This document shows, piece after piece, positions 1 to 35,993 of a DNA stretch of 35,993 nucleotides. The notes below the pieces were generated by a model. The model ran no database searches, was not told the origin of the DNA, and was given only the letters and a program-made list of their open reading frames with translations. Every line of letters begins with the position of its first letter. The stretch's first letter is position 1. Made by a program: the position numbers and the translations under genes. The DNA is taken from the UHGV virus genome UHGV-0194891; one strand, given 5' to 3'. The stretch is from a virus.

Positions 1-2
1 AC

Positions 3-104
3 GGCGGATCTGTGCGTGGGATTTACAACCATGCTCAGTATCTCGATAAGCGCAGAGAAATGATGCAGTGGTGGGCGGACTGGATTGATGAAAAGGTAGA
101 GTGA
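3..104 (+). CDS. Tyrosine integrase, C-terminal fragment (5' end lies outside the window)
   Basis: Frame-3 translation reads ...GGSVRGIYNHAQYLDKRREMMQWWADWIDEKVE and stops at TGA 102-104. The YNxAQYL...MMQWWAD tail matches my recollection of P4-family integrase C-termini; not searched. Confidence 0.45.
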   Translation, partial: GGSVRGIYNHAQYLDKRREMMQWWADWIDEKVE

Positions 105-352
105 GCGACCTTAAACTATCGAATAGCACAAAGTCTTGCAATACAGTGCAAAGATTTGTGTGTCTCAGTTTTGTCTAAGTGTTCTACTAAAAACATAGTA
201 AAATCGGTAACGGCTGGAAATCATTCAATACTCGCACTATCGAAAGTTCACCAGCCAGCCGTGGCTCGTGCTTGCATACGACGTGCTGCGGTTTCATTTA
301 TCTCCGACCGGAAACTTCTTATACAGAGTCGATACGCCAACATCATAGATGA

Positions 353-487
353 TCGCCACCTTCTGGCGAAGAACTCCTGATGCAATATAATTCGTGGCTG
401 GATTATCTGGACGCACTGGAACTGGTCGATACTTCCGGTGCGCCAGATATTGAATGGCCTACGCCTCCGGCAGTTCAGGCCAGATGA
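353..487 (+). pseudogene. Truncated tail-fibre assembly (tfa') remnant, convergent with the intact tfa
   Basis: Plus-strand frame open only from 353 to TGA 485-487; ATG at 380. It encodes ...EELLMQYNSWLDYLDALELVDTSGAPDIEWPTPPAVQAR, which matches the conserved Tfa C-terminus (VDTSxAPDIEWP). Only about 44 codons remain. Confidence 0.45.
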
Positions 488-1061
488 CATCCTGCGCGGT
501 GCTGGTATCTGTTGCCGTCACCGCGTCAATGTAATCCAGCACAGCGTTAAGCTGGGTTGTTTCTGCCTGCGTCAGTTTCCGTCCGGCCTGTAATTTCAGC
601 TGAATCAGACTGATGGAAGCCATTGCAGCATCAATCAGTGACTTGCGCTGTGCTTCTGCCGCGTCTACTGCGGCGCTATGCTGTGCCTCAGTATCGGTTA
701 CCCATTTCTCACCATCCCATTTATCGTATGGCGTTAACGGGGCGATAGTGGTTGTATTTTCAGGGTAATCACCCGGAGCTTTGATTTCTTTTGATTCTCC
801 TGTTTCTGTGCTAAAGACGATTTCACCACGATGGTCTGGCACATATTCCCATGAGTTAAAATCTGCAGAACGGCAGATTGCATACCCAGTTTTGTATGAG
901 CCAGGAGCATCTAAACAGGAACATGCCGGAATGCCGACACCCACAGCAAGATATTCATTTGAAGTGGAAATATATTCCCGTGTTTCACCATCATAGTTAT
1001 AGACGGTAATATTCCCTGCCTTCGTGGCAATAATCTCGCTATTTAATACAGCGTTATCCAT
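459..1061 (-). CDS. tfa: Tail fibre assembly protein (Tfa)
   Basis: 200-aa ORF whose C-terminus (...LNAVLDYIDAVTATDTSTAQDVIWPELPEA) is the typical Tfa chaperone motif; lies immediately downstream of the tail-fibre gene. Confidence 0.8.
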   Translation of the reverse strand: MDNAVLNSEIIATKAGNITVYNYDGETREYISTSNEYLAVGVGIPACSCLDAPGSYKTGYAICRSADFNSWEYVPDHRGEIVFSTETGESKEIKAPGDYPENTTTIAPLTPYDKWDGEKWVTDTEAQHSAAVDAAEAQRKSLIDAAMASISLIQLKLQAGRKLTQAETTQLNAVLDYIDAVTATDTSTAQDVIWPELPEA

Positions 1062-1828
1062 TATGCAGCCCTCACAATATAATTAAAGGCAATGTTACGT
1101 GGGCGGTTCTCATTTGCGGTTGGGACAACGGCTGAAGCATTAAAATTCGCATACAGGGAGCGTTGATACCCGGATGCTGATGCACCACTTAATGCGGGAG
1201 CTTTTGACCCCGAAGCCGAAAAGGCCCCTGACACGTATCCTAATAACCCTTGTGAATCGCCAATTGAACTGTAGCCAACCACCCCGGTAATGTTTCGGAT
1301 AGCATCTCCTTGTGCTGAAAGCAGAGTTCGCCCACTATCCACTCCCTTTCCACCATCCCAGCCACGAATAAACTCACCGCGTAAATCAGGCAATTTTAAC
1401 GTCGGGTAAGCCTTTGCCAGATTAGGGTAATCTTCAGCAGAAAAAGCCGCACCGTTGCATTTCAGCCAGCCTGTTGGCGGTGTGGCTGAAGGCCATGGAA
1501 CAGGCACGCCAACGGGTAATGCCGAACCTTCTCCCAAACCAAGGTTTGTGGTAATCGCTGTCGCCAGCTTTGCCACCAGTCCATCAACGTCACCATCATC
1601 GAGCGCGTCCAGTTCGGCGTTCGCGATAAACTGCCCCAGTACAGCCGCCATCGTCGACGGTTGGCGCAGCGCTTTACTGACCTGTGCGCTGGATGCTTTA
1701 CCCGAGGAGAATCCTTTCTTCAGTGCGGTTAGCGTCTCCCATTCCTCCTGCGAGGTAACATTTGCATTAGCATCTGTCGCAAACGCTTTAAAATCATTAG
1801 TTCCAGCCATTAAAGTAATCTCCCCCAT
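1061..1828 (-). CDS. Tail fibre protein with tail-collar-like receptor-binding C-terminus
   Basis: 255-aa ORF; the GWLKCNGAAFSAEDYPNLAKAYPTLKLPDLRGEFIRGWDGG segment resembles the phage tail-collar domain; followed by tfa. Confidence 0.7.
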   Translation of the reverse strand: MGEITLMAGTNDFKAFATDANANVTSQEEWETLTALKKGFSSGKASSAQVSKALRQPSTMAAVLGQFIANAELDALDDGDVDGLVAKLATAITTNLGLGEGSALPVGVPVPWPSATPPTGWLKCNGAAFSAEDYPNLAKAYPTLKLPDLRGEFIRGWDGGKGVDSGRTLLSAQGDAIRNITGVVGYSSIGDSQGLLGYVSGAFSASGSKAPALSGASASGYQRSLYANFNASAVVPTANENRPRNIAFNYIVRAA

Positions 1829-2490
1829 GCGCCGTCATCAAAACCGGCGATGTATTCGTTATCCATGTCAAATCCAAAGAATTTTGTTCCTTCGGACGGT
1901 GTTTCGACCGAGGGTGTTTCAACGCCGCCAGCCCATACACCAGCAGCTTTAACGGTGAGATAACCCTGTTTGATAGCGGCTATCAGTTCGAGTGACACAT
2001 CAGAAATATCAGTCTCGGGAAAAACCCAGACCGATATCGTCATGTCCTGGTTATCGACGATCTGCATCTTCAGTCCAGAGCCTGCGGTAGCAGCATCAAG
2101 GATGGGAGGCAGAGAGTCGTTCCGACCATCCCAGTTGTTGATAGCGATTTTCGCTTTCAGAATGATGCGGTACGTCTCATCACTCAGCGTCGTATAGCCA
2201 GAATCAGGATCATATGGCCCTTGCCAGATGCCCTGGTCATATCCGAGCCCGTCAGTGTCCCAGCTGAAATAAACGCCGCTAATTGGCTGGCTGACTATAC
2301 GACTACGCCCAATCCACAGGCCGAGGATATCGAGTTGCACGCCAACCGCCGTATCGATATCGAAGGCTGTTACAAGCCCTGACATAGTGCTGGACACATC
2401 AATCAGCGGGCGGGTGCTCAGATCTATATGGTCAAAAAAGAGTGGCTTGGTAGCATGGTAGTTAGTGATCAGTTCGGTGTATTTGCTCAT
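1810..2490 (-). CDS. Baseplate or tail protein (Mu gp48 / gpI-like position)
   Basis: ORF 1810-2526; the likely start is the ATG at 2490 (MSKYTELITNYH...), which overlaps the upstream stop as ATGA. Placement is between the J-like baseplate gene and the tail fibre. Confidence 0.5.
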   Translation of the reverse strand: MSKYTELITNYHATKPLFFDHIDLSTRPLIDVSSTMSGLVTAFDIDTAVGVQLDILGLWIGRSRIVSQPISGVYFSWDTDGLGYDQGIWQGPYDPDSGYTTLSDETYRIILKAKIAINNWDGRNDSLPPILDAATAGSGLKMQIVDNQDMTISVWVFPETDISDVSLELIAAIKQGYLTVKAAGVWAGGVETPSVETPSEGTKFFGFDMDNEYIAGFDDGAWGRLL

Positions 2491-3686
2491 GAGGTCACCG
2501 TGATAGTGACGTGACTCGCAACGCATGACGCAGATTCGTCATAAGCAATATCGATATTTCCGCTTGCGACTGAGTCAGAGGATTTGCCGATGAGCAGCTC
2601 CTGAATGTCGTAATAGCGAGCACTGCCTCCGCTTACCACGCCAAGGTTTGCAGGGGAATAAATACGACTCAGCAGAACGTCATCGCCAATTGCCAGGCCA
2701 TTTATATAATCGGCAACAGCCTGTTTTATCTGCTCGCCGATTTGAGATGTATACCCGGTAAAAACTTTCAGGGTAATGGCTACAAAAATTGGCACATCGG
2801 TAGAACGCGAAAAACTGATGACGTGAGGATTACCGTAAGTATCCGGCACGGTGACAGAAGTTGTACCGTAAGTTGCGGTTCCCTGCCCTTTATTCCCCCT
2901 GATGGTCTGGGCTATTTCAGTAACATCCCCTCCCTCAACGATGGCGGAAATTGAATGCGGTGGCAACCCGTTGCTGTCGGTTGCTCCAGTATCATTTTCG
3001 TAGAGCTTGTGACGTGTCACGCCCGCAACGTTGGCGATCGCACCGTCGACGCCTTCAAACGGTGTGATCGATGATAGCGCTACGCTTTGCCCCTGCCGAA
3101 TGCGCAGCTCTGCGTCGGTTTCTGCTGGTGAACCGACAGTAGCCGCAGCCGGGTTGGTTACCGACACCCAGCCGCGAGTCGGTGTGTTAATGGTGGTGAT
3201 AGTCCCGGCCATCGCCGCAACCGAACCGCTATTCGCACATGTGGCCGTCACCAGCACAGTACCATCAACGTCGATCGCTACACTCGCTGGAAAATTCCAG
3301 ATTATGCCGTTTTTATCCCGTGCAGAACCATTCGAGATAGTCGTGCCTGCCGTACCGGTTAACAGAAGGTCAGCTGTAGAGTTTGTCGCTACTTTTCGCG
3401 TGATCCCGTTAATTTTCACATTGCTGCTAAGCGCTGCGGCCTGCGCTGTCGTCGGTGAAAAAGAGTTGTAGATCCCGATAGCGGTGTTGTTAGCGTCATG
3501 CACGGCAAGAGCCACCAGCGCGACCATCTGCCCGTCTTTGCTGTCTGGTTCGAGGTAGGCATCACTACCGTAAATCTGCCTGAAATAGCTGGTCAGTGTA
3601 TCTAGGATTGTCTGGTAATCAGGCGCACTAATCCCCTGGGCGGTTACCGTTGCCGATAGCCCCAGCGTGTCGAGGTTCAAAGCCAT
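2487..3686 (-). CDS. Baseplate J-like protein
   Basis: 399-aa ORF in the baseplate gene order (V-like, W-like, J-like, I-like, fibre); size and position fit the gpJ / Mu gp47 class. Confidence 0.6.
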   Translation of the reverse strand: MALNLDTLGLSATVTAQGISAPDYQTILDTLTSYFRQIYGSDAYLEPDSKDGQMVALVALAVHDANNTAIGIYNSFSPTTAQAAALSSNVKINGITRKVATNSTADLLLTGTAGTTISNGSARDKNGIIWNFPASVAIDVDGTVLVTATCANSGSVAAMAGTITTINTPTRGWVSVTNPAAATVGSPAETDAELRIRQGQSVALSSITPFEGVDGAIANVAGVTRHKLYENDTGATDSNGLPPHSISAIVEGGDVTEIAQTIRGNKGQGTATYGTTSVTVPDTYGNPHVISFSRSTDVPIFVAITLKVFTGYTSQIGEQIKQAVADYINGLAIGDDVLLSRIYSPANLGVVSGGSARYYDIQELLIGKSSDSVASGNIDIAYDESASCVASHVTITVTS

Positions 3687-4040
3687 TTATGCCTCGCTTG
3701 TTACAGTCGTCTGGCCGTAGATTGTGTCAATGGAGGAAGTGAAGGTGACGCGACGGCTGGTGCCGTCATAATTGGTATCGAAGGAAAGAATCGACAGAAC
3801 GCCCGGCGTGTCCTGTATGCGTTCGCGTATAGCCAGGATGTAGACGTCTGATCGCTGTTTACCAAGTACTGACTGAACATACGGTGTGCCTTCCGTCAGA
3901 TCGAGAAACCACTGACCGCGCCACAGTTCGAAACGGGTTTTTACGGCCTGTGCGACACACTCCGGACTGTCGATAAGGAAGGTGTCGTCACCCTGCCCGA
4001 AAGTGTAATCGCCGTCAGCATCTTCGCGACGGTATCGCAT
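3687..4040 (-). CDS. Baseplate wedge protein (gpW / gp25-like)
   Basis: 117-aa ORF between the V-like and J-like genes, the usual gpW position. Confidence 0.5.
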   Translation of the reverse strand: MRYRREDADGDYTFGQGDDTFLIDSPECVAQAVKTRFELWRGQWFLDLTEGTPYVQSVLGKQRSDVYILAIRERIQDTPGVLSILSFDTNYDGTSRRVTFTSSIDTIYGQTTVTSEA

Positions 4041-4043
4041 AGA

Positions 4044-4682
4044 TTAACCTCCCAGCGGCTTAGTATTGCTTCCGCCGCTCTCAACGCCGCCATGGGTATG
4101 CTTATCCACGATAGAACCGTCCACCAGCTGCAAGCGACCGTCAGGCAGGATTTTGAGCCCGTTAAGGTTGAATCCGCCCGGTGCAGTGCCATTTATTGCC
4201 CCACTGGATGGGTTAAGGCTTAACTTTGTGCCGCCGTCATCGCTGCGCAGCTCTACCGAACTGGTACTGATACCGCTGATTTTCTGTGCTTGCGACTGCG
4301 GGCCAACGATGGCGAACGCATCAGATAAATCATGCTGGCGCGGGTCGACTGTCTCCTGAACGCCGCCGCTCTGCCACCAGAAATCGATGCAACGGTCGGC
4401 AAAGATCAGCAGGCACTCGTCGCCTTCTTTAACCGGAAAGGTCAACGTGCAACCGCCGCCGCGCGGGAAGATGACAGGCACATCCACCAGCGGTTTTAAT
4501 TCGGTGGAACCATCGCCAACAATACCGCGAAGCGCCACCTCTACTGTGCAGGTGACAGTGTCAGGATCGAACGACTGAATGATACCTGGCATCGCTACGC
4601 GCATCTGGGTAGACACCGAATCGGCAATGGCCTGCGCGGTCTGCTGCTCACCGCCGATCTGTGATTGAGTTGGAATTGGCAT
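4044..4682 (-). CDS. Baseplate assembly protein V-like (spike)
   Basis: ORF 4044-4769; the likely start is the ATG at 4682 (MPIPTQSQ...), placed after the terminator hairpin. The PGIIQSFDPDTVTCTVEV...PVIFPRGGG pattern resembles gpV / Mu gp45. Confidence 0.6.
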   Translation of the reverse strand: MPIPTQSQIGGEQQTAQAIADSVSTQMRVAMPGIIQSFDPDTVTCTVEVALRGIVGDGSTELKPLVDVPVIFPRGGGCTLTFPVKEGDECLLIFADRCIDFWWQSGGVQETVDPRQHDLSDAFAIVGPQSQAQKISGISTSSVELRSDDGGTKLSLNPSSGAINGTAPGGFNLNGLKILPDGRLQLVDGSIVDKHTHGGVESGGSNTKPLGG

Positions 4683-4693
4683 AAAAACCCCAT

Positions 4694-4725
4694 AAAAAAA
4701 ACCCGCTCGGCGGCGGGTTTGTGTT
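4694..4725. terminator. Bidirectional intrinsic terminator between the moron cassette and the V-like gene
   Basis: Plus strand reads AAAAAAAA-cccgctcggcggcggg-TTTGTGTT. On the minus strand the hairpin CCCGC/GCGGG is followed by a run of eight U. Confidence 0.6.
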
Positions 4726-4726
4726 A

Positions 4727-5272
4727 TTAAATTCGCTTCATCTTTTCTGGGTGGAAATTGGGACACCAACTACACCCTTTACTTACTGCCAATGCTTGTA
4801 TTTGGTCAGCCAAACTAAATGGCAATTTATCGGACACTCCGCCTTCCCACCCCCTAAGTAAACGGCAAGGTAAAAGGTAGTTGCCCGGGTAGTTAGAAAC
4901 GCATTCGCAATAAGACTGCTGATTGTTGGCTTTTAGTGATCGAGCATAACATCCAAGAGAAGATGATAACTCCTGAACATTTACAACCAACTCACCGTTA
5001 ATAAAGGCTTGAACGCCAGTAATTCCATACACCAGATAACATAGGTTTGCAGCTCTTGATAGTTGATCAGGCGTTTTACTAAAGGACGCTAAATGGAATT
5101 TTTTCCCTGCTATCTCACCAATTTTATTTACATCTGAAAGCTCAGCAATGGCTACAGCCATTGGATAATTTTTTGCCGTCGAATGAGGAAAAACAATGGT
5201 GATTACAAAGTTATCATCATTTAGAGATGCCAGATCCAAAGGGCCAATAGTTGACAGTCCCTTACCTGCCAC
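4727..5272 (-). CDS. Hypothetical Cys-rich protein, low-GC moron gene
   Basis: 181-aa ORF abutting the upstream ORF; visibly AT-rich compared with flanking tail genes; Cys cluster near the C-terminus (CECVSNYPGNYLLPC, CSWCPNF). No family recognised. Confidence 0.55.
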   Translation of the reverse strand: MAGKGLSTIGPLDLASLNDDNFVITIVFPHSTAKNYPMAVAIAELSDVNKIGEIAGKKFHLASFSKTPDQLSRAANLCYLVYGITGVQAFINGELVVNVQELSSSLGCYARSLKANNQQSYCECVSNYPGNYLLPCRLLRGWEGGVSDKLPFSLADQIQALAVSKGCSWCPNFHPEKMKRI

Positions 5273-5617
5273 TCATTTCACCTTTATACAATCATAGGTT
5301 GCATACTGACGTGGTGCATTCATGCTGGCTTGCAGCCACTGGGCATTGAGAATTATCTTGCCGTTTCGATTGATGTACTCAAGACCAACCCATCTTCCAG
5401 GCTGATCGGTAGCCATACGCCAATCCATCTTGATATTGTTATAATCGCCTTTGTTTTTCAGGAAGGTGATTTTTTGCATTTCTGGCTTTGCGCCATTGAT
5501 TCTGGCTAAGCCATCATCTGCCCAATGGATTTTAAAATCACCACATTGCTGATCCGCAAAAGCGGGTGCTGATATAAGCACCGCGAACACGGTAACAGTG
5601 CAAAGTAAATGTCTCAC
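5273..5617 (-). CDS. Small secreted (periplasmic) protein, low-GC moron gene
   Basis: 114-aa ORF with a signal peptide (MRHLLCTVTVFAVLISAPAFA, then DQQ) and two Cys residues in the mature part; AT-rich. Confidence 0.6.
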   Translation of the reverse strand: MRHLLCTVTVFAVLISAPAFADQQCGDFKIHWADDGLARINGAKPEMQKITFLKNKGDYNNIKMDWRMATDQPGRWVGLEYINRNGKIILNAQWLQASMNAPRQYATYDCIKVK

Positions 5618-5629
5618 GGCCCCACCTCA

Positions 5630-6694
5630 CTAATTCGTCGTCCCTTGCATTGCTTTCGGGCTATAAAGATCACGAGCGCCACGCGCAAAACACATCAAAT
5701 CCATGTACCACGCCTGACCTCTGGTGTCGCCAGTATAGTCGATAGCTTTGACGATATAAACGCCATCTGTCGCAATGCTGGCAGCCTGTGACGTTGTGCC
5801 GGTCAGTGCGCGGTTGCCGTTCTCTTCCGTTTCAGTGATACGCCCGGGCGACTGTGCGATTTCGCTATTGCCGAGCGCGGCGCGGTACACCGAAGCCTGA
5901 TCGAGCTGGATAAGACCATTAATGCGGATGTTTGGGTTTATCAGGCACCGCACGTTTACGCCGCCGCCCATTGTCTGTTGCGGCATACCGATCAGGCCAG
6001 TATTGGCATTTAACACAATGGCTTCGTGAATATATTTATCCTCCGGCACCATCTGGACCTGTCCATCCACCAGCTGCCATGTCGCTTTGCACTGCGCAGC
6101 AATATTATCCATCACGTTACGGGTGGATGAGTAAATCGCGCGGCCACGAGGAAACACAGTATCAGGAAAGTCGCCGGTAATGCCCTGCGTCACGCCGAAC
6201 GCGTTGAAATCCTGCATCGTCGCCCGGTGCAGATCCGCAACGGTATAGCCAGCGGCAAGCGTGGTGATGGTGGTCGCATAAAGGAACGCTTCGTGATCAC
6301 CAATAGCCTGAATCAACACCCAGGAATCGGTAATGTTGTCCTTCCCGGTGACGGTGAAGCGAATATCACCGTCAAAAATCAGGCCGTAGTTCTGACCGTT
6401 CACCTGCCCTATCTGGTCTGGTGAAATCTCCCGGGCTACACCAACCTGGCTCGCATCAACATCCGGCGCTATACCGTCATACCCGGCAATGATGCGAATT
6501 TTGGCAAACTCCTGCCCCAGTATCTTGTTCGTGGTATCGGTCGAAAGGTTGTAAATTTTCACGTTTGCCACGCGCGGCCAGCGTGTATCTGCCCACTCGA
6601 TCTGGAACGTGACTTTAAAGTCAGACAGGGAAATACCCTGCCCGTTCTGGTCCAACAGCTGCAACTCAAAATGGCGCATCCAGTTAAGAGACAT
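5630..6694 (-). CDS. Baseplate hub-like tail protein
   Basis: 354-aa ORF between the tape-measure-proximal genes and the baseplate V-like gene; assigned by position only. Confidence 0.45.
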   Translation of the reverse strand: MSLNWMRHFELQLLDQNGQGISLSDFKVTFQIEWADTRWPRVANVKIYNLSTDTTNKILGQEFAKIRIIAGYDGIAPDVDASQVGVAREISPDQIGQVNGQNYGLIFDGDIRFTVTGKDNITDSWVLIQAIGDHEAFLYATTITTLAAGYTVADLHRATMQDFNAFGVTQGITGDFPDTVFPRGRAIYSSTRNVMDNIAAQCKATWQLVDGQVQMVPEDKYIHEAIVLNANTGLIGMPQQTMGGGVNVRCLINPNIRINGLIQLDQASVYRAALGNSEIAQSPGRITETEENGNRALTGTTSQAASIATDGVYIVKAIDYTGDTRGQAWYMDLMCFARGARDLYSPKAMQGTTN

Positions 6695-6696
6695 TT

Positions 6697-7038
6697 CTAC
6701 TCCTGTACGAAAATGAGGTGGCTGTATGTGCCGAGGTTGGTTTTGGTTGGCTCGTCCGGTGCGCCCTTATCGGTCGCCACCACCAGCGCGCCATCAATGC
6801 CAAGCTGTGGATATTGTCGTAATAGGTTCACGCCGGTCAGGAGAGGTACGCCAGAAAGAAGCGCAGCACCGCCGCTATCCATCACGTCCATGATCCAGCC
6901 AGCCGCATCGCGCCAGATGATCCTGAGCGTATAGGTGGTATTGCCCAGCAAAACGCGGAACTGCTGATTGTCAGGAGAAAGCGGTATTTCGTTAAACTGC
7001 ATATCATCCCCCGAATGCTGATGTAACGCTTCCGCCAA
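6697..7038 (-). CDS. Hypothetical tail protein
   Basis: 113-aa ORF; the start may instead be the internal ATG near 7002. Tail-module position. Confidence 0.4.
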   Translation of the reverse strand: MAEALHQHSGDDMQFNEIPLSPDNQQFRVLLGNTTYTLRIIWRDAAGWIMDVMDSGGAALLSGVPLLTGVNLLRQYPQLGIDGALVVATDKGAPDEPTKTNLGTYSHLIFVQE

Positions 7039-7606
7039 GCTGGCTCAGCAAGGATTCGTTTGGCGGTGTAGTGGATTTCGTCCCGGAATTTTGCACCGCC
7101 GATGTGCTGACGCCATCCTGCATATCTGATTTATCAGCAACACTAACGCTCTGCGTTTGCGACATGATCACTTCACGCAGGGTAAGCGTGCAGTTCAGCA
7201 CGTTTTCGCTGGTTTTGTCCGTTGTCACCTCGATGGCTCGCACCAGCATATTGCTGTACACCCGCTTTCCGGTCACCACATCGAACGGCACCCGAGAGGA
7301 CTGGAGATCCAGCAGTTGCTGATAGGTCTCTTTCGGGCTTAGTCCGGCGCTGAGGCCGATTGAAGATGTATCAATGAAGTCCAGCAACGAACCGCCACCA
7401 GCGAAGCCGCATTCCATTGTGACTTCGCTGGGGCGCTTATACGCATGATCGGCGATGAAGCCCGAAGCGCTATTCGTTGTTGGCTTCTCCACCGGGTGCT
7501 CAGTAATTTCGAGCGCATCAGAATGCTTTTCGGAGACGACCACGCTGGGGATCAGCAGGCCAATTCGCCGGGATTGCTGGCGAAAAATCGCTGATAAAAT
7601 ATCCAT
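7004..7606 (-). CDS. Tail protein downstream of tape measure
   Basis: 200-aa ORF whose start abuts the tape-measure stop. Confidence 0.45.
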   Translation of the reverse strand: MDILSAIFRQQSRRIGLLIPSVVVSEKHSDALEITEHPVEKPTTNSASGFIADHAYKRPSEVTMECGFAGGGSLLDFIDTSSIGLSAGLSPKETYQQLLDLQSSRVPFDVVTGKRVYSNMLVRAIEVTTDKTSENVLNCTLTLREVIMSQTQSVSVADKSDMQDGVSTSAVQNSGTKSTTPPNESLLSQLGGSVTSAFGG

Positions 7607-9873
7607 TATCTCGGTCCTGCGGGGAGTTGCTGGGTTAACTGTGAATTCACGCCCTTTTGACGATCAACAGTCAAACGGGCAGCCTCGCGCGGATCGGAAA
7701 CGCCGTGGATGTTAATATTCGTTTCCTGCTGAATCACCGGGGCGCTGGTGGGCATGTTGCTCATTACTTTCGGAATGTAGTTACGCGTTTCCTGCGGCAT
7801 TAACCCCATGCCATAGCGCTTAACATTCCCGATCCCCCAGTTATATGATGCCAGTGCTTTGCTAAGGTCTCCACCGTTCTGCCGCAACAGCTGGCTGAGG
7901 TACTTAGCTGCGGCCTGAGCTGACTTTTGCGGGTCGAATACATCGTTTCCGCGAAGGCCCATGTCGCGCGCCGTGCCATCCATAAACTGAAACAGTCCTT
8001 TCGCGCCTGCGCCGGATATGGCGAACTGATTACCACCCGACTCGGTGATCGCCACGCTTTTCAACAGACCAGCAGGCAACTGATAAAGCGACTCCAGTTT
8101 ATTGAACATTGGCCCCATCCAGTCGAGCAAAACCTTGCCCTGCGCTGTGGCTTGTGGGCGTTTAACTGATTGCGCAAACTGGGAGGGGTCACCCGATATA
8201 TTTGGAGAGATTTCAGCAGCACCAGCCGGTGAGAAAAGTAAATTACCGATTTTGGCAATCCCGTCTGAGATCTTTTCAAGATAACCATTAGCAGCCTGCT
8301 GTCGGTTTTTTATTTCATCTCTTTCATGCGGGGCAATTTCATTACTACGAACATGCTGTTCCGCCCCGGGAATGTCAGGCTGAACATTATCGCCATAAAC
8401 GACGCCATTGCTTTGCGCCTGACGAATAATCTTACCTGGGCCACCATGCAGCCAATCCATCCATGCGGGCCATTCTCTTACCTCGCTAACATCTTTTCGC
8501 CCAAGGTCGGTTTTGATGCCAACCGTAGCAAGAGCATCACCAATGTTCCTTTTGGTATAGTCCAAAGATGATTTAGCACTGGCTTTTATGTTTTCACGAT
8601 CTGAAACCAGGTAACCAGCATACACTCCCCATAATTTAAGCCATGGAGGTATCGGAAGACCGGATATTTTTGCGAATGCTCCTAATACTTTTGTTACCCA
8701 TACCCCTGCGATGAAGGTAGCCAAAATTTCCAGCGAGCTCTGCCACCCACCGACAGAATCTTTTAGCCCCAGCAGCTTATCGCGCAGCCAGAGAATTGCC
8801 TTTTTCGCCTTTTCTATTGCTGGCTTCCACTTGCTCCAGTCAATCAGGCTTTTGCCCCCCTCTTTCCACGTCTGGTAATCGTCATAGAGTAATCCGATCG
8901 CCAGAATCAGCGTGGTGATCAGGCCAATAGGGGATTTCAGGAACGCAGAATTAAGCAGACGCCATGCGACCAGAAGAGCACCGAATATTTTCAGCAGATT
9001 TTTACTGCCATCATCCAGACGCTTCCACCAGTCAATGACAGAGCCAGCGCCCTGTATCAGCCGCCACGCCATTCTCGTGAATGCGTTTGCAAGCCAGATC
9101 ACGCCCTTAACAACTTTTGTCAGCGTCTCTTCAATCTTCGGGAAATTGTCGAGGATGCGCCGCCGCAGGCTGTCCAGCGAACCAGCCAGACCACCAGCGA
9201 GATTTGAGCCGATCTTGTCCCGCATAATGCCGAACAGCGACGTAAGCCCGCGCATGGAGGTCATGAATTTATTGGACTGAACAGCCGCTTTATCAGCGTT
9301 GAAACCCGTCTTTTGCAGCATCGACTGGTAATCGGCGGTAAAGCCATTCATGCCGCGCCGCATCGCCATCAGCGTGTTTTCATCGATGCCGAGCATCTGC
9401 GCGTATTGCTTCGCGCGGTAATACGGCATGTTGTTGAGCTTTTGCCCAACGCCAGTAAAGATGGCAGCAGTATCACGCATCTTTCCGCTGGCATCGCGGG
9501 TCTGGACACCAAGACGGTTCAGGAACCCTTCCGCCCCCGGATTGCTACGCATAAAGCCAGCCAGCCCTTCGAGGGAGGACATGGCCGACTCAGCGCTGGC
9601 ACCGGTTTGCGATGCGGCATAGCCCAGCGCTTTGATGCCCTGGACGCTGGCCCCCGTCCGCTGGGATGCCCAGTAAATTTTATCCAGACCATTCGCGATC
9701 TGGGTGGTAAATCCGACAATGCTCAGCGCTGCGCCTTCCACCACCGCGCCGACCTTCAGAACGTTCGCGGTAACGCCTTTCAGCACGGCTTCAAACTTAT
9801 TAGCGCCAGCCTGATCGATATCGAATCCCAGCGAAACAAGGAAGTCTTTAATCGTATCTGCGTTACCGCTCAT
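7606..9873 (-). CDS. Tail tape measure protein with C-terminal lytic transglycosylase (SLT) domain
   Basis: 755-aa ORF with long helical and hydrophobic stretches. The C-terminal part carries ...ITESGGNQFAISGAGAKGLFQFMDGTARDMGL...ASYNWGIGN, the SLT catalytic signature (ES...GLFQ...Y.G). Confidence 0.8.
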   Translation of the reverse strand: MSGNADTIKDFLVSLGFDIDQAGANKFEAVLKGVTANVLKVGAVVEGAALSIVGFTTQIANGLDKIYWASQRTGASVQGIKALGYAASQTGASAESAMSSLEGLAGFMRSNPGAEGFLNRLGVQTRDASGKMRDTAAIFTGVGQKLNNMPYYRAKQYAQMLGIDENTLMAMRRGMNGFTADYQSMLQKTGFNADKAAVQSNKFMTSMRGLTSLFGIMRDKIGSNLAGGLAGSLDSLRRRILDNFPKIEETLTKVVKGVIWLANAFTRMAWRLIQGAGSVIDWWKRLDDGSKNLLKIFGALLVAWRLLNSAFLKSPIGLITTLILAIGLLYDDYQTWKEGGKSLIDWSKWKPAIEKAKKAILWLRDKLLGLKDSVGGWQSSLEILATFIAGVWVTKVLGAFAKISGLPIPPWLKLWGVYAGYLVSDRENIKASAKSSLDYTKRNIGDALATVGIKTDLGRKDVSEVREWPAWMDWLHGGPGKIIRQAQSNGVVYGDNVQPDIPGAEQHVRSNEIAPHERDEIKNRQQAANGYLEKISDGIAKIGNLLFSPAGAAEISPNISGDPSQFAQSVKRPQATAQGKVLLDWMGPMFNKLESLYQLPAGLLKSVAITESGGNQFAISGAGAKGLFQFMDGTARDMGLRGNDVFDPQKSAQAAAKYLSQLLRQNGGDLSKALASYNWGIGNVKRYGMGLMPQETRNYIPKVMSNMPTSAPVIQQETNINIHGVSDPREAARLTVDRQKGVNSQLTQQLPAGPR

Positions 9874-10105
9874 TGGCCGCTCTCCATTTATCTACCCGGG
9901 CGTCGTTATCCTCGCGCATGTCGAGGTAGTCATTGAGAAGCGCGATGCGGCAGAGGTCTACCGCACCGCTGTTAAGGTCTTTCTGGTCAATATGGAAGGC
10001 AAGCGCCGGACGAAGAATAAAATCTTCACCGCCCGGCAGGCTGTTGAAGGTTATTCCGCTGGCGGGGTAGGCGTCTCGCTGGTAGGGAGTCCTTGCAAAA
10101 AATTT
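9863..10105 (-). CDS. -1 frameshift extension of the tail assembly chaperone (GT-like product)
   Basis: Slippery AAATTTT at 10099-10105 (minus strand) in zero-frame context GGA AAT TTT. The -1 frame is then open for 78 codons (FARTPYQRDAYPASG...KWRAANER) to TAA 9863-9865, filling the gap before the tape measure. Confidence 0.55.
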   Translation of the reverse strand, partial: KFFARTPYQRDAYPASGITFNSLPGGEDFILRPALAFHIDQKDLNSGAVDLCRIALLNDYLDMREDNDARVDKWRAANER

Positions 10106-10476
10106 CCCAGCGAGTCGGCGACCACCCGCGCCACCAGTTGCAGCATGGTCAGCAGGTCGATATCGTCAAACGCCATTTCGCCATGCTGGCAGACCGGCAC
10201 CCAGCCTTTCATGTGCTCGCGTGAAACAACGGAAAGGCAGGGGAACAGGATAGCGTCCACGTCGCCATCGCTCAGATCGGACACAGCATTGGCAATCTTT
10301 GGCAGGATGGTAGCCATCGCGCCTTCGGTGTCTTTGCTGCTGATCTTCTCCTGAACGCTCCGAAAGTCAGAAACCATCCCGGCCAGCACCGGCAACAGCT
10401 TGCGGGACACCTTCAGCTGTTCGAAAACGCTGAGCTTTGCGGTGCGATATTTCACGCCTTTAATTTCGAATTCCAT
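10051..10476 (-). CDS. Tail assembly chaperone (G-like)
   Basis: 141-aa ORF between the tube gene and the tape measure; has a slippery heptamer near its 3' end (next feature). Confidence 0.6.
   Translation of the reverse strand: MEFEIKGVKYRTAKLSVFEQLKVSRKLLPVLAGMVSDFRSVQEKISSKDTEGAMATILPKIANAVSDLSDGDVDAILFPCLSVVSREHMKGWVPVCQHGEMAFDDIDLLTMLQLVARVVADSLGNFLQGLPTSETPTPPAE
10099..10105 (-). other. Programmed -1 ribosomal frameshift slippery heptamer (AAATTTT)
   Basis: Canonical X XXY YYZ heptamer in the zero frame (GGA AAT TTT) about 15 codons before the chaperone stop; the -1 frame stays open to the tape-measure start. Confidence 0.55.
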
Positions 10477-10479
10477 GCG

Positions 10480-10920
10480 TTAAAACTCCCCGAGCAGCTG
10501 GTCAATCTTGCCGCAGTCGAACACCCAGGAAACAGTACCGCCCTCTTTGGCGTTATTGAAATCAGGCTGTTTCTGGAATGCACACGAACGCGCAGTAGAA
10601 ATATCACCCGATGCCGTGTTGCGAATGACGATCACGTTATTGCCCCAGGTGGCAGAGGACTGGCTTTGCGCGTTATACGCCAGAGACAGCTTTTTATTCA
10701 CCGGGGAGGTTTTGAGTAGCGTCACCGTAATGGTGCCTGACTTATCGGCGTGCAGGCTGTGCATCACCTCGCCATCGGCACCGATGGTCATGGTGTTTTT
10801 GTTGCCGCCCATGGTCTGGGTGATACCTTCCTCAGAGTTCGCAGAACCCTGACCAAGATCGATAACGCCGGTCGGCCCGGTGAGCGACGCGGTTACATCA
10901 AGAAAAGAATAAGTTGCCAT
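10480..10920 (-). CDS. Tail tube protein
   Basis: 146-aa ORF between the sheath-like gene and the chaperone; size and position fit a myovirus tube protein. Confidence 0.55.
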   Translation of the reverse strand: MATYSFLDVTASLTGPTGVIDLGQGSANSEEGITQTMGGNKNTMTIGADGEVMHSLHADKSGTITVTLLKTSPVNKKLSLAYNAQSQSSATWGNNVIVIRNTASGDISTARSCAFQKQPDFNNAKEGGTVSWVFDCGKIDQLLGEF

Positions 10921-10930
10921 TTATCGCTCC

Positions 10931-12091
10931 TTAGCGAACCACGTTGATCTGCACATCGGCATAATGAACTGCGCCAGCCAGCTTACAGGCCACCTGGATT
11001 AACGGTGCTTTGCGCGCTTCGCGGTCGGCCTGCGCCTGTTCGGACAGAGGTTGCGCATACACGTAATAACCTTTGGTCAGCGTATCGCCGGAATTCAGCT
11101 GTCCGATAGGGCCACCATTCCACACGCCAGCCGCTACCAGACCGTTCGTGACGGACTGATCCATGGACTGTTCAACGTTGGAAAGCAGACGGGTCACACC
11201 GGCGTCAGTCTGCGGAATTTTGGTGGTGCTGGTGTAAAGCAGGTTATAGAGATTGGTCTGAACGTAGTTCTGCAACCAGTCGAGCCCGTGGCGCTCGTCG
11301 AAGAAGTCACCGTTCGCCATGACACCCTGTTGCAGGATCGCCGTGTCGTTGGCGTAGTACACGAACACGTTCGCATTCTTCGCATCCACAGCCGCCGCCT
11401 GGCCTACCGTCAGCGTTTCGTAGGTTACGCTCGGTTCCTGTTTGAATTTCAGGGTAATGGTGGTATTGCTGCCGTTGAAATTGACAGTAAACGCGCGACC
11501 GAAAGCTGAAACCGCTGCATAAGGGCTGCTGGTGGAATATTGAATAAAGGTACGGGCATACTTGCCAGCCTTTAATTTCGACGCAACATCGGTCGTCGAA
11601 GTCGTGCTGATAATCTCGGCGTCGGCAGAGGTTACCCCGAAAATGCGGCTAAGACTGGACGCTTCGATGAGTTTAGCAACCTCAATCACGTCGTCAGCAT
11701 CAAGCACATCACCGCCATCAGCAACTTCATCAGCGACAACCAGCCCATACCAGTTGGTATATTGCAGGCAGGCATTAACAGCTTGCACAATGGTTTCCAC
11801 GCTTCCACCTTCGGAAGAAGTCAGCGTCTTCGCCCAGCGGCCAACATAAACCTGCGTCGGCTTCGGCGACTGGCTGAAGAAAACCTGCGCCGCTTCATAT
11901 TCCGGGCTGTCGACACCGAAGTCTTCGCCAATGTCCTCAACGGAAGCATATAGGCGAGTACGTTCTGTCACCGGAATGACAGTGGAAGAGCCAAGGATTA
12001 GCAATGCGCCGAAGTTACGACCAGTAGCCGCTTTCGGCGAGATGATCACATCAACGTTTACAACGTTGGATACAGGTAAGCCCTGCGTCAT
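10931..12091 (-). CDS. Tail sheath-like protein
   Basis: 386-aa ORF directly upstream of the tube gene; assigned by position and size, no motif recognised. Confidence 0.5.
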
Positions 12092-12094
12092 AGT

Positions 12095-12703
12095 TTATTC
12101 TCCAAAAAAGGTGACTGGCACTTCCACCAGCGATTTGATGCCATACTCGCGGACAACCTTCCGGCGCAGTCGCACCGTCATGTCGTAACGGCGAACCCAT
12201 TGCTGGTTGATAAGTTCGGGGAAAGGGGTCAGAGCGGTATAGTCGCCAAGGGATAAACCAAGCGCGTTCAGCTCAGCATTGTTTTGCGGGACAGATATAC
12301 CATCGCGAAAACGGGACGCATAAGACATACCAGCCGGACCATAGAACGACGCCATGCACTCGAACGTTTCATGCCTCCAGAGCTGAGCGCCCTCTTCAGT
12401 CTGCCCGGTGAATGCAGGGTTGTTATCAATGAGCAACCCGGTAACGCCAAACGCGCACCAGTTCGTTTCAACGGGTGGCAGTGGCGGCTGATTTTTCTGC
12501 CAGCGCGGACGAACCATTCCAGACGGCAAGCCGGAAACGTTACGCATCCACTGGCTTAACAGCCTGTCGAGCGCTTCGTCATAATCCGGATCGCCACTGG
12601 TTGGTATCAGCCAGCCGCGCTCTGTGCTGGTGTTATTGCTCAACCGGAATTCCCCCATCAAACGGCAGCAACTCACAATGCGCCTGAACGAATCCGGCAC
12701 CAT
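12095..12703 (-). CDS. Hypothetical virion protein (head-tail joining or tail completion region)
   Basis: 202-aa ORF in a compact, overlapping gene series between capsid and sheath. Confidence 0.45.
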   Translation of the reverse strand: MVPDSFRRIVSCCRLMGEFRLSNNTSTERGWLIPTSGDPDYDEALDRLLSQWMRNVSGLPSGMVRPRWQKNQPPLPPVETNWCAFGVTGLLIDNNPAFTGQTEEGAQLWRHETFECMASFYGPAGMSYASRFRDGISVPQNNAELNALGLSLGDYTALTPFPELINQQWVRRYDMTVRLRRKVVREYGIKSLVEVPVTFFGE

Positions 12704-13022
12704 ACGCTGTATACGGGTCGACGAAAGTCACACGATAATCACGGCCCTGATACGTCACGATATCGGCATCACGGCCAGTCTGTCCCTGCGTCAGTCGCTC
12801 AGTCGTCACAATCAGAATTGCACCACTGATTACCTGCCCGGCCTGCATACGACGGTTTTCCAGAGAGCGATCAACAGTTACGTCTCCGGCAAACTGCGTT
12901 TTAACTTCACTGTCGCTGCCGATCCCGTCATCGTCCACCGTTTGCACGCGACGCGTTACCCACAGGTTGAAGTCGCAAAAATCGGGGTCAAAAAGTACGT
13001 CCGTCACATCAAGATTCGGCAT
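12633..13022 (-). CDS. Hypothetical virion protein
   Basis: 129-aa ORF in the head-tail connector region. Confidence 0.4.
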   Translation of the reverse strand: MPNLDVTDVLFDPDFCDFNLWVTRRVQTVDDDGIGSDSEVKTQFAGDVTVDRSLENRRMQAGQVISGAILIVTTERLTQGQTGRDADIVTYQGRDYRVTFVDPYTAYGAGFVQAHCELLPFDGGIPVEQ

Positions 13023-13563
13023 CTTTATCCCTCACAACGTGGGTAATGGCTCTGCGATATTGCCCGGTGTCAATTAATGGTTTCACCAGATCGGTTCCGG
13101 GGAGCTCGCCAGCAACACGCCGGGCAAGTTCCAGTGTTGCCCCCTTGCGCCCCCGACGAGCCCGGGCTTCAACAGTGCTGTCAGCAAGCGGCGTAAAGCC
13201 GGTAATAGTCATGTAACGCCTGACGCCATTAGCGGCCAGCGTTCCGGCGCGGTTGAGCGATCTTTCCGCACCCGCCGCATTACCATCAAGCGCAGCCTGC
13301 GCCGCTGCTTTAAGCTGCGGCACTGTCTGTTCCTCTACCGATTTAACGCCGGGGATCAGGTGCGGGCGTGGGGGGATGTTTTGCGCTGGTGAGCCGTATT
13401 CGTTGACGTAACCGATCCCGGCATTACCAAACGGAACATCCTCACGCTCGCTGTCTTCTTCCGGGATGCCCACCAGCACTTCTTTTTTACCGATGGATTT
13501 GAGCGCATCCAGAATGGCCTGAGCGTTATCCACCCTCGTTGTCACACCGCTTTTGAAACTCAT
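13009..13563 (-). CDS. Hypothetical virion protein
   Basis: 184-aa ORF in the head-tail connector region. Confidence 0.45.
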
Positions 13564-14003
13564 AGCTGGCGACCGCCCGCACCAAACATCGTGATCAGCT
13601 GATAAAATTCAGCGCCATATCGGGTGTTATTCCAGAAGCCTGCGTCAGGGTTTAGCGTCGCGCTGGTGTCATAGCTGACGCTTACCTTGTCAACGGACTT
13701 AGAGGACTGAACACCATTGGTTGAACCGCCCGGGCCGCCAACCAGCATCGCCCGGCTATCTGCCGCCCAAAGCGTCATGTAGTGCGCAACGAACAAATCG
13801 GCAAAATACGGAAACAACTTTTTGCCGGTGACCTTTTCGCTTAGCAGCACATCGGCCAGATTCAGACGAAACTCGATTTGCGCTTCGGGATATTTGGCAG
13901 GGTCAGCAAACTGCGGGAAGTCGCGGCGAAAATCACTTACTGTTGGCAGGCTTTGATTCTTTGGCATCTTTTGCCCCATTACCGCCAGTCTGGGCGGCAG
14001 CAA
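13560..14003 (-). CDS. Hypothetical virion protein
   Basis: 147-aa ORF; the start is probably an internal ATG (about 13967-13979) given the overlap with the upstream ORF. Confidence 0.4.
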
Positions 14004-14322
14004 TCTGCGCTTGCAGGCTGTCGTTCTGCTCTTGCAGCTTGAGCAGCGCTTCTTTCAGATCGGCAATCAGCTGATCTTTATCGACAATCTGCTTATCTTT
14101 GTCGGCAATCTGCGCTTGCAGGCTGTCGATAATGGGTTGCAGATCATCGGTGTCGCTAATCACGCTTTCGGAAAGCTCGGAGTGCGCCTGGGTGAACCAG
14201 TGCGACGCGACCTCTTCCGGTACGTTATGCCGTCCCCGGCCAAACTCCCTTTTTGACTGATCGCCGAGCGTCAGCGTAAACGGGGTGTGAACATGGATGG
14301 TAACCAGCTTTTCTTTCGCCAT
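13933..14322 (-). CDS. Hypothetical coiled-coil protein downstream of the capsid gene
   Basis: 129-aa ORF with repeated LQAQIA / [16 protein letters not shown] segments, mirrored by direct DNA repeats of about 24 bp (14008-14031 and 14105-14128). Confidence 0.4.
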
Positions 14323-14363
14323 TTTCAGTTCCCTTCTGGCCCCTTTCGGGGCCGTTCTGGTTA

Positions 14364-15305
14364 TCAGATACCGTCCACGTAGGACAGGGTTTCTTTGTAC
14401 ACTGGCTCAACCGCACCGAGCTTGCCGTAGTAGGTCGCAATCTGATACATACCGCGATACTGGACAGGAACGCTCTGCAACGGCACCAGCGGATAGCGCA
14501 CGTATTTCTTGTCGTTGGTGTAGGCGATCATACGGTCTTTACCGCCAACCCCACGCCCTTTCAGCCATTTGACCGCTTTGATTTCAAGCGGAACGCCGTT
14601 CTGGTGGAAAGCGATAGTGTTCACAGCCAGATAGGTCAGCAGTGACTGGTTACCCGCTTCGGAAACCTTACGGCTCGCCAGCAGTGAATACTGCTCTGGC
14701 GGAATGCGCAGATCAGAAGGCACGATGGAATAACCGGATGCTGCCCAGGCATTAGACAGAATGCTGTTCACGCTATCGAGGATCTCGTCGTTGGTTGAGT
14801 TCGCCCAGGTCTTCGGCGCGTTGTTCAGCGTCACACCGACGAGGTTTGCCAGACCTTTCAGGCCGAGTGCGTCATCACCGATGTAAACCTGCTCGTCGTT
14901 GTCCATCTGCCATTTGAGCTGCATCCCGTCGTACTTCTGGGTATCAATCGGGCGGCCTACCTGCTGAGCAGCTGCCAGCTCTACAACGGTCCAGCCCAGT
15001 TCCATACCCCAGAGGTTCAGTGGATTGCCGTCTTTGCTGATATCCACGTTCACGCCAGCAATAGCGGTGGAGTCTTTGCCTACCCAGTTTTTACCATTCG
15101 GATTTGCGCCAGTACCAGCAGCGCCAAAACTGGTGTTAGTCCAGCTGGAAATGTCATCTGCGATAGAAACGTCTTCACGCAGCTGAATATCGCGGGTCCA
15201 GGTGTAACCCACCAGCGGCAGGTTCAGCGTCTGGTCGAGTCGCTCCAGCTCCCCGATGAGAAAGGCACCAGAGCTATCAACGGTTGCCTGATCAAAAGTA
15301 ATCAT
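14364..15305 (-). CDS. Major capsid protein (putative)
   Basis: 313-aa ORF placed after the scaffold-like and decoration-like genes and before the connector genes. Confidence 0.6.
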   Translation of the reverse strand: MITFDQATVDSSGAFLIGELERLDQTLNLPLVGYTWTRDIQLREDVSIADDISSWTNTSFGAAGTGANPNGKNWVGKDSTAIAGVNVDISKDGNPLNLWGMELGWTVVELAAAQQVGRPIDTQKYDGMQLKWQMDNDEQVYIGDDALGLKGLANLVGVTLNNAPKTWANSTNDEILDSVNSILSNAWAASGYSIVPSDLRIPPEQYSLLASRKVSEAGNQSLLTYLAVNTIAFHQNGVPLEIKAVKWLKGRGVGGKDRMIAYTNDKKYVRYPLVPLQSVPVQYRGMYQIATYYGKLGAVEPVYKETLSYVDGI

Positions 15306-15316
15306 TCGTCTGTTCC

Positions 15317-15820
15317 TTAAATCTTCCAGGAGATTTCTGCATTGCCGTTAGCGTCACCGGCCCCTGTGAATTCGGCGTTGGTCAGCGCCACGTTTTTGCC
15401 ACTGACGGACGTGGACATGAAGCCGCCCAGCGGCACTTTGATGGATTCATCAGTGGAGACGACAACGTATACCGGGTCGCCTTTTTTGATGGTGCTGGCA
15501 TCAAAATCAGAACCGAGATTAACGGTCATGTAGCCACGCTTCATGGCGTCACCCGGGAAGTTCTTATCCGTCCCCACCTGGCGAACCATGTCTGGCTGCG
15601 ATGTGGTCGGATACGGACGAACGTAGATCCCCTTCACCTTGTCGGCGGTGTCACCGTCCGCCAGCGGCACGAAAAAGCCGTCAGCGTCATATTTGCCAGC
15701 CAGACCATAGGCAGCGAAGGCGTTAGCGGATTTAAGGATCACCGGTTCGACGGTTAAGTCCTGCGGGCGAGAGATAGCCCCGGCAATGCCAACAGGCATC
15801 CGGTACAAATATGCAGTCAT
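15317..15820 (-). CDS. Head protein (decoration or scaffold-associated)
   Basis: 167-aa ORF immediately upstream of the capsid gene. Confidence 0.45.
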   Translation of the reverse strand: MTAYLYRMPVGIAGAISRPQDLTVEPVILKSANAFAAYGLAGKYDADGFFVPLADGDTADKVKGIYVRPYPTTSQPDMVRQVGTDKNFPGDAMKRGYMTVNLGSDFDASTIKKGDPVYVVVSTDESIKVPLGGFMSTSVSGKNVALTNAEFTGAGDANGNAEISWKI

Positions 15821-15824
15821 TGGA

Positions 15825-17045
15825 TTATCCTTTGCGGTTAGACCAGAAGTCGGCGTTTTGTTTGTTCAGGGAAGCGATGCTGGTCATGCCCATATTTGGA
15901 CGTTGTGCATCGCCCGTGGTGCTGCGGGTGTTTCGCCCTTTGGCAATCTCTGACACGGCGTTAAACGCCATATCTACCGATTGCTTGGGCAATTTGCGGA
16001 TATCCGCATCACCGACAACCTGGCGAACCAGTGTTTTGTCAGCGGCAGCCAGCACATCACGTTTGAACGCGGTCGGTTTCACCTTACGGCTCAGATCGAT
16101 ACCCGGGACGATAACTTCGGCACGATAAGCAGCGTCACCAGTAATCGTGGTTTCTTCTTCATCGTCCTCGCCGTCACCGGTCGGATTATCGTCAGGCTTA
16201 TTGTCGTTATCGCCCGTCGCAGTTCCTTCGAGCTTAGCCAGCAGGGCTTTGAGCAAGGTTTTGATATCGTCCTCGCCGTCGCCGGTTGGCTCTCCGCCCA
16301 TTTCCGGCTTTTTGTCCGGCAATGGTTGCTGCGGTGAAAGGTTAATGTTGAGGTTAACGCCGCTCGGCAGATCCCCTTCGTCACCCGTTACCGCCGCTGG
16401 CGCAGAGTCCAGCAGTTCGTTCATGGTGTCAGCGTCACCCGTTTTGATGGCCGTGCGCATGCGGGTCCACCAGCTTTTCTTTTGATTTGCCATTGTGTCT
16501 CTGTCTCCAATTGCACAACGATTTCCGGCTCTGCCTTTGGGGACAAGAGCCACATGGTTTCCGGTAATATCGACCTGCTCGGCTTTACCTGGCTCGGTCT
16601 GCTCGTACTCCGCGTCATAGCCGCACGACACTTCACGCAGGCCATCTTCGATAAGCTGAATGGCGTTTTCGTCTTTGACGATAAGGTCAGCCAGCATCAA
16701 ATCAGACTGATCACCAGTCCCGCGCCGAACGTTCTGAAGATGCCCGACCGCAAGCTCTTTCCAGTTCTCGGGGTTGACCAGCCGCACATTTCCGTTTTCA
16801 TCTTCAGGATGCAGGATCGTGATGCTCATCCCTTCGAATGAGGCGAGCGTGGCCGGATGGAATACCTGCTCAGGAGAGCGCGTTACGACTATTTCACCGA
16901 ACTTATCGGGTTTGAGGTTTGGCAGATCGGCAGCGCCGTAAAGCTGCTTACCCGTTCGACCTATCGGCACGTCTTTGCACAGCAGCGAGCCGTCAGCCAG
17001 CTGATAACGGGTTTCCCCCAGCCGGGTATTGAAAAAATATTTCAT
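15825..17045 (-). CDS. Head scaffold or prohead protease-like protein
   Basis: 406-aa ORF with an acidic, Gly/Asp/Glu-rich central region ([22 protein letters not shown]) typical of scaffolding proteins. Confidence 0.5.
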
Positions 17046-17059
17046 GGTTTACCTGCGAT

Positions 17060-17833
17060 TCAGGCGAGATAAGAATGAGGGTTGGGGAAGACGATTTCTT
17101 TGTAACAGCGGCAGTTCGGGAGCTCGCCAGCGTGACCGGTCATGCCGTCAAGCGTTGGAGGTCGGCCCCATTCGACAAACTTCCCTTCCATCTCTCGATG
17201 AGAATGCCGGACGTCGCCATCTTCGGCTGTACGCCAGATATAACCATTCGAGCCGATTGACAGCGCACGCGCCTGATCCAGCGCGCCGGTTGCGCGCCCA
17301 AGCTCAGTCCGGGCGATAAGGTTCGCTCGTGAGCGTGACACGTCACCGGAAGCAGCTATCTCTTTCGCGAATGGCTCAGCGCGGCCACCAGTTACTACAG
17401 CCTCGATGGCCTTGTTCTGAATGTCATACACCCGATCGGCGGCCTCAAGAGGCAGAGATTTGATGTACTTAATTTGCTCGGCGACGATGGATTTCATCAC
17501 CTGGCCTACCGGGGCGCGGTCAACCATGTTGCGCAGCTCTGCGCTGATGTTCCGGCTGTGCTGACGCCACTGCTTTTCATTCTGGCGCGCTATGTCTGCG
17601 GTGAAGTTCTCAGCAACCTTCGTCGCCCAGGGGGTGATGATTTCGCTGTAGCGCTCCAGCGCATCCATTATTTCGGTGACGCTATCGTTTGAACCATCGT
17701 AGCGCCCATTTACGATATCCCCGACCGCCCGCGCTATCTGCCGTAGGCTCGTTCGATATCGGATCTCCGCCTGGCGACTCTGGCGGTTTGTCGCCAAGTT
17801 CGCCGATGCCTGGCGGCGCTTCGTCTTCGGCAT
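17060..17833 (-). CDS. Head morphogenesis protein (Mu F / SPP1 gp7-like)
   Basis: 257-aa ORF directly after the portal gene; the N-terminus overlaps the portal 3' end, so the true start may be internal. Confidence 0.5.
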   Translation of the reverse strand: MPKTKRRQASANLATNRQSRQAEIRYRTSLRQIARAVGDIVNGRYDGSNDSVTEIMDALERYSEIITPWATKVAENFTADIARQNEKQWRQHSRNISAELRNMVDRAPVGQVMKSIVAEQIKYIKSLPLEAADRVYDIQNKAIEAVVTGGRAEPFAKEIAASGDVSRSRANLIARTELGRATGALDQARALSIGSNGYIWRTAEDGDVRHSHREMEGKFVEWGRPPTLDGMTGHAGELPNCRCYKEIVFPNPHSYLA

Positions 17834-19151
17834 TCTCGATATCCTCGTCGGTAATGGATGCCCCGATGCCGGTGACGTCAGAGTTTTCGCGCAGGTCGGT
17901 CATCGCCGCCTTACGCGTCATCAATCCGTCGCCCAGCGCGGTACTGATCGCGTTGGTGGTGTTTACGGCCACCGTTGATCGGTCAACGTCTGACATTTGC
18001 CATAGCGGGTTAAACTCAAACGTGAAATCTTCCGGCAGCGGCTTTCCGAGTTCCGAGCGGTGCATAATGTCCAGTATCCGGCGCATCGGCAGCCGTAAGC
18101 GGCGCTCCTGCAATGAGCTCACCCGGTCGTAATAGTTGGCGAGGTCTGCATCACCAGTAGAGAAGCCTTTCGGGGATTGACCGAACAGGCGTACCAGCGG
18201 GATACCAACGGCACCGCTGATCTGCTCAGCAAACTGCGAAAGAATGTCATCCAGACCACTAAAGCTGTACTGGTGGGTTTCGAACTTATCCCGCGAGTCC
18301 ATGAGCGTCATACCTTCATTGCTCTGGAACTGGCGGATCAGGTCGATGTTCTTCAGCAACGCTTCGAACGCCGGGCCTCCAAGCGCGATAAGCTCGCGCA
18401 ACTTCTCCACGCTATAGGTACGCAGATGCGCTTTATAGACCAGCTGCGCCGCGCCGACAGTAGCGCTATCGAACGCAGTAAGCCGATCCCAGATACGCTC
18501 TACAACCGACATTCCCCATTCGTTTTCGGTCATCTTCTGCTGGAATGGCAGCGTGACGCCATCAAAGCGGATCAGGCGGCTGTGATGGATGCGCCAGGCC
18601 GGAATGCCCGTTGCGGTGGTCACCACGTCGTAAAACTCAGGCTTGCCGAGGTCCGGCCCCATCTCTTTAATGCGGCGTGTCAGCACCGGGTTAATCATCC
18701 AGCGGTCGAGCGGGAGAATGCCCTTAAACTTGCCCTCGCCAATGGTTTCGAGTCGCAGCGGGGTCATTGGTGCTTGCCCCTCGATCATGATGAAGCCGAC
18801 CGCGCCGCCGTAGAGGCGCGACCATTTCAGCACGTCGTTCAGCGCATCCCAGATCTGCAACTCATCCAGTTGCGCTTCGAGGGTGCCACGGTCTTTGGCG
18901 TCAATCTCCGAAGTGATGCGAATGCCCTTTCGGGTCATATCGTCCGGGATAGCGTCGACCGCTTCACCGATAACCCACGAACCGCGATATGACCATTCCA
19001 CCAGCATGCGGTTGCGGCTGGTGGAGTTCGCCCGGTAGGTCGATGCTGAATGCTGGTTAGGCGTCTGCATCCCAACGCGGGCGACGAAGTTCTCGTAGCC
19101 GTCAGCGGTGGGCTGTGCCGTTCGCTGAGAGGATTGCTTGTTTCGTGCCAT
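17682..19151 (-). CDS. Portal protein
   Basis: 489-aa ORF immediately downstream of the large terminase gene, start abutting its stop. Confidence 0.7.
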   Translation of the reverse strand: MARNKQSSQRTAQPTADGYENFVARVGMQTPNQHSASTYRANSTSRNRMLVEWSYRGSWVIGEAVDAIPDDMTRKGIRITSEIDAKDRGTLEAQLDELQIWDALNDVLKWSRLYGGAVGFIMIEGQAPMTPLRLETIGEGKFKGILPLDRWMINPVLTRRIKEMGPDLGKPEFYDVVTTATGIPAWRIHHSRLIRFDGVTLPFQQKMTENEWGMSVVERIWDRLTAFDSATVGAAQLVYKAHLRTYSVEKLRELIALGGPAFEALLKNIDLIRQFQSNEGMTLMDSRDKFETHQYSFSGLDDILSQFAEQISGAVGIPLVRLFGQSPKGFSTGDADLANYYDRVSSLQERRLRLPMRRILDIMHRSELGKPLPEDFTFEFNPLWQMSDVDRSTVAVNTTNAISTALGDGLMTRKAAMTDLRENSDVTGIGASITDEDIENAEDEAPPGIGELGDKPPESPGGDPISNEPTADSAGGRGYRKWALRWFKR

Positions 19152-20779
19152 CAGGCCTGTCTCCCTAGCAGCTCCCAGATGTTCAGGGCTGAATTCATTG
19201 GCGCGTAGCTGATCATCACCGAGTCGGCGAGGTTCGGCGACTTGGTGCCATCAGGCTGTTTATCAACAACGATTTTCCCCACGCCATTAATGGAGTAGGT
19301 CGGCTGCGACAGCTCGATGATGAGTTTGTCTTTGCTCGCCATGGCGCTGCTGATTGAGATGATTTCGTCCGGGTTGTAGGCCATGCCCTCAACCACGGCG
19401 CGATAGGTGTTCTGGAAAAGCTTGCGTAAATGCCACCAGCTCTGGGCCTTGGCGTTAGCGAAGAAGTCCTTATTCAGGCGGGCGGCCTGTCCGTTGTCGC
19501 CGCGCACCGCTTCGTCGTCCGGATCAAACACCGCGCCGCTACCGCGAAACGGTGTGGCGAGTATTGACGGTCGGCGCGCAGCGTTACGCAGTTCGTTGAT
19601 GGCGCGTGCATCGCCGCGAACGCCAGCGCCCAGGCCGTCCTCGTCGAAGCGAAATTCTTCGAGGTTGTCCTGTTCGCAAAAGCCGAAGACCTTCTCAACG
19701 GACTGGTAAATGTCGCTGCCAACGCCGGACCATTCACGCACGTTCTCCAGAAGGAAGCCGTGACGGGTCGAAAAGGCGTTTTTGTCCCGGCCTTCGTCGG
19801 CGACGTCCATCGCGCCCAGTCGCTTGCCCGTTGGCTGAATACCAAGTTTGATATGCGCGTCGACGGCAGCCTGTACCCAGTCGGACGGGATCAGGACGCC
19901 TTCCGCAGATGCGCTGTAGTTCAGGTCAAGTTCCTGCGCCACCACCACCGGATTGTCGATTTTCTCGCACTCCCTGCGATACCACTCTTCATCCTTGCGA
20001 GGATCATCCCGCCAGTGGAACGTGAATACTGGTATTTTTCCGCCGTGGCGCTTCTGCGCGAACGGGTTCGCCATGCCATTAACCGAGCTCAGGTCAATAC
20101 GGCAACGGGTGGTTTGCGACAGCGCCGCATCAATCAACAGAGGACGCTGGAGGAATGCAGCTTCATCCACCAGGTAGAGCGTGGTACGGTCACCACGTCC
20201 GATATTGTCGCCAGCCTCGCCTTTGATAACCGCGCCAGTATCGGGAAACTCAACGCGCATATACGGCGCATGCTTCTTCTCGTCCCACGAACCACGAAAC
20301 TCGATGGGCAGCGTTTCCACGAACTTGCGCGCCTTCCAGAACAGCGCCTTCGGGTCTCCGGTGCTGTCGACGTATTCCTCTTTACGGGAGCCGAAGCCGA
20401 TGACCATTTCTTTGTTGAAGAGGCAGAGCGAACAGGCCAGCCCGATCGCCGTCCAGCTGAGCCCCATTTCGCGGCTCTTTTCGGTGATGCCGTTCTCCAG
20501 TCGTTCGCGCCGCTCCATGATCCAGTGAATCCACTCTTCCTGTTTCGGGAACAGCAGAAAAGGGATGGTGACCGGCAGGCCATAATCGATGTTACGCGGG
20601 TCAGTAGTCATCCCCCAGTCGATGATGAACTGTGCCGGGTTGGTGCGGTAAAACTGCTTTAGCGCTGGCAGCATTTCAGGGTTCTGGCGAATGCGCTGTA
20701 AGCGCTCCATCCGCCATTCAAAAACCATCTGGTAATCAGGGTTTCTGAAATCGAATTCAAACGGAAGAGGCATGATCAC
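19151..20779 (-). CDS. Terminase large subunit
   Basis: 542-aa ORF following the small-subunit gene and preceding the portal; acidic nuclease-type segments ([17 protein letters not shown]). Confidence 0.8.
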
Positions 20780-21249
20780 CCCATCATCTTGCGGTAAATC
20801 TCTGCGGCCTGATCTGCGGTGAGGTTGGTCGTCTCGGTCTTGATCGGGCCGCCATCCTTGCCAGTGCTCTCAACCTTCAGCTTATTGGTGTATGCATCGC
20901 CAACCTCTTTCGCGGCCTGCTCAATGAGCTGCGCCGTCAGGGAGAAGTTTTTCATCCCCTCGGTTTTGGTTGCCATACGGTCAAGCACGCGGAGGCGATA
21001 GGATTTGTTCGCGATCGGAATGTCGCTGGTTTCGGTCAGGAACCGTTTGCGCGTCGCGTGGAACATCTCGATCCACTTTTTGGCTAAACCTTTGCTACTA
21101 GCCTTGGTTGGGTCGTGTGCTTCGGCTTGCTGGCGAGAAATAGTTAACCCAAACTCTTTCTTGACGGATTCGACAACTTGAGAAGGAGTATCAAAGCACG
21201 CAAGCGATTGAATGATGAAGGCTTTTACTTCCGGTTTTAAAGCAGCCAT
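20776..21249 (-). CDS. Terminase small subunit (putative)
   Basis: 157-aa ORF whose stop overlaps the large-subunit start. Confidence 0.5.
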
Positions 21250-21280
21250 ATTTCACCATCCGTCCATACCAGTCTAGAAT

Positions 21281-21937
21281 TCACGCCAGCTTTAACATGC
21301 ACGTCCCGCACGCTCTGGCAATATCGAGATGAGCAACCTCCGCTGGCTGATTCGCCGCATCAATCATTTCCTGCACGTCCCGGCTTGCACCGTAACGGCG
21401 AACCACGCCCACAAACTCTTCCACGTCATGGCCGCGCAGCTTCAGCTTTGGCTGCCCTTCCTGCGTGAACTTCGGCGCACCAAATTCATCTGTCGCTTGG
21501 CAGATGTGATAAAGCTCGTGCTCTATCAGCGCGCAGAATTCCAGATCGGAACATTGCGAGCAGTAATCGGCGGCCAGCGTGATGATGAACTGCGGCACCC
21601 TGCCGAACCATTCATACATCTGCTGCTCCATCCGCGCTTTCTGCCAGCCTCCGGCCCGCATTGCCACTTCTTCCGCCTGCCCCAGCACGGAACGCCCTTT
21701 CTTCTCGAAAGCGTTCGATGCCCAGAGAAAGCACAGATCCGCTTCAAGCAAATGCTGGTGGTCATGGTTGTAGAGGTCACCCTCATCGCTCAGGATGTGC
21801 TGATTCAGCCACTCGCCAACGTCATTAGCGGGCATAATGCTGATGTACGGCTTCGGGTCAGGTGGCATCGTAAAATGCGCTGGTGGGTGTGGTCTGTTCA
21901 TGAATAATTCCAGTGCTCCATTATCGAAGCCCCTCAA
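21281..21937 (-). CDS. HExxH-motif protein (putative metallopeptidase-like)
   Basis: 218-aa ORF containing LIEHELYHICQATDEFGAP (HExxH); sits between the lysis cassette and the terminase genes. Confidence 0.5.
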   Translation of the reverse strand: MRGFDNGALELFMNRPHPPAHFTMPPDPKPYISIMPANDVGEWLNQHILSDEGDLYNHDHQHLLEADLCFLWASNAFEKKGRSVLGQAEEVAMRAGGWQKARMEQQMYEWFGRVPQFIITLAADYCSQCSDLEFCALIEHELYHICQATDEFGAPKFTQEGQPKLKLRGHDVEEFVGVVRRYGASRDVQEMIDAANQPAEVAHLDIARACGTCMLKLA

Positions 21938-21961
21938 TGAAGGGCTTCTGTAATGCCGCGT

Positions 21962-22516
21962 TCAGCCAATAAGTAATTCCGGCTGCGTTACCTGCATGAT
22001 GTGCTCATGTTCGAGCTCCAGGACGCGCTTCTCTTTCTTCCGCTCGTTCATCAAACGGCTTCCGATCGTGCCTTTCAGCTTTGAGCGCGTTTCTTTGATG
22101 GCGTAGCGATGCTGCAATTCTTCACCCATCGCCATGCGCCGGTTTAGCTGCTCGGCCATCCAGTTGAAGGCATTGATGTAACACTCCTTCACTGCGGCAG
22201 CTGTTTTGCCAGTGAATCCCATCACTAGCATCATGCATCCGTCGCGGGTGATGTTATACATAGGCTGAACATCGCCATTTTTATCAATGAAATCAATGGG
22301 CGCAAAATTGCGCTGGGTGAAGTCATCGGAGCATTTCAGGTTACGTATGGCACGCAAAACGTCTTTGTGTCGCTTGCCAAAGTAATCCGCCACCTTGAGT
22401 GATGTGGTGATTATCTTGTTGTCGAGGGTCGTGACCATTTCGCGGAAGTCGAAGGCCGGAATAACTGACGGATTATTCATAGCGTCTTTACCTTTTAGAA
22501 AGTGAGCCTGTCTCAC
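21962..22516 (-). CDS. rha: Rha-family phage regulatory protein
   Basis: The N-terminal region (...TTSLKVADYFGKRHKDVLRAIRNL...) matches the Rha regulatory domain pattern; the start is probably MNNPSV (about 22480). Confidence 0.6.
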   Translation of the reverse strand: MRQAHFLKGKDAMNNPSVIPAFDFREMVTTLDNKIITTSLKVADYFGKRHKDVLRAIRNLKCSDDFTQRNFAPIDFIDKNGDVQPMYNITRDGCMMLVMGFTGKTAAAVKECYINAFNWMAEQLNRRMAMGEELQHRYAIKETRSKLKGTIGSRLMNERKKEKRVLELEHEHIMQVTQPELLIG

Positions 22517-22629
22517 AGAAAAGCCGCCCCGAGATGGTCGCCACCATATACGGCAGTTCTCAGGCTCAACTTTCTGAAAGGCTCGGGTGATGTAATATGC
22601 GCGTGAGATGCGCTGTGAAATTCAGATGT

Positions 22630-22653
22630 AAAAAAAACCCCGCATCGCGAGGC
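22630..22653 (-). terminator. Intrinsic terminator-like hairpin downstream of Rz/Rz1
   Basis: Minus-strand RNA gccucgcgaugcgggg followed by a run of eight U; 6-bp stem with one G-U pair. Confidence 0.4.
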
Positions 22654-22686
22654 TCATTAAATTGACTTTGTGATTTGCAAAAAAAA

Positions 22687-23154
22687 TTATTTCAGGCATT
22701 GCGTCCTGATGTATTCCTGCAGGTAGTTAACCTGCGCGGTTATCTTGTCGATTCCACTTCGTAGACGGTAATAATTGAGTTCAGCATCTGCTGTAAGTCT
22801 TGGGCTTTCTCCATCGCCCATGCTGCTGGCTCCGGTCGTTGACTTTGCACAGGTGGCGGCGACTTGCAGCCGCTTACGGCCAGCAATGACATCGCTATGC
22901 AGACGCTCAATGGTTTCTTTCGCATCAGCCAGTTCTCCGGTGTATTTGGCATCCAGTGCAGCGACATCACGCTGGCGGGTCTGCATGTCTTTAATGGTGG
23001 CGGTCGCCAGGAGGAGTTTCTCAGTGGCCTTATCGCGCTGGTCTCTGTAAGTGATGGCGTTGTCGCGGTAGTGGTTCACGAAGAAAGCCAGTGCGCCGAT
23101 TAACGCCAGCACCAGCAACTGCAGCCAGTAACGCTTAACCAGTGCGCTAATCAT
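22687..23154 (-). CDS. Rz: Rz-like i-spanin
   Basis: 155-aa ORF with an N-terminal transmembrane helix ([17 protein letters not shown]) and coiled-coil remainder, downstream of the lysozyme gene. Confidence 0.7.
22740..22925 (-). CDS. Rz1: Rz1-like o-spanin, embedded in Rz in the +1 frame
   Basis: Embedded [36 protein letters not shown]... with lipobox LAVSGC and a Pro-rich body, wholly inside Rz. Confidence 0.6.
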
Positions 23155-23600
23155 GACAGGAACAGAGCTCGCTCTGCCTTGCGGCGATTCGTGAGCCCCG
23201 GCATCACCTTTCCGCCTGATTTATTCCAGCGCAGAAATTCATCTGCCGCGCCTTTTATATCGCCAGCATTCAGCTTTTTCAGCAGTGTAGATGTGGAAAG
23301 AGCACGCGACCCAACGTTGTAAGCGAACGACACCAGTGCGTCGAACTGGCCTTGTGTCAGCTTCACCCTGACAACTTTCAGCACGTCATTCTCATAACCA
23401 ACAAGCCCTGTTTTCAGAAGCCTGTCAGCGGTTTGCTGGTCGATAGTCATACCGCGCTTTACTGGCTTTCCGTCAACCGGATGGGTCCAGCCATAGCCGA
23501 TGGTCCACGGCGCATCTCCCGTTCCGGGGTCGGGGTAAGCAGTCAGCCGACAACCTTCAAATTTTTTTATCAGAGCAATTCCGTCAGGACTGGTTTGCAT
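23151..23600 (-). CDS. Endolysin, T4 / P22 gp19-type lysozyme
   Basis: Start [39 protein letters not shown]... with the catalytic Glu/Asp/Thr context and a C-terminal ...[12 protein letters not shown] as in P22 lysozyme; ATG at 23598-23600 overlaps the holin 3' end. Confidence 0.8.
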
Positions 23601-23916
23601 CGTCAACTCCCGCCTTTTTTGCTGCAAGTTTTTTAATAAGATTGCCGATCGAATCGGTGCCGATGTATCCAATAAAGACGCTGGCTATGTAGGCGAGGTT
23701 GCTGCTCAGGCCGATAAAGTCCAGAAGGTCACGAACGAACCAGGCAATCATCGCGCACATCAGCGCATCAATTAGCGTTTTTGTTACCGCGCCGCCGTTA
23801 TAGCGACCACGCAGATACGCCATGATAAAAGCCAGCATTGCACCAATACCCTGCTCCTTGGCGGCAAGTAGCGCAGCGATGAAATCTTGTTTGTATGGCA
23901 TTTTCATAGGCCTCAC
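23584..23916 (-). CDS. S: Class I holin, lambda S-like, with dual-start motif
   Basis: [42 protein letters not shown]... is near-collinear with lambda S; the N-terminus carries three closely spaced Met codons. Confidence 0.85.
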
Positions 23917-24156
23917 CTCCGATTTTTCGGATGGCGCTGTGTGTGTGTGTTTGAAAAGGGTCAGGCTTCACGGGATGGATTTATCAACAAAGCACGTAGC
24001 GGATGATTCCCGTGAGCCTGAAATGAAAAAGGCCGCCAAGCGGCAGCCAACAGTCGATTCAATACCGGGATATTTATCCACGCCCGGCGCGTGGTTTCCC
24101 TGCTTTCCACAGATAAAGGAAATTGCTAAATTGGTCATTCCACAGACAATTAGGGA

Positions 24157-24573
24157 ATGACCATGGATGTAGGATTACTTATCGCGTCCCTTAAAAACGG
24201 GATCGGCGCGCTTTCTGCTGTGCAAAGTAACGAGGTCCTGCGCGAGCGCATCGCTTTCATTGGAGAGCAGATCGACGTACTTCAAAAAGCCCATGCTGCC
24301 ACCATAGCAGAACTTGCCGAGGCGAAAGCCAAGAACGTAGAACTTGAGAAGGAAATAGCGGCTTATCGGGCAAAGGATGAGTTTGTCGAGCACATGGGTG
24401 CGGCCTTTAGAAAAAATCCCGCGGGTGGGTATATCAGCGCGGTTTATTGCCCCAACTGTCTTAAACAGGTCGGTAGCGGGTTCGATGACTTTCCTTACCA
24501 TTGCGGCTACTGCGGCTTGACTTCAAGATTTGAAGGAAGGGAGATTGATAGCGTAATGAAAACCCTCCCTTAA
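24157..24573 (+). CDS. Hypothetical coiled-coil / zinc-ribbon protein, antisense to the late operon
   Basis: 138-aa ORF (start possibly ATG 24163, which has AGGGA six nt upstream); coiled-coil segment and C-terminal CPNC...(x17)...CGYC pair; followed by hairpins at 24580-24599 and 24621-24644. Confidence 0.5.
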   Translation: MTMDVGLLIASLKNGIGALSAVQSNEVLRERIAFIGEQIDVLQKAHAATIAELAEAKAKNVELEKEIAAYRAKDEFVEHMGAAFRKNPAGGYISAVYCPNCLKQVGSGFDDFPYHCGYCGLTSRFEGREIDSVMKTLP

Positions 24574-24610
24574 TGTTAAGGCGAGGGTAGCGCCTCGCCG
24601 TTACCTCCAG

Positions 24611-24647
24611 AAACGCAAAAGCCCCACGGTGTTATCCGCGGGGCTTT
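24611..24647 (-). terminator. tR'-like intrinsic terminator of the PR' transcript
   Basis: Minus strand gccccgcggauaacaccguggggc followed by UUUUGCGUUU; lies about 25-60 nt downstream of the predicted PR' start. Confidence 0.6.
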
Positions 24648-24670
24648 AAACGAAGGCATTAACCCATCGT

Positions 24671-24706
24671 TGGGTCAAATTTACCCAACTTTATTCAAAA
24701 AGTCAA
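24671..24706 (-). promoter_or_regulatory. Late promoter PR' with qut-like region (lambda-type)
   Basis: Minus strand TTGACT (24706-24701), 17 nt, TAAATT (24683-24678), then TTGACCCAACGATGGGTTAAT, which I recall as near-identical to lambda PR'/qut; immediately downstream of Q. Confidence 0.6.
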
Positions 24707-24748
24707 TATCATGCCGTTAATATGTTGCCATCCGTGGCAATCATGCTG

Positions 24749-25372
24749 CTAACGTGTGACCGCATTCAAAATGTTGTCTGCGATTGACTCTTCCTTGTGG
24801 CATTGCACCACCAGAGCGTCATACAGCGGCTTAACAGTGCGTGACCAGGTTGGTTGGGTAAGGTTGGGTATTAGCATCGTCACAGCGCGATATGCGGCGC
24901 TTGCTGGCATTCTTGAATAGCCGACACCTTTGCATCTTCCGCATTCTTTCTCAACAACTCTCCCCCACAGCTCTGTTTTTGATATATCAACCGCACGGCC
25001 TGTACCGTGGCAATCTCTGCACCTTGCTCCCGGCGTCGCGGCACTACGGCAATAATCCGCATAAGCGAATGTTGCGAGCACTTGCAGTACCTTTGCCTTA
25101 GTATTTCCTTCAAGCTTTGCAACGCCACGGTATTTCCCCGATACCTTGTGTGCAAATTGCATCAGATAGTTGATGGCTTTTTGTTTGTCATTCTGGCTGA
25201 GTTCGTGCTTACCACAGAACGCAGCCATTCCAAATCCGGCTTGTGATTGCGCCATCCCCATAGCAGCCATCACATCAGTACCGGAAAGAGAGTCAGAAGC
25301 CGTAGCCCGTGGTGAGTCGCTCATCATCGGGCTTTTTGGCGAATGAAATTTAGCTACGCTTTCGAGTCTCAT
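24749..25372 (-). CDS. Q: Late antiterminator Q (lambda Q type)
   Basis: 207-aa product MRLESVAKFHSPKSPMMSDSPRATASDSL...CRDCHGTGRAVDISKTELWGRVVEKECGRCKGVGYSRMPASAAYRAV... matches lambda Q as I recall it essentially end to end. Confidence 0.9.
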   Translation of the reverse strand: MRLESVAKFHSPKSPMMSDSPRATASDSLSGTDVMAAMGMAQSQAGFGMAAFCGKHELSQNDKQKAINYLMQFAHKVSGKYRGVAKLEGNTKAKVLQVLATFAYADYCRSAATPGARCRDCHGTGRAVDISKTELWGRVVEKECGRCKGVGYSRMPASAAYRAVTMLIPNLTQPTWSRTVKPLYDALVVQCHKEESIADNILNAVTR

Positions 25373-25557
25373 GGTCTACCCCTCTTGCCCTGTTTGACCA
25401 TCAGGACGCCGTTAACTATTACGTGACGCTCGCCTTTTCTGTCTCGGTTGTACTTGAGCACTGTTCCTCTTGCGCAGGAAAGCATCCTCGCCACTTCGGT
25501 CTGATTGCCTCGTGTCTGGATAAGAAGCTCTGGTATCGTTTGAATTGTGGCGTTCAT
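25369..25557 (-). CDS. ninH: NinH-like protein
   Basis: 62-aa ORF with ...GNQTEVARMLSCARGTVLKYNRDRKGERHVIVNGVLMV, resembling lambda NinH; overlaps the Q start. Confidence 0.65.
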   Translation of the reverse strand: MNATIQTIPELLIQTRGNQTEVARMLSCARGTVLKYNRDRKGERHVIVNGVLMVKQGKRGRP

Positions 25558-25916
25558 GCGTTCTCCAGTTCGGTGATTTTTATTCCAAGCCTTCCACCTG
25601 GTACTTTCACACCACGAATTACGCGAATGTCATCGAATTGCTCGTCGTCTTCCGCAAATCCGGCATGGATAAGTGAGTCGAGTAAACCTTTCAGGATGTT
25701 ATCGAGGTCGCGGCGGCGGGAGTCTGGAGCGTCTGCGATGACTTTGATGCGGAGTCGTGATTTAGTGAAAATGTCTAACTTAAGTTGGCGGATGATTTTC
25801 TGAACGTCTTTTCGGTATTTCTGGCCTTTATCGCTGATGTAGTATTGGCTTCCCCGTCTTCTCCAGTAGGTATTCAGCGACGGCGGGTATGGAAGCACAA
25901 ACTGATATTCGTTCAT
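25554..25916 (-). CDS. rusA: RusA-family Holliday junction resolvase
   Basis: 120 aa; PYPPSLNTYWRRRG...DAPDSRRRDLDNILKGLLDSL...VIRGVKVPGGRLGIKITELE matches the RusA catalytic pattern. Confidence 0.85.
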   Translation of the reverse strand: MNEYQFVLPYPPSLNTYWRRRGSQYYISDKGQKYRKDVQKIIRQLKLDIFTKSRLRIKVIADAPDSRRRDLDNILKGLLDSLIHAGFAEDDEQFDDIRVIRGVKVPGGRLGIKITELENA

Positions 25917-26203
25917 GGTTTAATCTTCCCCTCCTTCAGCAGTATCGCCTGCGTCCTGATCACGCCTTCGAGGTGGTAAAGTCTGGCGTCTTTGTTGTCG
26001 AGGTTATGGGTGCGTCGGTCGATCTCCGCGTGGCAGTCGCTACAAGCCCATGCGCCGATCAGGTCGTCAGGTTTCATTCCCGTTCCGCAAATTCCAGCCA
26101 TCCGGTAATGTGCCAGAACTGTAGTTTCAGGATTGCCATTGCATACGCCGTAAATACGTACCTGACATTCTCTGCCGCGTGCTTCTTTGCGTAGATTGGC
26201 CAT
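25913..26203 (-). CDS. ybcO: YbcO-like (DUF1364) protein
   Basis: 96 aa; MANLRKEARGRECQVRIYGVCNGNPETTVLAHYR...CSDCHAEIDRRTH resembles DLP12 YbcO (Cys/His nuclease-like). Confidence 0.7.
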   Translation of the reverse strand: MANLRKEARGRECQVRIYGVCNGNPETTVLAHYRMAGICGTGMKPDDLIGAWACSDCHAEIDRRTHNLDNKDARLYHLEGVIRTQAILLKEGKIKP

Positions 26204-26925
26204 TAAGCAGCCTCCCCTGTTACTTTCAGCATTCCGTTATCGAGCAGCTTTCTGGTCAGCCACTGTTGACCACGCCCGGTGATTTTTGTGGTGAACGATA
26301 TCTGTATTCCGTGATTTGTGTTGACCGCTGTTTCTTTCACTGTGAAATAGCCGCGCTCCATATATTCCTGCATTGGCACATTGCGCCGGGAACCTGAAGC
26401 AATAAGGATTTTGTGATCGCGCATCCACGCAAACAGTTTGTTTGGACCAATTCCAACAACCTTTGCAAAGTTTCCAATCAAAATTCCGCTGGCCTCGCCA
26501 ACGCGATCGGCAAACTCAACTTTAGGTGCGGCAATTGCGAGCTGGTTTTCCAGTTGCATTTTCTGCTCAGCAAGATCAGCAGCAAGGCGCAACGCTTCTG
26601 GTAGCGTTTTGGGGATATTAACCGCAGTTTCTTCAAGCTCTCGCCAGCGGTCAACAAGGCGAGCGGTGAACTCTGGCGACAACTGGGCAACAACAACAAT
26701 ACTATCTCGCTTACCTTGTTCGCCTTCGAAGACGTAATGCTCGTACTGAACATTGAACCCTAAGTTATTGATTCTTTCGGAAACCTCAATTTGAGGAAGC
26801 CGGATAACACCATTTTTAGCCAGCGTTTCGATGGTACGTTTCACATTGTCATGACGCTTACCCACCAACTCAGCGATTTCAATGCTTGTCATTTTGATGG
26901 CATTGCCATTTATTAACTCATTCAT
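26203..26925 (-). CDS. Antirepressor (Rha / KilAC-type)
   Basis: 240 aa; N-terminal ...MTSIEIAELVGKRHDNVKRTIETL and C-terminal ...FADRVGEASGILIGNFAKVVGIGPNKLFAWMRD resemble Ant / KilA-C domains. Confidence 0.65.
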   Translation of the reverse strand: MNELINGNAIKMTSIEIAELVGKRHDNVKRTIETLAKNGVIRLPQIEVSERINNLGFNVQYEHYVFEGEQGKRDSIVVVAQLSPEFTARLVDRWRELEETAVNIPKTLPEALRLAADLAEQKMQLENQLAIAAPKVEFADRVGEASGILIGNFAKVVGIGPNKLFAWMRDHKILIASGSRRNVPMQEYMERGYFTVKETAVNTNHGIQISFTTKITGRGQQWLTRKLLDNGMLKVTGEAA

Positions 26926-27094
26926 CGTCTTCTTCCTCGTACATTGAGCTATTCGGATCGCTCATCAGTTCTGCGCAGCAGTGCTCACACACGTGAACTT
27001 CCAGCACATGCAGCTTCTGACCGCAGTTAGCGCACGTTAAAGCCCGCTCGACGCTTTCTTTCTGGTATTGAAGGGATTGGGATGGGCTAAGCAT
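26918..27094 (-). CDS. ninF: NinF-like protein (small ORF missing from the supplied track)
   Basis: My translation of the minus strand gives MLSPSQSLQYQKESVERALTCANCGQKLHVLEVHVCEHCCAELMSDPNSSMYEEEDDE, near-identical to lambda NinF as recalled; start overlaps the upstream stop as TAATG. Confidence 0.7.
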   Translation of the reverse strand: MLSPSQSLQYQKESVERALTCANCGQKLHVLEVHVCEHCCAELMSDPNSSMYEEEDDE

Positions 27095-27453
27095 TATTGG
27101 ATTCTCTGCATCATGAGAAAGACAATCATGGCGGCGCGAAGGGGATTTTTATGTATAGCTCGCTTAGATTTACAGTAGGCCACACCACGTGCACCCCACT
27201 CGTCTTCATCGAGATTGATAATGCTAATCCTGTATTTTTCAATAATCGGCCATGAGTCTGCTGGGTTTGCGCATGGGTTAAAGGATCCGCGCTCAACTTC
27301 TACTTCAACTGCGTCTCCGTTTACAATGTCTCCCTCAAATGAGACAAACACCATATCGCCATTCTCACCTTCTTTGTAATCCGGTGATCCGTTATGAATG
27401 GCTTCGAATACCGCCACGTTAATTTCAAAATCACTTAACTGTGAATAATCCAT
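27094..27453 (-). CDS. Hypothetical nin-region protein
   Basis: ORF 27094-27495; the likely start is near 27453-27459 ([22 protein letters not shown]...), adjacent to the ninE stop. No motif recognised. Confidence 0.45.
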   Translation of the reverse strand: MDYSQLSDFEINVAVFEAIHNGSPDYKEGENGDMVFVSFEGDIVNGDAVEVEVERGSFNPCANPADSWPIIEKYRISIINLDEDEWGARGVAYCKSKRAIHKNPLRAAMIVFLMMQRIQ

Positions 27454-27455
27454 TG

Positions 27456-27632
27456 TCATTTCCTCGCACGATGTCTTAGCCACCGGATATCCCACAGGTG
27501 AGCCGTGTAGTTGAAGGTTTTTACGTCAGATTCTTTTGGGATTGGCTTGCGTTTATTTCTGGAGCGTTTCGTTGGAAGGTATTTGCAGTTTTCGCAGATT
27601 ATGTCGGTGATACTTCGTCGCTGTCGTCTCAT
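27456..27632 (-). CDS. ninE: NinE-like protein
   Basis: [58 protein letters not shown] matches lambda NinE as recalled; start is the internal Met of the longer track ORF. Confidence 0.75.
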
Positions 27633-28051
27633 TCGTACCTCCTGTCGGTAAATCTGACACCCTGACCAATAGCCCATGCTGTCGTGTACTCAATCAGGCT
27701 TGCCATGCGCTTCACGCTCATCTGCGCGCTACTTTCGCGAATGTTGACGTATTCACCTTCAAGCCCGGGCAAAACATCAGCTTCCTGCTTTGTTGCCACT
27801 GCATGACCGCTTATCAACAAAACCTTCCATTGTTCTGGTTTTAACCATTTGCCGCACCATTGAACCTGACTTGCGATATCCGCCAGCATCGCGTGAAATT
27901 TTGCGTTCTGGTCAAGGTTGCGCTTGTAGTCAGTAATGCGGATGGTAACTGGCTTGTCTTTATCGAGTGGTGTTGCGAGGATGGCGGTGATTGCGGCTTG
28001 CTGTTGTTGCTTACTCCTGAGGAAAATTGTCTGTTTCATGGAATTCCTCAA
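27629..28051 (-). CDS. ninB: NinB-like recombination protein
   Basis: 140 aa; ...[42 protein letters not shown]... is collinear with lambda NinB. Confidence 0.7.
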
Positions 28052-28260
28052 TATGTGTAAAGGCTATATCCGTTTTTATGTGTCCTGGTGCCATAGCCAT
28101 ATAGGCTCCAGTCATCCTGTTTTCTCTCACCAAAAATATGCTTGCGGTATTCTTCCTGCTGGCGTCTCCATATTTCCATCATGTCTGGCTGGTTCTTTTC
28201 TCGCATTTTTCGAATCTGCTCAAGGATGAACTCTATTTGCTGCTGATTTGTCATGCTCAC
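28048..28260 (-). CDS. Hypothetical small protein
   Basis: 70-aa ORF whose stop overlaps the ninB start; follows the tR2-like terminator. Confidence 0.45.
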   Translation of the reverse strand: MSMTNQQQIEFILEQIRKMREKNQPDMMEIWRRQQEEYRKHIFGERKQDDWSLYGYGTRTHKNGYSLYTY

Positions 28261-28508
28261 TCCTTTACTTTAAATCCAGACTCCGAATAATTCTGTTGCG
28301 CTGAAACTCATTGTTGAGTTTGGACAACCGTCGAAGAACACGGTCACGCGGATAGCGTAGTGCAGCAGGTGAATGCTCATACAACTCATCAATCGGCAAA
28401 CTGGACGATGAACGATACCGATACCAACGCACCAACTCTTCACGAAAATTAGCCCTGACAAGCTAAGCTATCGTACTCATTTCTTAAAGCCTCCAATTCC
28501 CTCTCCCC

Positions 28509-28541
28509 CAAATAAAAAGGCCTGCGATTACCAGCAGGCCT
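28509..28541 (-). terminator. tR2-like intrinsic terminator between the replication genes and the nin region
   Basis: Perfect 8-bp stem AGGCCTGC / GCAGGCCT (plus 28518-28525 and 28534-28541) with an 8-nt loop; on the minus strand it is followed by UUUUUAUUU. Confidence 0.65.
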
Positions 28542-28566
28542 GTTATTAGCTCAGTGATGTAGATGG

Positions 28567-28857
28567 TCATTGCCTTACCTCCATAAGCGCCCTATTAATA
28601 AACGCCGTCATTGGATTTGCACATCCCCACCCCGTACCATCTGGATTTCTTTTAATTGGCTCCTTCTTCACTTTGCGCTTTGCATAAATAACCATCTTCC
28701 ACTTACGCTCAACAACACTCAAATGCCCTTGTTTCACCATATGCCTTGCTGCTTGAGCGATTCTGTTATTTGGTATTCCGGTGATCAGAGCTAATTCATG
28801 TGGGGAGAATTGTTCATGAGTTTTCAGATATTCCAGGATGATTTCTTTTCCAGTCAC
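28567..28857 (-). CDS. Hypothetical DNA-binding protein (possible winged helix)
   Basis: 96-aa ORF starting at the DnaC-like stop; HELALITGIPNNRIAQAARHMVKQGHL looks like a helix-turn-helix. Confidence 0.45.
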   Translation of the reverse strand: MTGKEIILEYLKTHEQFSPHELALITGIPNNRIAQAARHMVKQGHLSVVERKWKMVIYAKRKVKKEPIKRNPDGTGWGCANPMTAFINRALMEVRQ

Positions 28858-29765
28858 GATCTGCTCCTGTAACTATCCCATGTAAACGCAAGAGTGCACC
28901 CTCCGCCATCATTCATCCTGTCAATAACACGCTCACCAATGAATGCCGAAAGTTCATCTTTGCTCTGATTACTAATCAGGATTGTTGGCTTCATGTATTC
29001 ATATCTGGTGTTGATAATTTCGAACATGATTAGCTTTTCAGCATCACTGCCGAACTGCACGCCAACCTCATCGATTATTAACAAGTCAGGATGCGTAAAT
29101 TGCCTAATGACTTCTTCTTCAGTTCTGGTTGCGGCCTTAGACCATGTTGATTTGTACTCTCTGGCAATTTTCAACGCAGTGGTAAATATCACAGAGCTTT
29201 GATGCTCGATAATGGCGTGCCTAGCGATAGCCAGTGCAAGGTGGTTCTTTCCAGTTCCAGGCTTACCACACATGACCAGTCCGCCACCTTTTTGAAGGCG
29301 TTCAGGCCACTTACTGGCATATGCCTGGCATACCTTAAGAACTCGCTTTGCATCATCGTTAACAGGCTCATAATTCTGAAGAGTGCAATTTTTGAACCTC
29401 TCTGGAATATTGAGAGAATTCAACAAATATTCAATTTTTGATTGTCTTGCTCTTTGTTCTGCCTGCTCACGTTCAATCTCTTTCTTACGAATTTTCTCCT
29501 CAAGGCACTGTGGGCACTCAGATTTACTTGAAGTAATTCTTTTTCCTGAGATGGTCAGATATTTCTCATAGGAAGTATATTTACCGTGTTTCTCGCACTC
29601 TTCCACTGTGCTGGTAACTGACATTCCATCTGATACTGATCCAATTTTGCTAAACTCAAGTTTCTGTTTCAGATCAGAAATGTCATTGATTTTTGAGTCT
29701 ACAAGTTGCCTTTGCAGTGCCAGATTGTAACCATTTGTCGTATTCATATTCACTCCTGCGCCCAT
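28854..29765 (-). CDS. DnaC-like replicative helicase loader
   Basis: 303 aa with Walker A (GKPGTGKNHLALAIA) and Walker B-like (LLIIDEVG) motifs; directly downstream of the O-like gene. Confidence 0.8.
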   Translation of the reverse strand: MGAGVNMNTTNGYNLALQRQLVDSKINDISDLKQKLEFSKIGSVSDGMSVTSTVEECEKHGKYTSYEKYLTISGKRITSSKSECPQCLEEKIRKKEIEREQAEQRARQSKIEYLLNSLNIPERFKNCTLQNYEPVNDDAKRVLKVCQAYASKWPERLQKGGGLVMCGKPGTGKNHLALAIARHAIIEHQSSVIFTTALKIAREYKSTWSKAATRTEEEVIRQFTHPDLLIIDEVGVQFGSDAEKLIMFEIINTRYEYMKPTILISNQSKDELSAFIGERVIDRMNDGGGCTLAFTWDSYRSRS

Positions 29766-30595
29766 GAAGGCATTTCAGTTTGCCCGTAATCTTTGGCGGC
29801 AAAGTTTTCCTGCATAGCTCGCTGCTGCGGCCTCGGTTGAGATTTCCCCTTTGGAGTCTTGGGTTCAAAAATCCCCTGCCAACCACTGGCGATGCTCTGG
29901 TTTATAATTTCTTCAGGTGTATATCCCTTCTCCAGACTTCTGCTTAGAACGTTGATAGCCTGAGTGACGCTTTGCTTAGACTTGATCGACTTACCTATCT
30001 CCTTGCGATAGGTAACCCACGACAACCATGTTTCTGCCGATAACCAATCAGGCAACTCTGTTTCTAGCGGGTCGAACTTCTGAGAAATTTTTTTGGGGGA
30101 TATAGGGGGTTTATTAATATTTTCTTTTGTCTTTAAAGAATGTCTTTTGTGTGTCTCTAACTTCGAGACATTGAGTGTCTCTAATTTGGAGACATTTTTT
30201 GTCTCTAACTTCGAGACAAAGTTGCTAACTTGGAGACACTTGCTGAATTGCCACGCAGATACCTCCCTGTCTACACCGATTTGATTTCCATCCATAAACA
30301 GGCAATTCATTGAAATCAGTTCTTTTTTAGCCTTGTTAACATTCTGCCTTGATAGTCCTGTTAACTGAGCAATTTGCTCATCGGCTATTCGATCTGTTTT
30401 CTTATTGAATCCATATGTTTTCCGGACGTAGGCCAGCATAACTTTCAACTGGCGAGCGGTTAAATCGGCACTTGCGATAGCTTCCAGCAGCTCGTTAGCG
30501 AATCTGGTGTAACCATCATCGATATCAGCCACTCTTAGCTCCTGTTCGGCAAAGTTACCTCTGCCGAAGTTGAGTATTTTTGCTGTATTTGTCAT
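29750..30595 (-). CDS. O: Replication initiator, lambda O-like, with in-gene ori
   Basis: N-terminus MTNTAKILNFGRGNFAEQELRVADIDDGYTRFANELLEA... is collinear with lambda O; a repeated SKLETKNVSKLET peptide is encoded by the iterons. Confidence 0.8.
   Translation of the reverse strand: MTNTAKILNFGRGNFAEQELRVADIDDGYTRFANELLEAIASADLTARQLKVMLAYVRKTYGFNKKTDRIADEQIAQLTGLSRQNVNKAKKELISMNCLFMDGNQIGVDREVSAWQFSKCLQVSNFVSKLETKNVSKLETLNVSKLETHKRHSLKTKENINKPPISPKKISQKFDPLETELPDWLSAETWLSWVTYRKEIGKSIKSKQSVTQAINVLSRSLEKGYTPEEIINQSIASGWQGIFEPKTPKGKSQPRPQQRAMQENFAAKDYGQTEMPSWAQE
30152..30238. repeat. Origin iterons inside the O gene
   Basis: TGTCTCTAACTTCGAGACA at 30152-30170 and 30200-30218, TGTCTCTAATTTGGAGACA at 30176-30194, and a degenerate fourth copy at 30221-30238; 24-bp phasing, each an inverted repeat TGTCTC-N7-GAGACA; AT-rich block at 30085-30150. 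Confidence 0.7.
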
Positions 30596-30627
30596 AATGA
30601 CTCCTGTGGATTGATCCAGTAATTACC

Positions 30628-30924
30628 TCAGAATTGCATATCAATTTGCTTAAAATCCTCGGTGGCGGCCGGGGATTTTTTCTTTGTGATTTCATCAAGC
30701 GCATACTTAAAAGCCCTACTAATCGGACTGATGTCTGATGCCATTCCGAAAGCACACAAGACCGAAGCAATAAACCTCCAGTCCGTTCTGCTTATCTTCG
30801 ATTCATGACAGCCAATCATCTTTGCCAAACCGCGCTGGGTAAGCGTTGACAGGTTGATGAGTAAATCAGTTTCAGCGCGATCAATTTCTCGCTGTGTTGG
30901 CTTGCTGTAACTTGCTTGTGTCAT
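30628..30924 (-). CDS. cII: cII-like transcriptional activator
   Basis: 98 aa, same length class as lambda cII; HTH region (LAKMIGCHESKISR) and C-terminal KKKSPAATEDFKQIDMQF parallel lambda KKRPAATERSEQIQMEF. Confidence 0.65.
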   Translation of the reverse strand: MTQASYSKPTQREIDRAETDLLINLSTLTQRGLAKMIGCHESKISRTDWRFIASVLCAFGMASDISPISRAFKYALDEITKKKSPAATEDFKQIDMQF

Positions 30925-31009
30925 TTCTTAATATTTCCAATAGTGAATAGTTAGTTGAAAGGTATGCGTGGAAACTCATATGACCTTAGTTGGTCAGATA
31001 TCTTGGGGC

Positions 31010-31055
31010 TCGCTTTGTCAGCGACGTAGGACGAATGTCCATTGTGAAAAGAGCG
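31010..31055 (-). promoter_or_regulatory. nutR-like site (boxA plus boxB) between cro and cII
   Basis: Minus strand CGCTCTTTTCACAATGG (boxA-like, CGCTCTT core) followed by the hairpin UCGCUGACAAAGCGA (boxB-like, GACAAA loop). Confidence 0.5.
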
Positions 31056-31062
31056 GTGTTAC

Positions 31063-31296
31063 TTATGCTGCTGATGCTCTACGCGATACGAACACCAGGT
31101 TTTCCTTTTTCACGGGTTTATAGGCCGTGAAATTACGAGTAGCTTCTTCGATTGCATTCGCTTTATCAGGGGAAGCTCTTCGAAATCCATATGCAATCTG
31201 GTCAAGATAGCCAACTGAAGTTTTCGCTAATGCGGCGAGTCGCTTCCATTCCTCACTAGAAGCCTCTTTTCGCCAGCGTAGTAGTTCATTACTCAT
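31063..31296 (-). CDS. cro: Cro-like repressor
   Basis: 77-aa ORF divergent from cI across a 113-bp operator region; GGAGG precedes the ATG; HTH-like segment SVGYLDQIAYGF. Confidence 0.6.
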   Translation of the reverse strand: MSNELLRWRKEASSEEWKRLAALAKTSVGYLDQIAYGFRRASPDKANAIEEATRNFTAYKPVKKENLVFVSRRASAA

Positions 31297-31409
31297 TAGT
31301 GCCTCCGTTTATCATACAGAATAACTTTACCATTTTGATAAATCAACCGCAATGTAAATTTATCATATTGCGTATTTATCCATTTGCTAAATAGAGGGAA
31401 AATTGTGAG
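31297..31409. promoter_or_regulatory. Divergent cI/cro control region (OR with PR and PRM)
   Basis: AT-rich intergenic region with repeated TTTATCAT-type elements (31308-31315, 31357-31366) and a TTGATAAATCAA inverted repeat (31335-31346); the same motif family recurs at OL. Confidence 0.55.
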
Positions 31410-32114
31410 ATGGAAAACAAAGATATTCGCAAATCGAATCTGGCGTTTTTGCTAGATGAGCATAAAAAAATCGCGGGTAACACTAATGCAAGCTTTGCCG
31501 ATAAGCTTGGGGTTAGCCCTTCTCAACTCACGCAAGTCTCCGGTGAAAAAAGCACTCGAAACATAGGGGATAAACTAGCAAGAAAATTTGAAGCCGCACT
31601 TGGGTTACCTAATGGGTGGCTTGATTTGGTACATGATGTAACACCAATTGCATCATGCTCAGATTCTTTAACTTTTGTCGGTCAGGTAAGAAAAGGGTTA
31701 GTGCGCGTGGTTGGTGAGGCAATTCTTGGTGTTGATGGTGCCATCGAGATGACCGAAGAGCGCGATGGGTGGCTCAAAATTTATAGCGATGATCCAGATG
31801 CCTTTGGCCTTCGTGTGAAAGGAGACAGCATGTGGCCTAGAATAAAATCAGGAGAATATGTACTCATTGAGCCTAACACCAAAGTATTCCCGGGTGATGA
31901 GGTGTTTGTCAGAACCGTTGAAGGACACAACATGATTAAGGTTCTTGGCTATGACAGAGATGGAGAATACCAATTTACAAGCATCAACCAAGACCACAGG
32001 CCAATAACGTTGCCTTATCATCAAGTAGCAAAGGTGGAGTATGTGGCTGGTATTCTGAAGCAATCTCGCCATCTGGATGACATCGAGGCAAGGGAGTGGC
32101 TGAAAAGTTCGTGA
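31410..32114 (+). CDS. cI: CI-type prophage repressor (HTH plus LexA-like S24 autopeptidase domain)
   Basis: 234 aa; N-terminal HTH (FADKLGVSPSQLTQV), C-terminal GDSMWP serine motif and the downstream Lys (HNMIKVL) typical of RecA-stimulated self-cleaving repressors. Confidence 0.85.
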   Translation: MENKDIRKSNLAFLLDEHKKIAGNTNASFADKLGVSPSQLTQVSGEKSTRNIGDKLARKFEAALGLPNGWLDLVHDVTPIASCSDSLTFVGQVRKGLVRVVGEAILGVDGAIEMTEERDGWLKIYSDDPDAFGLRVKGDSMWPRIKSGEYVLIEPNTKVFPGDEVFVRTVEGHNMIKVLGYDRDGEYQFTSINQDHRPITLPYHQVAKVEYVAGILKQSRHLDDIEAREWLKSS

Positions 32115-32313
32115 CTTCATCGTCCCATAGCTGATAGCCAGTGGCCTGAAGAGACGTTTGGGTGATGGGCAAGGTGTTCTGGTCGGCGCATAGCTGGTGA
32201 AAAAATTATTTAATGCGGTGTATTGGCTGATTGTAACCCCATGTAACATCTTGCCGTCACCATTTCGGTGGTTAGATTTTTAATAAAAAAACAAATGTAT
32301 AGCAAGGTTTTTT

Positions 32314-32793
32314 ATGGATAAAATTAATTACCCACCCCTGTTTGAGCCAGGGTTCCATGACATGGATGAAGCTGGATTAAAATCGTATTGTGTCGATTGC
32401 TTTCCTTCATCATCCAGGCGAGGCATGCTATACTGTAATTTTATACAGCTACTCGAATCTATTCGAGAATTATCTGCTCAATATGGCTGTTTTACAGAAA
32501 TATGGGTTGATGGTTCATACACCACGTCTAAACCAGAGCCTGATGATATTGATATTTTGTTGGTATGTGACTATAGCAATATAAACTCAATACCTGTCAT
32601 GCTTCGGGGCCGCGTCGATAATTTGCTTGACCGAAACTACATCAAACAAAACTACAAAATTGATGTCCTACTACTCATGAAGAATTTAGATGACCCTAAC
32701 TATGATTATGAGTACTGGCGTAGCTACTGGCGCGGTTGGTTTGGTTTTGATCGCAGTGAAAACCCGAAAGGGTTAGTGAGGATTTTTTTATGA
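32314..32793 (+). CDS. Hypothetical protein with Pol-beta-type nucleotidyltransferase-like motif; gene 1 of the cI-adjacent cassette
   Basis: 159 aa; WVDGSYTTSKPEPDDIDILLV fits G[SG]-x(9-13)-DhDh; AT-rich; candidate promoter TTGCCG (32251-32256) and TAGATT (32273-32278) upstream. Confidence 0.6.
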   Translation: MDKINYPPLFEPGFHDMDEAGLKSYCVDCFPSSSRRGMLYCNFIQLLESIRELSAQYGCFTEIWVDGSYTTSKPEPDDIDILLVCDYSNINSIPVMLRGRVDNLLDRNYIKQNYKIDVLLLMKNLDDPNYDYEYWRSYWRGWFGFDRSENPKGLVRIFL

Positions 32794-33722
32794 ATGATAA
32801 ATCAATGTTTAAAAATTGCGATAAACGCATTGATTTCATTCAAAAAGAAGTCGATGCAATGAAGCAAAACAAAACCAGGTCCTTTGCTGACATGCTTCTT
32901 TATCGCTCCATGGATTCTCATCTGAGCGATTTGAAGGCCGAAAAATTAAAGCAAGATAGTCGGCACCCACTTATCGATTTTTTTGAGCTGCGGCTGAAAG
33001 GCTCTGAGGTTGACTTTGGCTCTATTCCTTTAGAGCTGCTTGGGGCTATTTCAACAAATCTTGCAGCGCTAATACAAAGAGCAACACACAAAATTGCCTC
33101 AGGCAAGGACTCAAAAAAAGTTCCCTACGACGTGAAAAGCTCCTTAAACCTCAGGCTGGCTGATTTATCCCCTGGGTCTACAAAATTGGGCGTCACCTTC
33201 TCTACAGGAATAGCAGAATTAGTAGAAACAGTACCCAGCAAGGCTGTAAAAGGCATATTCGATTTGTTGTTAAGCGATGACGACAACAACTTCATGAATC
33301 ACGTCGCTGAAATTGGATACAATTCCACTGTAAGCCTTAAGAGAATCGTAGAGGAATGCGATAAACACAACTTAACATTTGATGCAAGTTGGACCGGTCC
33401 ATTTAGTAATGGCACCAAGGTGGTAACTATTGACTCCAATAAAATTAAGTACTTGGTGAGTAGACTTACATCAACCATTTCATCACCTCCCATTACTGAA
33501 ACGGTTACAGGCGAACTGGTCGTTCTATCCAAATATGGGAAGCTGGAGCTTGATGTTGGTGGTGAACATTTAAAGGCTTCCTATCCGATTGAAATGCTAG
33601 ATTTAATACAAAAAAAACACAAGGTCGGACAGATTGTTTCTCTTTTAGTGGAGACTACTGAGATTCACAATGATCGCATAGGTCTGTACCGTAAAAACCA
33701 TCTTGTTAAATCGGTTCTTTAA
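32790..33722 (+). CDS. Hypothetical 310-aa protein; gene 2 of the cI-adjacent cassette, translationally coupled
   Basis: ATG 32790-32792 overlaps the upstream TGA 32791-32793 (ATGA); AT-rich; no transmembrane segment or motif recognised; followed by a terminator. Confidence 0.65.
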   Translation: MNDKSMFKNCDKRIDFIQKEVDAMKQNKTRSFADMLLYRSMDSHLSDLKAEKLKQDSRHPLIDFFELRLKGSEVDFGSIPLELLGAISTNLAALIQRATHKIASGKDSKKVPYDVKSSLNLRLADLSPGSTKLGVTFSTGIAELVETVPSKAVKGIFDLLLSDDDNNFMNHVAEIGYNSTVSLKRIVEECDKHNLTFDASWTGPFSNGTKVVTIDSNKIKYLVSRLTSTISSPPITETVTGELVVLSKYGKLELDVGGEHLKASYPIEMLDLIQKKHKVGQIVSLLVETTEIHNDRIGLYRKNHLVKSVL

Positions 33723-33729
33723 TATCTCA

Positions 33730-33755
33730 CCCGGCCTCAGCGCCGGGTTTTCTTT
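33730..33755 (+). terminator. Intrinsic terminator closing the cI operon
   Basis: CCCGGC-ctcagc-GCCGGG hairpin followed by TTTTCTTT, 8 nt after the cassette stop codon. Confidence 0.7.
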
Positions 33756-33931
33756 GCCTCTCGATCCCCCACCTAAAAAACATAACTCATTGTATTTATT
33801 GAAAAACTGATTGATACAACTTGCTAAACCACGCAATCCAGATCTCCCTCAAATCTCTTTATTTATCCTGTCGAATTCCTACAACAAAATAAAACACCAT
33901 AAGAATCAATACGATATTTGAAAATCAAAAG

Positions 33932-33984
33932 AATTTATCATTTTGCTATTGCCATTAATTTATCATTCCGATAAAGTTTGCCCA
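33932..33984 (+). promoter_or_regulatory. PL promoter with OL operators
   Basis: -35 TTGCCA (33949-33954), 17 nt, -10 TAAAGT (33972-33977), then CATCAGCAGGACGCACT, which matches the lambda PL start region as recalled. The 17-bp palindrome TTTATCATTCCGATAAA (33959-33975) overlaps the promoter; AATTTATCAT repeats at 33932 and 33957. Confidence 0.6.
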
Positions 33985-34045
33985 TCAGCAGGACGCACTA
34001 CTCACCAGGGCGGTGAATATACAACGATTCGAATATGAATCTACG

Positions 34046-34060
34046 GCGCTGACAAAGCGC
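34046..34060 (+). promoter_or_regulatory. nutL boxB hairpin (P22-type)
   Basis: GCGCTGACAAAGCGC, identical to the P22 boxB-left RNA as I recall it; lies in the PL leader about 260 nt upstream of N. No canonical boxA seen upstream. Confidence 0.6.
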
Positions 34061-34321
34061 AATAACCAAAGTGAACTTTGGGGTGTGGTGAAGCCAGCTA
34101 GTCACTGGCAAGTGCTTACCTACTGTTGAGCGGTGAAGCGCTCCCAACGCTAGCAATAGCGTGGACGAGATGGGGAGCCGCGGGCGATAAGGCCGCCATA
34201 ACGCGCACGTTGTCGCATGGAAAAATCACTGGGGTGCCGGTTATACCCCTCCGAATGAGACTCAACAAGCTGGAGCTAGACTACCAGCCACCACACCACC
34301 AAAGTTCATCAGGAGGTCTAT

Positions 34322-34705
34322 ATGACACGCAGAACTCAGTTCAAAGGCAATTCACGTTCTCGTCGTCGTGAGCGTTTAAAGGCAAAGGCATTAGCTAACG
34401 GCGTACTGGCCCGCGAAGAAGCAATAAGTTCAGAAGTATTACACCGCCCTACTCTAAGCAGATCGCAGATTCAGGCTAAAGGTACTCACGAAACGCCTGA
34501 GCGCATAGAAGACGCTAAGCCAATTAAGTTCATGGCACAGGACGTGATCTGGCAACAGAAAGAATACAGACGCAATCTGGAGCGAGCGGCCATTGTGTAC
34601 GCGAATGAGTTTGGACATAAGCAACCAGAAACTGGTGTATGTCTTCCAAACGTAGCCATTTACGCGGCAGGCTACAGGAAATCAAAACAACTGACAGCGA
34701 GGTAA
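34322..34705 (+). CDS. N: N-like antiterminator (P22 gp24-like)
   Basis: 127 aa; N-terminal arginine-rich motif (TRRTQFKGNSRSRRRERLKAKA) and C-terminal ...VAIYAAGYRKSKQLTAR; first gene of the PL operon downstream of the nutL boxB. Confidence 0.7.
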   Translation: MTRRTQFKGNSRSRRRERLKAKALANGVLAREEAISSEVLHRPTLSRSQIQAKGTHETPERIEDAKPIKFMAQDVIWQQKEYRRNLERAAIVYANEFGHKQPETGVCLPNVAIYAAGYRKSKQLTAR

Positions 34706-34708
34706 GTG

Positions 34709-34933
34709 ATGAATCAGACATACATACCATCATGCTTGAGAAATCTGCCAAAGCAGAAAGCAAAGCCCCGCAAGCAAGCCATAAAGGACGCTAAGGCAGA
34801 GGTTATTGATCAAGCAATACAATTGCTCAGGGATGAGTTAAGAAGTGGCAAGCTCGAAGGAATGATGATGCCCTATCAGCGCGGATATCTATCGGCGATT
34901 AGTAAGTTGGAAGTATTGAAGAGTGAATTATGA
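34709..34933 (+). CDS. Hypothetical early-left protein
   Basis: About 74-aa ORF starting right after the N stop (ATG 34709; the track uses GTG 34706). Confidence 0.4.
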   Translation: MNQTYIPSCLRNLPKQKAKPRKQAIKDAKAEVIDQAIQLLRDELRSGKLEGMMMPYQRGYLSAISKLEVLKSEL

Positions 34934-34996
34934 ACTATCTGGAATTTCCGGATGGTTCATTGTTTTGGCAGCAAACCACTGTATGAGGGATGAATT

Positions 34997-35311
34997 ATGG
35001 CGTCGAACGGAATTAGCTTTAAAGACAATAATCTTTTAAGTCTCCGAGTTGATGAGATAATTTCCATTGTTACAACCTTTCCGACAAAAAAGGAAGCGTT
35101 AAAAGCTGGTTCTAAATATGGATGGTCATCAGCTTTCCTTATAGAGCGTAGATTTGAAAAGGTTTGGTTGGTGGGGAAAAAGGATTTCCAAAACGACCAT
35201 ATCGGGAAGGTGGAGTTCGAAGTATTCCGCATCCCATTGTTGAGATGGGAAAAGACTGCTGGAATTACACACTGCCCAATTATTTCAGTGCGCAGATATA
35301 AAGCCACATAG
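34997..35311 (+). CDS. Hypothetical early-left protein, AT-rich
   Basis: 104-aa ORF with markedly lower GC than its neighbours; no motif recognised. Confidence 0.45.
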   Translation: MASNGISFKDNNLLSLRVDEIISIVTTFPTKKEALKAGSKYGWSSAFLIERRFEKVWLVGKKDFQNDHIGKVEFEVFRIPLLRWEKTAGITHCPIISVRRYKAT

Positions 35312-35350
35312 TCGGCCTTTATTTTTGGCATAAATACACAGAGGTGAATA

Positions 35351-35602
35351 ATGACAGTAGGAAGAATGAAAAGGCCATGGAATGTTGTTGGCGCTGGATT
35401 TAACGATGATGGGGTTTATTTCACGTTTGACGATACAACCATCCATCGAGATGATGTGAGATTGATGGAGGCAGCTCCTGATTTGCTCGAAGCTCTGCAA
35501 GCGATGCTAAACAAGGCATACAAGCAAAAATTGAATGACCATTATCCTGATGAAGTATCGAAAGCACTGTCAGCAATCAGCAAAGCTCTTGGAGGTGAGT
35601 GA
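35351..35602 (+). CDS. Hypothetical early-left protein
   Basis: 83-aa ORF; its stop overlaps the next start (TGATG). Confidence 0.45.
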   Translation: MTVGRMKRPWNVVGAGFNDDGVYFTFDDTTIHRDDVRLMEAAPDLLEALQAMLNKAYKQKLNDHYPDEVSKALSAISKALGGE

Positions 35603-35802
35603 TGTGCGAGTTTTATGAAGCAGATATCAAACGCCCAGAAATGGCAAGTGATGCGACATTACGTGATTACTTCGCGGCAAAGGCTATGCAAGCAATGATT
35701 AGCAATCCATCGATTATCGATAATGATTCTGATGGAGCTGTTAATTATGCAGCAAGCGCTGCATATAAGTTTGCAGACGCAATGCTCAAAGCTCGCGAAT
35801 AA
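35599..35802 (+). CDS. Hypothetical early-left protein
   Basis: 67-aa acidic ORF, translationally coupled to the previous ORF. Confidence 0.45.
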   Translation: MMCEFYEADIKRPEMASDATLRDYFAAKAMQAMISNPSIIDNDSDGAVNYAASAAYKFADAMLKARE

Positions 35803-35937
35803 GCACTGTGTATTCATTCCAACGAGTGAATACACGGAGCAATGTCGCTCGTAACTAAACATGAGCCGACTTGTTCTGATTATTGGAAATCTTCTTTGCC
35901 CTCACATTGGAGGGCAATTTTTTTGACGGAGGATATA

Positions 35938-35993
35938 TGAGTGAAGTAACAGATTTAGTTGTTATTGAAAAAGCAAATGCAATGACTGTATTT
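35938..35993 (+). CDS. Hypothetical protein, 5' fragment (continues beyond the window)
   Basis: ATG at 35938 preceded by GGAGG; MSEVTDLVVIEKANAMTVF... runs to the window edge. Confidence 0.3.

Follow-up and report, generated by a model that had tools for sequence, protein, structure and literature searches.

The region at positions 1–1828 of the window (the whole stretch of DNA that was analysed, 35,993 bp) is in all probability the vestige of a Pin-type invertible switch, lying beside the 3' end of intS and locked by a single deletion of about 1,265 bp. The e14 pinE, Mu G/gin, P1 C/cin and Salmonella hin systems belong to one family of invertases and switches. The intact switch of an E. coli prophage located at argW (NZ_CM192843; hereafter, L001) served as the reference for the deletion. 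In L001 the genes follow the order tRNA-Arg, intS, pinE, Sv', tfa', tfaE and fibre gene, and perfect 20-nt inverted repeats (CTTCTCCCAAACCAACGTTT) are found at 4910–4929 and 6817–6836.

Remnants of pin and tfa' at a deletion junction

The remnant of a Pin-type serine DNA invertase gene occupies positions 294–382 on the minus strand, with the stop codon at 294–296 and the last 28 codons of the gene at 297–380. Its product, SGVLRQKVAIIYDVGVSTLYKKFPVGDK, corresponds to helices 2–3 of the helix-turn-helix and is matched by the Pfam HTH_7 profile (PF02796; E=1e-5, 26 bits versus a cutoff of 23.8). The identity to residues 151–184 of L001 PinE is 85% (29/34, E=2e-18). Of the Hin-type DNA-binding domain, helix 1 and the minor-groove arm are presumably absent from this 28-residue piece. 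No match to the resolvase catalytic domain (PF00239) was found at the remnant, whereas intact relatives carry both PF00239 and HTH_7. The preliminary description had held that no serine invertase is present; this is correct for a functional gene, but the last 28 residues of Pin are still encoded at 294–382 on the minus strand.

The adjoining stretch on the plus strand, 383–487, is the remnant of an alternative tail-fibre assembly gene, tfa', of which the last 34 codons and the stop codon survive. The peptide aligns with profile positions 100–131 of 131 in Caudo_TAP (PF02413, E=3.1e-9), and 33 of 36 residues are identical to residues 112–147 of the 147-amino acid Tfa' of L001 (E=3e-22). A Tfa C-terminus had been described here at 353–487, with failure to align to Tfa proteins named as the result that would speak against it. 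The alignments uphold the identity of the peptide, but the fragment starts at 383 rather than 353, the bases from 353 to 382 being pin antisense, and the number of surviving codons is 34 and not about 44. The 3' ends of tfa and tfa' overlap head-on, as had been noted, by 29 nt (459–487), and the same 29-nt overlap is present in the intact L001 genes (5309–5752 versus 5724–6326). The junction also creates an in-frame ATG at 380–382.

A three-way alignment of the window with both parental regions of L001 places the deletion junction at 381–383. T381 is specific to pin, G382 is common to both parents and constitutes a 1-nt microhomology, and C383 is specific to tfa'. To the left, window 1–391 corresponds to L001 4001–4390 without rearrangement and with 93.6% identity, from the 3' end of intS across the spacer to that of pinE; to the right, window 382–1102 aligns to L001 5647–6367, which comprises the tfa' 3' end and tfaE. 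As judged by where the flanking words fall in L001, 1,265 bp (4383–5647) have no counterpart in the window. According to the L001 annotation, this interval contains pinE codons 1–156 and tfa' codons 1–113, together with the left crossover site (4910–4929) and the C-terminus of the alternative fibre (4878–5288). The window accordingly displays the pattern of a vestigial segment, with collinear homology on both sides of a single deletion and remnants of both the invertase and the silent cassette. The matches for pin, tfa' and the integrase lie far beyond chance, as seen from their E-values and from the recurrence of the same architecture in five independent public assemblies. By eye, the flanks of the junction do not resemble a crossover site, and a deletion mediated by the invertase is not favoured. 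Beyond the 1-nt microhomology, nothing about the mechanism of the deletion is evident.

The fibre gene, tfa and an orphan crossover site

The intact tfa gene that had been described at 459–1061 on the minus strand is borne out: it encodes 200 amino acids, matches PF02413 with E=2.9e-32 and is 92–95% identical at the DNA level to the tfaE-type genes in three loci (L001–L003). It is preceded by a tail-fibre gene of 255 codons (1061–1828, minus strand; PF07484 Collar, E=1.9e-15), composed of a constant 5' part at about 1555–1828 and a variable 3' part, bearing the tail-collar domain, at 1061 to about 1526. Both genes are intact and translationally coupled through a TAATG at 1059–1063.

An orphan crossover site of the Pin/Gin/Hin type, CCTTCTCCCAAACCAAGGTTTGTGGTAA, lies at 1527–1554, on the boundary between the constant and variable parts of the fibre gene. 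In a search of the whole 35,993-bp window allowing up to three mismatches, a single match was returned (1530–1547), against 0.03 expected by chance. The first 16 bases of the site are identical (16/16) to the inverted repeat of the e14 P segment, CCTTCTCCCAAACCAA, as quoted in PMC12529663.

A functional segment requires a pair of sites of about 26 bp, and no second, inverted site is present in the window. Nor does the window hold a second Sv' cassette, the stretch that would match L001 4878–5288 having been deleted. Where a functional segment has two tfa genes, tfa is intact here and tfa' is reduced to 34 codons.

Relationship to intact switches

The phage most closely related to the window is Omnitron, a Citrobacter phage (CP115737), which shows approximately 95% DNA identity to window 8807–23950. 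Omnitron also matches window 1528–4040, through the constant part of the fibre gene, and the collinearity stops at 1528, so that the boundary between constant and variable parts coincides with the crossover site. Beyond this point, window 1328–1542 and 382–1146 match the silent (Sv') cassette of Omnitron on the opposite strand, and the 200-amino acid tfa of the window is the same gene as the tfa in the silent position of Omnitron. The Omnitron switch comprises two inverted crossover sites, both Sv/tfa cassettes and an invertase of 189 amino acids with Resolvase and HTH_7 domains. Two sites, both cassettes and a full invertase are thus kept in Omnitron and L001 but not in the window, and the Omnitron segment lies in the orientation opposite to that frozen in the window. 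By this alignment, the window appears to be an Omnitron-like switch in the other orientation that was then crippled by the deletion. The preliminary description had suggested a remnant of a G/C/P-type invertible switch and proposed alignment to intact related prophages as a check. That comparison finds the full switch at the same place in L001 and Omnitron and, together with the 3' piece of pin and the orphan site, substantiates the suggestion.

The same order is found in the P segment of e14, namely the fibre constant part, a site, Sv, tfa, the convergent tfa', Sv', a second site and, outside it, the invertase. The likeness extends to the 16 shared bases of the crossover site and to the tfa of the window, which is of the tfaE type. 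In contrast to the P segment, the window lacks the invertase catalytic domain, Sv' and two thirds of tfa', and has one site left.

A model for the loss of inversion

The ancestor would have carried a minus-strand fibre gene interrupted by a crossover site. The invertible segment, about 1.9 kb in length, would have contained the convergent cassettes Sv-tfa and tfa'-Sv' and a second, inverted site at its end, with pin just outside this second site and its 3' end directed towards intS. One illegitimate deletion event, spanning about 1,265 bp and involving 1 nt of microhomology, could then have fused pin codon 157 to tfa' codon 114. It would have removed the second crossover site and the alternative fibre tip along with the catalytic domain and promoter of the invertase, and would have cut away two thirds of tfa'. 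Left at the locus are 28 codons of pin, 34 codons of tfa' and one orphan site in the fibre gene.

The Fis recombinational enhancer of Gin, Hin and Cin is located within the 5' portion of the invertase gene, and a Pin-family switch needs an invertase, two inverted sites and this enhancer. The whole 5' part of pin is missing from the window, which leaves no canonical location for an enhancer, and the Fis enhancer was presumably lost along with it. With the catalytic domain, one site and the 5' part of pin gone, intramolecular inversion should be impossible, even with an invertase from another prophage, and the inversion activity appears to have been lost. The locked switch would allow expression of the collar-domain fibre tip and its cognate tfa alone. 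The rest of the structural region is about 95% identical to Omnitron, and the phage is likely to be viable with one fixed fibre specificity.

The integrase end and the adjoining spacer

Positions 1–104 on the plus strand are the 3' end of an IntS-type (KplE1/P4-family) tyrosine integrase gene, cut by the edge of the window, of which 33 codons remain ahead of a TGA stop at 102–104. The encoded residues, GGSVRGIYNHAQYLDKRREMMQWWADWIDEKVE (window 3–101), are identical at 32 of 33 positions to residues 353–385 of L001 IntS (BLASTP, E=1e-22). The 33-residue piece has no Pfam match on its own, and it is in the full-length L001 IntS that the catalytic (PF00589), central (PF22022) and P4-type arm-binding (PF13356) domains are seen. 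The DNA of the integrase end is collinear with L001 and with a second E. coli prophage, L004. A tyrosine integrase ending at 104 had been correctly recognised, and the 32/33 match to IntS answers the concern that the fragment might belong to another protein class.

The same integrase gene lies directly downstream of tRNA-Arg (argW) in L001, in L004 (L009 in its full prophage form) and in a viral contig, L012, where the upstream gene is tRNA-Arg(CCT). In L009, a 16-bp core, ATGGTGTCCCCTGCAG, is located at the 3' end of the tRNA-Arg gene, upstream of intS, and a second copy is found about 45 kb away, between dsdC and torI. In the KplE1 module, attL is placed 5' of intS, over its promoter (PMC2951348), and intS and torI mark opposite ends of the prophage (PMC2951348, PMC3509656). 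The integrase C-terminus of the window, with 32/33 identities to the annotated IntS, resembles that of the KplE1 (CPS-53)/HK620/Sf6 module of IntS, TorI and argW, and the KplE1-like relatives that share the same int-spacer-pin' DNA are at argW with TorI at the other end. Compared to that module, the window holds only 33 integrase codons, and att, the promoter and torI fall outside it; the argW specificity and the att position are therefore taken from relatives. From three of these, we infer that the att of this phage is presumably at the argW tRNA, on the 5' side of intS and beyond the window, and the core CTGCAGGGGACACCAT would sit at tRNA-Arg(CCT), 5' of intS. At its other end the window enters the early-left operon, with a cI-like repressor gene at 31410–32114 and an N-like antiterminator gene at 34322–34705, and stops short of att.

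Between the stop codons of intS and pin lies a non-coding spacer (105–293) that is collinear with L001 4105–4293 and with L004. The gap at 105–352, which had been left as unassigned, can thus be assigned from the collinearity of 1–391 with the intS end, spacer and pinE end of L001 (93.6%), and 105–293 is the ordinary conserved intS-pin spacer and not an attP. Within it, a sub-block (125/198–293) constitutes a conserved 'pin-downstream' block that is present also in HK97, HK106 and other prophages. Homology begins at 125 with HK106 and the prophage L006, and at 198 with HK97 and the prophage L005, and the right part of the spacer is found in many settings following pin or a remnant of it.

Two palindromes, at 126–161 and 257–293, may conceivably act as terminators for the convergent intS and pin transcripts, although they fold only weakly and no better than expected, the plus strand giving z-scores of -0.6 and -0.8 and the minus strand +0.4 and -2.2. 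A terminator scan returned nothing at either palindrome, its 8-nt loop limit being one that would miss the 11-nt loop at 257–293, and the whole window gave no Rfam match for structured RNA at gathering thresholds. A candidate small gene at 187–297 on the minus strand (a 36-amino acid ORF) was rejected; it has no Pfam match, and 1-nt indels break its frame in relatives. The start of this ORF overlaps the stop codon of pin as ATGA, and in L001 it is annotated as 'capsid protein'.

Distribution of the scar

A 171-nt probe crossing the junction was compared with 5,426 complete E. coli genomes, of which 2,113 match one or other side and three span the junction. These are strain EcE.CRE.COL (L004/L009), where the scar lies beside argW-intS; strain R1 (L005), where it lies beside pphA; and strain Br_190_kylling (L006), where it lies beside ybhB, in the lambda attachment region. 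The identical junction is carried by two IMG/VR viral contigs, L011 and L012, the latter with tRNA-Arg(CCT), int and an e14/Mu-like baseplate in place of that of the window. Scans of the GTDB representative genomes for the junction word were negative, and the INPHARED set contains no phage record across the junction. RefSeq/PGAP already treats both remnants in L004–L006 as incomplete genes (pseudogenes), labelled 'helix-turn-helix domain-containing protein' for pin and 'tail fiber assembly protein' for tfa'. In this sense the locus is an ordinary relic of a well-known type of switch, whose remnants public genomes already record as pseudogenes.

L004 and L012 have intS beside argW, the identical junction and a single orphan crossover site. 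In L005 and L006, part of tfa has also been lost, and the 15-nt core of the crossover site has no exact match there. Compared to the window, the fibre, baseplate and integration modules differ among the scarred prophages (L004–L006, L011 and L012). The scar block, approximately 340 bp in length, comprises the pin-downstream spacer, pin', tfa' and the 3' end of tfa. The six scarred sequences fall into two haplogroups, one formed by the window, L004 and L012 and the other by L005, L006 and L011. On the tfa' side, all six share alleles that are unlike L001 (C427, T433, G437 and G442), and on the pin side some polymorphisms of the scarred copies are shared with the intact L001. The two haplogroups and the pin variants shared with L001 may have come about through later recombination or, with lower probability, through recurrent deletion.

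A comparable state is seen in HK97 and HK106, which have one orphan site in stf and a tfa' 3' fragment convergent with tfa, and which retain the stop codon of pin and its downstream block while the invertase is absent. Their lesion, between sib and tfa, appears to be a separate and more eroded one, with less of pin and tfa' kept. Unlike the window, HK97 and HK106 have a lambda-type integration module, in which attP and sib separate int from the remnant.

Alternative explanations

In the preliminary description it was suggested that, as in lambda or HK97, the gap at 105–352 might hold attP (or attL/attR), with the window in circular or vegetative order. Such a layout does exist beside this module, as in HK97 and HK106 the int 3' end is followed by the attP core, sib, the same pin-downstream block and tfa. 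However, the att core and sib of these phages sit to the left of the homologue of 198–293, in sequence that has no counterpart in the window, and the integrase of the window is of the IntS rather than the lambda type. Moreover, window 1–391 is collinear with integrated prophages that bear their att core 5' of intS at argW. The window holds no copy of the argW core or of the lambda core and no tRNA gene, and positions 1–500 contain no arm-type repeat array, only two 2-copy repeats of 8–9 nt. These negatives cover the tRNA, att-core and arm-type repeat checks that had been proposed for 105–352. The adjacency of int and the fibre genes, equally present in integrated prophages, is normal for the integrated state of this type of phage and is consequently uninformative on circular order. 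An attP in the gap is thus largely refuted already, and we assign it almost no probability. The other option that had been raised, att located 5' of a P4-like integrase and a gap that is a deletion scar, stands with respect to the integrase and att, but the scar is confined to 381–383 and 105–293 is normal spacer. A different question is whether a deletion hotspot produced the identical pin'/tfa' junction more than once, for example through aberrant action of an invertase on pseudo-sites. The junction occurs in three integration contexts (argW-intS, pphA and ybhB/lambda att) with different tail modules, the scarred copies form two haplogroups with some pin-side variants in common with intact L001, and HK97 and HK106 have a second, different lesion in the same module. 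Recurrence is nonetheless very unlikely, as the junction is identical to the base in six sequences despite a microhomology of only 1 nt and, by eye, does not resemble the 26-bp crossover site. C427, T433, G437 and G442 are common to all six and differ from L001, the scar is rare (3/5,426 E. coli genomes; absent from the GTDB species representatives), and the new neighbours are readily accounted for by lambdoid mosaicism. The pattern points instead to one old deletion, from which a small block would have been carried into different backbones by lambdoid mosaic recombination.

The remnants themselves are most simply taken to be non-functional, and the final 29 nt of tfa' double as tfa coding sequence, which accounts for their preservation. 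It is highly improbable that they are retained for a function, of which three kinds can be envisaged. The tfa'/tfa 3' ends, with an inverted repeat at 397–414 and 523–540, could serve as a 3' stabiliser or terminator of the late operon, and this 18-nt repeat is present in every locus examined; it is, however, expected where two convergent genes encode the same conserved peptide, and 459–487 is constrained as tfa coding sequence. A peptide of 35–40 amino acids could be made from the fusion ORFs (380–487, plus strand, or 294–416, minus strand), for which the junction supplies the in-frame ATG at 380–382, but no Shine-Dalgarno motif can be read upstream of these ORFs, promoter-like sites are no commoner than in shuffled sequence, and the 28-residue Pin piece would be without helix 1 and the minor-groove arm. 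Finally, the orphan site could be acted on in trans by the invertases of other prophages. PinQ, PinR and PinE all invert the e14 segment, an instance of action across prophages (PMC12529663), but a single site is insufficient for intramolecular inversion. That the scar block persisted through the split into two haplogroups would favour retention, whereas the further decay of tfa beside the scar in L005 and L006 argues against it. A related proposal, that the block of about 340 bp is a successful mosaic joint rather than debris and that its orphan site is possibly live for Pin-family invertases supplied in trans, we consider unlikely. If it were true, the block would have moved among at least three integration modules and several tail types, fibre locking and loss of pin might be advantageous, and the orphan site might allow fibre-tip exchange or chromosomal rearrangement between prophages.

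Implications for host range and annotation

With the switch locked by deletion, as we propose, the host range of this phage would be fixed and not switchable. The stretch at 294–487 should then be labelled as two pseudogene fragments, and att should be sought upstream of intS and not between int and the fibre genes. The locus would provide a base-resolved example of the decay of an invertible host-range switch, in which a small scar travels by mosaic recombination.

Fusion reading frames at the deletion junction

Fusion of the remnants of pin, a Pin-type serine invertase gene, and tfa', an alternative tail-fibre assembly gene, generated an in-frame ATG at the deletion junction (380-382) ahead of 34 tfa' codons, so that an open reading frame spans 380-487 on the plus strand. 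The opposite strand carries a 40-aa frame with a GTG start (294-416, minus strand), in which 12 antisense residues are joined to the Pin HTH remnant. No ribosome-binding motif was seen upstream of either frame, and promoter-like sites occur at a frequency not above that of shuffled sequence.

Further changes within the switch module

A palindrome with an 11-nt loop lies directly 3' of the pin stop codon, at 257-293 in the window and at 4259-4286 in L001, an E. coli prophage with an intact invertible tail-fibre switch. The window and the other sequences with the identical scar junction (L004-L006, L011 and L012) have this loop in one orientation and L001 has it in the other, a small hairpin-loop inversion in which the loop is flipped between its short inverted arms.

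In HK97 and HK106 this switch module bears a second lesion, which is either an independent event or a further stage of decay. Both retain a strongly eroded pin/tfa' remnant between sib and tfa, and the stf gene of each contains one orphan Pin-type crossover site. The intervals concerned are 2501-2728 and 3813-3827 in the HK97 locus (L007), and 2501-2801 and 3874-3888 in the HK106 locus (L008).

Apparent mosaicism and the immunity region

At the DNA level, two stretches of the baseplate and tail region (4040-5270 and 7734-8807) match Citrobacter phage Omnitron barely or not at all, while their flanks are 87-95% identical to it; these stretches look like local mosaic replacements. The immunity region with its cI-like repressor (31049-32166) is 98% identical to that of L009, the scar-bearing prophage of E. 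coli EcE.CRE.COL, although the majority of structural genes are not common to the two. Upstream of the N-like antiterminator gene is a long untranslated leader, GC-rich in part (33730-34320), for which Rfam returned no match; over 33730-34016 this leader shares 90% identity with the sequence that precedes N in L009.

Two overlapping plus-strand genes (32314-33722), encoding proteins of 159 aa (DUF6932) and 310 aa, are flanked by the repressor (31410-32114) and the antiterminator (34322-34705). The pair occupies the place of rexAB in lambda, and matches components of the PADLOC candidate defence system PDC-M63 (component A, E=1.8e-41; component B, E=6.9e-45).

What the first reader, a model, noticed from the sequence alone, without database searches (positions are those of the whole stretch)
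4694..5629. Low-GC two-gene moron with its own terminator inserted inside the baseplate gene cluster
Between a baseplate gene (5630-6694) and the V-like spike gene (4044-4682) lie two co-oriented ORFs that are clearly more AT-rich than everything around them. One encodes a small secreted protein (cleavable signal peptide, two Cys), the other a 181-aa protein with a C-terminal Cys cluster. A strong hairpin plus U-run terminator (4694-4717) sits only about 10 nt upstream of the V-like start. That architecture (foreign composition plus a private terminator within an operon) is the classic moron pattern. A periplasmic product suggests lysogenic conversion (virulence, envelope modification) or superinfection exclusion rather than virion assembly.
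Basis: partly seen in the sequence, partly recalled or inferred. Interest (0 to 1): 0.6.

Follow-up and report, generated by a model that had tools for sequence, protein, structure and literature searches.

The report
Prophage tail-gene accessory slot with secreted protein
Between two baseplate genes of a lambda-like prophage lies a low-GC accessory locus: a secreted protein gene found in nearly all ~100 relatives examined, a swappable cargo slot (here a 181-aa Cys-rich protein) and a conserved terminator; this is an ordinary kind of phage "moron" site, but its proteins are uncharacterised.

Summary
There are two co-oriented minus-strand ORFs, ORF-A (5273-5617, 114 aa) and ORF-B (4727-5272, 181 aa). 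Their GC is 0.44 and 0.42, against 0.54-0.57 for the flanking hub and spike genes. A hairpin with a T-run lies at 4694-4720.

In about 100 related loci the order is hub, ORF-A, variable slot, terminator, spike.
- ORF-A was found between hub and spike in every locus that included both flanks.
- The terminator is present in all 26 slot-class representatives inspected, including empty slots, and its stem shows compensatory changes.
- ORF-B is one of at least 24 alternative cargoes. Others include Phd/Doc, DUF4236, EACC1 and PDC-S42.

ORF-A has a signal peptide, an avidin-like beta-barrel model and two invariant Cys. Its mature part is under purifying selection (dN/dS 0.09). It carries one hypervariable hairpin, reassorts independently of the baseplate genes, and forms tandem arrays in two prophages.

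Distant ORF-B relatives sit in prophage repressor operons. The window encodes a Q antiterminator, which fits moron logic.

I infer lysogen-phase accessory roles, perhaps periplasmic superinfection exclusion. No promoter and no function have been shown. This is a new member of a known kind, of moderate interest.

The parts
5630..6694 (-). Baseplate hub gene, the conserved upstream flank of the accessory locus
   Evidence: phrog_196 baseplate hub, E 8e-83, and a weak PF22759 E217_GP41 hit. Found upstream of ORF-A in all related loci with enough flank, directly adjacent in most.
5732..5760 (-). Candidate sigma-70 promoter (TTTATA-17-TATACT) inside the 3' end of the hub gene. Inferred only.
   Evidence: Consensus scan gave 9 of 12 matches, but the number of such hits is not above chance. 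The surrounding ~110 nt of hub is nearly invariant, synonymous sites included, in 76 distinct sequences, and TATACT is retained even where hub is only 59-71% identical. This stretch could equally be a recombination anchor.
5555..5617 (-). ORF-A signal peptide (residues 1-21, predicted cleavage AFA|DQ)
   Evidence: Read directly from the sequence. The family keeps the hydrophobic core and the -1 Ala while the sequence drifts. dN/dS is 0.66 here against 0.09 in the mature part. AF2 pLDDT is about 50 over residues 1-20.
5273..5554 (-). ORF-A mature domain plus stop codon: 93 residues, predicted periplasmic 8-stranded beta-barrel, invariant C25 and C110
5516..5539 (-). Hypervariable hairpin of ORF-A (residues 27-34), the likely specificity determinant
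   Evidence: This is the only high-entropy stretch of the mature protein, and it includes an indel hotspot, across 69 distinct family members (alignment). It is also the part that differs most between tandem paralogues in L015.
4727..5272 (-). ORF-B: 181-aa cytoplasmic cargo protein with an alpha/beta N-domain and a C-terminal Cys cluster (C108, C122, C136, C167, C170; GCxWCPNF motif)
   Evidence: phrog_16260. 371 family representatives at E <= 1e-3. No hit in Pfam, NCBIfam, PADLOC or PDB. Present in only one of 24 slot classes.
4691..4720 (-). Intrinsic terminator (stem 4720..4699 plus T-run) at the downstream boundary of the slot, directly before the spike RBS and ATG
   Evidence: Present in the representatives of every cargo class and in the empty slots. 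96% of cells are paired, 4 of 7 pairs show changes on both sides, and 0 of 500 shuffles reach the observed value.
4044..4682 (-). Membrane-piercing spike gene, the conserved downstream flank
   Evidence: PF18352, E 1e-41, plus the PF18946 Apex motif.
24749..25372 (-). Q-type late antiterminator. It would let late transcription read through the terminator at 4691-4720.
   Evidence: PF03589 Antiterm, E 1e-57. The lambdoid context includes holin, lysozyme and Rz, cII, O, NinB, an S24 cI-like repressor and an N peptide.

Best explanation
The locus is a three-part accessory site built into the hub-spike junction of SEN34-like (Brunovirus-like) lambdoid myoviruses.

1. ORF-A is a lineage-wide but non-structural gene. 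It encodes a Sec-exported, probably disulfide-bonded, avidin-like beta-barrel protein.
2. Directly after ORF-A lies a recombination hotspot that holds different cargo in different phages. In this window the cargo is ORF-B.
3. A conserved intrinsic terminator closes the unit just before the spike gene.

How it probably works (inferred): late transcription by Q-modified RNA polymerase reads through the terminator, so tail genes are still made. Any Q-independent transcript that starts upstream, possibly at a promoter embedded in the end of the hub gene, expresses ORF-A and the cargo and stops at the terminator. That would give expression in the lysogen without tail-gene expression.

Probable roles (inferred):
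- ORF-A is probably a periplasmic binding protein whose hypervariable hairpin sets its specificity. It may act as a superinfection-exclusion or immunity-type factor against incoming phages with this kind of tail tip, or against another periplasmic threat.
- ORF-B is a cytoplasmic protein, possibly metal-binding through four invariant Cys. Its family otherwise rides in prophage repressor operons. I therefore read it as a lysogeny-phase accessory function, either defence or regulation.

What is shown and what is inferred: the gene order, conservation, composition, terminator covariation, selection, reassortment and tandem arrays are shown. Export, promoter activity, lysogen expression and both functions are inferred.
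For: Architecture:
- The order hub, ORF-A, slot, spike holds in ~100 loci. Slot length ranges from 62 to 1801 bp. There are 24 slot sequence classes plus an empty form.
- Cargo includes DUF4236, EACC1, Fic/Doc with Phd, a P22 antirepressor domain, several secreted or membrane proteins, and the candidate defence gene PDC-S42 (E 2e-36).
- The terminator is present in every class representative and shows covariation.

Composition: over 88 complete loci, mean GC is 0.528 for hub, 0.462 for ORF-A, 0.413 for the slot and 0.561 for spike. ORF-A is below hub in 81 of 88 loci. The slot is below hub in 86 of 86.

ORF-A is accessory rather than structural:
- Its pairwise identity correlates only weakly with each of the ten structural neighbours tested (r 0.18-0.35). 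Most adjacent structural genes correlate at 0.65-0.94 with each other, including hub with spike across the slot; the wedge-fibre pair is the exception (r 0.19).
- Adjusted mutual information is 0.88 for hub versus spike, but 0.39 for ORF-A versus hub and 0.42 for ORF-A versus cargo.
- ORF-A dS is about 1.0-1.2 against 0.27 for hub.
- Tandem arrays occur: 7 copies in Serratia aquatilis and 4 in Pseudescherichia vulneris.
- In the solved E217 baseplate, hub gp41 binds tip gp43 directly, and gp42 is never mentioned in the main text.

Export: signal-peptide features, relaxed selection on that segment, and invariant Cys near both ends of the mature chain.

Read-through logic: a Q antiterminator is encoded in the window.

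ORF-B:
- Close homologues in Serratia and Cronobacter sit in the same slot.
- Distant homologues overlap the 3' end of an HTH_3 (cI-like) gene next to recombinase and RecT genes in five contigs. One lies next to an S24 peptidase and an integrase. One lies after the annotated repressor of a Bordetella phage.
Against: - No promoter is demonstrated. The only candidate lies in coding sequence, and promoter-like matches are at or below the number expected by chance.
- ORF-A starts 12 nt after the hub stop codon and has a strong Shine-Dalgarno sequence. It may therefore be made only with the late operon.
- ORF-A is found only with this tail module. That would also fit a role in the phage's own cycle.
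- Neither protein hits any PADLOC defence model.
- ORF-A allele types do not track spike, tape-measure or fibre types, so no target is indicated.
- The ORF-B model is poor over the Cys-rich half (pLDDT about 40-55), so metal binding is conjecture.
Confidence: 0.6

Rival explanations
1. Late-only reading. ORF-A and the cargo are transcribed only as part of the Q-dependent late operon. The hairpin would then be an attenuator or insulator that tunes expression of the downstream spike and wedge genes, or an mRNA-stabilising 3' structure, rather than the end of a lysogen-expressed unit. ORF-A would act during lytic growth, for example by blocking re-adsorption or superinfection of the dying cell, or by protecting progeny.
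For: ORF-A follows the hub gene after 12 nt and has its own Shine-Dalgarno sequence. No promoter signal exceeds chance. The tandem arrays carry a single terminator at their end and no evident internal promoters. The terminator is fixed even where the slot is empty.
Against: Several cargo types are ones generally regarded as acting in the uninfected or lysogenic cell, such as Phd/Doc, an antirepressor with an Arc-like gene, and PDC-S42; that view rests on general knowledge. Some are on the opposite strand and must have their own promoters. The ORF-B family otherwise sits in repressor operons. The 3' end of hub shows unusual synonymous-site conservation around a TATACT hexamer.
Confidence: 0.22
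2. ORF-A is a structural or assembly component of the baseplate, for example a small adaptor or chaperone between hub and spike. Its hydrophobic N-terminus would not be a cleaved signal peptide.
For: It occupies a constant position between hub and spike in all relatives, is found only with this tail module, and is closely spaced with the hub gene.
Against: It reassorts independently of hub and spike, which co-vary with each other across it. Low GC persists across the family. The N-terminal 21 residues behave like a signal peptide and evolve almost freely. Two Cys are invariant. Copy number ranges from 1 to 7. In the E217 baseplate, hub contacts tip directly and the product of the intervening gene is not mentioned.
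Confidence: 0.08
3. One reading: ORF-A and ORF-B form a single horizontally acquired two-gene cassette with a private terminator.
For: The two genes abut, share low GC, and are followed by one terminator. The same pairing also occurs in Serratia and Cronobacter prophages.
Against: ORF-A and the terminator are present in nearly all relatives, while ORF-B is in the window plus 5 of the loci tested. ORF-A and ORF-B reassort: in L059, ORF-A is 70% identical and ORF-B 99%. Adjusted mutual information between ORF-A type and cargo class is 0.42.
Confidence: 0.04
4. ORF-A is a host-interaction factor unrelated to phage. Examples would be a periplasmic lysozyme or protease inhibitor of the PliC/MliC or serralysin-inhibitor type, or a ligand-binding avidin-like protein. 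That would make it true lysogenic conversion.
Confidence: 0.06

Closest known systems
Lambdoid morons (lambda bor and lom; HK97 gp15 superinfection-exclusion moron in the tail gene cluster). Concept from Juhala/Hendrix, reviewed in PMC3594210.
   Same: Extra, AT-rich genes lie inside the Q-antiterminated late operon of a lambdoid phage and end in an intrinsic terminator. From my own knowledge, HK97 gp15 is a tail-cluster moron that blocks DNA entry by related phages.
   Different: Here one gene (ORF-A) and the terminator are fixed across the whole lineage, and only the space between them varies. No promoter is shown. ORF-A is predicted to be a soluble periplasmic barrel, not a membrane protein, and has no sequence similarity to these proteins.
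Variable hotspots of anti-phage systems in P2-like prophages and P4-like satellites (Rousset et al. 2022, PMC9122126)
   Same: Conserved flanks bracket a slot holding many unrelated, low-GC cargo cassettes. These include toxin-antitoxin and candidate defence genes (Phd/Doc, PDC-S42, EACC1).
   Different: The phage lineage and the position differ (the hub-spike junction of SEN34-like lambdoid myoviruses). The slot is bounded by a constant secreted-protein gene and a constant terminator. Most cargo here matches no catalogued defence system.
T4 Spackle (Sp), a periplasmic inhibitor of the tail-tip lysozyme gp5 (recalled from my own knowledge, not tested here)
   Same: It is a small signal-peptide protein encoded by a myovirus whose tail tip carries a peptidoglycan-degrading activity. 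In this window the tape-measure gene carries an SLT domain, according to the RefSeq annotations. Spackle is a functional analogue for periplasmic exclusion.
   Different: No sequence or fold relationship: from memory, Spackle is helical, whereas ORF-A is modelled as a beta-barrel. Spackle is an early gene of a virulent phage. Inhibition of any lytic enzyme by ORF-A is untested.
Tab/anti-Tab (PMC10884400) and Tai/Ati (PMC11364771) prophage defence modules
   Same: These are moron-type defence genes embedded in or beside late structural operons. Each is paired with a gene that is transcriptionally coupled to the late operon.
   Different: Those proteins are cytoplasmic and block tail assembly, and they sit near the terminase or packaging genes. 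ORF-A is exported, and its partner cargo is interchangeable. I made no sequence comparison because their sequences were not at hand.
Avidin/streptavidin-type (calycin) 8-stranded beta-barrels
   Different: Scores fall below the level that implies homology, and each matched stretch is non-significant on its own. The Pfam Avidin model is not matched. Biotin-binding residues were not verified.

Membership tests
Moron (independent accessory transcription unit in a phage late operon) | The gene is present in some phages and absent at the same position in close relatives | tested here: met
   Met for ORF-B. It is in the window and 5 of the related loci tested, and is replaced by 23 other cargo classes or by nothing. 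Not met for ORF-A, which is present in essentially all relatives.
Moron (independent accessory transcription unit in a phage late operon) | Nucleotide composition differs from the flanking phage genes | tested here: met
   GC is 0.44 for ORF-A and 0.42 for ORF-B, against 0.54-0.57 for the flanks. The same holds across 88 loci.
Moron (independent accessory transcription unit in a phage late operon) | Own downstream terminator | tested here: met
   The hairpin plus T-run at 4691-4720 is conserved with covariation. It belongs to the locus as a whole, not to the ORF-B cassette.
Moron (independent accessory transcription unit in a phage late operon) | Own promoter active in the lysogen | tested here: inconclusive
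   There is one candidate, TTTATA-17-TATACT, inside the hub gene. Its region is unusually conserved at synonymous sites. Promoter-like hits are not above chance. Expression cannot be tested with these tools.
Prophage hotspot of defence or accessory systems | Conserved flanking genes with many unrelated cargo cassettes between them | tested here: met
   24 slot sequence classes plus an empty form lie between ORF-A and the terminator. Cargo assorts independently of the backbone.
Prophage hotspot of defence or accessory systems | Cargo includes recognised defence or conflict systems | tested here: met
   Phd/Doc pairs (Fic/Doc, E 1e-13), EACC1 and PDC-S42 (E 2e-36). ORF-B itself and most other cargo match nothing in PADLOC.
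Baseplate structural proteins of E217/Pam3-type simple baseplates | Co-evolves with neighbouring baseplate proteins and is present in the virion | tested here: not met
   ORF-A identity correlates at r 0.18-0.35 with structural neighbours, which mostly correlate at 0.65-0.94 with each other. The product of the intervening E217 gene is not mentioned in that virion structure paper. Virion content of this phage cannot be tested here.
MliC/PliC or serralysin-inhibitor type periplasmic inhibitors | Match to the family profile or fold | tested here: not met
Avidin family | Significant profile match and the biotin-binding Trp, Tyr and Asn residues | tested here: inconclusive

The most novel reading that the evidence does not exclude
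ORF-A would found a new family of phage-encoded periplasmic immunity or exclusion proteins. Each member would be an avidin-like barrel whose single hypervariable hairpin recognises variable parts of the tail tip (spike or tape-measure) of incoming SEN34-like myoviruses. That would explain three observations: alleles are ancient and swapped between otherwise identical phages; some prophages stack 4-7 diversified copies; and the gene never leaves this tail module. The adjacent slot would be a previously undescribed defence hotspot. ORF-B would be one of its unknown single-gene systems, from a family of at least 371 clusters that is otherwise co-transcribed with prophage repressors.
Probability: 0.3. 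Interest if true: 0.65.

Novelty: new member of a known kind. Interest (0 to 1): 0.45.

Why it matters
Morons and prophage hotspots are well known, so the kind of element is not new. What this analysis adds is a precise map of one such site in a widespread group of enterobacterial lambdoid myoviruses, those related to SEN34, Mulock and Omnitron.

- The site has clean boundaries: the ORF-A stop codon on one side and a covarying terminator on the other. These could be used to harvest cargo genes systematically.
- It brings out two sizeable protein families with no known function. ORF-A (phrog_3443) has features typical of specificity-diversifying binding proteins. The ORF-B family (phrog_16260, at least 371 clusters at 50% identity) is repeatedly wired into prophage repressor operons.

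If either protein proves to be an exclusion or defence factor, it would be a new mechanism that is directly testable by simple plating assays.

Tried and rejected
- Profile libraries: Pfam, NCBIfam and PADLOC gave nothing for ORF-A or ORF-B, whether queried singly or as family alignments.
- PDB profile search: nothing for ORF-B, and only a weak avidin hit for ORF-A.
- Rfam: only a sub-threshold Trp_leader match (26.8 bits against a gathering score of 41), caused by the terminator hairpin. Rejected as chance.
- Promoter scans in the window and in the two tandem arrays gave counts at or below chance.
- Target search by co-variation: I looked for a partner of ORF-A among tape-measure, Dit, plug, hub, spike, gp25-like, J, wedge, fibre and fibre-assembly proteins. 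None stands out (r 0.18-0.35; AMI 0.28-0.39 for the seven of them clustered).
- Tab/anti-Tab and Tai/Ati: I read both papers to see whether this is one of those systems. The positions and cell compartments differ, and no sequences were at hand for a comparison.
- The SEN34 paper contains no virion proteomics.
- The TTG-extended ORF 4044..4769 runs through the terminator. It is a mechanical artefact; the real spike start is the ATG at 4682.
Full report
**What is there.** On the minus strand the gene order is:
- hub, 5630-6694
- ORF-A, 5273-5617 (114 aa)
- ORF-B, 4727-5272 (181 aa; its GTG start abuts the ORF-A stop codon)
- a hairpin with a T-run, 4691-4720
- spike, 4044-4682

The hub matches phrog_196 and, weakly, E217 gp41. 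The spike carries PF18352 and an Apex motif. The genes upstream are a Pam3-type plug and a Dit-like protein. GC drops to 0.38-0.46 across the two ORFs, against 0.53-0.58 outside them. Per gene, the values are 0.44 and 0.42 against 0.54 and 0.57.

**Comparative anatomy.** An E. coli prophage (strain LR-33) carries the same pair at 99.8% identity. Other E. coli prophages keep only ORF-A and carry something else before the spike gene: a 53-aa ORF, a DUF4236 gene on the opposite strand, or a Phd/Doc pair. Citrobacter phage Omnitron has an ORF-A homologue followed by a different 128-aa secreted protein.

I fetched 92 further loci using the ORF-A alignment, 12 from genomes and 80 from viral contigs.
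- In every locus with enough flank, ORF-A lies between hub and spike. It is directly after hub in all but a few loci, including the two arrays and L016.
- The distance from the ORF-A stop codon to the spike ATG ranges from 62 to 1801 bp.
- The slot sequences fall into 24 unrelated classes plus an empty form.

Cargo classes include the following:
- DUF4236 (18 loci)
- two unrelated secreted proteins (8 loci each)
- an EACC1-domain protein on the opposite strand (8)
- ORF-B (6)
- a transmembrane protein with a Mu-F-like Cys-rich tail (6)
- Phd/Doc (5 + 4)
- a pair including a weakly HEPN-like protein
- a P22-type antirepressor with an Arc-like gene
- multi-pass membrane proteins
- the candidate defence gene PDC-S42

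The same layout is annotated in the isolated phages Klebsiella Mulock and Salmonella SEN34. SEN34 was described as lambda-like in genome but a myovirus in shape (PMC5261728).

**The terminator belongs to the lineage, not to the cargo.** The 75 nt before the spike ATG contain a G+C-rich hairpin and a T-run in the representative of every cargo class, and in the two loci with an empty slot. On 27 distinct sequences:
- 96% of cells are paired;
- 4 of 7 stem pairs show changes on both sides;
- loop sequences differ;
- no shuffle (0 of 500) and no slid register reaches the observed value.

It is the only canonical minus-strand terminator found in 1-20000, which covers most of the late operon. The ancestral unit is therefore hub, ORF-A, terminator, spike, and cargo enters between the ORF-A stop codon and the hairpin.

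**ORF-A.**
- Distribution: 79 homologue clusters; all that carry a source name are from Enterobacterales.
- N-terminus: the first 21 residues look like a Sec signal peptide with an A-x-A site. They evolve almost freely (dN/dS 0.66), whereas the mature part is strongly constrained (dN/dS 0.09).
- Invariant residues: C25 and C110.
- Variability: within the mature protein, variation is concentrated in residues 27-34, which also hold an indel hotspot.

ORF-A behaves as an accessory cassette.
- Its GC is below hub in 81 of 88 loci.
- Its synonymous divergence between loci is about four times that of hub.
- It has 23 types at 90% identity, against 10 for hub.
- Its identity correlates poorly with every structural neighbour (r 0.18-0.35). 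Most adjacent structural genes correlate at 0.65-0.94 with each other, including hub with spike across the slot.
- Adjusted mutual information is 0.88 for hub versus spike, but 0.39 for ORF-A versus hub.
- Two prophages carry tandem arrays of diversified copies: seven in Serratia aquatilis (one frameshifted, and the array interrupted by a transposase gene) and four in Pseudescherichia vulneris. In the Serratia array the copies differ mainly in the signal peptide and the hypervariable hairpin. Each array ends in the single terminator.
- In the cryo-EM structure of phage E217, hub gp41 binds tip gp43 directly. The product of the gene between them is not mentioned in the main text (PMC10329688).

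**ORF-B.**
- Close relatives: only six clusters. Those in Serratia and Cronobacter sit in the same slot, directly after an ORF-A homologue.
- Wider family: an exhaustive profile search finds 371 representative clusters. The family shares an alpha/beta N-domain, four invariant Cys (C108, C122, C136, C170) and a GCxWCPNF-type motif.
- Nothing matches in Pfam, PADLOC, NCBIfam or PDB.
- The model is good only for the N-domain, and its fold matches are generic.
- Context of distant members is consistent. In five contigs the gene overlaps the 3' end of an HTH_3, cI-like gene, divergent from recombination genes and next to a recombinase. In one genome it precedes an S24 peptidase beside an integrase. 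In Bordetella phage IFTN2 it follows the annotated repressor.

The family is therefore typically placed where it would be transcribed with the repressor, that is, in the lysogen. This is inference from position.

**How the locus would work.** The window is a lambdoid prophage. It encodes a Q antiterminator, holin, lysozyme and Rz, cII, O, NinB, an S24 cI-like repressor and an N peptide. Q-modified polymerase would ignore the hairpin. A Q-independent transcript would stop there.

The only promoter candidate, TTTATA-17-TATACT at 5732-5760, lies in the last part of the hub gene. That ~110-nt stretch is almost invariant, even at synonymous sites and even in distant relatives. This could equally reflect its role as the recombination boundary, and promoter-like matches are no more frequent than chance. 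Lysogen expression therefore remains unproven. The late-only rival keeps about 0.2 probability.

**Verdict.** The unit is better described as a fixed secreted-protein gene plus a cargo hotspot plus a fixed terminator, with ORF-B being one interchangeable cargo. The kind of element is known (morons; prophage hotspots, PMC3594210 and PMC9122126). The site and both protein families are, as far as these tools and the searched literature show, uncharacterised.

I rate the architecture as well supported. The exclusion or defence functions are plausible guesses, about 0.3.

Noticed in passing
L015 394-5282 (Serratia aquatilis, NZ_CP173186) and L011 629-2846 (Pseudescherichia vulneris): Tandem arrays of 7 and 4 diversified ORF-A paralogues lie between hub and spike. 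In L015 the copies differ mainly in the signal peptide and the hypervariable hairpin. That array is interrupted by a 402-aa transposase-like ORF (3261..4469, opposite strand), and one copy is frameshifted.
   Followed up: partly
window 32314-33722 (+): Directly downstream of, and co-oriented with, the S24 cI-like repressor (31410-32114) are a DUF6932 protein (159 aa) and a 310-aa protein with no Pfam hit. This is the position lambda uses for rexAB, so they form a second likely lysogen-expressed accessory pair in the same prophage.
   Followed up: no
window 4044-4682 compared with relatives (e.g. L002 3260-4000, L001 3441-4181): The spike gene exists in two forms: 212 aa here and about 246 aa in many otherwise near-identical prophages. 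The forms are about 67% identical overall and appear to diverge mainly in the C-terminal part. The tip domain is therefore itself mosaic.
   Followed up: no
window 5620-5760 (3' end of hub gene): About 110 nt of hub coding sequence is nearly invariant, synonymous sites included, across 76 distinct sequences. The last ~15 hub codons, by contrast, switch between unrelated variants. This looks like a recombination boundary, and possibly an embedded promoter.
   Followed up: partly
L102-L108 (metagenome prophage contigs): Distant ORF-B homologues recur in a conserved module: serine recombinase, RecT or YqaJ with DUF3799, then a divergent HTH_3 gene plus the ORF-B-like gene, followed by small response-regulator-domain genes on the opposite strand. 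This is an uncharacterised type of lysogeny-control region.
   Followed up: partly
PMC10329688 (phage E217): E217 also has a gene (gp42) between hub gp41 and tip gp43 that is never mentioned in the main text of the virion structure paper. A non-structural gene at the hub-spike junction may therefore be older than the enterobacterial lineage. No sequence comparison was made.
   Followed up: no
window 4693-4774 (-): Sub-threshold Rfam match to Trp_leader (26.8 bits against a gathering score of 41). It is explained by the terminator hairpin and T-run and is not a real leader.
   Followed up: yes
window 21962-22516 and 26203-26925 (-): There are two Rha-domain regulatory genes. One is fused to a KilAC antirepressor domain. 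The other lies between the lysis genes and the terminase gene, next to a strong terminator at 22635-22655.
   Followed up: no

Follow-up and report, generated by a model that had tools for sequence, protein, structure and literature searches.

A sieB-sas-like cassette upstream of a mobile coiled-coil/zinc-ribbon gene antisense to a phage late operon

We analyzed the 35,993-nt virus genome UHGV-0194891 (the window) and found that a coiled-coil/zinc-ribbon gene lying antisense to the late operon is a real, conserved and mobile prophage moron. The ca. 100 nt upstream of the gene (24065-24163) form a conserved cassette which resembles the sieB-sas region of phages P22 and lambda, and the conserved RNA structure of this cassette lies on the minus strand, antisense to the gene. 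We consider it fairly probable that the gene is expressed in the lysogen via a sieB-type promoter and silenced during lytic growth by an antisense RNA derived from the Q-dependent late transcript. Feature coordinates are collected in Table 1.

Table 1. Features of the Q-holin region of the window, ordered by position.
Feature	Position	Strand	Remarks
Holin	23584..23916	-	First late gene downstream of the module
Second intrinsic terminator	24022..24048	-	GGCTGCCGCTTGGCGGCC then TTTTTCATTT; between cassette and holin
sas-like cis-antisense RNA element (predicted)	24064..24167	-	Covariance model match; ends approximate
Two interleaved helices, pseudoknot topology	24065..24094	-	S1: CCAC(G)/(C)GTGG, 24078-24082 + 24090-24094; S2: CCGGG/CCCGG, 24065-24069 + 24083-24087
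Hairpin H3'	24095..24122	-	Arms TTTCCCT/AAGGAAA (plus-strand reading); one G.U on minus strand
sieB-type promoter (predicted)	24104..24132	+	Alignment with annotated P22 sieB promoter; -35 TTTCCA 24104-24109, extended -10 TG 24124-24125, -10 TAAATT 24127-24132
Repeat motif R1	24105..24116	+	TTCCACAGATAA; overlaps -35
Hairpin H4' (inverted repeat)	24132..24163	-	10-bp stem, 12-nt loop CUAAUUGUCUGU
Repeat motif R2	24138..24149	+	TTCCACAGACAA; at predicted mRNA 5' end
Coiled-coil/zinc-ribbon CDS, 136 aa, phrog_1244	24163..24573	+	Homologues, invariant Cys, dN/dS
GC-rich hairpin	24575..24604	+	Directly 3' of stop codon; no U-tract on either strand
Two-way terminator hairpin, tR' of late promoter	24618..24647	both	Followed by TTTTGCGTTT on minus strand and TTTAAAC on plus strand
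Late promoter PR'	24678..24706	-	TTGACT, 17 nt, TAAATT; with qut-like site
Late antiterminator Q (lambda type)	24749..25372	-	Would drive antisense transcription through the module

Minus-strand genes tile positions 459 to 23916 of the window and all other plus-strand ORFs of at least 110 aa in this region overlap one of them. The zinc-ribbon gene stands alone in the gap between Q and holin, antisense to the late operon, in agreement with an earlier sequence-only reading that had singled it out as the sole sizeable plus-strand gene of the late region and had placed it in the Q-to-S gap. Regions homologous to PR' carry promoter and qut site annotations in HK544, HK620 and Emek, and the tR' hairpin, which is common to lambda-Q phages, is annotated as a rho-independent terminator in HK225. 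Two hairpins proposed downstream of the gene are both real. The first is kept in homologous loci with changed sequence while the second is tR' itself, with its T-run on the minus strand, and probably also forms the end of the ORF mRNA on the plus strand. A plus-strand ORF of 112 aa (23822-24160, partly annotated in Louie) is probably spurious, given that both the start of holin and the non-coding cassette fall within it.

The gene had been described as encoding 138 aa. This ORF is present (24157-24573, plus strand), opening at an in-frame upstream ATG at 24157. However, all 66 close homologues begin at its third codon, making ATG 24163 the likely start and yielding a protein of 136 aa. Clustering at 50% identity gave 467 clusters. 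dN/dS values against homologues of 0.07-0.35 indicate purifying selection, so the frame is conserved and the gene is a genuine protein gene. The proposed coiled coil with C-terminal zinc ribbon was borne out as well: the four cysteines (C98-P-N-C101 and C116/C119) are invariant in an alignment of 22 sequences, and an AF2 model (pLDDT 89.6) shows helices at residues 5-22 and 26-74 followed by a beta-rich C-terminal domain. The protein probably oligomerises through a helical stalk, with the zinc ribbon as its head. It matches the phrog_1244 profile over its full length (residues 3-135, E 1.2e-24). A cassette-driven 179-aa family with two zinc ribbons also matches phrog_1244, and hhalign comparison of the 136-aa and 179-aa families was insignificant.

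The whole block from 23904 to 24687 recurs in HK225 and Louie, where it is flanked by different Q and holin genes. It represents extra DNA absent from relatives at the junction, has a promoter by homology and contains terminator hairpins, all of which supports a separately transcribed insertion that runs antisense to the late operon. The second intrinsic terminator is part of this shared block but does not belong to the conserved cassette elsewhere. Among 129 matching phage records, 126 shared less than 80% of the query and, among the matches listed, phage records match only 24611-24760, i.e. the Q-end/PR'/tR' part. Homologues of the gene are found at tail, baseplate, Rz-terminase and PL-operon sites, which are classic moron and exclusion-gene sites, nearly always as the lone plus-strand gene among minus-strand genes.

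Judging from this context, the most likely job of the protein is a cytoplasmic superinfection-exclusion or abortive-infection function directed against other phages. Homology searches returned little: Pfam and NCBIfam gave chance coiled-coil or zinc-finger matches only, the SieB domain PF14163 did not match the 136-aa protein, PADLOC 2.0 defence profiles yielded chance-level Cas12f matches only (E 0.05), a sequence profile search of the PDB found nothing, Foldseek against PDB and BFVD gave no significant match and longer homologues carried no informative fused domains. It is possible, if less likely than an anti-phage role, that the regulation proposed here is right while the protein modulates lysogeny, induction or host physiology, for example as an antirepressor-circuit partner or as a nucleic-acid- or RNA-polymerase-binding regulator. 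The missing match to known defence families would fit such a role, some homologues adjoin Arc/Mnt-like, Bro-N or ANT/pRha antirepressor genes, and the combination of coiled coil and zinc ribbon loosely recalls the architecture of CT398 (Chlamydia)/HP0958 (Helicobacter) and DksA/TraR. However, the protein has no Pfam, sequence or distinctive fold match to these proteins, which score no better than dozens of unrelated helical hairpins, and its first helix is short (18 aa), so that no symmetric hairpin is formed. Three indirect points also weigh against such a role: SieB, an abortive-infection protein, is the only characterised cargo of this cassette type, the insertion sites point to morons and exclusion genes, and an antisense switch firing in lytic growth makes most sense for a self-harmful product.

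The resemblance of the cassette to sieB-sas was assessed with a covariance model built from 10 P22/lambda-type cassettes. Its top match was 24161-24064 of the window, on the minus strand (26.1 bits, E ca. 2e-4), spanning the full model (positions 1-101), with the next match at 13 bits; the E-value calibration is rough, and the test is not fully independent since the helix pair of one training sequence, L185, is almost identical to that of the window. L185, an IMG/VR sequence, combines the window-type helix pair with a P22-type repeat and a SieB cargo. The region upstream of P22 sieB contains the same parts in the same order, namely interleaved helices, arm-R1-arm, a TAnnnT -10, R2 at +1 and a Shine-Dalgarno sequence, and lambda sieB shows the same layout. 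In P22, where the sieB promoter is annotated, transcription has been mapped to start on the first base of R2, the second ACCCCTACAG copy; the corresponding motif of the window is TTCCACAGAYAA. RNA-seq of infected cells has given the sequence of P22 sas RNA (PMC13397905, Table 2), which reads as the reverse complement of the P22 cassette region and extends from codon 2 of sieB beyond the interleaved helices. The sieB-esc/PsieB/sas system goes back to Ranade & Poteete 1993, as cited in PMC7067206, PMC12197685 and PMC13397905. According to the first two, both reviews, sas of P22 works early, off PL, and shifts translation to the internal product Esc. For P22, accumulation of the antisense RNA in lytic growth and the switch in translation are backed by the RNA-seq of infected cells and by the cited genetics. 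Rfam contains no sas family.

Position-for-position alignment to the P22 sieB start predicts that transcription of the window gene begins at ca. 24139 (24137-24142). A TAnnnT at the -10 position occurs in 78 of 78 unique cassettes, which reflects its use as a selection criterion. The 12-mers R1 and R2, identical or almost identical to each other, are spaced 33 bp apart on either side of the -10. On the minus strand, R1 forms the upper stem and loop of H3' and R2 falls mostly within the loop of H4'. The inverted repeat over the ribosome-binding site and ATG, previously described as a perfect 9-bp repeat, is indeed perfect but 10 bp long (TGGTCATTCC at 24132-24141 and GGAATGACCA at 24154-24163, 12-nt spacer). 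Perfect repeats of at least 10 bp arose in 3% of Markov simulations of the 861-nt region, and the repeat recurs with altered sequence in related cassettes, e.g. as TCAATC/GATTGA or TGGAT/ATCCA.

To assign the structure to a strand, we used anchored parsing and strand-paired energy tests in place of RNAalifold, which returned no consensus on a plain MAFFT alignment in which indels misalign the hairpins. For the central hairpin H3', the antisense strand was the more stable one in 75 of 78 distinct cassettes (Wilcoxon 2e-13). Across the cassettes, its stem shows 698 Watson-Crick pairs, 82 G.U pairs and 10 mismatches and occurs in 39 haplotypes, and all 82 G.U pairs of the antisense strand would be C.A mismatches on the mRNA strand. 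In case of the H4' region, the antisense strand was more stable in 63 of 77 cassettes, with both strands about equal in the window. The two helices at the 3' end of the element follow the same rule: S2 alternates between GCCTG/CAGGC and GCCGG/CCGGC, S1 is CCTC/GAGG in 2 of 78 cassettes and every non-Watson-Crick pair is a G.U on the minus strand. An A/U-rich linker of 8 nt lies between the helices, and their simultaneous formation would give a possible H-type pseudoknot. S1 contains the hairpin arms CCACG/CGTGG (24078-24094) of what had been read as a hairpin with a T-rich run (24078-24106). The arms are real but a proper T-run is absent, and since they co-vary as part of the interleaved helices we rejected this segment as a terminator.

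We weighed whether the inverted repeat and the two 12-mers might instead be DNA operators for a repressor or activator of the promoter, which we regard as unlikely, though such sites could coexist with the antisense model. The near-identity, spacing and placement of R1 and R2 around the -10 would suit protein sites, the two motifs change together between cassette types as co-evolving sites would, and their duplication lacks an explanation under the RNA model. On the other hand, compensatory stem changes and strand-specific G.U pairs are the signature of RNA rather than of protein-DNA contacts. We rejected autoregulation by the encoded protein since its sequence shows no co-variation with the type of cassette; a class B cassette occurs in 88%-identical homologues while the sas type occurs in homologues of 66-75% identity. 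Where a phage has two cassettes, their R motifs differ from one another, which speaks against one regulator specific to the phage. A LexA box could be dismissed by eye as the spacing is wrong in both cassette types. The operator function first suggested for the repeat found no positive support, and the repeat is better described as a stem of the antisense RNA.

A second suggestion, an mRNA hairpin formed by the repeat that would hide the ribosome-binding site as a cis translational block relieved by some signal, appears improbable, even more so than operators. The plus-strand fold would be stable (-14.8 kcal/mol), its 3' arm (24154-24163) taking in the Shine-Dalgarno sequence and extending to the A of the ATG. 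However, the predicted start at ca. 24139 falls inside or after the 5' arm so that the mRNA would lack most of it, and the equivalent arm in P22 also lies upstream of the start site. The G.U patterns and the better folding of the antisense strand in most cassettes likewise favour the antisense RNA. Least credible of all, an Hfq-binding small RNA of the IsrK type at 24026-24103 on the minus strand, ending at a terminator of its own, would explain a weak match to Rfam RF01394 over the full model length and a true minus-strand terminator at 24048-24031, but the 21.2 bits compare with a gathering score of 50 and rest on the terminator and one GC stem, eight other cassette loci gave no isrK match, the terminator lies outside the conserved cassette in other contexts and no sigma-70-like minus-strand promoter was found inside the ORF (scan) or the cassette (by eye). 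Weak isrJ and isrD matches were rejected along with it.

The idea that the gene is on in the lysogen and off upon induction, already put forward in the sequence-only reading, fits well because the upstream architecture matches the P22/lambda sieB promoter and sas region. We propose that block 23904-24687 acts as a mobile moron between PR'/tR' and holin, opposite to the late operon. In the lysogen, the weak sigma-70 sieB-type promoter would produce an mRNA with a leader of ca. 24 nt followed by the 136-aa gene and probably ending at the hairpins in 24575-24647, while PR' transcripts would stop at tR' (24647-24618) and no antisense RNA would be made. Upon induction, or once late expression has set in from a superinfecting phage copy, RNA polymerase modified by Q would pass tR' and cross the gene on the minus strand. 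The transcript stretch from ca. 24167 to 24064 would then constitute the sas-like RNA, folded into H4', H3' and the two interleaved 3' helices and possibly processed from the longer transcript. Being fully complementary to the 5' end of the mRNA, its Shine-Dalgarno sequence and AUG, this RNA would pair with the message and shut off translation, and head-on transcription may add to silencing. As a result, the gene product would not harm the phage that encodes it in the course of lytic growth. For this phage, we infer both the plus-strand start and the minus-strand RNA by homology.

Similar to P22/lambda sieB-sas, the proposed arrangement embeds a lysogen-expressed gene antisense in a lytic operon, with an antisense RNA spanning leader and start codon. 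The differences concern cargo, site and translation. In place of the membrane protein SieB, the window gene encodes an unrelated soluble coiled-coil/zinc-ribbon protein. The gene lies in the late operon, between Q and holin, and not in the PL operon, and its antisense RNA would accordingly appear only late. An Esc-like internal start is not conserved, the only internal methionine (M80) being variable in the 22-sequence alignment. We know of no report of a structured promoter/antisense cassette common to the classical lambdoid morons. In other respects, the gene resembles morons such as lambda bor, lom and HK97 gp15 (Juhala et al. 2000; PMC3594210), extra genes with their own promoter and terminator that lie between genes adjacent in related phages and are often antisense and prophage-expressed. 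The structured antisense element is also reminiscent of IS10 RNA-OUT/RNA-IN and P22 sar/ant, where a hairpin loop is complementary to the extreme 5' end and ribosome-binding site of the mRNA and where, as predicted here, translation is blocked. RNA-OUT and sar have their own promoters whereas none can be seen for the window RNA, which would be carved from the surrounding operon transcript, and the loop motif is duplicated in the window (R1', R2'). The likeness to Stx genes drawn earlier holds for position, downstream of PR'/tR' and upstream of holin, but goes no further: Stx genes run in the direction of the late operon and are turned on by Q, while the window gene is opposite and would be turned off, and the proteins are unrelated.

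The cassette precedes ca. 20 unrelated small ORF families, SieB among them, and in 33 of 41 informative loci the cassette-driven gene is antisense to both flanking ORFs (at least 120 aa). Our literature search found no papers on the cassette before genes other than sieB, and exact cassette strings led to no relevant paper. We tentatively suggest, as a possibility rather than an expectation, that the sieB-promoter/sas unit is a widespread portable self-immunity cassette of temperate enterobacterial phages which flags hidden anti-phage genes, with the R motif defining specificity groups and allowing silencing in trans. If this is true, the cassette would mark a repertoire of exclusion and abortive-infection genes that includes the zinc-ribbon family, and a phage with a matching motif could silence the exclusion gene of a resident prophage in trans, an RNA-based form of counter-defence. 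Confirmation of the regulatory model would turn a mechanism from 1993, thought specific to one P22 gene, into a general design rule in which prophages keep phage-dangerous genes on in the lysogen and carry the antisense means to disarm them within the same 100 nt, disarming coinciding with the firing of the surrounding lytic operon. It would also account for the consistent antisense placement of such morons in their host operons, offer a small structured RNA in which a possible H-type pseudoknot and a duplicated loop motif can be tested, and make the covariance model a signature for mining candidate exclusion and abortive-infection genes. The hypothetical protein of the window would become a concrete target with a predicted phenotype, namely self-exclusion when the antisense element is mutated. 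In some loci, the same ORF family follows another kind of cassette or is encoded second in a two-gene operon, so sas-type control is not obligatory for it.

The window is that of a lambdoid phage with its late operon on the minus strand, and 24157-24573 is its sole plus-strand ORF that does not shadow a minus-strand gene. The sequence-only reading had proposed a zinc-ribbon gene here, antisense to late transcription, and this was borne out. Database searching gave 66 homologues at 57-95% identity, spread over Escherichia, Salmonella, Klebsiella, Citrobacter, Hafnia, Proteus/Providencia/Morganella, Pantoea and Vibrio. VLRERI, FRK and CPNC...C..C are invariant motifs in the alignment, and dN/dS measured against homologues was 0.07-0.35. 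Profile searching of 1.8 billion representatives yielded 467 clusters, 216 below 1e-10, nearly all 125-145 aa. The ORF is a real gene, but every homologue begins where the window has its third codon, which places the start at ATG 24163 and shortens the protein to 136 aa from the 138 originally given. In the AlphaFold model (pLDDT 89.6), a short helix precedes one of 49 residues, and a beta-rich zinc-ribbon domain comes last. The stop codon is immediately followed by a GC-rich hairpin (24575-24604) that lacks a U-tract on both strands. Most homologues have such a hairpin at this place, differing in sequence; its role could be to stabilise the 3' end of the mRNA while leaving transcription of the host operon, on the opposite strand, unterminated.

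The gene is part of a block (23904-24687) which is a mobile, systematically antisense moron. The block recurs in phages HK225 and Louie at 98-99% identity, in HK225 between a Q and a holin that both differ from those of the window. Less than 80% of the query is shared by 126 of the 129 phage records that matched, and the alignments listed cover the Q-end/PR'/tR' part only. Homologues of the gene occupy at least five other sites: the tail tube/tape measure junction, a myovirus baseplate cluster, the Rz/terminase junction, the PL operon (cI/N to kil/recT) and a nin-like region. Almost always, the gene is alone there on the plus strand, with its neighbours on the minus strand.

Aligning 130 nt of upstream sequence from the homologues revealed a unit of about 100 nt conserved across genera, of which the inverted repeat noted earlier over the start codon is one element. 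This repeat is real and perfect, with arms of 10 bp and not 9 (TGGTCATTCC at 24132-24141, GGAATGACCA at 24154-24163); a perfect repeat of such length occurs in 3% of simulated sequences for the region. It encloses the Shine-Dalgarno sequence and the second copy (R2) of a motif whose first copy (R1) lies further upstream. Scanning IMG/VR with a pattern of the helix core gave at least 120 matches which, after filtering, represent 78 distinct cassettes of the window's architecture among the matches listed. R1 and R2 are always identical within a cassette (10-12-mer) while the motif varies between cassettes (TTCCACAGWCAA, TTCCCCAACNNC, TACCCCTACAG, CCCCACCAA), and where one phage has two cassettes (L124, L170, L068-L071), the motif of one differs from that of the other. 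This identity may reflect two loops capturing the same mRNA 5' end, trans-specificity groups or a protein site.

Features of the late region and upstream cassette, with the reference cassettes of lambda and P22
Feature	Position	Strand	Remark
Q	24749-25372	-	
PR'	24706-24678	-	TTGACT/TAAATT
tR'	24647-24618	-	hairpin, then TTTTGCGTTT
Holin	23584-23916	-	
Endolysin, Rz, head and tail genes	downstream of holin, to ~459	-	
Helix S2	24065-24069 / 24083-24087		CCGGG/CCCGG in plus-strand reading; interleaved with S1
Helix S1	24078-24082 / 24090-24094		CCACG/CGTGG in plus-strand reading; interleaved with S2
R1	24105-24116	+	TTCCACAGATAA; between two matching arms, stem-loop 24095-24122
-10 element	24127-24132	+	TAAATT, TG-extended
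R2	24138-24149	+	second motif copy, inside the inverted repeat
sieB-sas cassette, lambda	NC_001416, ~34375-34480		
sieB-sas cassette, P22	NC_002371.2, ~29650-29757		

Judged by its sequence, the cassette is the sieB promoter/sas RNA region. The same unit lies directly upstream of P22 sieB, where the RefSeq record annotates the sieB promoter across arm-R1-arm and the -10 element and the sieB transcript has been mapped to begin with base 1 of the second ACCCCTACAG copy; lambda sieB is preceded by a unit as in P22, again with ACCCCTACAG twice. Neither RefSeq record annotates a sas-like RNA, and no Rfam family exists for it. The P22 sas sequence given in a 2026 RNA-seq study, where it is found in infected cells only (PMC13397905, Table 2), is the exact reverse complement of the cassette unit, spanning it from codon 2 of sieB to the interleaved helices inclusive. 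Both strands of the 36-kb window were searched with a covariance model trained on P22/lambda-type cassettes only, none with the window's repeat motif. Its top match was 24161-24064 on the minus strand (26.1 bits, E ~2e-4, full model length), with the caveat that the helix pair of one training sequence, L185, is nearly identical to that of the window. The runner-up (33220-33320, plus strand, 13 bits, E 0.24) falls within a 310-aa plus-strand ORF and is probably noise. As L185 joins its window-like helix pair to a SieB cargo, it also shows directly that both cassette types are mosaics of a single family.

Base-pairing patterns point to the antisense strand as the structured one. Among the matches listed, 75 of the 78 distinct cassettes have an R1 hairpin that is more stable on the antisense (sas) strand than on that of the mRNA (mean -8.4 vs -5.4 kcal/mol; Wilcoxon 2e-13). 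Across 39 haplotypes, the 9-11-bp stems of this hairpin contain 698 Watson-Crick pairs, 82 G.U pairs and 10 mismatches, and all G.U pairs would become C.A mismatches on the mRNA strand. Further, S2 takes the form of either GCCTG/CAGGC or GCCGG/CCGGC, two cassettes have CCTC/GAGG as S1, and the deviations in both helices are without exception G.U on the antisense strand, where loops of 2-4 nt, 2 nt and an A-rich 7-11 nt fit a putative classical H-type pseudoknot. The R2 region likewise folds better on this strand (63/77 cassettes among the matches listed). For the window, the antisense RNA is predicted to fold into two hairpins, H4' and H3', and the 3' helices (-34.5 kcal/mol, z = -2.45), H4' being the 10-bp stem of the inverted repeat with loop CUAAUUGUCUGU.

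In the lysogen, the sieB-type promoter would produce an mRNA starting at about 24139. Its ribosome-binding site should be free, because the repeat's 5' arm is missing from such a transcript, and no antisense RNA would be expected since PR' transcripts end at tR'. Upon induction, or from a superinfecting copy, Q-modified polymerase would pass tR' and transcribe antisense across the gene, yielding a structured sas-like segment complementary to the mRNA 5' end, Shine-Dalgarno sequence and AUG, which would silence translation. The earlier intuition of a gene on in the lysogen and off upon induction is supported, though with a different and more specific mechanism, a proposed sieB/sas-type antisense RNA. 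We infer that this RNA is carved from the operon transcript and has no promoter of its own, as the ORF contains no sigma-70-like promoter on the minus strand, the cassette works ahead of unrelated coding sequences, the gene it drives has a long antisense ORF on either side at 33 of 41 informative loci among those listed, and sas reads are restricted to infected cells. According to reviews, superinfecting P22 makes sas, which pairs with sieB mRNA and shifts translation from the exclusion protein SieB to the inhibitor Esc (PMC7067206, PMC12197685). Unlike P22 sas, the window's antisense RNA would arise late, and the homologue alignment gave no Esc-like internal start in the ORF, in contrast to sieB.

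Several further features adjoin or overlap the cassette. A strong intrinsic terminator on the minus strand (24022-24048), between cassette and holin start, lies within the block shared with HK225 and Louie and outside the cassette in other contexts; it may keep non-antiterminated antisense transcripts out of the lysis genes in the lysogen. A 112-aa plus-strand ORF (23822-24160), annotated in Louie as a 75-aa hypothetical protein (CDS0060), overlaps the holin start and the entire non-coding cassette and is probably a spurious call. The Gifsy-1 small RNA IsrK gave a weak full-length Rfam match at 24026-24103 on the minus strand (21 bits, gathering score 50), which rests on one GC stem plus the terminator, is absent in eight other cassette loci and was judged a chance resemblance.

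The module is a control cassette of the sieB/sas type that has another cargo and occupies another site, and its interest lies in the general use of this cassette beyond sieB rather than in a single ORF; our literature search found no publication describing it ahead of other genes. Among the matches listed, about 20 unrelated small ORF families lie downstream of cassettes, most often the zinc-ribbon family itself (38 instances), followed by SieB (15 instances; PF14163, E 9e-23, phrog_1301). Among the remaining cargos are a 179-aa double zinc-ribbon protein, likewise a member of phrog_1244, a zinc protein resembling ECs_2282, 32-55-aa peptides rich in proline and further uncharacterised ORFs. 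We tentatively favour exclusion or abortive infection as the role of the zinc-ribbon protein, somewhat short of an even chance, because a lytic-phase antisense switch best suits a product harming lytic growth and because the cassette's only characterised cargo is an abortive-infection protein.

A second portable upstream cassette, absent from the window, serves the 136-aa family at other loci (L036, L037, L046, L062, L066, L225-L245). It reads CTGATC-N3/4-ATCAGGAT, 17-20 nt, CCAGGTTAGGCTG, has a terminator for the opposite strand ahead of it and also drives a 56-aa family and a 134-aa ORF. As the 56-aa family resembles a 59-61-aa family behind the sas-type cassette, shuffling of cassettes and cargos seems likely. 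Other neighbours were seen in Salmonella prophages (L080, L081) and Vibrio loci (L083, L084). Either the ORF stands second in a two-gene unit, as in some of the Salmonella prophages, behind an Arc-like gene (151-aa Arc-domain product) and pointing away from a Bro-N gene, or it adjoins a pRha/ANT antirepressor gene, which may indicate a link to immI-like antirepressor regions or mere clustering of morons.

Follow-up and report, generated by a model that had tools for sequence, protein, structure and literature searches.

The question raised by this locus is what two overlapping genes, here called A and B, do between the cI-like repressor and the OL/PL region of the virus genome UHGV-0194891, a temperate phage. 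The window denotes the whole stretch of DNA that was analysed (35,993 nucleotides). An earlier note had taken the pair for a candidate undescribed defence or exclusion system in the slot that lambda uses for rexAB. The features of the region are as follows.

31410 to 32114, plus strand: cI-like repressor with HTH and S24 peptidase (Pfam Peptidase_S24, E = 3.8e-16)
32139 to 33758, plus strand: mobile cassette unit of 1.62 kb, comprising leader, A, B and terminator (blastn)
32139 to 32313, plus strand: leader of 175 nt between cI and A, which travels with the cassette
32251 to 32278, plus strand: candidate promoter of the earlier note, TTGCCG-16 nt-TAGATT (read from the sequence)
32314 to 32793, plus strand: gene A (gene 1; 159 aa), an open reading frame read from the sequence
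32790 to 33722, plus strand: gene B (gene 2; 310 aa), an open reading frame read from the sequence
33729 to 33755, plus strand: intrinsic terminator, ending the cI-A-B transcription unit before OL/PL
33934 to 33977, plus strand: OL/PL region, with two TTTATCAT operator half-sites and a promoter-like TTGCCA-17 nt-TAAAGT
34322 to 34705, plus strand: antiterminator N, given for context (Pfam N_peptide, E = 2.8e-15)

The open reading frames, their overlap and the order cI-A-B-terminator-OL/PL-N were present at the coordinates claimed for them. The ATGA overlap at 32790-32793 was read directly in the sequence, in agreement with the proposed translational coupling, and Shine-Dalgarno-like strings (AAGG and GAGG) were observed 6-8 nt 5' of A and B. 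The gene pair lies between cI and a strong terminator, 5' of OL/PL and N, and the cassette is within the transcription path of the repressor, which carries the annotation LexA family regulator in E. coli PM7. Judging from this slot, cI and the cassette would share a transcript in the lysogen. The leader may hold a promoter; no candidate in it was convincing. The string that had been offered as the cassette's own promoter does exist, but it agrees with the consensus at only 8 of 12 positions and falls below the threshold of the promoter scan, which did not report it, and promoter-like sites around it showed no excess over shuffled sequence. The leader RNA showed nothing unusual in its structure (fold z = -0.94), and an Rfam search of the leader and its vicinity gave no match, with STnc310 appearing only below threshold. 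A leader hairpin at 32253-32272 was considered as a terminator between cI and A and rejected as too weak (-7.2 kcal/mol, z = -0.7); hence, read-through of the cI transcript into the cassette is plausible.

The terminator behind B consists of a 7-bp stem at 33729-33748 with six G-C pairs followed by TTTCTTT (folding energy -13.7 kcal/mol, z = -3.0), and in 933W-type phages without the cassette this segment shows 93% conservation. Beyond it lies OL/PL, with the TTTATCAT half-sites at 33934 and 33959. Two further copies of the half-site lie between cro and cI (31308 and 31359), and six copies were observed in the window against 1.2 expected. The genes had also been described as AT-rich. This held against the structural side (GC of 39.6% for A and 40.3% for B vs 53.1% for bases 1-27000), but the contrast with the immediate neighbours is small, because the early region (28000-35993) has 42.7% GC and cI 44.7%.

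Subsequently, the cassette was delimited by blastn comparison with phage mEpX1 and a further 15 viral loci whose flanks are unrelated. Its left edge fell at 32120-32164 (in most cases 32139-32141), its right edge at 33751-33773 (in most cases 33758), and the identity of the cassette across these loci was 98.5-99.6%. The cassette was shown to move as a 1.62-kb unit carrying its own terminator. In other E. coli prophages with the same cI, the slot holds HigB/HTH, DUF3024, the Stk kinase or rexAB. Among the assessable viral loci, the pair was directly 3' of a repressor in 58 of 78, with 25 repressor types represented, and the window's own cassette type was found behind eight different repressor types. 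These observations confirm the rexAB-equivalent slot proposed earlier, and do so far more strongly than the sequence alone could. B directly followed A in 79 of 80 viral loci and in 58 of 72 genome loci, usually with a 4-nt overlap. The pair is rare, yet it was found in at least 12 phyla.

When the proteins were compared with the PADLOC models, A matched PDC-M63A (E = 1.8e-41, residues 1-158) and B matched PDC-M63B (E = 6.9e-45, residues 23-304), in the right order and with the 4-nt overlap. On sequence evidence, the cassette is a member of the candidate family PDC-M63, the name of which stands for phage defence candidate, multi-gene number 63. PDC-M63 is a defence candidate of Payne et al. 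(2024, bioRxiv 10.1101/2024.01.29.577857), defined solely computationally by guilt-by-embedding, that is, as a pair embedded in known defence systems; in the table of that preprint it is cassette CAS_00189, with a count of 45 and the entry 'Assign as candidate'. Deletion of PDC-M63AB in its native host E. coli NILS69 gave no defence phenotype against 10 virulent phages, a panel without temperate phages. Furthermore, mEpX1, sequenced in 2012, carries a 99.3-99.4% identical 1.62-kb cassette. The pair can accordingly no longer be called undescribed as sequence, but what has been described is a computational candidate. No occurrence of DUF6932, the Pfam family of A, was found in the searchable full texts, nothing on the pair was found in the DefensePredictor supplements, and the literature examined on PDC-M63 describes neither its function, nor its structure, nor its position next to a repressor. 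New here are the statistics of the repressor-adjacent slot, the spread over at least 12 phyla, and the embedding in type I restriction operons with a hairpin shared with HsdR.

We then considered the product of gene A, which is acidic (pI 4.7), as is its family (median pI 5.0). It belongs to Pfam DUF6932 (E = 1.7e-24), matches phrog_9194 and contains the nucleotidyltransferase motif WVDGSYTTSKPEPDDIDILLV. Conservation was assessed with 38 homologues of 34-79% identity and singled out three elements.

32512 to 32553, plus strand: catalytic motif G67-S68-x9-D78-x-D80 of A, invariant in 38 of 38 homologues
32662 to 32664, plus strand: D117 of A, third acidic residue of the triad, D in 37 of 38 homologues
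32719 to 32748, plus strand: C-terminal motif RSYWRGWFGF of A (residues 136-145), from homologue conservation

Recognised nucleotidyltransferase families (NTP_transf_2, with a best E of 8.8e-6, Polbeta or DNA_pol_B_palm) were matched by 22-23 of the 38 homologues, and by the window's own A only at E = 0.044. The family profile of A matched Pol beta in the PDB marginally (E about 0.4), but the alignment was motif on motif, with GS..DxD placed onto G179 S180..D190xD192 of Pol beta. Direct PDB sequence searches with A and B returned noise only (flavodoxin, LPXTG protein). From the family matches and the invariant G67, S68, D78 and D80, A is predicted to be a minimal nucleotidyltransferase of the Pol beta type whose catalytic triad is intact, as had been read from the GS/DxD signature. 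RSYWRGW also matched ribosome modulation factor (2jrm, E = 0.28), which was taken as chance.

Gene B matches phrog_6603, and a Pfam search assigned it to no family. A further homologue search with the wide B alignment recovered no relatives beyond the close set already obtained. In its AlphaFold2 model (pLDDT 92.5, pTM 0.83), B is predicted to start with a helical hairpin and to end with an OB fold, the two flanking an alpha/beta domain without a structural match.

32790 to 32966, plus strand: N-terminal helical hairpin of B (helices 3-26 and 32-57), from the secondary structure of the AlphaFold2 model
32970 to 33485, plus strand: central alpha/beta domain of B (residues 61-232), from the model
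33177 to 33179, plus strand: S130 of B, the sole invariant family residue (81 of 81 sequences)
33486 to 33719, plus strand: C-terminal OB-fold domain of B (residues 233-310), from the model

The C-terminal domain is a five-stranded barrel with a helix between strands 3 and 4, as in an OB fold, and is most similar to SSB, RuvA and RPA domains. It has conserved basic and aromatic positions on loops and strands, with a family-wide domain pI near neutral (7.3). No solved structural relative was found for the central domain. The caution of the earlier note against a HEPN call was justified: the R39-x4-H44 string (RSMDSH) is present, and a HEPN reading was rejected since R occurs in 10 and H in 52 of the 81 family members. 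In 85% of locus pairs, divergence was faster in B than in A.

These features of B bear on a somewhat unlikely explanation that follows the type VII logic of MntA-HepT. A would be an antitoxin that nucleotidylates B, for example at S130, and unmodified B would be the effector, acting without catalysis, for instance by coating single-stranded DNA or RNA with its OB fold; such a module might stabilise the prophage, abort infection, or both. The order with the nucleotidyltransferase first and the 4-nt overlap are as in MNT-HEPN pairs, and the pI of 4.7 for A against 8.3 for the mildly basic B of the window phage has the usual antitoxin/toxin polarity. In the model, the invariant S130 lies in an exposed beta-hairpin turn (G129-S130), and it could be either a nucleotidylation site or purely structural. 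Against this, B has neither HEPN motif nor HEPN fold, no conserved set of catalytic residues was found among the 81 family members, and the B family is not basic (median pI 5.9).

In another explanation, A would make a nucleotide messenger, constitutively or on infection, and B would bind it through its OB fold or central domain (cf. CBASS, Clover and Panoptes). Pol-beta-fold enzymes do include CD-NTases, one of which (6e0k) was matched marginally by the A family profile (E = 0.5), and two-gene systems of a nucleotidyltransferase and a partner have been described. However, A with its 159 aa lacks the second lobe of a CD-NTase, the cassette proteins gave no PADLOC match to CBASS, and no nuclease, transmembrane segment or NADase was recognised in B. 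We consider this signalling very improbable.

A further set of loci came from five Bacteroidota genomes, in which type I restriction operons contain A, with a fused HsdM-HsdS on one side of it and HsdR on the other. The HsdR that follows A carries an N-terminal extension homologous to the hairpin of B; the homology was reciprocal by HMM (best E = 3.6e-12), and no match was obtained to any unrelated ORF among 7398. In these A variants the position of D117 is D or E. The RSYWRGWFGF motif is invariant or nearly so among A proteins paired with B and degenerate in exactly the five paired with HsdR. From the same hairpin on HsdR after A, and from the degenerate motif in precisely these loci, we infer that A may dock on the hairpin of B. 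A diffusible signal would need no such physical coupling, which argues further against a messenger. For the type VII explanation these loci cut both ways: the HsdR variants retain their own PD..ExK nuclease and are clearly effectors, so that A would be the regulator, whereas the invariant Ser of B is outside the hairpin in common with HsdR.

Furthermore, a Foldseek search with B identified LE1-0037 of Leptospira phage LE1 (E = 4.5e-9, 346 alignment columns), which is PDC-M02B; hhalign of the B family with LE1-0037 gave no signal. LE1-0037 is preceded by LE1-0038, a small DUF4365 PD-(D/E)xK nuclease, and adjoins an MmeI-type restriction enzyme. Since this relative of B follows a nuclease, not a nucleotidyltransferase, the structural match suggests that the small enzymes accompanying a B-like protein are interchangeable. 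In the place of A, a nuclease would be a poor antitoxin, another point against the type VII logic.

The surroundings of the pair were varied. It was found beside type I restriction genes together with a YoeB/Phd toxin-antitoxin pair, behind an unrelated prophage repressor, and on a mobile element with anti-restriction genes; one locus is beside the ImuB/DnaE2 mutasome genes and DinB, and some loci have no defence neighbours. The last two kinds of locus, the SSB-, RuvA- and RPA-like OB fold of B and the negative deletion test in NILS69 would fit a non-defence accessory in a permissive slot, serving for example DNA repair, recombination or the tuning of lysogeny. This appears quite unlikely, as the module moves among unrelated repressors, mobile elements and restriction-modification islands in at least 12 phyla, occurs within type I restriction operons and was selected independently as PDC-M63 by guilt-by-embedding, and as the slot otherwise hosts exclusion and toxin-antitoxin genes. 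Both this and the signalling explanation were ranked low.

The explanation that we favour, with a probability of roughly 40%, is that the cassette is a mobile, lysogen-expressed superinfection-exclusion or defence module in which B would dock and control A by a hypothetical mechanism; the toxin-antitoxin or abortive-infection function suggested earlier is likewise hypothetical. With A docked on the hairpin, B would restrain it, and the OB fold and central domain would recognise a trigger or target. When the lysogen is infected, plausibly by a further temperate phage, A would transfer nucleotides onto a macromolecule, either a nucleic-acid 3' end, as MenT-type toxins do, or a protein. The transfer would halt the development of the phage, probably at the cell's expense. 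Several observations speak against this explanation. The NILS69 deletion was silent against the 10 virulent phages, and complexes that modify nucleic acids do not usually pair an acidic A with a non-basic B. The ligand of the OB fold might be a protein instead of nucleic acid, B is linked to PDC-M02B by structure only, and the hairpin, instead of docking A, possibly serves oligomerisation in general. In addition, the HsdR variants keep their nuclease, so that A is possibly a regulator there and not an effector.

A bolder version, in which A is a portable effector plugged via the shared hairpin onto either an OB-fold sensor, in prophage immunity regions, or the HsdR motor of type I restriction enzymes and, once released or activated, nucleotidylates nucleic-acid ends of phage or host or a key protein, is unlikely; if true, it would mean a new defence chemistry and a new restriction-enzyme accessory. 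The hairpin in common with HsdR hints at an unnoticed accessory of type I restriction and supplies a concrete interface. Placement behind many repressors predicts expression in lysogens and action on superinfecting, probably temperate, phages. If the cassette is active, prophage immunity would gain a pairing of nucleotidyltransferase and OB fold in place of a HEPN RNase. The cassette is readily testable: it comes from E. coli, is present in the cultivable lambdoid phage mEpX1 and measures 1.6 kb with leader and terminator.

Finally, the cassette was compared with known systems. Like HepT-MntA, it has the gene for an acidic minimal Pol-beta-type nucleotidyltransferase first, coupled to a larger partner; unlike HepT, B is not a HEPN protein, with no conserved Rx4-6H and no HEPN-family match in Pfam or PADLOC. 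With AbiE and MenAT (AbiEii and MenT; DUF1814) it shares a nucleotidyltransferase as the only enzyme of a two-gene module. MenT-type toxins add nucleotides to RNA 3' ends, and this model was borrowed for A. However, A is half the size, B is no HTH antitoxin of the AbiEi type, the two genes stand in the opposite order, and A and B gave no Pfam or PADLOC match to the AbiE/MenT families at E up to 1.

RexAB of lambda, Stk of 933W and HigBA are likewise 3' of cI, before the terminator and OL/PL, with presumed expression in the lysogen and the same logic of exclusion. With RexA/RexB only the genomic position is common: no PADLOC or Pfam match and no sequence or domain relationship was found, and A and B are predicted to be soluble, whereas RexB is a membrane protein. 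PDC-M02, likewise only a candidate system, also has a small enzyme gene followed by a partner and is phage-borne in LE1, adjoining a restriction enzyme. It differs in that its enzyme is a PD-(D/E)xK nuclease and its partner, of about 380 aa, has no sequence-profile similarity to B.

PrrC, an ABC-ATPase anticodon nuclease, resides in the EcoprrI locus much as A resides between hsdMS and hsdR in the five Bacteroidota genomes. The differences are that the resident is the nucleotidyltransferase A, that HsdR bears a dedicated N-terminal hairpin, and that the window contains no restriction system. By analogy with PrrC, the position of A in hsd operons suggests a latent enzyme that is held by, or guards, the restriction complex.

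The window is a complete or nearly complete lambdoid phage genome. A 36-kb IMG/VR contig (L016) is 100% identical to it across 31400-34400, and a product identical to that of gene B has been deposited from an uncultured Caudoviricetes genome.

Features of the immunity region
31063-31296, divergent from cI: cro
31410-32114, + strand: cI-like S24 repressor, the context of the cassette
32314-32793, + strand: gene A, 159 aa
32790-33722, + strand: gene B, 310 aa
33729-33755, + strand: strong intrinsic terminator downstream of gene B
between the terminator and N, in + strand order: operator/promoter region
34322-34705, + strand: antiterminator N

The gene order in lambda is cI-rexA-rexB-terminator-OL/PL-N. 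The window shares the layout of cI, two genes, terminator, OL/PL and N, and the cassette stands where rexA-rexB stand. The octamer half-site TTTATCAT was found at 31308 and 31359, between cro and cI, and at 33934 and 33959, just before the PL-like promoter; the whole window contains 6 copies, where 1.2 are expected. They are likely the operator half-sites of this immunity type, marking OR and OL for one repressor. The ATGA overlap of the two genes, the nucleotidyltransferase string in gene A and the terminator were exactly as the earlier note had described. The cassette is indeed AT-rich, as claimed there, at 40% GC (structural genes, 53%), although the early region as a whole is itself at 43%. 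The promoter proposed for the cassette matched the consensus at only 8 of 12 positions and was unsupported; the leader hairpin is weak, and transcription from cI would pass through it. At 30147-30218, within an ORF on the minus strand (29750-30595), the 24-nt unit TTGTGTGTCTCTAACTTCGAGACA occurs in three tandem copies, which encode the repeated peptide VSKLET in an O-like replication protein. The origin iterons of lambda are located within the replication gene, and by analogy the repeats are probably origin iterons of the same kind.

The cassette was also found at 99.3-99.4% identity in phage mEpX1, flanked by another cI on one side and by N/Nun on the other and annotated as hypothetical. Of 5426 complete E. 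coli genomes, 18 carry it as well. In comparisons with mEpX1 and with 15 further viral contigs, the shared segment began at 32120-32164 and ended at 33751-33773, and the flanks were unrelated; accordingly, the mobile unit runs from a 175-nt leader through genes A and B to the terminator. The terminator segment at its right end (33717-33760) is 93% conserved in cassette-free 933W-type Stx phages and may act as a joint at which recombination exchanges the cargo of the slot.

A scan of IMG/VR yielded 109 viral contigs encoding a gene A relative. Gene B directly follows gene A in 79 of the 80 viral loci fetched, the single exception being cut by the contig end, and most pairs overlap by 4 nt. A same-strand cI/S24- or HTH-type repressor was located directly upstream of the pair, 56-583 nt away, in 58 of 78 assessable viral loci; in one further locus, an S24 repressor is slightly more distant. 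These repressors fall into 25 types at 70% identity, and the window's own cassette type stands behind 8 of them. Distant phages have the pair behind a baseplate hub gene, behind a lysin or behind a Dam methylase, likewise positions where accessory genes occur. Behind the same cI as that of the window, other E. coli prophages (matches H52-H60 and H73-H74) carry a HigB toxin with an HTH protein, DUF3024 proteins, the Stk serine/threonine kinase with DUF3024, or rexAB. The slot had been equated with that of rexAB, which is borne out by the upstream repressors and by the presence of rexAB itself in other prophages. The recurrent repressor-adjacent position and the alternative cargo are strong evidence that the pair would be expressed in lysogens, competing for a position that exclusion genes and toxin-antitoxin genes also occupy. 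In E. coli KL53 (match H43), similarity begins within gene A (query base 276), which is seemingly 5'-truncated, and gene B is intact; in locus L037, gene B is shortened to 221 aa. Natural truncations of this kind could reveal which partner is dispensable or toxic.

Gene A matched Pfam DUF6932 (E = 1.7e-24), the PADLOC candidate model PDC-M63A (E = 1.8e-41) and phrog_9194. Among 38 homologues (34-79% identity), W64, D66, G67, S68, T71, K73, P76, D78, D80 and D117 were nearly or fully invariant, as was the C-terminal block RSYWRGWFGF..R.E..KG, and 22-23 of the 38 also matched NTP_transf_2, Polbeta or DNA_pol_B_palm. Furthermore, GS..DxD of the family profile aligned onto G179 S180..D190xD192 of Pol beta. 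The conserved residues, these co-matches and the motif alignment identify the product as a predicted minimal Pol-beta-type nucleotidyltransferase whose active site is intact. The proteins are acidic family-wide (median pI 5.0). The invariant string RSYWRGW (residues 136-145 of gene A, 32719-32748 of the window) is similar to RSYWLGGW in ribosome modulation factor (PDB 2jrm), probably by chance (E = 0.28).

No Pfam or NCBIfam family was matched by gene B, which matched PDC-M63B (E = 6.9e-45) and phrog_6603. Its family has few members, with 264 clusters at 50% identity in 1.84 billion representative proteins, all of about 305-320 aa. The structure model from close relatives only was poor (pLDDT 71); that from an 81-sequence alignment (18-47% identity) was confident (pLDDT 92.5, pTM 0.83). 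In it, residues 3-57 form a long helical hairpin, residues 61-232 an alpha/beta domain and residues 233-310 a classical OB fold. S130 is the sole invariant residue, a conserved acid/base/His set is absent from the family, and the protein is probably not an enzyme. It was also rejected as a HEPN protein because the R-x4-H string, already distrusted in the earlier note, is not conserved. The OB loops have conserved basic and aromatic positions, the domain overall is not basic, and nucleic-acid binding is plausible. The invariant Ser, together with the acidic/basic polarity of A and B in the window phage, fits the logic of MntA-HepT, in which A would modify B and B would be the effector. However, toxin-like features are absent from B, and we consider this main rival to our reading possible but doubtful.

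In five Bacteroidota loci (L138, L142, L146, L147 and L156), the gene A homologue is followed not by B but by a protein of ~855 aa that combines ResIII, Helicase_C and EcoEI_R_C domains and matches PADLOC REase_I (E = 7.6e-52). Since a fused HsdM-HsdS (about 1050 aa) lies upstream in 4 of the 5 (L147 has too little upstream sequence) and HsdR downstream, A lies inside a type I restriction operon; this A matched PDC-M63A (E = 4.5e-45). At the N-terminus, these HsdR proteins have an additional helical hairpin that is homologous to the beginning of gene B; an ordinary HsdR nuclease start (PD..ExK) comes after it. The B-family HMM matched the first 65-110 residues of HsdR in 3 of the 5 loci, aligned to the hairpin of B, and an HMM of the five N-termini, searched against 7398 ORFs of all fetched loci, found beyond those five only B proteins (best E = 3.6e-12, low bias). 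The A proteins of these loci kept the catalytic residues and lost the RSYWRGWFGF motif. Most simply, the hairpin would be the element accompanying A, which suggests that it is probably the docking site for A; the C-terminal motif of A, we infer, would be connected with the body of B or with B's ligand. The HsdR variant also fits modification of B by A. The hairpin and the embedded A offer a new link to type I restriction enzymes, one that can be tested.

Among viral models, Foldseek paired gene B with a protein that has a DUF6575 domain (E = 8e-14) and with LE1-0037, from Leptospira phage LE1 (E = 4.5e-9 over 346 alignment columns). LE1-0037 is PDC-M02B (381 aa); the gene immediately upstream is PDC-M02A, with a DUF4365 PD-(D/E)xK domain, and the next gene encodes a MmeI-type IIG restriction enzyme.

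L090 (Leptospira phage LE1, BX571876) 38735-43418, minus strand: PDC-M02A, PDC-M02B, MmeI-type restriction enzyme

This segment is a small phage-borne defence island. The DUF4365 nuclease domain has been linked to SPARDA-type short prokaryotic Argonaute systems (PMC10810196). Because sequence profiles of the gene B family gave no link to LE1-0037, the modelled likeness is a lead only, one that fits a B-like partner with interchangeable small enzymes. That a B-like protein partners a nuclease argues against B as an effector modified by A.

In a one-genome-per-species scan, gene A was found in 72 species of at least 12 phyla, both lower bounds since the scan requires the conserved motifs. They comprise Gamma-, Beta-, Alpha- and Deltaproteobacteria, Bacteroidota, Ignavibacteriae, Nitrospirae, Parcubacteria, Bacillota, Acidobacteriota, Verrucomicrobiota, Planctomycetota, Chloroflexi and Fibrobacterota. 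Gene B adjoins gene A in 58 of the 72 genome loci. One locus each showed a YoeB/Phd toxin-antitoxin pair with type I restriction genes, an unrelated prophage repressor ahead of the pair, a mobile element carrying anti-restriction genes, and a large helicase-nuclease; defence neighbours are absent from some pair loci. A non-defence role of the pair seems unlikely. The A-like genes of L143, L148 and L158 (Emticicia, Dyadobacter), with a 68-72 aa ORF and sugar-nucleotide enzymes downstream instead of B or HsdR, may be orphans or decayed modules.

The pair had been proposed as undescribed, a claim that holds only in part, as both genes match the catalogued but uncharacterised PDC-M63A/B; the nucleotidyltransferase and slot parts of that interpretation stood, and the cassette as observed was confirmed overall. 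The cassette is a member of PDC-M63, one of the 145 'phage defence candidates' of Payne et al. (bioRxiv 10.1101/2024.01.29.577857), a set drawn from genes lying within BREX, DISARM and type I restriction loci; multi-gene candidates are apparently those with an 'M' prefix. Deletion of the prophage-borne PDC-M63AB of E. coli NILS69 left infection by 10 virulent phages unchanged, on a panel acknowledged by its authors to be narrow, and the searchable literature yielded no other experiment on PDC-M63.

Taken together, the active-looking nucleotidyltransferase, the non-catalytic OB-fold partner, obligate gene adjacency, the mobile cassette behind repressors and embedding in restriction loci point tentatively (probability about 0.4) to the following reading. 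A would dock on the hairpin of B, and B would keep A restrained and supply recognition; upon infection, A would nucleotidylate a macromolecule and phage growth would be blocked. A signalling role appears very improbable. The cassette is no surprise in its slot, yet it is tractable and widespread, and it is a variant of the nucleotidyltransferase-based two-gene conflict modules with a new type of partner.
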